From: Bugula neritina
Taxonomy: Eukaryota > Animalia > Bryozoa
Reading direction: 5' to 3'
DNA length: 64,000 nucleotides
NCBI GenBank assembly: GCA_964035545.1
Contig: OZ037771.1
Coordinates: 7,535,190-7,599,189, forward strand
Position 1 is the first letter of the stretch; the number at the start of each line of letters is the position of its first letter. Both the position numbers and the translations under genes were made by a program. Below the pieces are notes generated by a model. That model saw nothing but the letters and a program-made list of their open reading frames with translations, did no database searches and was not told where the DNA came from. Below, piece by piece: positions 1 through 64,000 of this stretch.

Positions 1-657
1 GCTAATTTATGTATATGAATAAAAAAAGTCCAGAATTGTTATGTAAATATAAAACAATAATAATAGTCAATTTTTTCCCCAAAAAATAATGATCTAGTTT
101 ATGTGTATTCTTTAAAAAGTATATGGCCTGATTTTATAATTAAAAAACTTAACGTAACAGGAGAGATTGTGTTCTCTTTGGGACAAAATCCCTTGCAAGA
201 GGAAAATTTATTGTTGTGTGTTATAAAAAGTTGAAAGACTTTGGAATCTAGATGTGTAGTTCTAGATAGTCAGATAATGTATGCAGATACATTAAAAAAA
301 TAGAAGTCGTCACAAAGTTTTTGCTCGTTATAAAATATTCCTTATAAGACATAAACTTATTAAATTGGTCATACAAATATAAACTCATACTCGAATTACA
401 TGTTTCTGCAGCGCCGCGTGAGCCAACATAATAATCTATTCTACAGACTATTTTGGCTTTTTCGATCTGTATCAATAAAGAACGATATTTTGACACTTAT
501 TTATAATTAGTAGTCTACAATGTATAAGTCACATTTAAACTGAGCATTTCACTTCAAATGTGCTAAAGTTGTATGCAAAAATAAATAAATAAATTATTAT
601 AGTTTAATCTTAAGTTAATTGCAAATCATATAATATTATTAATTCAACAATCTTCAG

Positions 658-3493
658 GTACCCCTACAACTCTCAGCCCTACCAGCCAATGGGAGGAATG
701 TCGTCTGTATCCGACCACTGCGGTCAGCTGGTCAGTCACATGACTGGTCACATGGGCCGCACCATCAACAGTAACCTGACGCCAAGTGTCCAGCACAGCA
801 CGACAAACGCATTCGCTGCTTCAGGTTAGATTGTTAAACATTTAGACTTCAGAAAAAAACATCGCGCAAGTCTGTAGTCACTATCCCTGTGAGAAACCCT
901 GACGGAAAAGTTTTTTTAAAATAGGCTCAAGACTTTTTTGATGTGGCACCCATGCACTTATATAATATGACTGAATACTATCCTTAACATTATTGCTAGA
1001 CCAATTGCGTTTCACCAGCCCTACACTTGCTCTCCATTATTTAGAGATGATATTTGATCTTTAGTTTTCTGATACAGCAGCAATGTCTGGAAGCAATTAA
1101 AATGGAAACCTTTGATTATTAATTGAAACCTTTCACCATTTAATATATAACTATGAGTACAGCTTTTAAATAATTTGTTTAGATACAAAAATATCAAATA
1201 ACTTTTGTTTATTTACACATTTTCTAATCAAGTATAATATAATTCATCATATTAAAATAGCACAGTGTGATATAGCAGTAGAATATATTTCAATATAATA
1301 ATAGCAAAAGATAGCATAACAATATCAAACTAGCACATTTTAATCTCAGCAATAATAAATAAACATTTTAATTTTTGGTGTGTATAAATGAAAATTACGA
1401 TTCATATTTGGAAAGTCTGTGATTTTCGTATCGTGTTGATTGATCTGTGACTAAAAACATGTAAACTCACTTTAAGATAATCACAGCTATTTCAATTTAT
1501 ACAGCATTGTGTTTGCTTTGCTGCTAAAACTCTGCATACAGAAGGAGTGAGAATATGATCAACATAACCTATTTCTTCAGGTCTAACTGCATACAGCAAG
1601 CTCTACCCAACCACGCAGATATCTAGTCTGGATTCCTACAGCTCATCTGCCGAGAAGAGGAAACAGAGGCGTATCAGAACGACCTTCACCTCTAGCCAAC
1701 TGAAGGAGTTAGAAAGGGCGTTTGCAGAGACCCACTATCCAGATATATACACCAGAGAGGAGATTGCTATGAAAATTGATTTGACAGAGGCCAGAGTGCA
1801 GGTAGGATATTTCTACATACAAATATAAACTTTGTGTATTACTTGGGTCTATTCTCTCTGTTACAAATATTTCATTGAATGTTGTTATATAATGAATTTC
1901 ATAAACTTTTTGAAAAAATAAAATTTTAATGAAGAAGTTATAGTAAATTTCATACTAGGAAATATTATTAATTTGTTTTACCATAATTGGGTTGTTATAA
2001 GAATTACAACTACGTTTTATTGAATGTAACATCATTTTATAAAATAGTATTCATATGTATAAGACATTATAGTTTAAAATCATCAGTTACTAGACTATTA
2101 TTGACTTTCTAATATTGAAAATGCTATTATAATGTGCCTCATGATTATTGTTAGAAAGCTAAAAACTTTTGATTTGGAAGATAATTTTTAACTAAAAATC
2201 TAAATTACATATCTTGGGTCACAAGGCTATGCTTCATTAGCCTAAAATTTTGAAGGAGACAGCTGCTATTATAGTTGGAATTGTGCTTGTACGAGATAGT
2301 ATAATATTATATAAATAATGTTTCATTGAGCTTGTGAAACATTACAGAGTACTTGATATTAAACCCTGTAGTATATAGCCTGAGCACCATTCTATCTGAG
2401 AGTAGATTGCATATACTACTATTAGATGTTGACCAGGTGTTCTAAGTCTATATTATAAGCAGTCATAATCATGCAACTGTTGAACCACTTTTAAATAAAA
2501 TTTATGTTTTTATTGTCATACTATTATTGTTATATCATTATTATTGTTATATTATTATTGTCTTTAATGTCATCTACATAATAGGTTATTAAATACACAC
2601 AGCTTCCCCTTACTTTTATTAAGTAACTACTTTTGCAGCAAATTGTTTTAACAAGTTCAAGATGTATTAAGTTTTTGCCCATAAGTTAATACAACTGAAT
2701 TTTACGCCAATTCTGAGTTTTTAGATTGCGATTTTGACAAAGCAGTTCATTACTTCTTATTGCACGTTTATATCAACTTTAAAAGAACTGCAATCCAAAG
2801 ATTAAAATAAAGTCATTGGTATAAAGAGTTGAGTTTCAGTATAATTGCTATTACAGTTGCTAACTTTTTCTTCCAACTAGTGTATGCCAAACGGCTGCAT
2901 CAAATTCAACAGGATTTGTTTAATTATATTCACAGGTGTGGTTTCAAAACAGGCGAGCAAAATTTCGAAAAATGGAAAAAGTGAAGCAGAAGCATACCGA
3001 CACTGAAAATGGCAAAACTGAGAATGAGACTAATCCGGCATCCGCTGACGAGCAGGCATCTCCGACAGCAAGTAAGATGCTGCCTTTGTTTTGATTGGTT
3101 AAATGATTTAAATACAATATAGTTACACCGCAAGAGTATGCATGATGAAAGAAAGAAAATTTCAATACCAACTTAGCTGAGTAAATGTCATGCAACTACT
3201 GCAATGCTTGATCTGAACTTCTGGAGAATAATGTGTTTATAGTTGGTTGTAGATATGATATACGTATGCTGTATAAACGTATTTATTGTATGTAGACAGC
3301 GTGTGATATATGTGTACAGTGTGAATAATAAGTGTATAATATAATATACATACTATGCACTGTATAATATACAGTGTATAGTATTCAGTGTATAGTTATA
3401 TGCAGTGTGTAGTATACACTCTATATAGTATATAGTGTATAGTATACCGTGCATATTATCAGTAAAATATAATATAGTATATTACACATGTAA

Positions 3494-3525
<32 letters not shown>

Positions 3526-3617
3526 CCATACACACGCACACACGCACACACGCACACACGCACACACGCACACACGCACACACGCACACACACATAAAAA
3601 CACACGCACACACATAC

Positions 3618-3696
<79 letters not shown>

Positions 3697-3935
3697 ATAT
3701 ACTATTTATAATAACGGAGTTTGAACTTGTAGATTCTAATGAAGTGATGGATGCAGGTGAAAATCCTGGAAACATATCTCCTGCACCAGAGAGCTTGCAG
3801 ACTAGCTGCGAGTTTGATGACATGACACCTGCAGTGTCAACAGCTGCCGGTAACTATCACAGCTCTATGCTACACACTCCTGGCAGTCCATCTAATCCGA
3901 CTTCACCCTCAGCTCTTGCAGACGAGTTTTCTTAG
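658..3935 (+). CDS. Phox2: Paired-class (Q50) homeobox transcription factor Phox2; 5' end not located. Exons 658-824, 1581-1801, 2936-3071, 3733-3935
   Basis: The spliced translation contains [50 protein letters not shown]|[15 protein letters not shown], the Phox2 homeodomain, with the usual PRD-class intron between Q and VWFQN. All junctions are GT-AG and phase-compatible. Stop TAG at 3933-3935. Confidence 0.93.
875..1040 (-). mobile_element. Degenerate SINE-like dispersed repeat, copy 1
   Basis: The reverse complement shares 'attcagtcata...gtgccacat...aaaacttttc..tcag.g.ttctcaca...atagtgacta' with 28782-28960. Confidence 0.5.
3495..3694. repeat. (CA)n/(CACG) microsatellite in a Phox2 intron
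   Basis: About 200 bp of interrupted CA dinucleotide repeat, directly visible. Confidence 0.97.
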
Positions 3936-5012
3936 TCTTCCATAATAAAACGGCTGTTATACAAATATAATTAAGCAAATGGAGCAAATGGAAGTTGATA
4001 TGAAATATCATATAATAATCTAATAAAGGAAACCAGGTTAAAATCAGATTGATTTTTTACTTGAAATACATGTATTAATTGTATATAACATAACATGCAT
4101 ATATTAATATATTACCCATTATTTATTATTTTTTACTGTATCCTTTTTAAAAATGATTAATTTCTTGATATACAAGCTGACAGTATAATTCAGTCACTTT
4201 TTAACAAAATTAATGTAAAGCAAGGCATATAATAACTAAATAGTGCTATATAATTTATTGAAACAATACTGTACTTATATTTATTATTTATTTATTAGTT
4301 GTAATAAAACAACTACTGTTGAATTGTATTCTTTGCAATGTGGCTTTTATCAACATTTTACAAACCAATGTTAGCTTGTTTATGAGTGTATACTGCATGT
4401 TTGGTAGCATTCTATATGTTAGGTAAAACTTCCTACCATTTCTTGTCTATCCACTGGGACTATTAATGTAATTATAGGAAACTTTTGGGAGACTGTATCG
4501 ATATAAATCTAATTATCAAACTGCATTTAGCTTTCTACACAGTCCTTCAATTGCTATACAGAAATCAAGATGTTCTTATAGTACTCTCTCAACATGTGAA
4601 TATAAATACTGCATTAAATAAATAGTTAAAGACTAGAAGTTGTCCTCTCGAATTTACAGCAAAATTTTACATCCAATAATTATGTGGGAGTTAGCTTAAG
4701 GAGTTTCCAAGCGATATAATACAGCATATTATTTCAATTGCTGATGGTCAGCTTGAGAAAAATGTAAAGCTGTTATTTTTTGATGATTTTTTCTAGAAAA
4801 TGTCATTTTAATTAATAATATTTCAGCTACATACTTTATTATACACTTATAGAGTATATAATGCATTCATGTTGATTGTTATATTTTTATATTAACAATA
4901 ACTGTAACAGAAATAAAATCAAACATTAGAATAACATATTGTTGCACTTGACGCCTCACAAGCATTACTAAAGTCTAGTACTTTTTACAAACATGCAACT
5001 TTAGTCCTCACA

Positions 5013-8000
5013 ATGGCTGACTCTACCAGCTCACATGGCTCTGCATCTGGGACGAGAATCTGTGAGAAGGAAGTGGAAGCAAGCAAATCTGTGAACAATA
5101 TCCTAAATGAAGAGTCTGACGCTAAAAAACTTGAAACTGAGTCACCTGATTTAGGTAAATATGCTGAGTGTATAAAACTAAACATTTCACAGCGTACTAT
5201 TTACTATGCACTGCAAATTCCACCCTATTCTAATATGAAACAGTTTATTTTTTGTCATCAAAACGAAGCTTTATGTAAAACTAGAACTTGTTGTAAAACA
5301 TGTTTAAAAAGCAAAAGTAATTATTTTAGCATTTAGTCAATTAAAAACATACTCATAGTTGTTTTTAAGAAAATTTAACACTTTTGTTATATTGTGCAAA
5401 ATTAATACATAAAATTGTCCAAGGAATTAATAGATTAAATTGTCCAATGGATTATTACATTAAATTACATTCAAGAAATTAATACATTAAATTGTCTAAG
5501 GAATTAATACATTAAATCGTTCAAAGAGATAAGGTTTTACTATAACGTAAATTTATTCTAGGTTGCAGTTACTTTTATGTTTTAAATAAACTCTGCTATC
5601 TACTTTCTGCATGACACACTTTGGACAATAACTTTGAAACATCAACAGAGTTTTGTTTGTATGCCAAGCATTGCTGACAAATCATATTGTTGAAAGTTGT
5701 CTGCACATGTGTGAATGATCTGAAATGAAACAGAACAGGGCAATATTATTACAGTGGTAGCTTGTAGCACAAAGTGCATGTTTTTGACTCAACAGTTTGC
5801 AGCAGTGGGTATTCTCCTCCATATATTTTGAATAGCAGAATTCCAAATAGTAATACAACTTGTATTTTTCATATCTTATAACATATAATTAACATATAAC
5901 ATAATATGCTATAGAATAATAGGATTTGATTTAATATCAAAAATAATGTCTATGTAAGGGAGTTGTCTACTTAAAACTTGCGGTTTTAAATGTTTCACAA
6001 TAATATGGCTATGAAATTTTATAGGATTATACCTAATAAAAAGTATTAAAAGGTGTTTATATCTATAAGCTTAAATGATGCAACGGTATATACTAATACT
6101 ACTTTAATGAAATTTGTGCAAAGATAAGTATGTCCGGGCATTTACAGGCTAGCCACGCCTAGTTGCTCATTCATGCTTATATCAAAATCCATTAAAGCTT
6201 CTAAGGTGTGGTGTTGGTCTAGAATTACTTTGTACATTAAATTATGACACATAACTTTTAATTTATGAATTGTGACTCAGAATTTTTTCGTCAAAGTATT
6301 ATCTTGAATTATTGCTTTTAAAAATGAAATACAAAAACATTTATTGTGCTATTTAAATACAGTGACTGTAGCTTGACAAGCATATTTTGAAAAAATGTAT
6401 CAAGAGAAAATTAATGTTAAAACACTCAAGTTTTATGACAAAAAAATTTATTTTTGCAAATTATTGATTTATTAAACTTTTGCATCTAAAACAGACGAAT
6501 ACTTAGTTTTGATATAATATAAAATTGATCTTTCTTAATTTTAGGCAAACAAAGTTTATATAAATACCCGTTACAAGCAAATTTTTATATCAGCATGTAT
6601 ATAATAACTCGATGAAGTAAATTATGATTATACCTATTTGAAAAAATATTATAGTAATCTAATGTTTCCATGGAGTATGTGCTTTAAGAATCTATCTGTC
6701 TCACAATCAAATATAAGGCTAGTAAAACGAAATAATGGCCGGAACAGGTCTACAGTTAAGAAGGAAAGGGATAATTGAAAATAACTTATGTCTTCTTGTG
6801 ACCTAAGAAAACTGTAAAGCAAACATGTTGAATCATAATCTACACAGATCTATAACATTGTAGTACATAAGCCATAAAATGTCATTTGTCTTCATTATCA
6901 ATAGAATTTGACATTGAGAGTGTCTTTGTATCCTTATTTGAAAATGTAAACAGCCTAAACAGTTGTAATACTTCATACTATTTTTTAAAATTATATATTA
7001 CCTTGCAGTAATATATTTTCTTTTTATATAACATATACTTACGACAGTAAATTTTTTTAAATTTTAAGCAGCACTAAGCAAAAGTATGGCTAATTATTAC
7101 TGCAAGATTGAGTTGTGTTATACGTTGCGCATTACACAGCAGTATGACATTACGTAATACTCTTCCTGTTTGTTGGTCTTTTTTCGAATGTTGTTTTAAG
7201 TTTTTATTGTAATTATTGTTCTTGTCACCTATGTTGTTTTTCACTACTTCCAGGCAATCACCAAGGTGTGTTATATATATTATAATACTGTCATACAAAT
7301 TTGGTGTATAAGAACATTGACATTTTGTTTTCGGATGTAATTATTATGAAGGGATTTGATTGTAATACTCATGCTCATAGTCATAGTGATTGATCTTAAC
7401 ATTTATATTACTAACAGCTACTAATTACTAATACTACTAATTACTACATATGAACATTAGAATATAATTTTTATCCTAATGAATATGATGTAATGTTTTT
7501 CTATTATGCAGCAAGTATTCAATACATCAGGAGTGTAGTTTGCTAAAGCATAACATTAGATTTTACTGTTATATTTGTTCAAAAGTGCCATTGAAATCCT
7601 ATGTCTTATTTTGCAGAGCAAGAAATATATTGTCCGTTAACTGAAGTTAAATGTCACACTAATTTGTTAAAACTTGCGAAAGAATCTCAAAAAGACAGTC
7701 AAGCAAGTGAAACTAATACTAATGACTACATAATGAGTACAATGGATGACCAACAAGTGTCTGATGAGAATATGGCAGCTGTTGAAAACAATATAAATGA
7801 AGAAACAGTCCAAATAAAAGAAATGAACCTAAATATTCAAGAATTGCCAAATGGAGAGAAACAAATTGTAGAACCTCAATCTAACCTTTGCATTGCTGAT
7901 CATGGCCAAGTCTGCAATGAAAACAATAAGGATAAAACTCGCTACTCAATACCAAAGATAACCGTAACTAACCCTGATAACTTAACAGAGAACCTAGCTG

Positions 8001-11000
8001 ATTTGCCTGGTTTGGGTAACGACACGCCATCATCAAGTCTTCAAGCTATGCATGAGACATGCCCGTATACTTCTGCTAACGTCTCCCTTGGAAACCAAAG
8101 CACTGTCATGAGTCAGAGCTCTTTGCCCGAAGACGGAGTTGATGCAAAACACAGTCAAACATGTGTTAACACTAGTGAAGATGCTTTTGAAAATGCTAGT
8201 GACCACACAGAACCTCCAGTTCAAGAAGCCAGTGGTACTGACGCATCAGAAAAGCTTTTACTTGAAAAGCAGTCCTCGACATGTTCTCTACAAATAAAGT
8301 CTCTTGATGGGTCTATGTCTCTAGACTTGCCTTCTGCAGAACTAGTTAGTTCAAAACCTGCTGCTAAGAGCAATTTAAGTTTGTCAGTCCCCGATACCAG
8401 TGGTGGAGATTATGCTCAGAATTCAGTTAAACCCAACACCAAAAAATGTTCTTCAGCTGAAACTTACCAAGAGCATACTCATAAAAACCTTTTAGCTAAT
8501 GTTGAGTTCAAAATAGTAAACAAGAAGATTGTTATTCAGAGTGAAAGCTGTCTCACGGCCCAACAAACGTCAGAACTTGGAGGTAACGTAGCCGACATTC
8601 TTTTCAATGAGGTTGACGAAAATTTTGTTACCGACAAAGCAAACCAAGAAAAAGTCAACAAGTGTTTTTACAACAATGAGAGTGGTTTGCCGGAAACCAA
8701 TGCAAAGTCGCAAGATCCTGTTGAGCTTGATTCCTATGATTGCAATAATTCTCATAATTATGAAGAAGAATATCTGCTAGCCGAAGCAGAGTCAATATTT
8801 TTTGCTGAAATTGAAGAGAATTTGAAGGAGATTCAAAGGTCAAATGTCACTTCAGTCAAGAACATAACTCCGAATGATAATGTTTCTCAAACTAGCACAT
8901 GTCATACCTTGAAGCTACAAGTTGATCAGCTACACAAGTCTTCCGAAAAACCTGAATTTACGGAACATGAGAAAAAAGCCAAAATCGAAGCTCCGGAGGT
9001 GAACTCTGAAACTGAGTACAGAGATGGTGTAAACACCATTAAAACCGCAGGAAACCAAAGGCTTGTTATTTCAGGTGTGTGTTTGTGTTTTGTACTAAAA
9101 GTTAGTTTTAATCAACAAATACATATTTGACTTTACATTTTTTCAAAAACAGTTATTTAGCTTTGTTGAAAAGCAAGAATGACATTTTATGGATTTGTAG
9201 AATGGGTTGCTGCTAAACCTTTTCAGCCACGGAATGAAAATAGTTTAAGACCTGAGACCACCCACAAAGAAGTTATTCATCAAGATGGAAGTGCTCAATA
9301 CTTTAATAACAACAACTGCCACAACCGGAGTGCAGTAAGATATATACATTTCATACAATAGTGCAGTAGTTTTGTGGGTGATAGAATGAAATCAGGCAGA
9401 GAACATAACTCCTTGTTATAGAAGAGACAAGAGAGAGAGGTTGCCGTGTGCTTGCAGTACTTTATTGTAGCAGTGAGAAGTATCCAGTGTGAGCTCCAGT
9501 CCGCAAGTGACTGAAGCTCTAAAATGCGTGTCCTTTTATACTGGTAGAACAAAGGACCTCTAGAACCTTCCACCGGGCCGATGTTCGGCAGGGGACACCG
9601 ACATTTGTCATGTCGGTAACCGACACTGGAAATATCGGCAACCGACATTCGGTCTGCCTGCATCCACCTGCCGAAGTCGGTCCAACTGTCGGTTTAGATG
9701 AATCAACAAAAATGAACCCAACCAAGTGTATGCGTATTGTAACTTGTAATTGGGGGAAAGGGGATTAACTATTTACTATGTTGAAAGCTCAACATTAGCC
9801 ATAGTGTTTAAGGTATTAGAAAGTTAGTCTACATAATTAGCTATGATTACAGTATTTAGAAAAATAGCCATAAGTAAAGTGTCAAGGGGGATAACTCTTA
9901 ATATTTACCACAATAGTACATAATGCACTGTTTTAAAAATTATTCCGCAGGGCAGATAATAATATTAAGGATTAGCTATTGTATCCATGACAATAATATA
10001 AATATGTATATTTTAGACCAAGAAGAACATTGTTGCTAATGAATCCGGAGCCCAGGCCGACACTTCAGAATCTCTGGATCACTCAGGTGAAGACAATTCT
10101 CAGGATGATGTGATAGACATCATTGTTTTACCTGATAGTCAAGAGAAACCCGGGCAAGCTCCCCGGCCACCACCACCACAAAGAAATGGTAAATACATAA
10201 TCTTAAAAATTATTAGCAATTACCTCATGTAACTGCATTTCAACTTAATTGCAAAATATATTGCTGCAATTTAAAATCTGATTTAAAAATGTTATAATTT
10301 TCATAAAATTATTGCATGCAAAAAAGAAAACAACTTTTGTGAGCTTTTGCAAAATAAAGCTTAAATAATTGAAATATTCAGCTTCTGTGAGCAAATTTTT
10401 GTTGATACTATTAATGCTTAGCTTTTTCAACAGCCTCAGCAGTCAGAATGCATGCCACCGCACCTCACCTCAGGCCTCGCATGCAAGTCTACTCTCCCAA
10501 CATCTCAAACACAATACAACTGCTACCCACTCCACACATTCGCTTTTTCTCACCAAACCTAGCCTCGGTACCAGCAACACCAGGCCACCGAGTTTCACCC
10601 GCTCTTACGGGTGGCTTTGTAAGGCCCACAATTGCTCCTCCAATGGCTGCACTAACACCTGAATCACCGCTACACCAGCCAAGAGCTCCCCGATTCGTTC
10701 CTGCTCCACCAGCTCCATCTCACTCTCCAGCTATTACCATTGCACCTCGGTTTCCTTCCCTATCATGCCCTGCTCTGCCCTCTCAACCAGTCAACCAGAG
10801 CGCCAGCTGCTTACCAACTCCTTCATTTAATAATCTGCCTCTAGGAAATCACTTGCAAGCACCTAAAGAGTACATTGTCAATCCTACCAAGCTGTTTAAT
10901 GTCCGTGATGGTGTGGTGCCATATCAGGAGATTGATGGGTGTTGCTATTTCGATCCCAGCTACCTGTCTGACAAACCACCACCGGGCCTCCAATATGGCT

Positions 11001-11149
11001 ACCCGCAGAGAGGTAAACGGCGCAAGGCTATGCGACTTAGTAGCCGATTTCCTACACAAGCTGGCAAGTTCCACCATCATGCCAATTTCTACGTAAGAAG
11101 TTGTGCTGAAGCTACGGTGGGCCAAAGAGGAGAAAACGCAACAGAATAG
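5013..11149 (+). CDS. Uncharacterised, largely low-complexity protein with an acidic/Ser-rich N-terminal part and a Pro-rich C-terminus. Exons 5013-5154, 7617-9074, 9201-9334, 10017-10188, 10434-11149
   Basis: The long ORFs 7601-9130 and 10448-11149 are joined by GT-AG introns with matching phases (1,1,0,1), with no stop from ATG 5013 to TAG 11149. No folded domain recognised. Confidence 0.72.
5395..5525. repeat. Short degenerate tandem repeat, unit about 24-25 bp (attaatacattaaattgtccaagga), about 5 copies
   Basis: The repeated motif is directly visible. Confidence 0.7.
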
Positions 11150-14100
11150 AAGTATTGCTGTAAATCAAAGCTATCACCTTCTCCAATAGAGTCTCAGCCG
11201 TGTAAATTAACTTGAACATAGTGTAGGAAGTGTTGTAGCTGTGTAAAAACTCATCTAGTGCAAACAGTCTGACGTGTCACCTGGTAGTATGTGAAGGTTT
11301 TATACTCCAAACAAACTCTGCCTGTTGGCTTAATTAAGTTATTTTATTTTGTTTCTTTACCTGCTACATTTAATTTGAAATAGTCATCACTATCTCAAGA
11401 CATGCTAGAACTAATTCTGTGTTATCTATTATTTCGTCAACCATAATGCTCATACCTATATATTGTGTAACACTAAAATTACAATGAAAAATAAAACTAT
11501 GGTAGATAACTTGCAGACTAATTTTGATGACGATATCTGCATGACATTTGTCAGGATTTTTAGTTAATAAACTTATGGCTCAACAACTTGCTTAAATTAT
11601 AAGAAAAACACGCCTAAAAATTGATTTGATTAGTTGGTTTAAAAAAGAAAATTAGATTAATAAAAGGAATTAATCCATGTAAAACAGATGCTTCAGATTT
11701 TATAATTTTAACAAACATAAACTAGAATTGTGAAAGAATGCAAAAAAGAGCCATGGCTCTTTTTTGCATTGATCTGGATATTTTGTAGGATTTTGGTTTT
11801 GAGGTTTACGTAAAGCTATTGACCATGTTCTAAATTTGTGCCAGTTTTAAATCTAACAACATGCTTGCAAACTCCCAATCACTAAATAGGAAATTCAATT
11901 ATAAATAATTAGCTTGTTCTAATGAGAGCTAACCATCCTAATCATTGTCTCAGATCATTGATCTTTATCCTCTTTGATTTACTGCACAAACACCTGAGGA
12001 ACTTGAGGGTTGAAAGATAAACCATAAGGATATCTAATTTCCAATCTCTCAGTGAACTTTCTATTACTTCCAGGTTGAACTTTGTTTTTTTTATATGTTT
12101 TCTTATATTCAAATTGCATGTTTATTGGCTGTCAACAAGATTAAATTTTACTAATTGGCACCCAAACCCCATGTATTGCCTTTGCTTTAATCATTGCTTT
12201 AGTGCAAGAATTTAATTTAATTTTGATTTGCTTTTTGCTAAAGAAACTACAGTGACAAGATAAACATATTTGTGGAAAACAATACCATGTCCCCAAATGT
12301 TGCTAGTAAATCAGCCAAAAACCCTGCAAATGTATAAAACAGTGGACGTACAGTATATCATTGTAGCTTACTACTTGAGACTCTGTGTGAACTCTGAGCT
12401 AGTTACATGCAATATATTTCATGCAAATAATATACTTTATTATGGAATAAACATTTGTTAATATTAAATGCAATCCTGTTTGAAGCTGCACTGGTTTTTC
12501 TCTGCATGCATTCCATTTATTACATGAGTGAAGTATCAAGGTTTGCTTGACCTGGGCTTCTGGTTTAGGATTATAACATCACTTCTGTATTTCACACACA
12601 GAATTTTCATGGGTTAACAGAATCTCAATGCAAAACCTACTCAATGTTTAGCTGTGCATCAATAATAGAGAAATACCACAGCACTTGTTTTAGCTATGAT
12701 TTAAAAATTCCAGAAGTTAAATACAGAGTTATCTCTCTTAACATTTATAGAAGAAAAAACAAATACAATAGATTAAATTATGTATGCATGTGTAAAATGT
12801 CCTTTTTCTTTGTAAGTTATTGGCAAGTAAATTCATCAATGAGCAGTTATTACAGCAAACACTAAGCTGACAGAATTTTAGCTTTTGTCTTTATGAAAGT
12901 AAGAAAGCAAGGATTAAGCTGTAGCTGAAAACAATGTTTGGTGTTTTGTACTGTGCAGTAATGCAAATTCATATCTTAATTAATTAAAAAAAATCTCAAG
13001 CATTTATTTTTCAATTAATTACGTAGTTCAAGTTAGTCTCTCAGAAAATTGTTGAATGCAGACTGAAAACTAGAGGTTTGGAGTTCAACCAATTATAATT
13101 CACAAAGGAGTATAATTATACTACTTAGCTGCTTATATAAAAATATATTCTTATCAGAAGAAACCTCTTGACATTAGATTGAAGCTGTCAATAAGAAATA
13201 TAAGCAATTTACTTTATGTAACCATAACCTATGGAAGTATGGTAAGTTTATTGCCATTAGCATCTAATTACACTCCAACAATATGTGCAGCTTATTACTT
13301 GGGGCTGTAAATGTCCTCTAGTAATACCATAAGCCAAAACCCCAAGACTAGTCATTTCCAAAATATTTGATAATGGTTATTTTTTACTAAATATAACTTT
13401 CTTCTGCCCACTAGAATTCCGATTTTTTTGCAGTTGCAAGGCAGCTTAATTAAAAGCAAGTTCGTTTTCCATTAGGAAAGTTATTTTTACCTGATGGAGA
13501 GAATGTTTAGTTCCGATGTTTCAACTTTTTGCTTTAAATAGAAAATTCCTGTTTACTAATCAGCTAAGTTTTCGCTGAAACTAATTAGAAATACTCTATT
13601 ATAGTATCATGATAATAAGACTGAATATAAAGTTAGGCCAGAAATTAAAAAACTTCACCTTCTATGCTAGAAGACTTTAAGAAGTTTCTATAAACCTGCT
13701 AAGTCCAAGTAATTTCATGATCTATACTGCAAAACTATCTTATAGTTGTAATGCTTTTAAACACATTTAAAGCTGCAAAAAAATAATTTTCTCAAATCTC
13801 ATTTTGAAGTCCAGCAAAGTAATGGTTTAGAAATGCTACTTTGTTTTATGGATACTCAGGCCATGAATCTAGCTTTTGGGGACAGATTTAATTATACAAG
13901 ATACAATCATAATAAGAATATTGAGGGTGGAGCAGATAATGCAAGCACTTGCTCAAGGAAAAGCTGCAAGGTGTTTCAGATTTAAGCTTAAATTAATTTG
14001 ACAATCATCTAGTATTTTGGCTCATTGTCAAAATCTTCTTCTTTAAAATCTCTCATAACAGGAAAAGGCAGGTGGCTTGAAGTTTCGTGGCAATGTCAAT

Positions 14101-16582
14101 GTGGTCTAAAGTCCTACCTTAGTTTTAGTTTTTGGCAGATAGCCAACAAAGTTTTACACATCTATATATTTCTGTCTTTTTCTAGTCTTTTAGTTGTTGT
14201 ATCTCTCACTTAGTCTGGTTAGAGATAAATAAAAACTCACCCGTAGTGCAGAATTTCAACGTGAAGTTACAGTATGGCATCTTATCATTTTAAGTCATTT
14301 GGTGAAATAAGAAAAATGATTTGTCCAAATGTGATATATAAAAACTAAAAGTTTGTGATAGAACCAGCATACCTATTTTTTACTATCTATTACCTCATCT
14401 CCAGTTTTTATGGCAGCTTAATTGAAATATTTAAATGTACAACTGGAAAAATATCCTTCAATAGATTCTGGGACCTTACTATGGCAATCTGAGTTACATA
14501 CTTAGTATTCAAAAGTATATTAACAATACAGAGGAAATACCTTAATATATCTTAACATTATAATTATTTCGTCTGCAACTGTAGCCACAGTATTTATTAT
14601 GACCATGTATCTACTCATCAATATGGCTAGTCATTTAGATTGATAAATCTACTGAAATTGCAGTTTATTTCAGCAGCATTTAGTATAATTACGATCCTTT
14701 TGCTTTTCTTCCATCTAAAAATCTTATGTCTGGATATATAATTTACTATTTAAAAATCATCAACTTTGTTTTACAAAAATGTACCTCAATTTATTCAAGT
14801 GCAATAATGAAGCATTTTAATAGCCTAAATTTTTTAATTTTTTTAGCTTTTGGTTGGAAAACAGACTAAAATTCTTCTAGAAATATCATTTTCCTTACAT
14901 TTTCCATTTTACAAGTGTAAACTAACTGTCCCCACCAAGAATTGAACGGTAGTCCACTAACTTGTAAGCGAGCTGGTTAACCATCACACTATGGGGGCTA
15001 CTGGGGAATCTCAATATCACAATGTTCTGCAAGTTAAGCAATTAGTAGACAAGTGCAAGCAGATCATTAAAAGGATGTATATTGTCAAAATGTCTTTCTG
15101 TGTATACAGCAAGAGCATGAGTGTAAAATTTGCCATAGATTGAGCTTATTTTGTCAACTAGTTTCTGAAATTAGCAACCATGAGGTCAAAGGTTAAATCT
15201 CCACAATCAAAATGTTTTGCCTGCTTTATGGAGTCAAATTCAGTCAGTTTTAAGATGTCAAACATTAAATTAATTACAAATTTTCTGTTTCAGACATACG
15301 CTGAGATGATATGCAAATGATACAAACAAAGACAGTGAGAAAAGCATACCACTTACTAGCTGATCTGTAATGTTATGCGTGACACTATGATAATTTCATC
15401 CCGCAAGTTCAAAGTTATGTCGAAGACTGTTAATTGATGAAAAATAGCTGTTTTATGAGAGACACCATCTCCTTTAAATTCAATTTCAAACCTTCCCTCC
15501 CATAAATTGCCTAATGTATCGGAAAAGAAAAGTTATGATATCTGACGAGGAATATAAGCAAGGAAAAGATTAATGATCATTATAATGTGCTAAGAGTTTC
15601 GTAATAGGAGTACTGATCAAGTTAAACAGAAACAAATTGATGGTAATTAGAATCATAATGGATATTTACATCATTTCTCAGACGAGAATGTTTCCGATTA
15701 AACGGCATGAAAAATCTGCGCATTCCAATAAATGTACTATTCTTCAACCTTCAATGGAAGAATAATTGCCAATAACTATTATTAGTTAGCACTGAGAAAG
15801 CAATAAAATATAATCAAAATTTCAACTTCACATATGCAGTATGCACTTCGTATTATAGGAAATTTGAGAAAAGTAAATTTGCTGAAATGACCTATTTAAT
15901 CTTCAGTAACAAATCTCAGTCTACATGAGAAGTTGTGAAACTATTTATGAAAATTCTTGGGGTAATGCCTACTATAACCACACTCGAGTATGCATCATTT
16001 TATATTTAGTTTTATGGTAGCAAATACGTTTATCTTGGCATTAGATTTGGGTAATACTTCATGGTATTTTAGTATGTAGGTATTGTGAAGTGGTTACCTT
16101 ATCAAGGGAAGGTTGTTTAATAGCTATACGAAAAGCATTTAATTTAGTGAGGGTTGGGGTTCCACAGCCCTTCTTAGACCAATAGATTTAAATTAGGGCT
16201 ATTTTGTAATAGCTTAACAAGGCCAAAACGACGGTTATAAATAAACCAAATTTGCATATATACGGCTATTTTTAATTGTTCAAACAATGTGTTGCCAATT
16301 GCTTCACAAATGTTTGAATATTTCAACACTGAGATACAACTGACTAGTTTAACCAAGTTGTCGGACTAATTGAACCGGATTTCTGCATACACCTTTGGCG
16401 AAAACTTGGCCAATTTAATTCAATTTGACAACGTATCAGCCTGTGTTCAATGCATACAGGCTGATACGTTGCGGGAGTATTTTTTATAGGTAAAGCTCTA
16501 TCAGCATATTATTTAACTCCCTTGCAACCAGATGCTTTCTGTTAAGTTTCCAGTATTTAGGCTCTTTCTGTGTCATGAATAT

Positions 16583-17038
16583 TTATATAGAGTAGTATAG
16601 ACATTATATAGAGTAGTATAGATATTATATAGAGTAGTATAGATATTATATAGAGTAGTATAGATATTATATAGAGTAGTATAGATATTATATAGAGTAG
16701 TATAGATATTATATAGAGTAGTATAGATATTATATAGAGTAGTATAGGTATTATATAGAGTAGTATAGATATTATATAGAGTAGTATAGATATTATATAG
16801 AGTAGTATAGCTATTATATAGAGTAGTATAGCTATTATATAGAGTAGTATAGATATTATATAGAGTAGTATAGCTATTATATAGAGTAGTATAGCTATTA
16901 TATAGAGTAGTATAGCTATTATATAGAGTAGTATAGATATTATATAGAGTAGTATAGATATTATATAGAGTAGTATAGATATTATATAGAGTAGTATAGA
17001 TATTATATAGAGTAGTATAGATATTATATAGAGTAGTT
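16583..17038. repeat. 21-bp minisatellite (ttatatagagtagtatagata), about 21 copies
   Basis: Near-identical tandem units; source of the spurious TTLYNIY ORF. Confidence 0.96.
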
Positions 17039-18189
17039 ATATCAAAACATATCATATAACCACTAGATCGACAAGCTGATAAAAGCAAAACTTCAATACA
17101 ATACAATGCAGTGTCACCATCTGTCAAGAACACTTTTTTGGGACAGGTTTAATATAACAGGATGTTAGAACAAGGTTGACAAGAGCGATAACTTTATGTG
17201 CATGAAGTGTTTAATGACGTGGGGTGGATGTTATTATTATGTGAGAACAATATGTGATAGCATTGTAAGCCGCTATTAAACGGATAACTAAGTTTATGAT
17301 CTAAAATAGCTAAAGCCCATCCCCTCACCCCCCTATTACCACTAATTGTGATTAAAAAATTAATGCTGGGCAAGCATTATATGTGTACAAAAAATTTGAT
17401 GCATCAATAGAGGCCAAAGTTTTTCAAAGCAACTTATATTTCTATGCAATGATTTATTTAGGTTTATCAAAATGCTCCGGATTTTTAATAAAGAAAACGT
17501 AGCGAGATAAAGCTGTTTCCAGCCAGCTAAGAAATGATATGATCTTTGTTCCTCAAGTTTGTACTGAATAGCTGCTAACAGTTGAGCTATATACCTACAC
17601 AAAGGTTGTTTCTGATTAGTCTTCATATTTAGTTAAATACTCTAATCTTTACGGCTCAACGTCATACAAGGCGTAGCCTTTTCATCGCCATGGTTACTCA
17701 ACTACAGAGATGCCAACACGTTTTTTTTCTCCTAATGTTGTGAGCTACATGTCAGAGAACAAACAGATGTCATTGGTTAGCAGGTCTGTCTGTCAAAGCC
17801 ATTTTATGTATCCTTATAGAAAAATGGATTAATTATCAGATTACTTTAAGACTTCCCAACTGAAAGCTGCTTTGGCTAAAATGTCTCCGTTATATTTGGT
17901 GAGTTTAAACCACATTCAGAAAATACTTTAACTAATAAACCATATACTAATCATTAGGAAATATGTATGGTTTTAATACATATTCTCTTTCAAAGATTTT
18001 TTGTGTAAACAAATATGTAAAAATTTTATTTTTTCTGTTATTACTGATGAAGTATGAATTTGTAACAAAGTTTTTTATAGTGTCTGATATAGTGAATTTC
18101 AGTAATATGTGTTTGAGCACTACTTTGTGTTGTGTGGTTTTATACTTGACAAACTTTTATACATATAAGGTTTTATTTAATAAGGTAAT

Positions 18190-18485
18190 TGTATTGTATT
18201 ATATATTATATTATATATATTATGTTCCATATCATAATATATACAATATAATACAAATGCATTATATACAATTTTAATAATATGTTGTCATTATATTTTA
18301 TTATGCAATATATTATATAATACAACATATGTTATAAAATATGTTGTATATTACAATATATATATTATATTGCATATATTATATTACATATATTTTATTA
18401 CATATACTATATTAAATATATTATGTTACATATTGTATTTTATATATTATATTGCATATATTATATACCCTATTACATGTATTAT
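18190..18485. repeat. AT-rich low-complexity degenerate (TATAT)n tract
   Basis: Directly visible. Confidence 0.75.
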
Positions 18486-18496
18486 TTGATTTACAG

Positions 18497-21400
18497 CTAA
18501 AGGTTACGATACTGACTGTGGTATGTGTTTGTGGAGTGACTTACAGTCAGACTCCTCTATGGATGAGAAGAGTAAGTAGAAACTCTGATTACTCTAAAGT
18601 TAATGAGACCATAAAATCACTGATCTGAATGTGATCCTTGAGATTATAGACTTACAGATTTATAAAATATTAATCATGACTCTGGCTTATAAAAAGTTTA
18701 ATCCACTGCATATACTTGTACTATGTGTTGATGCAGCGCATTAAGGTTTACAGAATTATGCGGAAACACACTTTAGGTTGCGACATACAATAATAATATT
18801 ACATATTATGTGTCATTGGCTACGTTTAAAAACAACTTAGTTGATTTACAGAAGCTAAACTTATTTAAAGTATTTTATTACCAAAAAAAGTTTGAAGTTA
18901 TAAATGAATTTAACATTCCTTGAAGACTTGTAAACATAGAAAACTACAGATTTTACCCTCTATCCTTTTCTTGGGTGAACATGATAAATAGCTCTGTAAT
19001 AGCCTAATAATTCCATAAAAATTATTAGTTTGGTTCAAGTTTTAAATTCTGAATAGAAGACAAAATCTTGTTTGCAAGCTCCAGGCACAGAAAAACTAAC
19101 CGTATAAAATGATTTATAGTTGTATTATATAGTATTGATGGTTGTCTGTCAAAAATGAAAGGACGTAGTATGTAATGTATTCTTCAACTCTCTAAATTAA
19201 ATGTGATCTATAGAGTAAAAGTGCGGTAATATGTAACAGCAGTTTGTTTTATGGCCCCTCAAATGGTGGTACCAATACCACGAAGGAAATTGGATTAAAG
19301 CAATTTAGTAGGTAATATATTTCTGTTTGAGTATTGCTTCATTAAGGCAAATTTAAATAGAGTTGATATATTTTCCAAACGGGTAATTCAACTTGTGATT
19401 TAATGCAAATGTTTGATACAGCTAATTAAAAATACTAGAAAAGTGTGTGACTGAAGAGCACTTAAATCATATTCAGTTACGCCACAGCATTTTAAACCTC
19501 ACCTGGAAATACCTGAGTTAGAATTTGACTTCTTGTTTTAATTCAAAATTACCTGCATTAGAATAAATAATGTTTGCACCTTGTGTTGAGTATCACTGTT
19601 TTGAGTATTGGTTGGCAATGTGCACTCAAAGATAGTTTAATTTAGAATAAGTTGAGGATGCTTCACATCTTAGTTTTTAGCTAATATCATTGCCTAGGAT
19701 TAAATTATCTCAACACTTTGAAAAGTTAAAATTTTCATAAATCAAATATTTTAATGCAAGACTAATATCAATTATTAGGGTTTGAAGTAATTGATAAATC
19801 AAGCTTGAATGTTTAAAAATGAGCCTTCCTTTGCAAATGCACACTTTATGGTGATTAAAGAAGTCTGCATTGGCATCAGCCAGCTAAGCCAAACCAATCT
19901 TTATAATATTTGTGGAATGCATAATACCAAAAGAAAAATATTTTGAGCAAAGACCTAATCTTTTAATGTGTCAACTTGTTAGAGTAAAAGCTATTTTATT
20001 GGAAATAATTAGGGAGTACCATGTTGACGCTTTTGCATTCCGATTTTCAGTTTGAAGCCTAAACTCCAACGTGTGTATTATTCAAGGTTAGGGCACCAAA
20101 TTGCAAGACCTGAGGTCAGTGTCTAGAATCCCAGTGAGTGCAAATAATATATTAAAACTCTAACTTGTGTTTTATTGAAGTTTGAATTCATTGCAGAAGC
20201 CAGTTTGTCCTCCCGCCTACAAGATCAATGTGGCGATAAGGTTTGACGGAAGACCAAACTTCTTGCGTGGACCTTGTTCTATAAGCAGCCCAAGACGAGA
20301 CACGTGCAGAAGGCGGATGTCATGCTGCGAGAACTCACGAGGAGTTCACTTGTGCATCCGGGCCAGAGTCTATCAGCCCAAATACAGAACAGGAAGTAAA
20401 AGTCGCGCCCAGCCGTCACCGCCTCCACCTCCAGTGCCAGTTCAAAGCAGCATAATGCTGAATGGTAAGGAGCTATACTAACCCTTCAACTGCTCTACTT
20501 TCTGCTGGTTTTTCCGATTTCAAAAGTAAAAATGAACATCAAAGTACCGATTAGATAGGGAAGTGGTTTGAAAGTTGTATCAGTAAAACCTTATTTGAAT
20601 AAGCAAAGCAATATTATCATTTATTAAATGAGATAGTAAGATCTAGCATTTGGAAAAATAATCAAAGAAATAATACTTGTAATAATATTGCATGCAAGAT
20701 AGCCATATACTATGATATAATAATGTTTAATGTCGTGATACAATACACAATACTACATGATATTATTTTATAGACTGTTGAAATGCAACAAAAATATGTT
20801 TTGTGATAAATTAATTACCAACAAAGTTGTGTTAAAGTTGTATAAGAATAGAAAACGGTCACGGTTACTATTTAAAAGATGTTGTATAACTGTTTGATGT
20901 ATAATTGTTGGTAATTATACTACATACATTACTTTTCGAACTGACAAGGTCGAAAACAGTCGTTAGTGTTAATCTCACTTCAATGCAATCAATGTGTTTA
21001 GCTTCTAGTATCTGTTGAGTAGTATAATGTTTTTCTTAAGATCACTCTCTTCATCTCCAGATACATTAACGTTAGCTATAAATTACACTTTAATTGAGAA
21101 AGTAATGAAAAAACTAATTGTCAAAATATTTGAAACCTTTAGCACTATATGGTATGGTTAACCATCAAAACTACAAACGTTACCTTGTATCATATTCTAA
21201 ATAAGAGTGGTTATATATGCTAAGTCCCAGAAGAATAAAAAAAGGTATTGGCAAACATTAGTAAGTTATAGAAAGATATGTAGAAAGCCAAAAAATTCTA
21301 AATATTTGTAGACATTAGCTTATCTGATATCCATAATAGAGATAAGTCGAGAGCTTGTACAGGAAAGGGTCTATAACCATTAGCACAGATGTGTGATTTC

Positions 21401-24400
21401 TGAGTACCACCAATGTTGCAACTTTTAGCAGGTCAGGACTAAAGATCCATCTGGATGATACCAATAGATCAATGTTATGGTGTTTGTAGATATGGATTTT
21501 GGTAGCTCTCTGTGTCCCAATGTCTTGGCTATGCATGGTAACTCAGGAAAGGCTTGTGGTAACTATGACAAGCTGCATACTCCTTGTCAGGATACATTTA
21601 TGGACTGTCCAGGTGACAGGTACTTGTCAAGTGCTACTTCAACATTTCTTATACTGTCAATATCAACAGCTGCTGAAACCAATAAAAGCTCACTAACTTT
21701 TACAAATTACTTTTTGGATCACCAATTTTTTACAAAACCAGCAACGTTATCTGTTTGTGTAAAGGAAATTGAAAAGTGATCAATTTTAGAGCACACCTTA
21801 GTCAAATAGTTATTACAGGAGAAGCCGTGGTTTAAAGGTTTTAGTCGTGGCTTGGTAAATATGAGGTCAGTAGTTTTATCCTCGGTGAAGGCGGTTGGTG
21901 ATGTTAGAAAAGATATTCAGTAATACTCAACCCTTTGCCAAAAGAAAGAGAAGTTCTTAACTCAAGCTAAATTACCCTTTCTATCAGAGATTCTCACAGG
22001 GCTGAATATAAACCCACATGAGCTTTATTTGAGTGAATTTTCAGGGTGTGTTGCAAAGATCCTTGCTACAAAGGGAAGGGCTCTCCAAAGCTGTGTTTCC
22101 CTCTGCCAACCCAATCTCCTTTTGCTAGTTTTCCTCTTGGAGTTAACTTTCTTTCTAATGATATTCACCACTTGCCACTTATAAACACACATCAGAAGAA
22201 ATCCAACGAACCACCCACGACCAAGCTTCCACCCACAGTACCCTTAGTGACTGCAAATCTTATAGCCAAAGGTATTTGTATTTACATAATAGTAAACTTT
22301 CTGTACTCAAATGCATAAATTACTTCACTTGAAACTATGTAAGATGATTAAATGGCAATTAAGCCTCTTGAGCAGAAATTAAGATTAAATATCTATTAAA
22401 TTAGGCAGCTGCACCCTTTTTATGGTTACATGACTTAATCATGACTCAATTACAGAATATGACTGCATACTTTAAAGTAATAACTTATGACTCAACAAAC
22501 ATTAAAATGATTACAAATATACAACTTTTGCCCAATTATGAGTCAACTCGAAAGAATTATAATTGCAAAAACTGAAATCTGCAACTATTAAGCAAAATTC
22601 ATCTTAATACATCTTAAGAATTATTTAACTGAACCTAATGTGTTGATGGCCACAAATTTTCTCAATGATCATGCAATCTTTAGTCTCATACTATAATATG
22701 CTTAACTATAAAGTAATTAATGTATGGCTTTAATAGAAGATGATAGCAAGTGTCCTAAGCCAGATATCAGATGCAGTGAAGATGGTACGGAGTGCGCAGT
22801 CGGATGCCCGGCATATGACAAATCTTTCACAGAGTGTAAAGAGACCTCAGACTGTGCTCAGAACAGGTCAGTGAGAAAGATAACTCCTTAACAGCTCACT
22901 GAGTTGCTGCTTTATATAGATTACACAAAGAGGTCAGCCATTACATGGTATTAGTATGGGCAGCGCTTGCTTCAGTTTTATGGTTGACCAGCTGCTGCTA
23001 ATAGCGACCAGCAAAGATTTAGTTTATATGTCAGAGTATTTGGTATTGTCAGACTAATTGTTTACTCATTATATTTTTGCTGACTTTTAGTAAACATAAA
23101 AAAGGTATCCGTAATCTATTTCCTGATTTTAGTTTCAGCTGTTTAAATCTACATTTCAAACCAAACCAATCTTTTGGTAAGAGATTAGTTAGATCTTTAG
23201 GTAATCTGGTCTTCTGGTTGACTAAGTTCTGAAGAGTGAGAAGGAGTTGAAAGATTGGTTCAGATAGGTTAATGGTGGCATGCTTGACTTGTTAGCCATA
23301 GATTAGTGGTATGAGTTGCATGCATGTCACCGAGAGCTCTTTTAACTTTTACAGAAGTTATTGATTATATACAACTACCATTATAGCTAATTTAAATCAA
23401 AACACATAATTGACAGGGGTTGATAACTTCTCAATTACTTTACTCGGCAGACCCAGCTGTGACATTTTGATTCAAACTGAATATCTTATAGATTTATTGT
23501 AAATTTATAATGCATATTAATAGGCTAATTATAGGGTTTCAGTTTACATTTGATGACTAGAATACATTTATGCTGTATGTGTTATAAATGCAAAGTATCT
23601 CTCATTGTGTTCTACTATATATTTCACTGCAATCTACAATCTAATGCAGAAGATTTAGTGATTACGATGATGCAACATTTTGGCATCTTGATAATCTCAG
23701 CCTATCAAAATGATTTATGCCTCTCAATAGAGCAAGTTTTTTGTTTAAATATTGTCCGTAAAAGCTAAAAAGGTGGAGATCATATCTTTGTTTTGTTGAA
23801 CAATTAAAAAAATTTGACCCTGCTTCCTTTAAAACTTTGCATAATATATGATGTCTGCTAAAAATGACACAGGTAAAAATGGCACAAATTAATGGCAAAG
23901 TTGGTAAAAACTGCACATTTTCAATGTTAGAGTTTGGAGTGGTGGTTCGGGGTTTAGAATGGGGGGTAAAGGTTTGGGGTTAGGATTTGAGAGGTTTGGG
24001 AAAATTTAACAGTAGTGTGCCATTTTTACCTACTTTCCCATTTGTGCCATTATTGCCTGAGCCATTTTCACAGTGCCATTTTTACCTGTGCCAATTTCCC
24101 CTAAACTCTTTTGTATGCATATGCATGGGGTAGAAATATAATTGTAACAATTGTAAAAAATTTTCTAGCTCTTTAAAATCAGAGCTACTATTTAGATGAG
24201 TATTATGATAGTAAGTCACATGAACTGTCTGTGCATAGTGACAGGAAAAGCCCATCATATTGTTATACAGAGACAATGTCTAAATTTTGAAATTTCAATA
24301 GGCCTCAAAATAACCCAATTATGATTTCAAAAATAACTTAAATGCCACATTAAGAAATATTCTCAAAAGCTTCGACTAATAATAAATTGATGCAGACAGT

Positions 24401-26638
24401 TTATAACTTGAGTGCCAACCAGTGATGGAATATGACTGCATGTGATTTCAACATAATTCTTATAAGGCAGAAAGTGTATGATTGATGGCAGTCAGCTTGT
24501 GCCTGTGAGATTAGTTTAATCTCACAATATATTTCATAAATCTGATAAATTTATCCACTTCATTTCTTCAAGAATCTTAGCCATTGACTAAAAATAGGAC
24601 TACCTTTACCATATTGAATAGTGAATACCACTTTTGCAGCCAGGGAAATATCTAAAATATAAGAATTTTATGTTTTTATATGTTTTTTTTTGCCAGAAAT
24701 ATATTGTTGGAGACAAACGTGCAGTAGTTGTAGACACACTGCTGCTATATGAACATCTAACTAAGTATGACCCTTTGCATTATAAGTATTAAATCTAGAA
24801 CAATCTTGTAACTTTTACTTATTAATTTTTGGAATAAAGCAAAGTACATTTAATTTATAATGCTTGTGTATAAAGTAAACAAGATTAAAATAAGGAGTAT
24901 GGATCATATTCAACACAATTTTTGACATGTGTTTTTGATAAAAACTCGCTGTTGTAGAGTATGCTGTCAAGACCCATGTCCAAACTCACCACTGAAGTTG
25001 TGTTTCCCTGACAATGAAAAGGTCAGCAGACAAAAGACCGCCATTAGCAAACCCGCAATCCAGCCTCCACCACACAACACTGTTATGGTTGACGAGGAGG
25101 TGAAAGTTGACAGAAGTATGTATCTACTTATTTCAGTCACCAATACTGATTCTATCAACAATTGTATTCCACATCTCTGTATGTTTGTCTAAACTTTACC
25201 CTGTATAGGTATGCCATCACCATAAACATTACTTTAACTACATAATATCATTCATCGCATAACCTTACATCTTTATTTTTTAAGTTTAAGTTAGAATATC
25301 TACGTGTATGCTTTTTGAAAACTTTAGATCTGTAGATCTGCCAATACCAGCAAACTCTTTATTGCTAGCTAAGTTGCCATTTGCCAGTTCAGTTTCGATT
25401 ATGCTTTACATAGACTAGGAGCTGTTAAACAAGTGATCTTGCTTAGGGGGTATAACACGTGTTCAAAGTGCTCTTGCCACCTTAGCAAAAAAATAGTACG
25501 ATTTTCTATTACTGTAAAATTTCTTGCTGCTACATTTTCATTGTTTATGCTTTCTACCATATTTAATACTTTTTTTTAATGAATCAACATTTGTTTAGTC
25601 CTGGATAACAACTCGTTGTGTATGCAGAACTCACTTTGGTAAGATAAAGCATAGGTTTAGATATGTCTATATGGAGTGAGTGAGTGAGTGAATGAATGAG
25701 TGAATTTTTGACCATTTAGCACTCCGTATGTCTAGGCTTGCATTCTAAACATTCACTTAGAAATACATTATTGGTTAGTGACACTGTACAAACCACGCCT
25801 GACCTTAATCATAACTTCCTGTCTGTTTGATATTAATTGACTGTTGAATTTACCTTCTTTGCTAGAGAAAAAGCAGCAGAACCTGGTCTGTCCAATAGGA
25901 GACCTTTCTAGCTGCATAGGCTGGGTGGCTGAACCAGGAAAGAATGGTACAGGCACGTGTGTGTCGCAGAAGGACTGTGCAGAAGACAGGGTCTGCTGCA
26001 AGATTACAGAGTGTTTTGATGGTCTCAAACATTGTGTCAAGCAAATTAAAGAAAGTGCTTTGAGAAAAGGTTAGTGCTTGGAACACAGCCTCTCTATTAT
26101 TTCAGCCAATAAGATTAAAGTATTGTGATTTTAGTGAAGATTCTGGAATCATCAACGGTGCATTAAATTTAATTAGTTTGGCAGTTTGTATTGAAATATA
26201 GTGCATTATACCACAGCCCATTGATCATTTGTTACTTGGACAATCTGAACTTATTTACTTCAAGGTGTAACTTACACTAGCATAAGTGACAAAGTAAATA
26301 AATGTAAGTGTGCTGATGCTAAGGATTTCCTATTACATCTTACGGCACGTTGAGCATTTCCTTAGCAACTGTTCAGCAATTCAAATTTATTTTGTTGTAT
26401 TTTTCGTGCATTTGCATTATTCGTTGATAAACTTCACCAACTTCATTTATATATGCAGTTGGAATACATAATGAGCTCATTTGTAGGTTGCCCAACACCA
26501 TCTTACTTTAAGTTCTCACCCTCAAAAGAGCAAAAACTCATCAAATGCGCTGCAGACAAAGACTGTACAGGAAATAGGTTATGCTGTCATTTAGATGTCT
26601 ATGGCACCAGAGGATGCACACCTTCGAGCATAAATTAA
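18497..26638 (+). CDS. Secreted protein with five WAP (four-disulfide-core)-like domains. Exons 18497-18571, 20197-20464, 21490-21619, 22045-22271, 22737-22866, 24958-25115, 25866-26069, 26487-26638; start codon lies in an upstream exon (candidate ATG|gtaagt at 13239-13241)
   Basis: Phase-compatible GT-AG splicing gives a signal-peptide-like LKVTILTVVCVCGVTYSQ followed by five CP...C...(D)C..R.CC...C modules, e.g. CPIGDLSSC...CVSQKDCAEDRVCCKITECFDGLKHC. Several linkers are Pro-rich. Confidence 0.8.
21818..22002 (+). mobile_element. Degenerate SINE-like dispersed repeat, copy 2
   Basis: tRNA-like head, then 'gatgttagaaaagatattcagt' and 'tttctatcagagattctcaca', shared with 28782-28960. Confidence 0.5.
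23865..24100. mobile_element. MITE/foldback-like element with repeated ggtaaaaatggcaca motifs
   Basis: ggtaaaaatggcaca on the left and several inverted tgtgccatttttacc copies on the right; a related copy lies at 55465-55800. Confidence 0.65.
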
Positions 26639-27696
26639 CACATTGGTCGAACTTTGAGCTTTAGACTGAGGCAACTGGCTCACCACGAGTCTATTAAAAG
26701 ACTAATTACAGTCTACTAATGGCCAAAACAGTCTATCAGAGTACAACTATAGCAGCTTACTAGACATTTCATAGCAATCTATTAACAGAATAACTCTAAT
26801 AGACAGTGTATTTCTATAGGAAATCTATAGTATCCAGTTGGAGAAATATCTACCACAACTCATTAATATATACTTCTATGGTGCTGGGCTTAGAATATGT
26901 GCTAACATCCCAATTCATAGCCTTGCGTGCTGTAAAAACGTTAGCCTTCTATTTTAGTCATAAAACAATTACAAACAAATATATCTTATAAGGCACGCAT
27001 GAAATAGCAGTTAACTGCACTTTGCTAAAGATAATAATCTTGAAAATCTTTTTATGTAAATAAATTAATTCCATTTAGAAGTAAGCTGTGCCTATGGGAT
27101 TAGCTTGTACTAGCTAGCACTAGCCACCAGTGTTAAATACTTATTAAGTACTTCAATTATTGTTATTTTTTGTAATAACTTTTAGTTTATATAATAAAAT
27201 CTTTGATACCTCATCTGTAAAGTTAGCTTACATGAAAGGTGTTAGGATGTATTACCAGTGTACCACATCTATTAACACAGGTATTATGCTAACAGGTCAC
27301 TCCCAGCTTTGTTGACAAAGGTTATTATTAATAACATAAAATAGTAATTGCAAAGAGATTATTACTTGAGATATTAGACCAGATAAAACAAACAATTACC
27401 ATAAAAAGTGAAATCATAGAAAAAACATAATTCAAAATATTTCTTTGAACAAAAGTCCAACGCAAATAAAACAAAATACAAGTAGCATGACTTCTATGTA
27501 TAATCCAAGACATTATTATTGTTAAACCAATTTTATAGTTTGGGAACGTAAGAGACAACTTATGAGAAAATTTATAGCAGTCTGACTAGGTAACGAAAGT
27601 TGTTGTACACCAAACTGTAGGATTGCACCATTTCCAAGTTACACTGACTACATTTAATTAAAAAAATGTTACTTGCAAGACTCTAACCACTAGTAA

Positions 27697-32601
<4,905 letters not shown>

Positions 32602-32879
32602 AACAGACGCTTCCAAAAGAGAAAACTCACTTTTAAAAATGATAAAACATTTACGAAAAGTAAAATTATGAAGGCAGCATGAATTTACAGTGTTTTGAAG
32701 TAGTTTTTAATGAAATTCAAATATATGTAAACTCATTTCATAATGAAGACACATATATTTCTATATATTAAACACTAGACATTAAAACAATTTATTGTTT
32801 TTGATTGCATTAAAAAATAATGTGTTTTAAAATAATAAAAAAAGTCTTAGCTAGCATAATAATCTACAGTAATACTAAT

Positions 32880-33810
32880 ATTTATAGTAAAATTAACATG
32901 GGGTTAATAATGACAATTGTAATACTAATAGTAATAGTGATAGTTATAATTATTTATTATTACTAATATAAATATTATTAATTTAAAAAATATATATATA
33001 TATATATATTAATATTATAAATATTATAGTGAAATACTGTGTGATGTTTATAGCTAGACTAATAGTAATACTAGTAATGCTACTACGAGTGAATAGTACG
33101 CATGCTCTGTAACTCTGATAGTCAATAACACTGGCAGTAATACTAATGGTATTGTTATTACTTATTAGTAATAAAAATAGTCAATGCTTATACAGTTTAT
33201 AATGAAAGCAGTACTAGTAGTTAAACTTAATAGTTGCAGTGAAAATATAACGCAGTAGCGGTTAATCTAAGTGATACGCTTTTGCTTGATTTGAATTAAC
33301 TAGATATACTTTTACTTTAATAATTAACTAAATTTAAAACTTGGACACTATCACTATGACAGTGACGATAAGTATGACCATCACCATGACTATGACTATG
33401 ACCATGACTGATGACTCTAAGTATTACTATTAGTATTGCTGTTACAGCTTGAGTTTATGACTATAAGTATCATTGTCATAATTAATAAATTATAATAATA
33501 ATATTAATAATAATTAAAAATCATCTATCTATAGTCAATATGAATATCAATATAAATATCAATATCACAATCTGATTCAGATTGTCATAAGCATCACAGT
33601 GTAAATAGTGATCATTATGATTATTCATAATCTAAACTGATTCTAAAGCATAATAATAATCATTCAAAATTAAATTCTATAGTGATAATCATAATCATAA
33701 TGATAGACATACCAACTCCAAGTGATACTTATATTTATAAGTTATAACTATTACTAGTTATTATTATTATAACTTTTACTTATACTTATAGTTATACTTA
33801 TAGTGTTTAT
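32880..33810. repeat. AT-rich degenerate 3/6-bp-periodic low-complexity tract
   Basis: Runs such as atgactatgactatgacc, ataatcataatcata and tatacttatagttatac. Confidence 0.7.
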
Positions 33811-33829
33811 TGTCAAACTAAATAATAGA

Positions 33830-34520
33830 TCACACAAACGCAAATATTTTGCCAAATTCCCGTTATTAGAATACAGGTACTAGCCATGCTGTGGCGAAGA
33901 AATTGATGTCATTACTTAAAAAGTAAAAGAAAATCCATCAATGGCTTAAAAATTAAACTGCTGATGCAAGAGAAAAACGGCACTAGAGCAAAGTCACTTA
34001 TGCACGTGACAAAAACCAATAAAAAGACAAATTTACTCTTAAATATTAGCCAATAGACGCCTTGGAGATGTTTACTAGTCGAAAGACCCGAGAATACTAT
34101 AGATGATTTTTTATAAGTACGATAACTCTAGAAAATCACCTAGGTCTTGCATGATTAGATATAGCACCTTGTTGCTACGATTGCTCAAATATTTCTAGCA
34201 AAACATTTATATTAATGACTGCTAATGTTTTTTAATTAATTACAATAAAATATAAAAAAACAATAAGACCAAAAAAATTGACGGTGAATAAGCAAAGACC
34301 TTTGAAATAATAGTTCACTGTAAATTCATATCCGGTAAAATAACTACGGTCAATGACTCAGTTCAAAGGATAGTGTTCGTGCAACCTTTTTTAAATAAAG
34401 TTTTAGATTAGTAATAGCTGAAACTTGACTGGTTGGAAAACGTGTAGTTATATTCATAATTGATCTTTATTCATTATTTACATTAATTTTGAAATTAAAT
34501 CTAGCAGTAACCGTCCGATT
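33830..34520. promoter_or_regulatory. Candidate bidirectional promoter core between the divergent ASL and TMEM33 genes
   Basis: A higher-complexity island between two low-complexity tracts. It has an E-box CACGTGAC near 34003 and CCAAT boxes near 34016 and 34050. The TMEM33 ATG directly follows a splice acceptor, which implies an upstream non-coding exon. Confidence 0.4.
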
Positions 34521-34529
34521 CAGTTCACA

Positions 34530-35900
34530 TATAATAATAATATTATTTATCATTATCATTATGATTATGATTATCATTATGTTATTAGTTATACTTATTA
34601 CTTATACTTATATTTATAAGTTATAGTTATTAACAATAACTAACTTATAGTTATAGTTATACTTATACTTATAGAGTTATAGTCATAGTGATATACTTAT
34701 ACTTATAGTTATACTTGTAGTTATTAAATATTATTAATGATTATCATTATATTAATAAAATTAAATATATTTATAATATCAATAATATTATTTATTATTT
34801 AATAAATAATATTAATATAAATATTAAATTAAAACAATAATCATAAATTTATCATAATGTTATAAATATAAATATACTTGTACTTGTAGTTAGTACCAAA
34901 TAATATTGATATTATCATGGTCATCATGATGATGACTTTAAATTTGATAGTCATGTTATAAGCAAAACTAATACTATTACTAATAGTAGTACTAATAATG
35001 TAATATTATGAGTATGACTCATAGTCGTAATGATATTATATTAATATTAATAATAATATTGATACTCAATCTTATAGTTATAGTGATAGTCATACTCATA
35101 CTGATACTCGTACTGTGATAATGTTAGTAATTTACTATTGCTATCCGTAATTGATAATTGAAATATTATTATGATTATCACTTCATTTAATGAAGTTCAT
35201 TATGATAATGATTATGCTTATCAAAATTCATCATTACAATTGAATTGCATTTACTGTAAGTGTAATCATAATGATAATTTAAATCTGTAATCATAATAAT
35301 AACTGGTTGTGATAGCCGATAAGCCTACAGCCTATAACTATAAGTATATCTATAAAACATAGACTATAGAGGCTGTAGTTATAGTTTTACTTATTCTAAG
35401 ATTAAGAAGGTATACTAGTGTATACTAATAGTAATATACTTATATAGCCATCTCATACTTATAGTTATGATAAAAGTAATTATAATCAAACTCAATTTCA
35501 AGTTTATAGGTCATTATGATTATCTAAAGACAAATCATCATTATGATAATAATTATCATTAGCCTTAAGCTTGGAGTTGGGCACATCATTGTGATTATAG
35601 TAATTATTAGTTCAATTGCTATCACTATGACTATGAGTCATAGTTATACTTGCAGCATAACTATCAGTATCAAATTCAATGTCACCAGAATGTTAATGAT
35701 TATGGTAATAATCATACTATATAGAGATAATCCCTTATTGAATTTGATATTCATACTGATAATCATAATGATAATCTTTATCTTAAAGTTGATCTGTAAT
35801 TATAATATAAATTATACTAAATATAGTTATTATAATAATACAAATGTTAATGTTAAATTAAATTTATTTACTTTTATTTCAATTTCTAATAAATTGATTT
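34530..35900. repeat. AT-rich degenerate 3/6-bp-periodic low-complexity tract
   Basis: gttatacttata and attatgattatg-type degenerate hexamers over more than 1.3 kb. Confidence 0.7.
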
Positions 35901-36752
35901 GTTTATAAAAGTATGGTTTTGATTTAATGACTTGATTGAAATATTTTTGTTTTATCAAGAATATACAGATGAAAAAATAATTCTATTTATTCTAATCATA
36001 TTGATAATATAACTATAAATTTTAAATAATAATTAAAATATAATATAAATAAACATTTTTTATTAATAGATCACCACAGCTGGAAGTATGTAAATATAAT
36101 AATACTTTTTATACTTATATTATTGTTAGTATTTGATTATGTTAATGCTTTTAGTTTCAATTTCAAAAGTCCAGACTGCAACTGCAAAACCAAAAATCTA
36201 TTAAAGACAATGCAAAGATAAATAATCAAATTCAATCAAAATGCAATTTAATAGTGTTAGAATATTCTAATTTTATTGAAAACTTTTCTCAGAAATTCAA
36301 AAAACGATTAAAGTTTGAGTTTTGGTTGAAATTCTTTAAAATCAATTATAGTATAAATTTGGCCTAATGGAAAATGTAGCAGAAAAAATATCAGTCTGGG
36401 TTTAAAACAAAAAAGCAATGTTGCTTAGTTTTGACTAATTATGGGTTAGGCTAATCTCTCTGTTTTTAAATATTATTTTATTTATGTATTTTATTGGTTT
36501 TCTGTGTCTTGTTGGTAGTCATAACTTTATTTTGATTTTTTAGAAAACATTTTTTTTAATAATATAAATCAAACATTCCATGAATTCCAAACTAAAAAAT
36601 TTTTTTGTAGTATTGCTTGTTGAATAGTTTGGAAAACTTGCAGTGTTGAATGATTATAGCTTACTGAGCAGTTTGCAGCATCACGTCATATTCTACGATT
36701 CATGTTTAGCAGACAATTTATTGATTTCATATTGGTTGATCGGTGTTTATAG

Positions 36753-38885
36753 ATGGCTGAGAGTCAAAGTTCTCACCAACCCGGGGCAGGGGGAGATGGA
36801 CCGCAACCCGCTGGTGGTTTTCAAGCGGCCTTAAATAAAATGAATGTTGATAAAGTTATGGCAGCGATGTGGCTTTCTAGGCTCGTCACTATTATGTTTT
36901 CTATATCCTTCGTGCTGCCACTATTCGGGTAAGTGTTTAGATTGTAACTAGTTGGTCATCAGAGACTCTAAAACTATAGAAAAGTATGCTGATTGGTTGA
37001 GTGACATACTATAGGAACATTGTGTTATTCAGCTGGTCTCAGCCTATAAGTGGTCAGAGAGTGCTAATAGCTGGAGCCATAACCAGTGCACTTCGTCTCC
37101 ACCAACGAGTACCGAGTATACAGATGAACAGAGAGTTTGTGGCTACGTTGTTGAGAGAGGACAGTGCGCACTATCTACTGTATAGTATACTGATGCTAAT
37201 GTGCTGCCAGCCTGTCAGCGGTATCCTTTTACTACCTCAGCGATGACTCAACACTACCTCAACACTACCTTAATACGCACTTAACACTACCTTAACACTC
37301 TTAACACACACTTGACACTGACCAACACTATGATTGTATATTGTGCGTTATTACTAGTCAATGCAGGCATTCATGCATCTCACACAGAATGGAGATGTCT
37401 TATACTAATCAGTAGACTGATCTCTGATATGCTGAAGTTATCTACTCTTAGATTTAGTTTAATATTTAGTAGAACAGTATGCTTGTCTCCATGCTGCCTT
37501 GCTGCAAATAATTGGTTTCATTTCATTTGATTTAACTGCAGCATTTATTTTTATTTTTAACTAACATTTTGAGGAGTTTTGATTGGGCGCTGTAACTATC
37601 CTTCTGCCAATCCACTCGTGAGTAACCAGGCTGCAGTTTGCTCTGTCATCAAGTGTGTTTGTCTCATTTCTCTTTTGTTCTGTTTGTGTCACCACTCTGT
37701 CACCCTTCCTTAACAGCTGCACCAGTAATTCTGATGCCAGTATTTTTCTTTGCCCTTCTTCATGTGACCACATATACCAAAACCCTACTTGATGTAAGTA
37801 TGCTGGGCTATTCTCTCTCTACTGCATATTATGGTCACTGCTGTGTTATAATTGCATATAGTATAAAGTGTTATATTGGTTACGCTGTCATACTGATAGA
37901 ATGTGTATACTGTCTGCTACAGTAGTGCTCACTATTGAGGCTGTATACTTACCTCTTCCTTACAGTGTGTGGGACCTCAGTCTATGGGACTCATTAGAAA
38001 GCTGATTGAGAAAATTGATATCAAGCAGAGAGATCTACTCAAACTAATAGCCACCGTTGAAGTTACTCTTATGCCAGTTACACTAATGCTTGTCTTTAGG
38101 TGAATTTCTTTTCCCAGTTCTAAATGTAAATCTAACTCCAGTATTTGTTATAATAAATATCTAATAAACAACATAAAATAGTGAATGAATTTCATAAACT
38201 TTGCACTTGCTAATTGTTTTCTATATTGTCTATTCATAAATATATAAAAACACTTTTGATCTCGTATACCTACAACATCTCCACCTAATGTCATGTGCTG
38301 TCCTGATTTCAGTGGCGCTGCCTCTATAATGCTGCCCTTTGGTTACTACAGATTCCTCTGTCTCAGGTATACTTCCATCAGAAACCCCTATACCAGGTGA
38401 GCTCCTCTCTAAGTACTTTTATATGCAAGTGTTTTATATTTGAATTATTGTCAATTGTTTGTAAATTTAGATGCTGGGTTCTAGTTTTAATGGGGTAATT
38501 TATAAACTGCCACGTTGTCAATGTACACAGTGTAGTCTCACTTTCTCTATTAGTAATAAACAAGTGTGTCTTGCCTACAATCAGCATATACCAAGTGTTG
38601 ACATCCTCCAGAGATTTCTAGTGACAGGAAAGACAACTCTTGTGACTCTCCACATAAGACTGGAATTGTATTGTGACATACAATATGTATGTGAATTATA
38701 CTCACTGAGCATGCTGTTACTTTCAACTTACTATCATGTGCTGTAGAACTGTGTTCAATGAGATGAGACTTTTGGGTGAATATCTATCTCGGCATCCCAA
38801 GTGTCCAGCATTTGCCAGCTCCTTGCTCCTCAAAGTGATATCCTTTACCTGTAGGATGGCTCCGGTCACCGCCGCACCTTCATGA
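36753..38885 (+). CDS. TMEM33: Transmembrane protein 33 (Kr-h2/Pom33 family). Exons 36753-36928, 37033-37220, 37726-37793, 37966-38099, 38313-38396, 38747-38885
   Basis: Motifs AITSALRLHQRVP, EDSAHYLLYS, PVFFFALLH, YYRFLCLRYTSIRNPYTRTVFNEMR and HPKCPAF. The frame is maintained across all junctions; stop TGA at 38883-38885. Confidence 0.94.
37221..37725 (+). other. U12-type (minor spliceosome) GT-AG intron in TMEM33
   Basis: 5' site GTATCCTTTT at 37221, branch site TTCCTTAAC at 37706-37714, AG at 37724-37725, and no polypyrimidine tract between branch site and AG. Confidence 0.9.
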
Positions 38886-40096
38886 ATCGGTAGGTTTAAG
38901 AACTTAGTCTTTTAAACTATATGTTGTCATTATATGATAATTGGTGCTTTTTTGCTTGGCTGCTTGAATTGGAAGCTTTGAAAGTGCTAATTTATTCAAC
39001 TACTCAGTTTGAGAGGAGTTTTAATGATGTTTTGTCAGATTTCTTGAGCTGTTTGTGGTATAAGCGTTGCATACAAGATCATTGTAATAACATTATCTCC
39101 TTATTTAGAGAAGATAACTTCACATCGTCAGATATATGCTAACTAGCTGTTTTTAGAAGCACTCTTGGTCTATTTTAACATCTTTTTTATCATTTTCATA
39201 TGCCCAGTGAATTCTAACTATTTTTCTATTTTCTCATTTTGCAGATCATGTTTGGAAGTTGCCTTCACCCTGATGCTAATACTGAGGCAGAGGTGCTGCA
39301 CTAGGATGTTATAATGATATGAATAATAATGTTGTTTACTGCAAAATGAAAATATACCAGTCTGTCTTGCATCTTTATTTCAGTTGACTATTTTCCCACA
39401 TATATTGAATGATGACAGTTTTATGTTCAACATACCACCCTCTTATATTAATTATTTTGTAAACCTTTTCTCACATTTGACATGTTTTTATGATTTATTA
39501 CCTACTATAAAAGATGTTGAGATTTTGAAAAGTTTGTGAGGTTGAAGTTTTGTCTGCCATAGTCATGCATAAATATTTTACTAGCAGTTTTATGAAACGC
39601 TTAGCTTTGAGTTTGATGGACTTACAAGTTACCTTGATATAGATGTTACCCCATCTCCACAATGCTTATTAGGAAACTGCAGCTATTTACAACATAATTA
39701 TAAAGTGCAATATATTTATTTCGTGAATAAATGTGCTAGTAAATATGAGTAAATAATGTCAGCAATCATATAGTAATAGTGTATACATACAAAGTCACAT
39801 ATAACTAGACTAAGTGCATGAGCTATGTGTATGCAGAGCATATATATATGGTATAGCAAAAGTATAAAAAGATAAGTAGAAGTATATACTTATATTCATA
39901 GTGCGCAGGTAAAGTATATCACATAGCAGTATATAGAGTGTCACATGTATAGAGCATGTAGTGAAATATAATACCACATGCAAGGTTTAGATACTGTAGT
40001 CAGTATATACATACTATCTGTATGAAATGTGTATATATGATATAAATAGCGTAGTACCACACTCTACATGTCCACACAGGGATGTGGGAGCTCAGT

Positions 40097-43000
40097 CTAC
40101 CACTCTCCATAGAATAAAGGAAACAAGTAAATCTTCCTTCTACCAGTGAGAGTATTTATAACCACAGGAGTCTGTGTCACGTAAACAGTTGGATTTCTTT
40201 CTCTCCTTTTACCAGATATTTTCCTCACTCTGTGCTTCACCTTCAAATATTTTAAAACTAAATATATGCTGTTGTTTGCAGGCATCAAAATTTTTATTTT
40301 TTTAAAACGCTGAATAGAAAACTAGAACAAATGTTATTCAAAGAAAATATCAAGAAATTCTGTTTTAATAGAGATAAAAGAAAGGCATCAAATCTGAAAA
40401 AAAATAATATAATGTGCAGGAAGCTTATAAAAAGTATTATATATGAAATAGAGAACTCAGTAAAGCTCATTCATTCTGCATCTTATACTATGACTATATC
40501 AAACTGCGACTATACTATACTATTACATGACGGTGTTATACTATGACTATATTATACTATGACTATAATATTACACTATGGCTATATTATACTATGACTA
40601 TACAATAACATGACTATAATATTACACTATGACTATATTATACTATGATTATATTACACTATGACTATATTATACTATGATTATATTATACTATGACTAT
40701 ATTATACTACGACTATACTATACTATGACTATACAATAACATGACTATAATATTATACTATGACTATATTATACTATACTATGACTACACTATACTATGA
40801 CTATATTATACTATGACTATATTATACTATGACTATATTATACTATGACTATATTATACTATGACTATATTATGTCTAGTCACTAAAACTATACTACTAT
40901 GACTACACCACACTGACTAATATGAAAACAGACTCTTCTAAATAGGAAATGATGTCACAGGAAGTTACTCACAATATCAAATAAGTCAGCAAGATCACGA
41001 TGACAGCCATGTCTGTGTAAAGTCCTGACAAGTGTTCTTATTAATAATGAGCCACTATCATGGAATCTCATGGATGCACTGTCTATTAAAATAACACAAT
41101 GAGTTAAATGGTAAATATTATACAGTGTATAGTAACAGTGAGTGACACTGCCCAGTAAAAACTAGTGGGAAATGCGAAAAGAAAATTTGAAAATTGTGTT
41201 ATTTCAGCAACGAAAGGTATATCTTGAGAAAGTCACATATTTGATTGGTTTCACAATTACATGATGGCGATCGGGAGTTGTGGCCCGTGATTTAGGTGAA
41301 TAAGGATTAACCACACAGAATTGTTTGTAAGTTAATCATCTCACTTTTTAGGCAGCAGAGTATAAGCTGTACAGACTAGTGTTTCACAGATTACATGAAA
41401 ACTAGATAACTGTAACTCACACACAAATACTCTATGTACTCAGTTCAGGTTTATGAAAGGTCACGTGATTAGACAGCACACCACAGCTAGTGGGGGTGCC
41501 AACATGCAAAAATGGGCGGGTGGAGCACATCAATACTAACCTTTGTTGCTATATATCACTGCAAAGCCAACATTCTACTGACCTCAGATCTGCGAGTACC
41601 TTTTTTGTATCTGGGGGGGTTCTCTCGTGAGAGGGGTGGATATACAGGGGTTCAGCATTTTTCAAGGGGGGACTATGGAACTCTAAATATTTAATTTTCT
41701 GAGTAGTTTAAGTTTGACATTAACAATATTTTCAAGGAATGTTGTACACATATGAAACTTTCTCTAACAAAAGTTTTGACCAAAAATAAAAAAGTGGGCG
41801 GAGCCTATAATATGACAAACTACTTTTTTGCATATACCGGATATTCTCTAAACTGCTACTTTTCTGTTCTAGCATTTAGAATGTTGATTTTTGGTATGAA
41901 AATACTCTATTGTGTTCTAATAATGCTCTCCGATTTTCGTTACGCTCTGAACTATATAACATCTTTCCCAACCATGACAAATAAAAAACATAAAACGGGA
42001 GTTATCTCCTCCGTGAAAAGTTATTGCATTTCTACCCAATAATATTGCTGTTTGTTGATAGGAACAACATCAGCATGATAAAAATGTATTCTTAGTGTAT
42101 TTATATTAGCTTATTGACTTATTTTGAATCATTGATTACGATCAATACTATTGAGTATTAATATTCAATATTTACTGTATAAATTGAGTGTCAGCAATAA
42201 TTAACAGACCACTAATATTCGATTTTTTTATCCATAAGTATAGTAACATAAAATATGGTTCATAAAAAAGTAATATCATGATTTCAGCATCACAAGCAAT
42301 TACTATGCTCTTTTATATCAGATATTGGTAGACATTTGTAATTGTATTTATTTATAAATAAGATAGTATTTAAAATTTTAATTTACAATAGATCAAGCTT
42401 TATTACAAAGTTTTGTTATCTCTAGCGTTTATATACCAAATTAAATATATTATAATTCTTCATCAGAACTGTGTTTGTTGCCATCATCATCATAATCAGG
42501 CTCTTTGTTTGAAAAAGAAAACTGGCCACTTTTGTTGTTGCAATCAAAACATTCACATAAACCACAGCATTTCATCATCAGGCGCTTGCATTTGCATGCT
42601 TTACTCTTACAGCCTGCTTTTTTGCATTTACATGCTGTTAAAATCACATCTGCGTTGCTCTCAAAATCATATTTTATCACAAAACTTAGTCAAGAGACAT
42701 TGCTGAATATGAAAAAGTCACTTGAGGATTCATGTAATCTAAATACAGCATGGCTATTGGCAAGACTTGCCCCAATCAAACTATTTCAATTGGATATAAG
42801 TCCTTCTACATATAACTGCCCCAGCTGGAGTAGCTTCAATGTAAGAAATTTGGTTGCCACAGAAGATAATAAAAGATCAGTCATTGGGTATTGCCCAATG
42901 ATTAATGCACCATCAACAGATCAATCAACAATTTATACAATCCTTCTGCAGCTAAAGAAAACTATGAAAGTTTTAAATCAGAAACATTCAGTAATTACAT

Positions 43001-46000
43001 TTGACCAAGCTATCTACAAGATTGCCAAAGAGATTCAATGGAACAAACCAACTGAATTTTCAAACACAATAATTCGAATGGGCGGTTTTCATATCTTGAT
43101 GAATTACATTGCAGCACTTGGCAAAATGGTAAAATCAAGCGGCCTCGCCCAAGTTCTTGTACACAGTGATATATATTTTGAAGTTACAGTGAAACAGGTG
43201 CTATGTGGTAAGCATTATAACAGAGGTGTACGGGCACACAAGATTTTGTATGAGGCAATATCAAGGCAGAAACTAAAATCTCTTTCGGAATGGCTTCAAT
43301 AAAATAATCAGTTTGACCCATTAGAGTCTCATAATACGTATTTCTATTGATGATAACTTGCGTGAATGGACCACTGTTGCAGCTAAAGTTGCTACTGCTA
43401 TAAAAAAGTTTGATTCTGATACTAAATTAAAATCTAACCTTTCAATGTTCTGGAATTCCTACCTTCATGCAGTAGAAGCCATGTTGGGATTTATTCGAGC
43501 TGAGCGTAGTGGCAACTGGCAATTATATTTGGACAGTATGCAGGCAATGCTACCAGTATTTTTTGCGTATGATCGCACAAACTACTCAAGGTGGCTGCCT
43601 ATATACCTTATTGATATGCTAAATTTGCCTGAATCTGCTCCAGAAGTTTATGGAATGTTTGCAAAGGGTTCATTCACTGTAAACAGGACAGGAAAAAAAA
43701 TTGCAGGTATGGCTCCAGATCAAGTCTTGAAGCAAACTTTGAACCGAGACAGCAAAACATCTGGAGGCATTATTGGCATTAGCAACCATGAAGAAGCTCG
43801 GACAAAATGGTTCTTAACTAGTCATATCAGAGCCCAACTGCTTTCTTTGCAAAAGGATTTTTGCCAAATAGCCTCACAGTCATCAACACTACACAAGGAA
43901 GACACAATCACTACAACTATGACGGATGAGATTGATACACAAGCAATTCTTTTTACATTGCAGCAGTTTGATGTTAAGTTGTTTAGCAATACTTCAACTG
44001 AACTTATTAATATTGCTACTGGAGTAAGTCCCGATGCGGAGACCTTCTTGTCAATAGTGACTGCTATGGCTCAGGGAGGAGAAATGGCTCAAACGTTTTT
44101 TCAAGATAGACTTTTGAATACAATAAAACCATTTTACACTGCTATTCACCGGCTTAAAATCCCTTCCTTTGACTTTGTGGCTAAATCACTTCAACCGGCC
44201 ATTAAACCAATGTTCCTAAAATATCATTTGCTAAACTTCTCATAAGTGCCAAAAGTGCCAAAGATTTGCATACAGTTCTAGAGAAAGAAATTGGTCCCAT
44301 TCCTCTTGCTCTATTTACTGAAAACGGACAGATGAGAAAAACATGCAAATTGCAACTAATGCATATTTTGGAACAGAAATATCTTGGAAACAGGGTCTCC
44401 AATGATGATAGTCAACTGTCCACCAACAAATCGATCATTATTGATGGTAGGTGCATACTTCACTCGACAAAAACATCAGGCACTTTTTATAGCTATGCTC
44501 TGAAGATGTTGGAAATATTTCTTGAATGTGGCAAAGGATATACAAGGGTTGATGTAGTGTTTGACGTGTATTCTGAAACATCAATTAAAGCACAAGAGCG
44601 TATTAGACGGGGTGCCCAATAGATGTGCTCTATTTCCATTATTCATAACAACCTGCCTGTGCCTAAAAACTGAAGTGCTTTTCTGAGCAATATTCACAAC
44701 AAAAATGAGTTGGTAAATTACATAGTGAAGGTGCATGAAGTAGACATATTCAGAAAATTCCAGCTGGTACATTTTTAGTGTGTAGCGCCAAAGAAGTCTG
44801 TGTTCTGCAAAACCATTATCGTTAGAATTGTAACAAATTGAAATCCAATCATGATGAAGCAGACACAAGATTAATCCTTCATGCAGCTGATGCACTGAGT
44901 GATTACGATTTGGTAGTAATAAAATCAGTAGATACCGATGTTGCTATTATTGCGCTTAACATCATCTTAGTAATGTTTTAACTGATGAGCAGGCTAATAA
45001 AGATGTAGTAATCTTCGTTGGAATGGGGAGTCACAGAAGATATATATCTCTTTTTGAATCAGCCAAAAAAATCTAAAAAAAGTTCTCAAGAATCTATTAT
45101 CTCTCCATGCACTTACAGGTTGTGACTCAGTAAGTTCTATCTTTCGAATATCTAAAAAGCGTGCTTTGGAGGTACTTGAAAAGGAAAGCTATAATCTGTC
45201 TTTAGGTTCTGATGATTGGTCCCCAGTATCAGAAGAAACATACTTAGAGTGTGAATGATTTGTCTCCAACCTATATGATGCCTATGATGATATCACTGAA
45301 GCAAGATATAAAATATTGGCTTTAAAAAATGTCTCCAGTGAAGCACAGCTACCACCTAGTAGGAATTCCCTAGAATATCACGTGAAACGAGCCAATTATC
45401 AAGTTACACTTTGGCAACTTGCTTTTACACCTATTTTACTTCATCAGCCAATTTTTGACCATGGTTGGGATACTAACTTAACTCCAATAAAATATGATTT
45501 TGAGAGCAACGCAGATGTGATTTTAACAGCATGTAAATGCAAAAAAGCAGGCTGTAAGAGTAAAGCATGCAAATGCAAGCGCCTGATGATGAAATGCTGT
45601 GGTTTATGTGAATGTTTTGATTGCAACAACAAAAGTGGCCAGTTTTCTTTTTCAAACAAAGAGCCTGATTATGATGATGATGGCAACAAACACAGTTCTG
45701 ATGAAGAATTATAATATATTTAATTTGGTATATAAACGCTAGAGATAACAAAACTTTGTAATAAAGCTTGATCTATTGTAAATTAAAATTTTAAATACTA
45801 TCTTATTTATAAATAAATACAATTACAAATGTCTACCAATATCTGATATAAAAGAGCATAGTAATTGCTTGTGATGCTGAAATCATGATATTACTTTTTT
45901 ATGAACCATATTTTATGTTACTATACTTATGGATAAAAAAATCGAATATTAGTGGTCTGTTAATTATTGCTGACACTCAATTTATACAGTAAATATTGAA

Positions 46001-48458
46001 TATTAATACTCAATAGTATTGATCGTAATCAATGATTCAAAATAAGTCAATAAGCTAATATAAATACACTAAGAATACATTTTTATCATGCTGATGTTGT
46101 TCCTATCAACAAACAGCAATATTATTGGGTAGAAATGCAATAACTTTTCACGGAGGAGATAACTCCCGTTTTATGTTTTTTATTTGTCATGGTTGGGAAA
46201 GATGTTATATAGTTCAGAGCGTAACGAAAATCGGAGAGCATTATTAGAACACAATAGAGTATTTTCATACCAAAAATCAACATTCTAAATGCTAGAACAG
46301 AAAAGTAGCAGTTTAGAGAATATCCGGTATATGCAAAAAAGTAGTTTGTCATATTATAGGCTCCGCCCACTTTTTTATTTTTGGTCAAAACTTTTGTTAG
46401 AGAAAGTTTCATATGTGTACAACATTCCTTGAAAATATTTTTAATGTCAAACTTAAACTACTCAGAAAATTAAATATTTAGAGTTCCATAGTCCCCCCTT
46501 GAAAAATGCTGAACCCCTGTATATCCACCCCTCTCACGAGAGAACCCCCCCAGATACAAAAAAGGTACTCGCAGATCTGAGGTCAGTAGAATGTTGGCTT
46601 TGCAGTGATATATAGCAACAAAGGTTAGTATTGATGTGCTCCACCCGCCCATTTTTGCATGTTGGCACCCCCACTAAGCTGCTACCTGCTCTTTTTATTC
46701 TATTTGTTACTAATTTTCAATTGAATAATGGATTTGCCGTTTGAAAATTTTGGATTGTAAAGCTTTGAGAAATTGAACCCGTGACATTTCGATAATGAAA
46801 TTGGAAAACACCTATTTGGAGAATGGGCAAGTACCAAATAGACAATTGGAAAATAGACAATTGGAAAATAGAGAATATTCAACCTGGCCTAATCCAGAGG
46901 GGGCGTTTAGTATCTGGTCAGGTTCATAAAAGCTTTTTGTAAATGTGAACAAGTTTGAATTAGAACTACTCCCTAACTAAATCTACTTCTATGATAGCCT
47001 AACTGATACGGCCATTATATTTTAGAATTGACCAGATACCGGAGAGCCCCTTAGGACTAGACCATGTTGAATATTTTTCATTTTCCAAATGTCTATTTTC
47101 GATTTGCCCATTTTCTAAAAGTCCATTTTCCAAATAGTTGTTTTCCTATTGTCATTTTCAAAATCTCCTGTCACCATAAAATTATACCAATCCTAAAAAT
47201 GATGCAAGAAATATTCGTTTCTTTCGGTGGACAAAATTCTTACTTTCAAAGCAGGAGTGAAGGATTAGAAGGTCGTCAACATCAAAGTTCCTCTGTCCAG
47301 TTGAAGTCTCAGCTTCCTGTTGATGAGTTCTGAGAGCAGAAAGTTCTGGTGAGGAGGAGTTGGTACTCTGTTGAATATTCTGCTCAGTTTGACTGACTGA
47401 GTTACCTGATTGATTAGTAACACATGAGATATACCAACCAGTATTCTATGTATATGTATGAAGACTAGAGTATCATATAATAAAGTATTACAATAGTATA
47501 ATATATTCTTACTCGTATCATATCTACACTCACCAACTCTGCACGCCTGAATAACCACAACTTTAGGCTTGCCGGCCATGTTGGGAAAATTTGTAGAGTT
47601 AATGAGACTGTAGATCTGTGTTAGATAGACTGGCTGTGAGTCAACTCCATGAATCATTCCATTAGCTCCGTGTGCAAACAGAAACAGGAAGAACATACCA
47701 TAAGTGTTATGAATCTCATCTCTTGTCTCTGATTGAATACACTGGAGTATCTCCTGTATATGAATATAACACAACACACACAGTATACAAACTCAATGTG
47801 AGAGAGTCTATTCTATGAACAGGACTGACCAGCTCTAATAAACATACATTTCTATTCAGTACAGAGAGAATACAAGTAAAGACAACTCCTGGGACTACAT
47901 TTATATATTCAGTGTGAGTGTTAGGAGAGGGGAGAATTATTTTCTTCAATAATTGCAGCTCAGACACAGAATGAAGCAAACATACAAACATAGGGGGAGG
48001 AGGGGGGTGCGACCCAACCATCTGCCAACATCTTTTATTTCAACAACTGCTATCCATATATAGAGGCAACCAAGCATATTTGTCACATCTCATACTAGCC
48101 TCTAGGAAGTTAGCTCCGTGAAGCAAAAGTTAGCCCCAAAGCGAAGAGTTTGCATTTCTCTACTTTAATAACTGATTCAATAGACAAGTCTACAGGCTAT
48201 TATAACATTGAAGTGAGACATTAACCACTAATAACTAGTCACACTACGTGATAAGAAGAGGGAGACAACTACAAGTAAATAGAAATATACCTCAGCTGTG
48301 AGATCCTTCTGCTTCACAACCTCAAATCCCATCTTCCTGAACAGAGCAAATGTGTTGTCAACATCATAACTAGAGCCAAGTCTCTCTCCTACATTTCTAT
48401 ACTTGTTGTTGTTTATAATCAGAGCTCTTCCTCTGAATGGACTCGTCATCTTGTATAT
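40097..48458 (-). CDS. Caspase (p20+p10) portion of the fusion gene: five exons, with the Academ element in the intron before the last two
   Basis: p20: YKMTSPFRGRALIINN...FLFAHG...IQACRV. p10: DDLLILHSCFE|NSASMRFHDSGSLLIRTL...DLADLFDI|VKHRV...QTPVVINTLTGRRKIYLFP. Confidence 0.9.
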
Positions 48459-51400
48459 CTGTAGATACAGACTATGTAATTAGTTTAGTACTTATTCATA
48501 TCATATTATAAGCAACCGTAGAATGATGAGTTAAAAATCATCCATGAGTAGACTAATATGGTTTCGGACATATTTTGTGGCTTTAACACAGCTGCTAGCC
48601 CAAACAGAACTAGGAAAACTGAAAGTACAGGGTAGCAGTTTGTTTCATAGAAAAACAACACCTCACTCACACTTACCATACCTTAGCCCGTAACAGCAAA
48701 CATCAGTCATTTTTACAAATGTCTGAGCTTCCTGTACGGCATTGCAGTACGTTGAGATCAAGCACTACTCGATTCAAAAATGTTGCGGCGGACTTCTATT
48801 GGACCGAAAAATTTTGCGTCAACTCATTGGATATAATTGTCCAATGAAGTGTCACCTAATAGCCAACTTTGAAAACTTCAGACCGGATGCATTAAAAATG
48901 GCTGATATTTTACATTACGGCCTACGGTACGGTAAGTGTGAATGAGGGGTAAATCAATCACAAGACTGTTAAAGGCAGGTTATTTCAAACTTGAAGTAAA
49001 GTTGGTTATTTATAGCGTTAAAAAGAAGGTAAAATATTTTTATAGCTAAGACAGTTGATAAGTAGATGAAAATAGAAAAACAGAGAGGAGAGCCAAGGCT
49101 ATTCGTAGATAACAAAGAGGAGAGCCAAGGCTATACAGAGATAACAGAGAGGAGAGCCAAGGCTATACAGAGATAACAGAGAGGAGAGCCAAGGCTACAC
49201 AGAGATAACAGAAAGGAGAGCCAAGGTTATACAGAGATAACAGAAAGGAGAGCCAAGGCTAGACATAGATAACAGAGAGGAAAGCCAAGGCTATACAGAG
49301 ATAACAGAGAGGAGGGCCAAGGCTATACAGAGATAACAGAGAGGAGGGCCAAGGCTATACAGAGATAACAGAAAGGAGACCCAAGGCTATACAGAGATAA
49401 CGGAGAGGAGAGCCAAGGCTATACAGAGATAACAGAGAGGAGAGCCAAGGCTATACAGAGATAACAGAGAGGAGAGCCAAGGCTATAGAATATTCAACAT
49501 GACATACAAACCTTTGAAGTGTTGATGAAGAGAGACTTGATACTCTGATTAGTAGTAGGAACTAGTGTCAACTTGGTAAGATCTTCTGAAGTGGAGGTAG
49601 GACCTTCTTCTTCATCCGAAACATCACTCAGTACATCATCAGTACCAACAGTATGAGTAGCAGCTCCACTGTGTCCAATATTATCTATATGTACAGGAAA
49701 CATCACATAAACAGCTCAGAGAAATGTAATGAAACCAACAACCTACAGGAACAACTTCAACTGTCAATAACAAACATGGAGAATCAGAAAGGAAGAAAGT
49801 TATTCCTAATCAATTCTCTAGAAGTAAGTTTAATTCATGATACCTGGTGGCTTGTAGTTGGTCTTCACAAAGTCATTCAGTTTCTGCAGCTCATCTCCAG
49901 AAAGCTGGAAAGCTGCAATAGAAGTATGAATTATGGAGGTTGCTATTACTTGAACAGTACATCACCATCTGAATATGCTATAAATAACCTAAGAGAAGAT
50001 AATCATACTAACTCGGGTGTAAGAAACAAGCTGGGACATCTCTGTATGTTCCACATCTACCAGGTGATGAATCTGAAGTCATGGGAAGGGATTCACCATC
50101 TTTTGGAGGTCGACACCAGGGTGGGTTAATGAACCTCTTTGGACGCTTTTCTCCAACCAATGGGCAGTGAGCACACAAGTTGACACAGGTGATTTTACTT
50201 GCTCTCCATGTGGAGTTGACGTACTTTACGGTTGAATGAACTGAAGTGGTCAACATCTTCCATGCATTACCTATCTGTCGACAAGCAGACGTTACAGAGA
50301 TAGTGAGTTTACGAGATTTGTGGTCATGCAGCAACTGCAGGGTGTAAGCTTCGTCTCTCAGCTCCACTCCATTCTTTCTTACAGCTTTTTCACTACAATC
50401 CTGGAGATCATTGAGAAGTTTCACAGAAACCTGGTGGTAGACGTACTGAGGGGGAGTCAAGCCACCAAACAACATGTCTACTGACAGTTTTACGGGTTGC
50501 CTCTTGGAGGCAGTCAAGTCAGTGAAATACTCCTGTGAGAAGTACGGCATAGTGTAACTTAGTTTCTGGGATGAATCCTTCATCTCGAATAACAATTGGA
50601 AAGATTGTAGCAATGCGACTGCCACCTTCATCTTGTCACTCGTGGTGAAGCTGGTCTCTGCTATCAGAAGATGCTGAAACAGCTTCTCACTCATTCTGCC
50701 AGTTCGAACAAACTCTTGAGCCAAATTATTAAACTCTGTTTCATTTTCTATCAACGGATTGTCAAGTGAATCCTCTTCGATCGCTGACCGTCGATTGCTC
50801 CACACTTCCTTCTCGTGAGTGAAGAATACGTGGAGCAGCTTTGTGACCACAGAGATGTCGTAGAATACCAGAGACTGCAAACTCTCCCTATCCTGGTACC
50901 AAATGAGATGGCCGCTGTTATGCATGTACGACAGAATCACTCTCAGCTGGTCTTCATTTGCCAACTCGCATTCAATGACATGTTGAAGCACTTCTGGAAA
51001 TGTCTTGTAACTTCCATGGAAGGAGTTGAATGTTTGAGCAACTTTTCTCCACAGAGTAGGCACCTTCTTCACGACTAGTTTACTGTCAGATATGATATGA
51101 CTTCTCAGCTCATCAAACACCTCTTCATATTCATCACCCACAACATATATATCTTGTTCTTGAAACATCTCTTGGCGCTGAAAATGAGAAATTCCTGTGA
51201 AAAAAGAGCTGGAATAATTCTCTTTAGAATTTTCTTCTAGTTGCAACAAATTGAATACACTTTTGGTGTGGAAAAAGAACAGCCTTTTTAGCTCTTCAAA
51301 TCCATCTGCACTGTAAGCATCTCGGTGAGTGAAAACTAGTTTGGGTGCTCTGAGCCTAGGATTGGCCAGGTACAGATGTGAGAGCCAATCAAAATATGTG

Positions 51401-54400
51401 CATCGAACTGCTTCATTACCATTCACTTCTAAACAAAGCTCTTCAAACTCCTTTAGATTCACAACCACAAAAGGAATACAGTTCTGTTTCAATGTGAACT
51501 GGTAGGTAGATTGGTAGATTTCATTGCCACCAAAATCTATGAACTGAAGAACATTGTCACCAACCACTAACTTTTCCATATTGAAGACACGAGTTGTTTC
51601 ATCTTCCACTGCATCAGCCGCTCTATTGGTTAGTTCCCTTTTGCCATCTGATCTTACCAGCGTTTTTACTAGGCTGGTTTTCCCAGACAAAGACCTACCC
51701 ACTAGAGCAACAGCAGCTTCAGATACTTCTACATGACCACCAGACCTAAGATCTTTATAATACTGTCTGATAGCATGTAGTCCGTTTACACACACAGCAT
51801 AAGGTGGAGATGTGAGTGATTCACACCAGGGGCAGTACAGTTCAGTCAGATTAGGCATGTTGAGAAGTTGAGGAGTTAAAGATGTCATCTGAAAGTTGCC
51901 TGACAAGTTTAGGTGTTGGAGATTCTTGAGTTGACCGACACTACCAAGTAGGCATATAATATTACTTTAGTATTATCCTATATCAAATGTATTATGCTTA
52001 AAAGTAAAACTTGATTAAATACATAATAGGTAAGATCTAACATAGCCTGAGAGATAAATAGTGTTTGACAGCACAACTGTTGTAAATGACTAGAACACAG
52101 GCCAAACTGAAAATATAGACTATAATGATTATATTTTGACTCAACAGTACAACCATTACAGTGAAAAAATTGAGTATAGATTTTCAACTTGCAAATTTTA
52201 TTACATTAAAAAAATTTTAATCTACAATACAATTGCAATATATGGAAATTGTATTATTTCAAAACTATTGCAGTCATACGCAAAAGATTCCACACCCCCA
52301 TGCACTTTTTGCAGCTTTGATAAATGGCTAAACAGGATTTTCAATTTCTCAATACTCTAAAAGACTTAAAATAATGCCAAACTGTTGCATATGGTGTTGT
52401 GTGTTGTCTTCTAATCTAACTAAACAAGTTTAAATAATTTTAAATAATATTTTGAAGTAGTAAGTATCTAACATAGCCTGAGAGATAAATAGTGTTTGAC
52501 AGCCCAACGTGGCAAATGACTAGAACACAGGCCAAACTGAAAATATAGACTATAATGATTGTTTGACTCAACAGTACAACCATTACAGTGAAAAAATTGA
52601 GTGTAGATTTAAAATTTGCAGATGTTATTAAATTTGAAAACTTTGGATCTGCTATAATACAATTGCAATATATAGACATTGTATTACTGGAAAATTATTA
52701 CAGCCATGCGTAAAAATATTGACACCCTCATATATTTTTTGAAGCTTTTATAAATAGCTAAACAGGACTTTCAATCTCTTAATATTTCAAAAAATTTGAA
52801 GTAATACCAAACTGTTGCATATGGTCTTGTATGTTGTCTACTAATCTAACTAAATATATTTAAATAATTTTAAATAGATAAACTACATTTGTTCTAAGAA
52901 GCTCGAAAGCTGAAGTAAATTTTGAAATGTTGTTTACCCATTTAGGCTCATTTTTGCCTCCATACCATTGTACATACAAGGCAAAGTACTGTATTGTGAA
53001 TAAATATTTACAAAGTTTCAACCTTGGGAACAAGCGTTGTGCAACTTGAAATGTAACTGTACTACAGACTGAGTAAGCAGTAATGACATAATATACCTAA
53101 CAAAGCTACTATTTTTCTAAACTCAAACTTCACTTAATTATGGTGAGTGGTGGAAGACAAAATTTTAGCAGGCAGCAGCTATCAAACTAAGAAGTACTAA
53201 AAGAAAAAGCAACTGGGTTTGGTTTTGCAACATTACAGGAAACTGGGGAGTGATTTATGGAATGTCATGACATTGGTGGTTTCATACTTCAAATTGGCTC
53301 ATGAAAATTACTACTCCATGGCAAGAACTGGTGAAATATAAATTTCTGAAGGATAAATTCATGCTGCCAGCTGCGTGGAGATTATGCAGAAAAAAGCAAC
53401 TTTACAGAAAGTAGAAAAAAACTTACTTTCTACCATACTTTCCTAGTAAAAGAGAGAAAATTCAATTACTAGAGTGGCCCATGCAAAAGCCCAAAAGAAT
53501 ATTTTTATAGACAATACAAAGAAGAGTAGCTGCGATAAAACCAACTGAAATGGTCAATTTAGCTAGAACTGTCATCAATGCATGGTACAGGATGTGAGAT
53601 AAATCACAAAATCAGCTGTGTTAGTGGAGAATATGTCAGCCTGCTGTCTAGCAGTCATTGGTGCTAATAGTTACTCACTCACACTGAAACACTGATATGT
53701 TATGTGCAAGAACCTCTTCACACACAATTAACATCTCATTCTACATTCTTCTTCATTTTGCTAACCAAATGAAGAGAAAATTTCAAATCCCCGCACAATT
53801 ATGTTTCAGTGCAAAAATTTTCTAGAGTTGTAGCTCAGTCAATAAATTGCATTTTATATATATATTTAAATTTTTGCAGCATGAAAAATTTCAGAAGTTG
53901 CAAACAAAGAAGTAAACTGGTAAGCAATTTGGGGGTGTCAAAACTTTTACGCATGACCAAATAACATATTGCAAGCTACAATCATATTTATTCAAAGTTA
54001 TTATTATCTATAGTTTATATAAAAAAGATGATCACATATGATATCTTATATGTGTACATAATAGAAGAACATATATAACTAATATAACTCACCTGTCTGA
54101 TAATGTATGTAAGTCACAGCTCCTTAGATTTAACTCTGTAAGTGACTCCATCTTTGGTATCACCTCAGGTAATGTTCCTAACTTATTCTCAGACACTTCT
54201 AATGTGTGTAGATGTGTGAGTTGAGAGAGACTGTAATATACATACAACATACCATGAATATAATTATACAAGTTACAGAAATATTATGTTAAACATACTG
54301 TGAGTTTATTCTAAACTGTTGCTTTGTAAGTATGGATTGTCAGTTAATTGTGTGCAGTAAGGATAGCCAAAAGAGAATAGGCAGTTTCAACATGTGGTAA

Positions 54401-57400
54401 ATATATAGAAAGAATCCTGGTTGCGCAATGCTGACATCCTGTAGTTTGTAATGGAAAGTAAAAAGTATTCAAAAGATGGAAAACCTCTAGGTGTGGTGAC
54501 TATGAAGAGAAGGGAAAGATCACAGAGAAAGTATACGGAGAGAAGAAAAAACAGACAACAAATAAAATTGTAACAGCCAAAGAGAAGGCATATGAGACAG
54601 TCTATGAATACTTACAAGAGATCGAAGCAAAGAAACTATACACCTATATACCTATAAGAACCTATATATACCTAGATACAAGTTGGCCAAAACAAGAAAA
54701 AGACGATTATTGGATATTAATAGAATGAAATTGTGACTATAATCCATCAGAATGGTGACAGCATAAATGAGAATGTTGAGACACATCTTTAGGATAATTT
54801 ATGAGGAGCATATGGAAAATGATGTGATTAGATAACAGGTTGGAGTGATATGAATGTCTATAAACATGAGGAAAAACGTCTGCAGTGGTATTGCCATGTT
54901 TGCAGCAAAGATGATGATATTAGCTTCAACTCCAATGGATTAGAATCAATGGTATAATGGATATGAAGAATCTGACAAATTGAAACATACAATATAATCT
55001 AACAAGAAATGAGGGTGGTCTAGGCCAGTGGCTCCCAACTTTTTTCTACTATTCCCCCATTTAATAAATGTTGACTACCGTATTAATTCCCCCCCCCCCT
55101 TTCGTAAAGCAAAAAAAGTTTCATGACTGACATAATGATAATATAGAATACAATACAATATTGTTTGTTCTATTAAAATATAATTATAATAGTAGTTATA
55201 TTATCGTCATTATTATGTTATGCATGTATAGAACAAGGAGCAGTTCAATTTATAATGATTCTTTTGTGCCAGCTTGCATAAGTCTGCATTGCTGTTTTTG
55301 GCTATGCCCATCTTAATTCACTCTGCAGATTAGGGCAGTTTCTCTTCTCTTTGAATTAATGGGAATCCTATCTCACTTGGAAAGATGGCGCTGGGTGGCA
55401 CCAAAATTCTACTTTGTCAGCTATGTGTGGGGAGAGTTTGCTTGTTAAAACCCAAAATGATTTTAGGTGAAAATGGGCACAAATGGAGAAGTAGGTAAGA
55501 CTGGCACACTGATGGTAAATTGTCCCAAACCCCCACCCCGGCTATCAAAAATTAACCCCAAACCAAAACCTCCACCTTGTATTCAAACCCAAAATCCTCA
55601 CCTCAAATCCGACCCCCAAACGCTCACCCCAATATTGAAAATGGTGCAGGTAGTAGTGAAACAAATGGAAAATTGGGTAAAAATGGCACATTTTTAATAT
55701 TAAAGTTGAAGATTTGGGATTGGGGGTTCAATATGGAGGGTTTCGGGTTCAGCATGGGGGGTTTGAGAAAATTTAACACCAGTGTGCCAGTTTTACTTAA
55801 AATCAGAACAGGTTCTTTTCCTAAAACAGTTCACGGAGTGTGGGGAAAGACACCATATTTTTGATAGACGCCACAACTTTAGTGTAACTTTGAAAACATT
55901 GATACTGCAATGCAAAGCAATGATAAGATTATTTATAGAGATTGGCTTGCTTAATGTTGGCCTATTGGTTTTTGCAAACTTTTTGACATCGATTTAAAGT
56001 AGTTCAGAGAACAATCAGGGTAGAGTAATTAATAAACACTTTCATGTTGAAGTGAACTGAGATTGCAGAATATGGTTTGGTTAAATAGATTAACTAAGAG
56101 GAAGGTTTATAGATATGCATGTACATGTAACATGCAGGAGCTTAAAAAAGCCTTCAATAAACTGCGTGAATTTCTTAAAAACTAAATCCCCCCTAAAAAG
56201 CCCAAACTCCCCTCTAGGGGAGAATTCCCTCCAGCCTGGGAACCACTGGTTTAGGCAAAAAGGGTGGGAGGTTTGTTTAAGAATAATATCCACTTTATTA
56301 CTAGAGAGTTGGTATGCTGGGACTACTAGTATCAGTTCTGTTACACTTTATTATATGTTTATATAATAGTAGAACACATATAACTATTATGACTCACCTG
56401 TCTGGTAATATATGTAAGTCACAGCCCCATAGATGTAACTCTGTAAGTGACTCCATCTTTGGTATCACCTCAGGTAATGTTCCTAACTTATTACCAGACA
56501 CATCTAATGTATGTAGATGTGTGAGTTGAGAGAGACTGTAATATACATACAACAAACCATGACTATATTTATACAAGTCACAGGAATATTATATGGTAGA
56601 TATGCAGTGAATCTAAACTATTATTGCCTTGCTAGTATGAATTGGGTAAGTTATTTGCATTTAAGAATAATATCCATATTATCACTAGAGAGTTGGTATG
56701 CTGAGACTACTAGTATCAATCATATTATACTTTATTATATGTTTACATAATAGTAAAACATATATAATATAACAAATATATCTCACCTGTCTGGTAATGT
56801 ATGTAAGTCACAGCACTCTAGACGTAACTCTGTAAGTGACTCCATCTTTGGTATCACCTCAGGTAATGTTCCTAACTTATTACTAGACACAACTAATGTG
56901 TGTAGATGTGTGAGTTGGGAGAGACTGTAATATACATACAATATTAGTAATTAGCATGAGATGAAAACCATTTATCAAAGAATGGACTAAAGAGTTGGAA
57001 TAAGTTTATAACTCAATAGCAGTTGTAACAATATCAAGTGAGCAAAACATTGCAGAGCGTTTCTACTCTCCGTGAGTGGCTAGTGCTGCGGAAAAAGTGA
57101 CCTTTGACCAGTAAACGAAGGTTGACAGATGCCATGGCAATAAGATAGCGATTGAAGAGAATGAGAGAAGACAATTTCCTGGACTAAGTATAAAGTGATT
57201 GGCAGGTATTATCATACAACCAGGGGATACAATTGGAATAATAATGAAGGTAGTTATTATTTCAGAGTGAATCTAGAAGCATTATAACTCATCTCCTCCC
57301 CAGCAGGTTCAGCTCAAACTAATATAATTCTATTTAAGTACAATAATGGAAACATTTCTATACTTTTCAATTTCAATTCTTTACTGGTCTTAATGAATTT

Positions 57401-60400
57401 CTTTTGGGGGTTTGGTTGAACATAATTTAGTTTGCACTTTTGCTCATCAAGCGCACAGACTTTTCCAAAATTCCACCCTTACTGCACCCACTTTTGTAAT
57501 TCAAGGAAAACAGAATGACTACTCAGGTGCAGTAGGGATATGAAGGAATATTGCTGACATGCCATACAAGTATAACTCACCAAACACTTCAACATTTCAG
57601 TAAAGAGTCAGTGAGTTACAAGTGAAAAATCCACAGCAAGAAACACAGCTCAAGTATATATAATTATCCAAAGAGAAGTCATGCTCTAGAGTCTAGAAGA
57701 TAGAAATATTGTGACCTTAAACATGTTGATAACAAAGTGATGATAGACTTATTATTCTAAACTGTTGATACTGGTTAGCTGTTGAATACACAAGTTAGTC
57801 ACAAGTGGAGCAAACTCTGTTTAGAATATCAATCCTGCCTGGTAAGGAAACATAGTCAGTTACTCATGAGATGGAAGACAAGATGAATACAGTAGAAACG
57901 AGACACATTTTTTGGATAACTTACGAGGAGCACGTTAAACGTGATGTGATTAGATAACAGACTGAGGTGAAAAAAATGTCTGCAGTGGTATTTGCATATT
58001 TGCAAAAAAGAAATGATGAGGATATTAACCTCAATTATAATGTATAAAAATCAATGGTATATGGAGATATTAAAAATCTGACAAATGGGAACATACTATA
58101 AAATATATCAAGAAGTACTGGAGCATTAAGCAAGAAGAAGTCCACAGCCGAGTGTGATTGAGCTGGGAGATTGCAGAACGGCTACCTTGCAGGACTATAG
58201 TCAGTTAGGTGAGAAAGGCGAAAAGTTGTGTTTAATCTTATACTAATCTCTACAGTTTATGTAAAAGCAGTGAACATGTTATGACTCACCTGTCTGGTAA
58301 TGTATGTAAGTCACAGCACTCTAGACGTAACTCTGTAAGTGACTCCATCTTTGGTATCACCTCAGGTAATGTTCCTAACTTATTACCAAACACATCTAAT
58401 GTGTGTAGATGTGTGAGTTGAGAGAGGCTGTAATATACATACAATATACTACGACTATAATTATACAAGTTGTAGAAATATTATATTAAACATGCAGTGA
58501 CCTTTTATTGTTTCTGCTCTGCAAGTATGAATTGTGTCAGTTGATTGTGTTTATGAATTCACTTTATAACTAGAGAGTTGGTATGCTGGGACTACTAGTA
58601 TCAGTTTTATTCTACTCTATTATAATATATTTACATATAATTAGAACACAGATCGAATGTGCTACACATACAAAATTACCGATTAAACCACAGTAAATAT
58701 GGGAAGAAAATGCTTTTTAAAAAATAAAATGATTCAGTGTAACAAATTGCTAAATCAAAAGCAGTTGTAACAATTCTCCTGTAAAGAATATGTTGAAGAT
58801 GGTTTTACTCTGCATGACCAGGTTTGGCTGCCAAGGCAGCCACCTGAGAATTACTGATTACAGAAGGAAAGTAAAAAACTAGAGACAAAACAAGAGAAGA
58901 TAAATCTCCGAATTTTTAATTCACTTAAACTTGACTCTGTTGCAAGTAAATTATGATGCAGTATAAAACTGGCCATAGGTGTGATAGTAGCTGTAAGGCA
59001 GGCAATAACAGGTAGGCCTAAGTAATGAAAAGTCCAACAATTACTTTGAGATAATAAGAATAAAGTATTCACAACCCTGGACTAAGTATAAAGTGATTAT
59101 AAAAGCTGGAGATACAATTGAGATAATGCTGATAGGTAGGAAGGGAGATCTTATTTCAGAGTGACTCTAGATTACTACTCATCTGTATATATAAACTATA
59201 GCTGCGTTCAGAACATATTAAATATAGTTGATTGTTTTACTCCATATTTCATTAATCTAAAAATATAGAATTTTATCCCACAATTTTAGCAACTCAAACA
59301 ACTTCTAAAGCACGGATAATACACTAGAAGGAACGAAGATAAAACTAATAGCAGTGAATACTTTGAAGAATATGAAACAAACCAAAAGCTACAAGTTGTG
59401 CAGGTAAGAATATATTTGATTTGTGATTTCCTCAATGAATATACAACTATCCATTTCTCTACTGCCAGAATAAATATAAAAGTTATCCCCACATGCAGGT
59501 AATCAGCTATGATGTGTGAGTCACCAGAAGTCATTGTTGACCTCTTCCCCAACAGCTTCAGCTCAAACTAATATAATTCCATTAAAGTGCAATAATGGAA
59601 AAAACTCAATATTCTTCAAATTCAATTATTTACTGGTCTATATGATTTTCTTTTTAGGGGTTTGGTTGAACATAATTTAGTCTGCACTTTTTCTCATCAA
59701 ACACACAGACTTTATCAAAATTCCACCCTTACTGCACCCACTTTTATAACTAAAGGAGAACAGAATGACTACTTAGGTGCAGTAGAGATATGAAGGAATA
59801 TTGCTGACATGCCATACAAGTATAACTCAATAAACACCTCAACATTTCAGTAAATAGTCAGTGAGTTACAACTGAAATACTGACAGTGAAATACACAACT
59901 CAAGTATATGTTATTATTCAAAGAGAAGTCATGTTCTAGAGGATAGAGGATAGAGGGATTGTGACCTTAAACATGTTGATAAAAAAGTGATGATAGACTT
60001 ACTATTCTAAACTGTTGATACTGGTTAGCTGTTGAATACGCAAGGTAGTCACAAGTGGAGCAAACTCTGTAACAGCAGGTGGCAGATCTCCCTCTATAAA
60101 TAGGTCAGTGATCACATGACCTGAACAGAGCTTCTTTATTTCCTCCTTTGTATAGAGTTGTGTAGATTTGACGGACAAACTTGTGAGGCTAATAGGATCC
60201 ATACCAGAGTGCCTCCACCAACAGCTGTATTTCTCTGCTAATAACAAATGATCTAGTTTTAGTACATTCGTACCTAATAATAGAGTAAATATAATATCAC
60301 CTGGTTTATAGTACATCTATCTATGGTAAAATTCTAGTAGTATAAATTACATCATTTTACTGTTGAATTACTTATATAATAATTGAAAATATAATCCAGC

Positions 60401-60962
60401 AGTAAACATATTCCTATATTCAAAGAGACAAACATACTAATTGTTGAGGCATCAACATGAAGATTAATAGGAATAAAACTGAGACTTTCTTCAACTTTTT
60501 ATATCAGGTAGACTGAAAACAAATGAGAAACTTATCTGATAGACAATCCAATGCTGATGTTTCTATTTAAGATTTCACATACAACATGTTGATAAGAAAA
60601 TACTAGCAAGTATAAGAAATGGCAAGAATTAGAAATAAACCTGTTTTTAATGTGATCCAAAAAGTTATCAACAGCTTCATTAAGCTACATGCAGATAAAA
60701 GTCACAGAAAGTTATGGTGTATACAGAAACACCATAGTATAAATATAGTTCAGAGAAGAAACTTAAAGGGGGATAACAAAGTCTTTATTTTAACTTTCAA
60801 GTTGGAAGATGTAATTGAAACCTATTCAGGTATATTTAAAGAATACTGTATTCAGGTGAATATTTTACCATTCTCCAGACCAACTAATATTGTATACGGA
60901 CCTGTTTGTGAAGTTGCTGCTGTTACATCATCCTCAGAACTGGTTACAGAGTTGGTAGCCAT
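40097..60962 (-). CDS. LRR-ROC-COR-caspase fusion protein (Roco GTPase with a C-terminal peptidase C14 domain), about 1273 aa. Exons 60962-60902, 60237-60003, 58427-58290, 56924-56787, 56535-56398, 54230-54093, 51940-50013, 49912-49844, 49684-49512, 48458-48291, 47753-47534, 47405-47244, 41082-40973, 40240-40097
   Basis: Fourteen exons (3822 nt) join through GT-AG introns with matching phases and no internal stop. LRR motifs LxxLxLxxN/C; ROC motifs GRSLSGKTS, DFGG and LVFTHRD; COR motifs VPTLWRKV and LSYMHNSGHLIWY; caspase motifs RGRALIINN, RLGSSYD, AHG, GKPKVVVIQACRV, SMRFHDSGSLLI and TLTGRRKIYLFP. The first ATG follows a possible acceptor, so the 5' end may extend further. Confidence 0.85.
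40505..40875. repeat. Degenerate 16-bp minisatellite (tatactatgactatat) in the last caspase intron
   Basis: Tandem units directly visible. Confidence 0.9.
41488..46676 (+). mobile_element. AcademX-like DNA transposon, defective, with 1190-bp inverted arms and a 3-bp target-site duplication (AGC)
   Basis: Termini TAGTGGGGGTGCC...GGCACCCCCACTA, flanked by AGC at 41485-41487 and 46677-46679. Arms 41488-42677 and 45487-46676 are reverse complements. The interior encodes transposase-like, XPG-like and Cys-cluster segments, the architecture described for AcademX. Confidence 0.85.
42678..45714 (+). pseudogene. Disrupted, 5'-truncated Academ-type transposase with XPG/FEN1-like nuclease and C-terminal Cys cluster
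   Basis: Transposase-like motifs VITFDQAIY, RMGGFH, HYNRGVRAHK, RSGNW, YDRTNYSRW and DQVLKQTLNR. Nuclease motifs IIIDG, DVVFDVY, HDEADTRLILHA, DTDV and HALTGCD. C-terminal CKCKKAGC...CKC...CCGLCECFDCNN. Interrupted by stops (e.g. 43300, 44620) and frameshifts. Confidence 0.88.
46780..47175. mobile_element. Degenerate foldback/MITE
   Basis: Imperfect inverted arms: gtgaca...tggaaaat...aatattcaac...tatctggtca versus tgaccagata...gttgaatatt...attttcca...tgtcac. Confidence 0.6.
48660..48948. mobile_element. MITE with imperfect terminal inverted repeats of about 55 bp
   Basis: Left end cctcactcacacttaccatacc...atcagtcattttt versus right-end reverse complement cctcattcacacttaccgtacc...atcagccattttt. 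Confidence 0.7.
49078..49488. repeat. 32-bp minisatellite (ataacagagaggagagccaaggctatacagag), about 13 copies
   Basis: Tandem units directly visible, with no unique spacers. Confidence 0.95.
50013..51940 (-). CDS. Single large exon encoding the last LRRs, the ROC GTPase and the COR domain
   Basis: Covers the 632-aa ORF: LRR cap LTSPPYAVC..G..AIRQY, P-loop GRSLSGKTS, G3 DFGG, G4 THRD, COR motifs and a terminal CAHC. Confidence 0.92.
52030..52880. repeat. Intronic tandem duplication, two diverged units of about 430 bp
   Basis: catagcctgagagataaatagtgtttgacagc at 52041 and 52472; ccaaactgttgcatatggt near 52377 and 52807. Confidence 0.85.
54093..58427 (-). CDS. Four near-identical 138-nt phase-2/phase-2 LRR exons, two 23-aa LRRs each: 58427-58290, 56924-56787, 56535-56398, 54230-54093
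   Basis: Each reads SLSQLTHLHTLxVxxNKLGTLPEVIPKMESLTELxLxxCDLH(T/I)L(P/S)D between a tattacag acceptor and a gtgag donor. Exon 56924-56787 is absent from the ORF track. Confidence 0.93.
54420..54920 (+). mobile_element. Decayed RTE-like LINE fragment; partial duplicate near 57880-58100
   Basis: Broken translations AKEKAYETVYE..., LAKTRKRR and IRxxVGV...KRLQWYCHV resemble RTE-clade ORF segments. Confidence 0.5.
55026..56248. mobile_element. Non-autonomous hAT (Charlie/Buster-like) element between LRR exons, containing a nested MITE
   Basis: Ends CAGTGGCTCCCA...TGGGAACCACTG; 8-bp flanks gtctaggc (55018-55025) and gtttaggc (56249-56256) match at 7 of 8 positions. Confidence 0.7.
55465..55800. 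mobile_element. MITE/foldback-like element of the same family as 23865-24100, nested in the hAT element
   Basis: ggtaaaaatggcaca motif and gaaaatttaaca..agtgtgcca.ttttac shared with 23865-24100; internal inverted symmetry with a C-rich arm and a G-rich arm. Confidence 0.65.
57178..57820 (-). pseudogene. Diverged duplicate of about 59077-60070, including a dead partial copy of coding exon 2
   Basis: Long shared blocks such as cctggactaagtataaagtgatt and ttccacccttactgcacccactttt. 57753-57820 copies the 3' end of exon 60237-60003 with its donor GT changed to AT. Confidence 0.8.
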
Positions 60963-63900
60963 CTTGTTTCTAGTATCAGATACTACAATGTAATACTAAT
61001 GTATGTACTATGAATAAAGTATGAGATAGTATACAATGTATGTATATTGAGTGAAAAGGTGTGTAGAGGAAGTAGAATAGTAAACAGTAGAGAGACAGTG
61101 AAGTAAAACAAGGTGAACCATAGAATAAAACTGTTCATAGCATTTTCATTTATTGATAATTCTCAATATATATTTTATCAGGATTTTTAGCTATTGATAA
61201 TTTATAGCATTTGATAATTTGTGACATACAGGTTTAATCAACAAGTTTAAGAGTAACTTGGCTTACATGTTTGAGACAAGATTATTGAATATCGCATAAG
61301 AGTTGGTTTAGGACAAGAGGAAATATCTAGTTTGACAACTTAGTATATTTCATTTCATTGTTTAACAGGTACTAACTGCTAGAACAAAGAAATTGATTTA
61401 TTAATGATAATGGAAACTGTGAGGACAAGCTACAATAGTATTCTAATAGTAATTTCCTATGTCTCATCTTTTACTTATGTTCACCAGAATTACCAACTTG
61501 AAGACTATTCCATTGTGTTTCATGTTTATTAACTATACAATCATCTAACTGTTGTGGAGGTATAGACTGGCCATTAGCATGAAAAATATTTTAATGTTTC
61601 CAAGACCTCTGTACTGTGGGCATAAATACTGCAGTAATTACTGATAATCTGATAATAAGTCTACTCTAGTTTGAACATAGACTTTCACTTTGGGAATAAA
61701 TCAAATTGTATTTTTGTAGAATACTTCTTGGATATTTACTATTGAATAAAAACTTGTTAACACTGGTAACACTGGTGAACAATTCTAAACATAATATAGT
61801 GGTTACTATCCTCTGTGTTGAGAATTTCTGTAACTGTCTCTGCTACAGCAGATGTCATACAAATAAACAAACTATGACCTCACTGTCACACCCATAGCTC
61901 TGTGAGCCAAACAGTATACATTACATTTCCATCACTGTCTCTACTACCAGTAATCATAATACAAACAATTGTGACAACTATAGCTCTGCTAAACAGATAC
62001 CAAAAACTAGAAACACACATTTTATTATTGGATCAGATCTCAATCCATATTTCAAACTTTACTATGTAATTCAAGTATAACATATTAAATGTTATAACTC
62101 TTCCTTGATAAGTGTTGGAGGTGTGTTGTGGCCAAGCCAAGTAAATCCTAACAATACATTGACCACAAATATAACTTAAAAGCTAAAATATAATATTACT
62201 CTTTGAGTTGAATAAATAATTTAAAAACACCTTACGCTGTTGGAACGCCTATACTTTAAAACTAAGCTATAAGTATTATCTTCAAGCCTACCCACTGACC
62301 ATAGTGAGAGTGTTAACGGTCAGAACACCCATAACTAAAGTCATTATTGTAATATTCATAGCGAATATAATTTAAAACGAGCCATACTCATAGTGAATGT
62401 CAAACTTGATGACACTTCGATCATCAATCAATCATCAAATTTAATGTCAATCAGAATAAATCAATAATATAATTATTATTTATAATTATCAACATCAATA
62501 CGAATATGTTCATATTCTTCTTTATATTCAATATTCCTATTAACTATTAGATTATTTATATTTATACTCATATTGACATTCACTATCATATACATATTCA
62601 CTTTGACATTGCATCACAGACTCAAAGTGAAACTGAAACAGTGAAAGTCTTCGAGATAAAATTACAATGCATGACACTTACATGTGGTGCAACTTGACAA
62701 ATTCTGTTAGTTTTTCAGTTTTGCACTAAAAATTTGGTTTGAATAGTGGTTAGTATAGCGGTGAGACAGCTGAATTAGTTTCGTCATCCAGAATGCGAGC
62801 TTATCCTCTTTTTGCTTCGTTTCAAGGACTGCCGGAAACGCCTACTACTGAAACCGGAAACAGGTTAACGACGGGCTACATGGTTTTAGTGACAAATGTA
62901 GTCTTTTTAAAAGTTGGAAGGCGTTGACGGGCTCTCTAATATTTAGATAGAAGGACTTTTTAGGAACTGAGCCAATATAAACAAAAAAGATTCTGATGAC
63001 AAGAAAACATTTTGTATATGCAACAGCAACGACACTAGTGTTACCTATTTCCAAGAGAATAGTGCACTTGTTATAATGTTTTGAATGACATTATTGGTGT
63101 TGTTCTGCAATATTGACTAGGCCTATATAGTGTTGTGAAATTGTGCTTCACTTATTTGTGGGTAATTATGATTGAAGTAATGCTGCCGATTTAGAGTAAG
63201 AATAAGTTCATTTATACGAAAGATACAAGATTTACTAACTACATGAAAACATACCAAGATTACATAACTGCACAAGACTGCTACTACTAGCCAACTGCGC
63301 CCTCCTCAAGCGTACAGCTCCTTACTAGCCATACACTCGTAGGGTATAAGATCACTCGCTTCGCTGATTGGCTGCTGCAAGTGTCAGTTCAATATGGAGT
63401 TGTCCTTTCGATATAATTGGGAGCCCAATATTTACAATGGTTCGGTTCAAACAGATATTAAATTAATAAATGTAATATGTGTGCTAGCACATGATTACCA
63501 TACATTACTTTTGTCTTCCACAGATGGTATATTGGCTACAAACAAATAGTTTTTGGTTACTATTTACTAGTAAGCAAATAATTCTAGCAGCAGACATCAT
63601 CAATCCTGAGTTAGAATTTCTGCACTAAGGATATTTCATTATATGAGATGATTGTAGCTATAATACTATATAGTCGACCAGCACACAGCCAATCACTGTG
63701 TAGGGTTGACTATCACATTTTCACAACTTTAGTTATGAATATCACTTACTTTTTTGAGTATCACAAGAAGTATTTCTGTTTTGTAAATGTATAGTATAAT
63801 AATCTTTCATTTGAATAAATATATTTCTGGTATAATGTAGATGTTATTGAAATATTTTTATTAAGGGTGCATTTGGGATACCAGCTCAAAGCTGCAACTG

Positions 63901-64000
63901 CATAGCCAAGTACAGCTGTACTTCGCTAAAATTTAAAAAAAAAATAAAAATTTATGAACACCCTACTGGTCAAGGCAGGCAGTACAATACTACACCACTA

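Follow-up and report, generated by a model that had tools for sequence, protein, structure and literature searches.

A Roco GTPase joined to a complete caspase is encoded by a 14-exon gene, one of an expanded family, in the bryozoan Bugula neritina

Results

An intact gene joins LRRs, Roc-COR and a caspase in one reading frame

The Bugula neritina locus at 60962-40097, on the minus strand of the 64,000-nucleotide stretch of DNA analysed here (the window), is an intact 14-exon gene with a 1273-aa product. The encoded protein consists of an N-terminal module, about 10-11 LRRs, Roc, COR-A, COR-B, an acidic linker of about 80 aa (E8-E9) and a CED-3/caspase-3-like p20 and p10. The gene is no singleton but belongs to a birth-and-death family with at least 61 Roc-COR-caspase loci in the genome. 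We hold the fused architecture and the existence of the family with high confidence.

The gene model was re-derived from sequence. An AG acceptor and a GT donor were found at all exon boundaries, the phases are compatible, and the 14 exons contain no internal stop; splicing out the 13 spliceosomal introns leaves 3822 nt, or 1273 codons and a stop. A preliminary description of this DNA, made from its letters alone, had likewise proposed 14 phase-compatible exons and a single frame of about 1273 aa, and its positions for the start and end of the gene and for the two bridging exons (49912-49844 and 49684-49512) proved exact. An N-terminal pair of exons is followed by four LRR cassettes, a single exon of 1928 nt for Roc-COR, two exons for the linker and five for the caspase (Table 1). 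The four cassettes are interchangeable, each being 138 nt long with two LRRs, and the differences among them are confined almost wholly to the x residues of the LxxLxLxxN motif.

No signal peptide was seen in E1 by eye, and the protein is probably cytosolic. Conserved, open copies of the second exon are found at 58 or more genomic loci, and identity in the eight close paralogues is 71-86%. Pfam returned no match on E2, on E9 or on the stretch holding E14, and no CARD, DED or Death domain in E1, E2, E8 or E9, in agreement with the earlier reading that no separate CARD/DED prodomain is visible.

Table 1. Features of the Roco-caspase gene in window coordinates
Feature	Position	Strand	Description
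E1	60902..60962	-	ATG and 20 hydrophilic codons; donor GTCCGT
E2	60003..60237	-	Family-specific N-terminal module, 78 aa; no Pfam match
LRR cassette exon 1	58290..58427	-	138 nt, phase 2-2, two LRRs; Pfam LRR_4
LRR cassette exon 2	56787..56924	-	Pfam LRR_4
LRR cassette exon 3	56398..56535	-	Pfam LRR_4
LRR cassette exon 4	54093..54230	-	Pfam LRR_4
E7	50013..51940	-	Last two LRRs, Roc, COR-A, COR-B, Cys/His-rich tail
P-loop GRSLSGKT (E7)	51699-51676	-
DFGG (E7)	51537-51526	-
THRD (E7)	51330-51319	-
E8	49844..49912	-	First linker exon; RNA loose ends at 49844, 49686 and 50015
E9	49512..49684	-	Acidic Asp-rich linker; joint 49512/48458 with 154 + 139 nt either side in X1
E10	48291..48458	-	Start of caspase p20 (IYKM...), Arg aligned with caspase-3 Arg64; PF00656 38.5 bits; CED-3/caspase-3 alignment
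E11	47534..47753	-	Caspase p20 with catalytic His and QACRV Cys; Pfam 49.2 bits; joints 48291/47753 and 47534/47405
Catalytic His of AHG	47672-47670	-
Catalytic Cys of QACRV	47543-47541	-
E12	47244..47405	-	Intersubunit linker with FDVDD, start of p10; 98-100% identical in 8/8 close paralogues
E13	40973..41082	-	p10 core (S-M-R ... GSLLIR); BLASTP against Watersipora caspase domain E 2e-10, collinear; present in paralogues
E14	40097..40240	-	p10 C-terminus and TAG stop; BLASTP E 2e-7, directly after the E13 match
Mobile element, intron 12	41488..46676		5.19 kb; perfect 1190-nt inverted arms

The switch region is of the ROCO class

Judged by its sequence, the protein belongs to the ROCO class, with Roc and COR present and the GTP-binding motifs intact. 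In a single-exon search Pfam matched Roc (PF08477) at 30.3 bits against a cut-off of 27, with the G1, G3 and G4 motifs present, and sequence similarity extends to Roc of both CtRoco and MbRoco2. The LRRs, the GRSLSGKTS P-loop, DFGG and THRD named in the preliminary description were thus all located, LRR_4 being matched on each cassette. Its COR domain took more to establish. The single-sequence Pfam scores fall below the cut-offs (COR-A, 32.9 against 35.3; COR-B, 17.4 against 27), and COR-A was matched together with Roc in a profile search with LRRK1/2. An AlphaFold model of E7 (pLDDT 88) was aligned by Foldseek to CtRoco LRR-Roc-COR over 599 columns (E 3e-19), with LRRK1 and LRRK2 matched as well, and it superposes on the isolated COR domain 3dpt with a TM score of 0.63-0.65. 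Profile and predicted fold therefore place COR-A and COR-B directly after Roc, despite the sub-cut-off Pfam scores.

Pfam found neither NACHT nor NB-ARC in the gene, which sets it apart from the NLR/STAND NTPases, and a single weak NACHT match was obtained from the whole genome. The switch is Roc-COR; in function the protein may resemble an NLR, but it is not a member of that class.

Among animal proteins, MFHAS1, LRRK1, LRRK2 and DAPK1 share the Roc-COR tandem and the THxD-type G4 motif with the Bugula gene. The LRRs precede Roc as they do in MFHAS1 and LRRK, and the fold aligns with LRRK1/2 across some 650 columns. As effector, LRRK and DAPK1 have a kinase, DAPK1 also has a death domain, and MFHAS1 has none. 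To our knowledge none of these four contains a protease and each is a single gene, in contrast to the Bugula family of at least 60. The complete caspase after COR does not fit an MFHAS1 orthologue, which would have no catalytic effector. The nearest ESM Atlas clusters are MFHAS1-like with scores up to 0.87, which we treat as leads only; the clusters displayed were MFHAS1-like and bacterial ROCO, with no Roco-caspase cluster among them.

The caspase is complete and resembles CED-3 and caspase-3

Single-exon Pfam searches matched Peptidase_C14 (PF00656) on both E10 and E11 (Table 1). The p20 carries the catalytic His-Gly and the QAC cysteine; its AHG and QACRV motifs align with SHG and QACRG of CED-3 and caspase-3, which are the nearest solved relatives. 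Counterparts of the S1-pocket residues Arg179, Gln283 and Arg341 of caspase-1 are also present: in the alignment with caspase-3 the 'GERLG' Arg and the QAC Gln coincide with their equivalents, and E13-E14 are collinear with the p10 of the Watersipora protein P0061, including a conserved Arg and a GS-x-x-IR motif. The caspase is therefore complete in p20 and p10, as had been proposed, and its intact motifs predict Asp-directed protease activity. Candidate Asp cleavage sites are FDVDD, between p20 and p10, and the Asp-rich linker before p20. The preliminary description had also invoked initiator caspases, which are activated by induced dimerisation; the resemblance is to CED-3 and caspase-3, with no specific initiator likeness.

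This resemblance bears on how the enzyme might be switched on. Because the caspase looks CED-3/effector-like, cleavage in trans may be needed, and the Roco part might then only tether or inhibit an effector-type caspase whose Asp-rich linkers are cut by a separate initiator, making the protein a regulated substrate or reservoir. The identity of the nearest solved relatives, the placement of Asp-rich sites on either side of p20, and the many caspase loci in the genome that do not adjoin any listed Roc-COR exon are consistent with such a scheme. We nonetheless consider it quite unlikely, as dozens of paralogues, and a second bryozoan, retain the fusion to sensor-like LRRs and a GTPase switch, and CED-3, an initiator itself, undergoes proximity-induced self-activation.

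RNA contigs span the joint between COR and caspase

The gene or a near-identical paralogue is transcribed and spliced across the Roc-COR-to-caspase part. The RNA evidence consists of assembled contigs covering exons 7-12. These RNA-like contigs show junctions 49512/48458, 49844/49684, 48291/47753 and 47534/47405, and weakly 50013/49912, which rests on just 8-10 letters; joints and loose ends together link exons 7-8-9-10-11-12, and the introns are at zero depth in runs X7 and X1. Two of the three junctions singled out in the preliminary description (49844/49684 and 49512/48458) were thus seen, the third being the weak one, and the in-phase link that it drew from COR to the caspase has RNA junctions behind it. 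Two GenBank models from Bugula agree: P0006 joins COR-B, linker and caspase, and P0001 holds LRR, Roc, COR and caspase. Together with P0061 these two served as proxies, and all searches were made either with them or with individual exons. As the caspase exons of paralogues are 98-100% identical, the contigs cannot be assigned to the present copy. Past 47244 they continue with a paralogue-type p10 exon that differs from E13 of this gene. The 30-nt continuation has no match in the window at up to 3 mismatches and resembles the E13 variant of some paralogues (SASMKF...), and it therefore derives from a paralogue or an allele.

We considered whether the present copy yields no product, or yields mainly something other than the fusion. 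The transposon in intron 12, or termination at the in-frame TAG just past the E7 donor (50010-50008), could give a caspase-less LRR-Roc-COR protein, a separate caspase transcript, or both. The 5.2-kb element, the paralogue type of the RNA after E12, a contig (record 28) that is unspliced across the E9 acceptor at about one-tenth of the depth, and the stops in two sister copies would fit such an outcome. Yet every one of the 14 exons has an open frame and consensus splice sites, junction evidence covers exons 7-12, and E13 and E14 are 97-100% identical to those of paralogues with short introns, so that we regard either outcome as very improbable. In most paralogues intron 12 measures about 0.62 kb, as opposed to its length here with the 5.19-kb insert. 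E14 was found in 7/8 close paralogues; in the remaining one (L005) its position lies outside the stretch compared. No Pfam match came from the ORFs within the element in intron 12, nor from four other ORFs in the window.

The family is large, with conserved enzymes and variable LRRs

Among the 70 Roc-COR exons listed in the B. neritina genome, 61 have a caspase match on the same strand less than 8 kb downstream, at a median distance of 1.5 kb. Two tandem arrays hold nine near-identical copies; among these nine close paralogues the number of LRR cassettes, counted from the genome search, ranges from 2 to 6, and in two of them the Roc-COR exon is interrupted by a stop. Of 20 distant paralogues that were sampled, 19 keep the P-loop, 19 DxGG, all 20 THxD, all 20 the caspase His and 19 the Cys, and the effector appears fixed as a caspase in the loci sampled. 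Comparison of the gene with its next paralogue gives dN/dS values of 0.14 in Roc, 0.24-0.31 in COR, 0.20 in the caspase and 0.86 in the LRR tail. Roc, COR and caspase are thus under purifying selection, and the LRRs are variable.

A family of this kind might conceivably run programmed tissue turnover, such as polypide regression into brown bodies and larval metamorphosis, with the LRRs serving as scaffolds that place a GTP-gated caspase at cellular sites and with no sensing of non-self. Bryozoan zooids undergo massive cyclic cell death, LRRK1/2 and DAPK1 are signalling scaffolds and are not known as pathogen sensors, and the caspase is CED-3/caspase-3-like, all of which would suit that role. 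The family nevertheless shows the pattern of recognition receptors, unlike that of a housekeeping death pathway, because its 61 or more loci lie in arrays, cassette number and the concave LRR face vary, and dN/dS in the LRR tail reaches 0.86. We therefore judge a role confined to tissue turnover to be unlikely.

The same architecture occurs in other animals and in bacteria

Predicted proteins of Watersipora subatra (XP_067947674.1, here P0061, 1419 aa; and P0064, 1413 aa), named 'MFHAS1 homolog' or 'uncharacterized' in RefSeq, have the domain order of the Bugula gene and a complete Peptidase_C14. Their Roc-COR is 28-32% identical to that of Bugula and the p10 exon boundary falls at the matching position of the alignment, while overall the sequences are only distantly similar and the LRR counts differ. 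Most likely these proteins are members of the Bugula family in a second cheilostome bryozoan.

Amphioxus predictions, from Branchiostoma belcheri (P0178, 1571 aa, and P0179) and B. floridae (C3ZI91, here P0184), show the identical order of LRR, Roc, COR-A/COR-B and caspase. Their caspase domains match DED/CARD caspases at E 1e-45 and the bryozoan ones more weakly, at E 1e-20 to 1e-26. Since the two sets of caspases sit in separate clades and the Roc-COR parts are just 21% identical, we favour independent fusions in amphioxus and bryozoans, short of proof; the caspase clades speak, weakly, against taking a single origin as the default reading.

Bacterial proteins with LRRs, an AP-GTPase (Roc), COR and C-terminal effectors that include a caspase have been described by Kaur, Iyer, Burroughs and Aravind (eLife 2021; PMC8195603). 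Some 24 effector domain types were reported, with multiple paralogues per genome, and the proteins were proposed to be counter-invader systems (PMC8195603). They resemble the Bugula gene in having fast-evolving N-terminal LRRs followed by Roc-COR and a death effector (PMC8195603). The Bugula gene differs in belonging to an animal, in being interrupted by 13 spliceosomal introns and in encoding a metazoan p20/p10 of the CED-3/caspase-3 type; given the introns and the caspase type, we reject the recent acquisition of an entire Roco-caspase gene from bacteria. An ENA metagenome contig carries an ORF (L029) with a 29%-identical Roc-COR, and tblastn found no caspase downstream of it. LRR-ROCO genes of brown algae, which belong to another kingdom, have their LRRs on modular exons subject to shuffling or alternative splicing, and a function as immune receptors has been proposed for them; the passages available to us name no caspase (PMC3341825, PMC11378527).

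Our literature search found no paper on an animal Roco-caspase or on the bryozoan family. Within the literature searched, the suggestion that the architecture is uncharacterised holds for the animal version and fails for the bacterial one; moreover, the architecture is already present in GenBank/RefSeq as automatic predictions from Bugula, Watersipora and amphioxus.

Discussion

Taken as a whole, with the gene structure and the family included, our explanation of these observations seems rather probable. Its likeliest working model is a protein that would combine sensor, switch and executioner in a single chain. Binding of a non-self or danger ligand to the concave LRR face, which is variable, would change Roc's nucleotide state and, by a hinge movement between LRRs and Roc like that of CtRoco, reposition the LRRs. 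A change in oligomeric state, or relief of autoinhibition, would allow two caspase domains to pair; the paired caspases could then cut themselves at FDVDD and in the Asp-rich linker, and the activated enzyme would cleave death substrates. Such a protein would resemble an NLR inflammasome or apoptosome in which a Roco GTPase replaces the STAND ATPase and no adaptor is used. Ligand sensing, GTP control, the dimer-monomer direction, autoprocessing and a cell-death or immune role are the parts of this model that we infer. A role in sensor-triggered death or immunity stands at about an even chance, and the specific order of the steps is doubtful. In CtRoco, the closest solved Roco protein, GTP drives a hinge movement and its binding yields the monomer (PMC11052575), which disfavours a simple order from GTP to dimer to active caspase; the direction of the dimer switch suggested in the preliminary description is thus unsupported.

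The proposed logic of repeat sensor, NTPase switch and proximity-driven caspase activation is that of NLRC4, NLRP1 and Apaf-1/CED-4 with CED-3, and lineage-specific expansion with variable LRRs is common to NLRs and the Bugula family. The switch in Bugula differs, being a Ras-like GTPase with COR and not a STAND ATPase, and there is no CARD, PYD or DED adaptor step, because the caspase sits on the same chain. As a tentative extension, Roco-caspases could be the germline-diversified cytosolic immune or allorecognition receptors of bryozoans, replacing NLR inflammasomes where NACHT is almost absent; shuffled LRR cassettes would set specificity, Roc-COR would gate and the caspase in cis would execute without an adaptor, in an architecture that would have arisen independently in bacteria, amphioxus and bryozoans.

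From what its sequences predict, the Bugula gene family may encode a single-chain cell-death or immune receptor of an untested type. If so, a receptor of the inflammasome or apoptosome type would have been built in animals on at least one occasion from a Ras-like Roco GTPase in the STAND ATPase's place, its caspase carried in cis, and the design of sensor, switch and executioner would be convergent across bacteria, a chordate and a lophotrochozoan. The protein would also offer a minimal natural system for the control of a fused enzyme by Roc-COR, an open question for LRRK2. For the bryozoans themselves, a family so large, arranged in tandem arrays and equipped with LRR cassettes, is a candidate for their immune or colony-recognition repertoire.

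Structure of the Roco-caspase gene

The Roco-caspase gene in the window is real. Re-derivation of each exon from sequence gave a minus-strand gene of 14 exons with AG acceptors and GT donors throughout and mutually compatible phases, and a reading frame of 3822 nt (1273 codons followed by TAG) in which none of the 14 exons carries an internal stop. The coordinates, motifs and length of approximately 1273 amino acids in the preliminary description were right on this exon-by-exon comparison. The Bugula neritina genome measures 216 Mb, with a G+C content of about 33%.

Features of the Roco-caspase gene and of the surrounding window
Feature	Position	Strand	Content
Whole gene	60962-40097	-	14 exons
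Exon 1			start codon ATG
Exon 2			78-aa module without Pfam match
Exons 3-6			four nearly identical 138-nt cassettes, phase 2-2, two LRRs per cassette
Exon 7	51940-50013	-	1928 nt; two further LRRs, Roc, COR-A, COR-B, Cys/His-rich tail
Cys/His cluster	50013-50190		C-x-H-C ... C ... C after COR-B; last ~58 codons of exon 7
Exon 8	49912-49844	-	Asp/Glu-rich linker, jointly with exon 9
Exon 9	49684-49512	-	Asp/Glu-rich linker, jointly with exon 8
Exons 10-14			caspase p20 and p10
Intron 9 minisatellite	49079-49487		32 nt x 12.8 copies, 93% matches
Intron 12 element	41488-46676		5.19 kb
Inverted arms of element	41488-42677 and 45487-46676		1190 nt each
Intron 13 minisatellite	40483-40873		16 nt x 23 copies
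ORF	3435-3935	+	166 aa
ORF	7601-9130	+	509 aa
ORF	10448-11149	+	233 aa
ORF	16573-17133	-	186 aa; weak sub-threshold Baculo_PEP_C match

The four long ORFs, all within the window's first 17 kb, show no significant match to a Pfam family. The inverted arms of the intron 12 element are perfectly complementary, and the approximately 2.8 kb of ORFs in the element have no Pfam match. At least 28 near-full copies, 92-98% identical, are spread over most chromosomes of the genome, and the element therefore represents a young DNA-transposon family; the 100% identity of the arms could be an assembly artefact.

Transcript support for the exon joints

The three joints linking COR to the caspase, for which the preliminary description had proposed an RNA check, were examined in two RNA-like runs, X7 and X1, both with zero depth over introns. 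The evidence consists of assembled contigs whose joints run from exon 7 to exon 12. The contigs contain the GT..AG joint 49512/48458 with 154 and 139 nt flanking, and further joints at 48291/47753 and 47534/47405. At 49844/49684, loose ends from both sides in both runs read exactly the expected sequence. RNA support for 50013/49912 is weak, and consists of one loose end at 50015 whose continuation matches the opening 8 nt of exon 8. Two GenBank protein models of the same species, P0006 and P0001, connect the same pieces. Two of the three joints are supported and the third weakly so, in contigs that are not assignable to this copy because paralogues share 98-100% identity in their caspase exons. 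A rival reading is that this copy is non-productive owing to the 5.2-kb transposon in intron 12; the contigs continue beyond exon 12 into a paralogue's variant of exon 13, and the reading frame of this copy is intact.

Domain composition and predicted fold

Domains were searched with each exon singly or with database proteins as proxies. In single-exon Pfam scans, Roc scored above its cut-off (30.3 bits), COR-A and COR-B each matched under theirs, LRR_4 was matched on every LRR cassette, and Peptidase_C14 was matched on exon 10 and on exon 11. A profile built from 46 relatives matched LRRK1 and LRRK2 over the last LRRs, Roc and COR-A. The AlphaFold model of exon 7 (pLDDT 88, pTM 0.88) matched the C. 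tepidum LRR-Roc-COR crystal structure with an E-value of 3e-19 over 599 columns, and also LRRK1, LRRK2 and an isolated COR domain. The GTPase motifs (P-loop, DFGG and THRD) are all intact.

The nearest relatives of the caspase part are CED-3 and caspase-3, with whose S1-pocket and catalytic residues its Arg, His-Gly and QAC-R align. For exons 13 and 14, a complete caspase domain from Watersipora provides a collinear alignment over its p10 half. Single-exon searches found no CARD, DED or Death domain in this gene, which bears out the earlier remark that no separate CARD/DED prodomain is visible, and no signal peptide is evident in its product. The Cys/His cluster after COR-B is explained by no domain match; C578 and C581 are invariant and H580 and C618 nearly invariant among the 46 relatives, and the cluster may be a zinc site.

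A large bryozoan gene family

This gene is a member of a large bryozoan family. The preliminary description had proposed a count of paralogues; the genome contains at least 70 Roc-COR exons and at least 177 matches to a caspase profile. Of the 70 Roc-COR exons listed, 61 have a same-strand caspase match less than 8 kb downstream (median 1.5 kb). Window positions 1-39000 contain neither a Roc-COR exon nor a caspase match. The exon 7 product is 91% identical to KAF6039231.1 and 96% identical to EB796_015160, both proteins of this species, and a conserved exon 2 is present at 58 or more loci.

The set of parts is itself conserved. At 20 distant loci sampled, a caspase follows Roc-COR in every case; the P-loop and DxGG are kept in 19/20 and THxD in 20/20, and the caspase His and catalytic Cys in 20/20 and 19/20, respectively. 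Against the Roc-COR and caspase counts above, a six-frame search of the 216 Mb genome returned a single weak NACHT match (PF05729, E 6.5e-6), a count that is a lower bound since such a search runs exon by exon and intron-split domains could escape it.

Nine close copies, 91-100% identical, have the caspase exons in common, the compared stretch of one ending short of exon 14; in two of the nine the Roc-COR exon is interrupted by a stop. The copies are arranged on contig C7 as two oppositely oriented tandem arrays (7599190-7727749 and 5032819-5119800), approximately 2.5 Mb apart, with genes spaced about 20-30 kb and introns reaching 17-21 kb in places.

Variation and possible exchange between copies

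The number of LRR cassettes varies from 2 to 6 per gene among the nine close copies. Within this gene, the four cassettes vary almost exclusively at the x positions of LxxLxLxxN, the predicted concave face of the LRRs. Relative to the next paralogue, L001 at C7:7599190-7609000, Roc has a dN/dS of 0.14, the caspase one of 0.20 and COR values of 0.24-0.31, with the LRR tail at 0.86. In the same comparison, synonymous divergence falls five-fold from the Roc-COR exon (dS 0.149) to the caspase exons (47244-48458; dS 0.029), which suggests gene conversion or exchange of 3' halves among tandem copies. Intron 10, the single intron compared, is 85-93% identical.

Related architectures in other organisms

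In a second cheilostome, Watersipora subatra, RefSeq predicts proteins with the complete LRR-Roc-COR-caspase architecture, and several amphioxus predictions, automatically named 'MFHAS1 homolog', show it as well. The amphioxus caspase domains lie nearer to DED/CARD caspases than to their bryozoan counterparts, in a separate clade of a small tree with long branches, a placement that favours, short of proof, independent fusions. Among bacterial LRR-AP-GTPase-COR proteins, caspase is one of approximately 24 effector types (PMC8195603). ROCO proteins carry CARD or TIR in Trichoplax (PMC4104024) and TIR in molluscs (PMC9334734), and brown algae have ROCO genes with shuffled LRR exons (PMC3341825, PMC11378527). 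In our literature search, no paper dealt with a Roco-caspase from an animal. The architecture is not unique, given database predictions in two animal phyla and the bacterial analogues.

Proposed mode of action

The initial proposal that COR dimerisation turns the caspase on is unsupported by the nearest solved homologue, since CtRoco, the C. tepidum Roco protein, opens and becomes monomeric on GTP binding (PMC11052575). The switch could equally well lie in LRR autoinhibition being released or in higher-order assembly. One rival reading is that the protein acts in developmental cell death; another is that it is activated in trans by another caspase. The parts of the protein and their conservation are established. 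The best-supported reading, each step of which we infer, is that the Roco-caspase combines sensor, switch and executioner in a single chain: the LRRs would recognise a ligand, Roc-COR would then switch, and the fused caspase would be activated through pairing and would cut itself at Asp sites, candidates being FDVDD between p20 and p10 and the Asp-rich linker.

Follow-up and report, generated by a model that had tools for sequence, protein, structure and literature searches.

Positively selected repeat exons in a probable cytosolic LRR-Roc-COR-caspase gene family of the bryozoan Bugula neritina

The closest known counterparts of the gene described here are the exon-shuffled LRR-ROCO proteins of brown algae and the bacterial LRR-AP-GTPase-COR-caspase proteins. 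Like the Bugula gene, the algal LRR-ROCOs (Ectocarpus, Saccharina) have an LRR-Roc-COR layout with repeats encoded by symmetric exons, which are shuffled within and between loci in a setting of gene birth and death; positive selection acts on their concave face and they have been proposed as immune receptors (PMC3341825, PMC11378527). In the algae, however, each 24-aa repeat has its own 72-nt exon, whereas in Bugula two 23-aa repeats share one exon of 138 nt; algal introns contain inverted non-coding exons, whereas no inverted copy occurs in 260 kb of Bugula DNA; and a caspase is unmentioned in either algal paper, whereas a metazoan caspase is fused to the C-terminus in Bugula. The bacterial effectors likewise join rapidly evolving LRRs to an AP-GTPase (Roc), a COR and a C-terminal effector, sometimes a caspase, and proteins of this layout have a predicted counter-invader role (Kaur et al. 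2021, PMC8195603). Their genes are intronless and carry many alternative effectors, whereas the Bugula family is animal and exon-built, with a caspase part whose best PDB matches are CED-3 and caspase-3.

Among animal proteins, those of the MFHAS1/MASL1 and LRRK2 types share the LRR-Roc-COR core; they are conserved single-copy vertebrate genes not known to carry a caspase, whereas in Bugula the LRRs are under positive selection and the genes number about a hundred. The NLRs of plants and animals, together with inflammasome or apoptosome caspases, also combine a variable LRR sensor, a nucleotide switch and a death effector, and show selection at xxLxLxx positions, but the Bugula switch is a Roc-COR GTPase rather than a STAND ATPase, its LRRs are N-terminal and its caspase is part of the same polypeptide. 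In lampreys, variable lymphocyte receptors (VLRs) similarly place a variable concave face of LRR modules on a conserved scaffold. They are extracellular and somatically assembled from flanking cassettes, whereas the Bugula gene is a complete germline frame with Roc-COR and caspase, neither incomplete in the VLR manner nor bearing a sign of secretion or a GPI anchor. Because it is a Roco-caspase of seemingly cytosolic location, the Bugula protein compares better with brown-algal ROCOs than with VLRs.

The window that we analysed, a stretch of 64,000 nucleotides, contains four 138-nt exons which probably form the variable part of the LRR solenoid in a cytosolic LRR-Roc-COR-caspase protein, a judgement that covers the whole explanation, diversification and mode of action included. 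A script-based frame check of the spliced model gave a single open frame of 1,241 aa without a stop. The features, in transcript order, are:

60003..60202, minus strand: N-terminal cap exon, likely ATG start, true 5' end unsettled, phase 2 at its end
58290..58427, minus strand: LRR exon 1, 138 nt, two 23-aa repeats, phase 2-2
57293..57822, minus strand: intronic partial copy of the N exon 3' end and the next intron (original at about 59542-60070)
56787..56924, minus strand: LRR exon 2, 138 nt, two 23-aa repeats, phase 2-2
56398..56535, minus strand: LRR exon 3, 138 nt, two 23-aa repeats, phase 2-2
54093..54230, minus strand: LRR exon 4, 138 nt, two 23-aa repeats, phase 2-2
50013..51940, minus strand: large exon with the final two LRRs, cap, Roc GTPase and COR
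49844..49912, minus strand: linker exon 1, with RNA joints
49512..49684, minus strand: linker exon 2 (acidic), with RNA joints
48291..48458, minus strand: caspase exon 1, large subunit start, RxG motif
47534..47753, minus strand: caspase exon 2, catalytic His (AHG) and Cys (QACRV), Pfam Peptidase_C14 at 7.1e-13
47244..47405, minus strand: caspase exon 3, inter-subunit linker and small subunit start
41488..46676, no strand: DNA transposon with perfect 1,190-nt terminal inverted repeats
40973..41082, minus strand: caspase exon 4, small subunit, SMR where SWR is usual
40097..40240, minus strand: last coding exon, C-terminal strand of the caspase and stop

The intronic copy is the trace of a 2.25-kb duplication that produced LRR exons 1 and 2. 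The transposon sits in the intron separating caspase exons 3 and 4, outside the protein. In this work the window exons were searched singly against Pfam, the joined model was checked for frame only, and database homologs from Watersipora were folded in its place. The large exon carries the Roc motifs G1 (GRSLSGKT), G3 (DFGG) and G4 (THRD) at aa 332, 386 and 455, and matches Pfam Roc with an E-value of 5.6e-7 (30.3 bits against a cut-off of 27). COR follows in the right order (COR-A 7.1e-8, COR-B 0.004, both slightly below the curated Pfam cut-offs). The nucleotide domain is Roc; no Pfam match to NACHT or NB-ARC was seen in the scanned exons or database homologs, and an exon-by-exon search of the genome for NACHT, which can miss split genes, returned one weak, partial match.

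At the caspase end, AHG and QACRV align to the His-Cys dyad of CED-3, and the Asp-pocket residues Arg, Gln and Arg are present in the window gene as RLG, QAC and SMR, the last Arg being Lys in two paralogs. Instead of the QACxG pentapeptide, all six paralogs (6/6) read QACRVG, one residue longer than usual. The window-gene caspase has the fold and subunits of the C14A class, and would be a putative Asp-specific protease. Public RNA contigs mapped onto a paralog contain GT-AG joints between LRR exons, from LRR to Roc and from Roc through the linkers to the caspase, a support made of contig joints pooled over paralogs and not of one full-length molecule from the window gene. Caspase exon 1 is joined to linker exon 2 by RNA in four of four runs, and one RNA contig connects the N exon 3' end to an LRR exon (loose end at 5388). 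NCBI gene models with Roc/COR plus caspase exist in a second B. neritina assembly, and Watersipora has LRR-Roc-caspase models with the same exon plan, auto-annotated as MFHAS1 homologs. Among database proteins we found none carrying this LRR exon array, and our literature searches on Roc-COR-caspase in invertebrates or Bugula returned nothing relevant and no paper on the family in bryozoans.

The window gene is one of nine close paralogs with two to six LRR exons each and 40 such 138-nt exons altogether; 27 of these were read and the remaining 13, at 5.04-5.10 Mb of C7, were counted only. With five LRR exons from the second assembly, the 27 make a set of 32, no two of which encode the same peptide. 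The genome holds at least 104 Roc exons. Stops occur in two of six paralogs, consistent with gene birth and death. The caspase end is almost identical between paralogs. The N-terminal cap exon varies among them (pN/pS 1.4).

The first-pass annotation had described the four exons as near-identical, and this is exact, each having an AG acceptor and a GTGAG donor on the minus strand. In transcript order repeat A reads DVFG, VVSS, DVSG and EVSE and repeat B reads RLEC, RLEC, HLWG and NLRS, as it had noted, and the only other changes are T>I at codon 42 of the third exon and P>S at codon 44 of the fourth. Of the 13 amino-acid variants among these four exons, 11 lie in the 10 of 45 codons assigned a priori to xxLxLxx, which exceeds chance (permutation p 4.5e-5), and across 27 exons the same 10 codons hold 39 of 59 variants (p 1.5e-5). 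Hypervariability is limited to five sites (codons 11, 14, 34, 36 and 37), with moderate variation at codons 16, 32 and 39; x positions 8, 9, 13 and 31 are almost fixed, and exposed residues of the convex side do not vary. In an alignment to the model of a homologous array from Watersipora (pLDDT 91), the beta-strand takes in codons 11, 32 and 34, and the turn right after it codons 14, 36 and 37. The two final LRRs of the large exon vary at the same sites.

A recognition surface with a role in immune sensing, as had been proposed, may account for this pattern. The concave face would bind a fast-evolving intracellular non-self ligand, for example a parasite or pathogen molecule, and binding would alter the nucleotide and dimer state of Roc-COR, whose dimerisation is documented (PMC4104024). 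Dimerisation would bring two caspase domains together and activate both, leading to cell death or inflammatory cleavage with no need for an adaptor, so that the protein would resemble an NLR plus initiator caspase within one chain. In the full-length Watersipora homolog model the caspase part has low confidence, which limits what can be said of the coupling geometry. More tentatively, we propose that in cheilostome bryozoans about a hundred such single-chain proteins could be the main variable intracellular immune receptors, replacing NLRs, with specificity arising combinatorially in the germline as two-repeat exons recombine internally, and with the fused caspase activated directly once a ligand drives Roc-COR to dimerise. 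If so, a large and variable family of immune receptors has been built on a Roco GTPase in an animal phylum, convergent with brown-algal exon shuffling and with the bacterial one-chain layout of sensor, switch and protease. Caspase activity would then be a simple readout of how ligand and Roc-COR nucleotide or dimer state control an effector, which bears on LRRK2; the nine paralogs, with near-identical protease and switch and different surfaces, form a clean test set.

It is unlikely that the protein instead acts as a guard or decoy receptor, or senses endogenous signals such as stress, zooid regression or the control of symbionts, with its diversity driven indirectly. The human Roco proteins MASL1, DAPK1 and LRRK2 do act in cell death and signalling (PMC4104024), and several stresses trigger brown-algal ROCO responses (PMC11378527), but a fixed host ligand would not predict a difference in the binding face of every repeat and every paralog. 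Decidedly unlikely, and unsupported, is an allorecognition determinant or sensor deciding colony fusion or rejection. Bryozoans are colonial and are named among animals with allo-incompatibility (PMC8195603). Identity between the Roc exons of the second assembly and the copies in this genome does not exceed 95%, and none of that assembly's five LRR exons is the same as any of the 27 from this genome. However, at these loci the non-coding DNA of the two assemblies diverges by about 10%, so they may be different lineages, no clear orthologous locus was found for an allelic comparison, and the diversity observed lies among paralogs and repeats. Inspection of the gene model, with its uncertain 5' end, showed no signal peptide or membrane segment.

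As to how immune-type diversity might arise in these genes, no two of five segments (the upstream and downstream flanks, repeats A and B, and the core) were correlated. Within genes the exon distance is 0.081 and between genes 0.083, and the four-gamete test fails for 17 of 55 site pairs. With repeats A and B and the flanks unlinked, and exons not grouped by gene, the exons are mosaics, best explained on present sequences by germline recombination, part of whose signal recurrent mutation at hot sites could imitate. Symmetric, near-identical phase 2-2 exons would recombine in the germline by unequal crossover and gene conversion, within genes, between genes and inside the exon, re-pairing two variable patches from which selection would retain new surfaces. 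We had also considered crossover confined to the invariant core, with repeat A travelling with the upstream flank and B with the downstream, which the uncorrelated segment pairs leave unsupported, and clustering of exons by gene, which was not found.

A somatic choice of cassettes, whether by Dscam-like alternative splicing or VLR-like DNA rearrangement, is very unlikely. The symmetric phase would let any exon drop out in frame, and brown-algal ROCOs are reported to splice their LRR exons alternatively (PMC11378527); in our RNA contigs the LRR-LRR joints connect exons too alike to be distinguished, so skipping is not separable. But germline recombination accounts for the pattern, and all exons read stand in order within genes, 260 kb having no inverted or orphaned exon. 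Neither alternative splicing nor somatic rearrangement is supported here, and a somatic version of the shuffling is extremely unlikely.

Diversifying selection, which the first-pass annotation had suggested, was borne out: in the 27 exons substitutions are not evenly spread and show an excess at the predicted sites. Since recombination makes tree-based codon models invalid here, we compared the a-priori x codons (pN 0.287) with whole-exon pS (0.074), a ratio of 3.9 (range 3.7-3.9). Bootstrapping over exons gave 3.1-5.1 and over codons 1.6-9.1 (P(ratio<=1)=0.003), the latter interval being wide because pS is based on few polymorphic silent sites. Counting each variant once, the ratio is 3.6 (p 5e-6). 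At codons 14, 34, 36 and 37 pN reaches 0.40-0.67, whereas the remaining codons of the LRR exon have a ratio of 0.26-0.42 and pN/pS is 0.25 for Roc, 0.33 for COR and 0.14-0.18 for caspase exons 2-4. Positive selection acts on the beta-strand of each repeat and the turn next to it, and purifying selection on the scaffold, Roc, COR and caspase.

There is a slight chance that exposed LRR residues simply drift under relaxed constraint while selection or conversion preserves the scaffold and the silent sites. Change is tolerated at exposed sites, the exon core shows very little silent variation (third-position heterozygosity 0.017) and the unique-event test inside the x class alone is borderline (p 0.05). 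Yet the x-site pN of 0.29 far exceeds not only exon pS but also near-exon homologous intron divergence (0.08) and Roc-exon pS (0.10), and neither the invariant convex side nor the third positions of the same codons, which are nearly fixed, fit drift. An apparent intron divergence of 0.2, which would have weakened the case for selection, proved an artefact of non-homologous flanks. A local mutation hotspot was rejected, as the excess lies at codon positions 1 and 2 (heterozygosity 0.31, 0.31 and 0.10 at positions 1, 2 and 3), where all four bases occur in the hot codons, and their third positions are nearly fixed.

The four leucine-rich repeat (LRR) exons on which the first-pass annotation rested are indeed all in place:
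window 58290-58427, minus strand, LRR exon 1
window 56787-56924, minus strand, LRR exon 2
window 56398-56535, minus strand, LRR exon 3
window 54093-54230, minus strand, LRR exon 4
Each is 138 nt long, bounded by AG and GTGAG, and carries one base of a split codon at its start and two at its end, so that phase 2 introns lie on both sides. Each exon encodes two 23-residue LRRs (Pfam LRR_1, LRR_4), the closest PDB entries being Leptospira 23-residue LRR proteins and SHOC2. The variable strings reported earlier (repeat A: DVFG, VVSS, DVSG, EVSE; repeat B: RLEC, RLEC, HLWG, NLRS) are correct, as is the report of only two changes elsewhere in the four exons (T>I, P>S). Variation is concentrated as claimed, with 11 of their 13 amino-acid variants falling in 10 codons fixed beforehand as the x positions of xxLxLxx (p 4.5e-5). 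The central 15 codons (window 54138-54182 and equivalents) are nearly invariant, third positions included, with third-position heterozygosity of 0.017 vs about 0.08-0.13 at the exon ends, over few sites; conversion or a splicing element could be the source. The intron preceding LRR exon 4 contains 43-nt inverted arms 222 nt apart (window 55492-55799), probably a small non-autonomous element.

Upstream of the LRR exons is an N-cap exon, whose end is in phase 2. Downstream, on the same strand, a 1,928-nt exon encodes two further LRRs, a Roc GTPase and COR, and is followed 3' by two linker exons and then five caspase exons. Joined by script, the exons of this gene give 1,241 codons with zero stops. 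Similarity searches, run one exon at a time, placed it nearest to a Bugula neritina database protein (91%), whose single NCBI model itself unites Roc, COR and caspase; the match assigns the sequence to this bryozoan or a very close lineage. The protein belongs to the Roco family and carries a caspase domain; it is neither an NLR nor a VLR. The caspase domain retains the His and Cys dyad and three Asp-pocket residues, its motif reads QACRVG, and its closest solved structures are CED-3 and caspase-3. Evidence on splicing comes from contigs of four public sequencing runs whose records indicate probable RNA, aligned to the neighbouring paralog; the joints are pooled across paralogs rather than read from a single molecule. 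GT-AG joints are present at each step from LRR exon through Roc exon, linker 1 and linker 2 to caspase; there is also a joint between LRR exons, and the N exon end is attached to an LRR exon. The LRR-Roc intron had zero coverage in two of the runs. At the stretch holding paralog 2 (L002:285-1549), RNA contigs from two runs join the Roc-COR exon straight to caspase exon 1, with both linkers left out; this joint appears to be out of frame, in which case it would yield a caspase-less form, or it is the product of another paralog. A caspase intron contains a 5.19-kb DNA transposon (window 41488-46676), bounded by perfect terminal inverted repeats of 1,190 nt and carrying a fragmented internal ORF that ends in a CXC-like segment; the identical arms suggest recent insertion. 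Further features are:
window 49079-49487, minisatellite of 32 nt, in an intron of the gene
window 40483-40873, minisatellite of 16 nt, in an intron of the gene
window 16583-17037, minisatellite of 21 nt
window 7601-9130, plus strand, 509-aa low-complexity ORF lacking Pfam hits, probably one large exon from an unrelated gene

Structure, splicing at the family level, selection and mosaicism are direct observations on this family, and we consider it fairly probable that the protein is an immune sensor. Initiator caspases are activated through dimerisation. Roc-COR units dimerise via COR in a nucleotide-linked manner (PMC4104024). Ligand bound on the LRR face would alter the Roc-COR state, the changed state could lead the fused caspase to dimerise, and the dimerised caspase might then carry out death or inflammatory cleavage. 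The same protein might instead act as a guard or sense an endogenous signal, which we regard as rather unlikely, or serve allorecognition, which is distinctly unlikely; the alternatives weighed here and below are not all mutually exclusive. Concave-face selection on LRRs is ordinary in itself; what stands out is the carrier protein, together with mixing at the level of exons. Brown-algal ROCOs likewise combine exon shuffling with concave-face selection, but their exons are described as single-repeat, and caspases go unmentioned in the papers on them (PMC3341825, PMC11378527). Bacterial proteins with the same domain order have been listed (PMC8195603), and in literature mostly outside subscription journals we found no publication on an LRR-Roc-COR-caspase family in bryozoans.

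The 138-nt exon is present in 40 copies (88-100% identity) in nine genes, arranged as two clusters on contig C7. Exon-level analyses cover 27 exons from six tandem genes of one cluster (4, 5, 2, 6, 6 and 4 LRR exons per gene), and the second cluster was counted only. A stop interrupts the Roc-COR exon in two of these six paralogs:
L002 (paralog 2), premature stop at Roc exon codon 99
L007 (paralog 4), premature stop at Roc-COR exon codon 577
Their LRR exons are open and similar in diversity to the others, and these paralogs may serve as exon donors. Genome-wide there are at least 104 Roc-COR exons, and for the best 30 of these a caspase exon lies about 1-12 kb downstream on the same strand, as judged by eye. 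Far bigger clusters of more distant LRR, Roc-COR and caspase exons, of about 30 genes each, occupy 2.5-6.3 Mb of contig C6 and 32.5-35.5 Mb of contig C1. A NACHT search of the genome gave a single weak partial match (C6:312551-312682), although split genes can be missed by such a search; NLRs may be scarce in B. neritina. In another bryozoan, Watersipora subatra, LRR-Roc-caspase proteins share this exon plan, the 138-nt LRR exon included, and one protein contains four 47-residue units that are nearly the same in sequence and differ from one another at similar positions.

No two of the 32 exons from two assemblies encode the same peptide. Exon distance is 0.081 within genes vs 0.083 between genes, the exon tree is nearly unresolved with no gene's exons forming a group, and upstream and downstream flank types are combined in mixed fashion. 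Distances of upstream flank, repeat A, core, repeat B and downstream flank showed no correlation for any pair, and all four gametes occur in 17 of 55 informative-site pairs among the 27 exons. In the gene of the window, one duplication of 2.25 kb has left behind an incomplete copy of the N exon within an intron. We infer that this diversity arises in the germline through repeated unequal crossover and gene conversion, both within a gene and from gene to gene, and also inside the exon; recurrent mutation at hot sites may add to the recombination signal; somatic choice of cassettes is very unlikely. Across the six paralogs, caspase exons 1-3 (window 47244-48458) are 97-100% identical, with only 0.018 divergence in the intron that separates exons 2 and 3; this near-identity, intron included, suggests that the effector is homogenised while the sensor diverges. 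The final two caspase exons exist as two types, which are mixed among the paralogs.

The diversifying selection proposed from four exons holds in the larger set. Amino-acid variants among the 27 exons are far from evenly spread, 39 of 59 lying in the 10 x codons (p 1.5e-5), and pairwise pN at these codons is 0.287 vs a whole-exon pS of 0.074, a ratio of 3.9 (3.1-5.1 resampling exons, 1.6-9.1 resampling codons). With each distinct variant counted once, the ratio is 3.6 at x codons (p 5e-6) and 0.42 at the remaining codons. The silent baseline agrees with exon pS, since homologous exon-adjacent intron diverges by 0.08 and Roc-exon silent sites by 0.10. Heterozygosity of x codons is 0.31, 0.31 and 0.10 at codon positions 1, 2 and 3, and 12 amino acids are seen at codon 37 and 8 at codon 14. 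The terminal LRRs and N cap vary at equivalent sites (segment pN/pS 1.7 and 1.4), and pN/pS is 0.25 for Roc, 0.33 for COR and 0.14-0.18 for caspase exons 2-4. Relaxed constraint is very unlikely, the least probable of the alternatives weighed. The proposed concave-face location was mapped on the homologous array of Watersipora as modelled by AlphaFold (pLDDT 91), and the Foldseek matches of this model are LRR solenoids. The mapping stands on this model, with almost no variation at four of the ten x sites. The strands match exon codons 9-11 and 32-34, the turn that follows the strand matches codons 14, 36 and 37, and the convex helix matches the invariant exon core.
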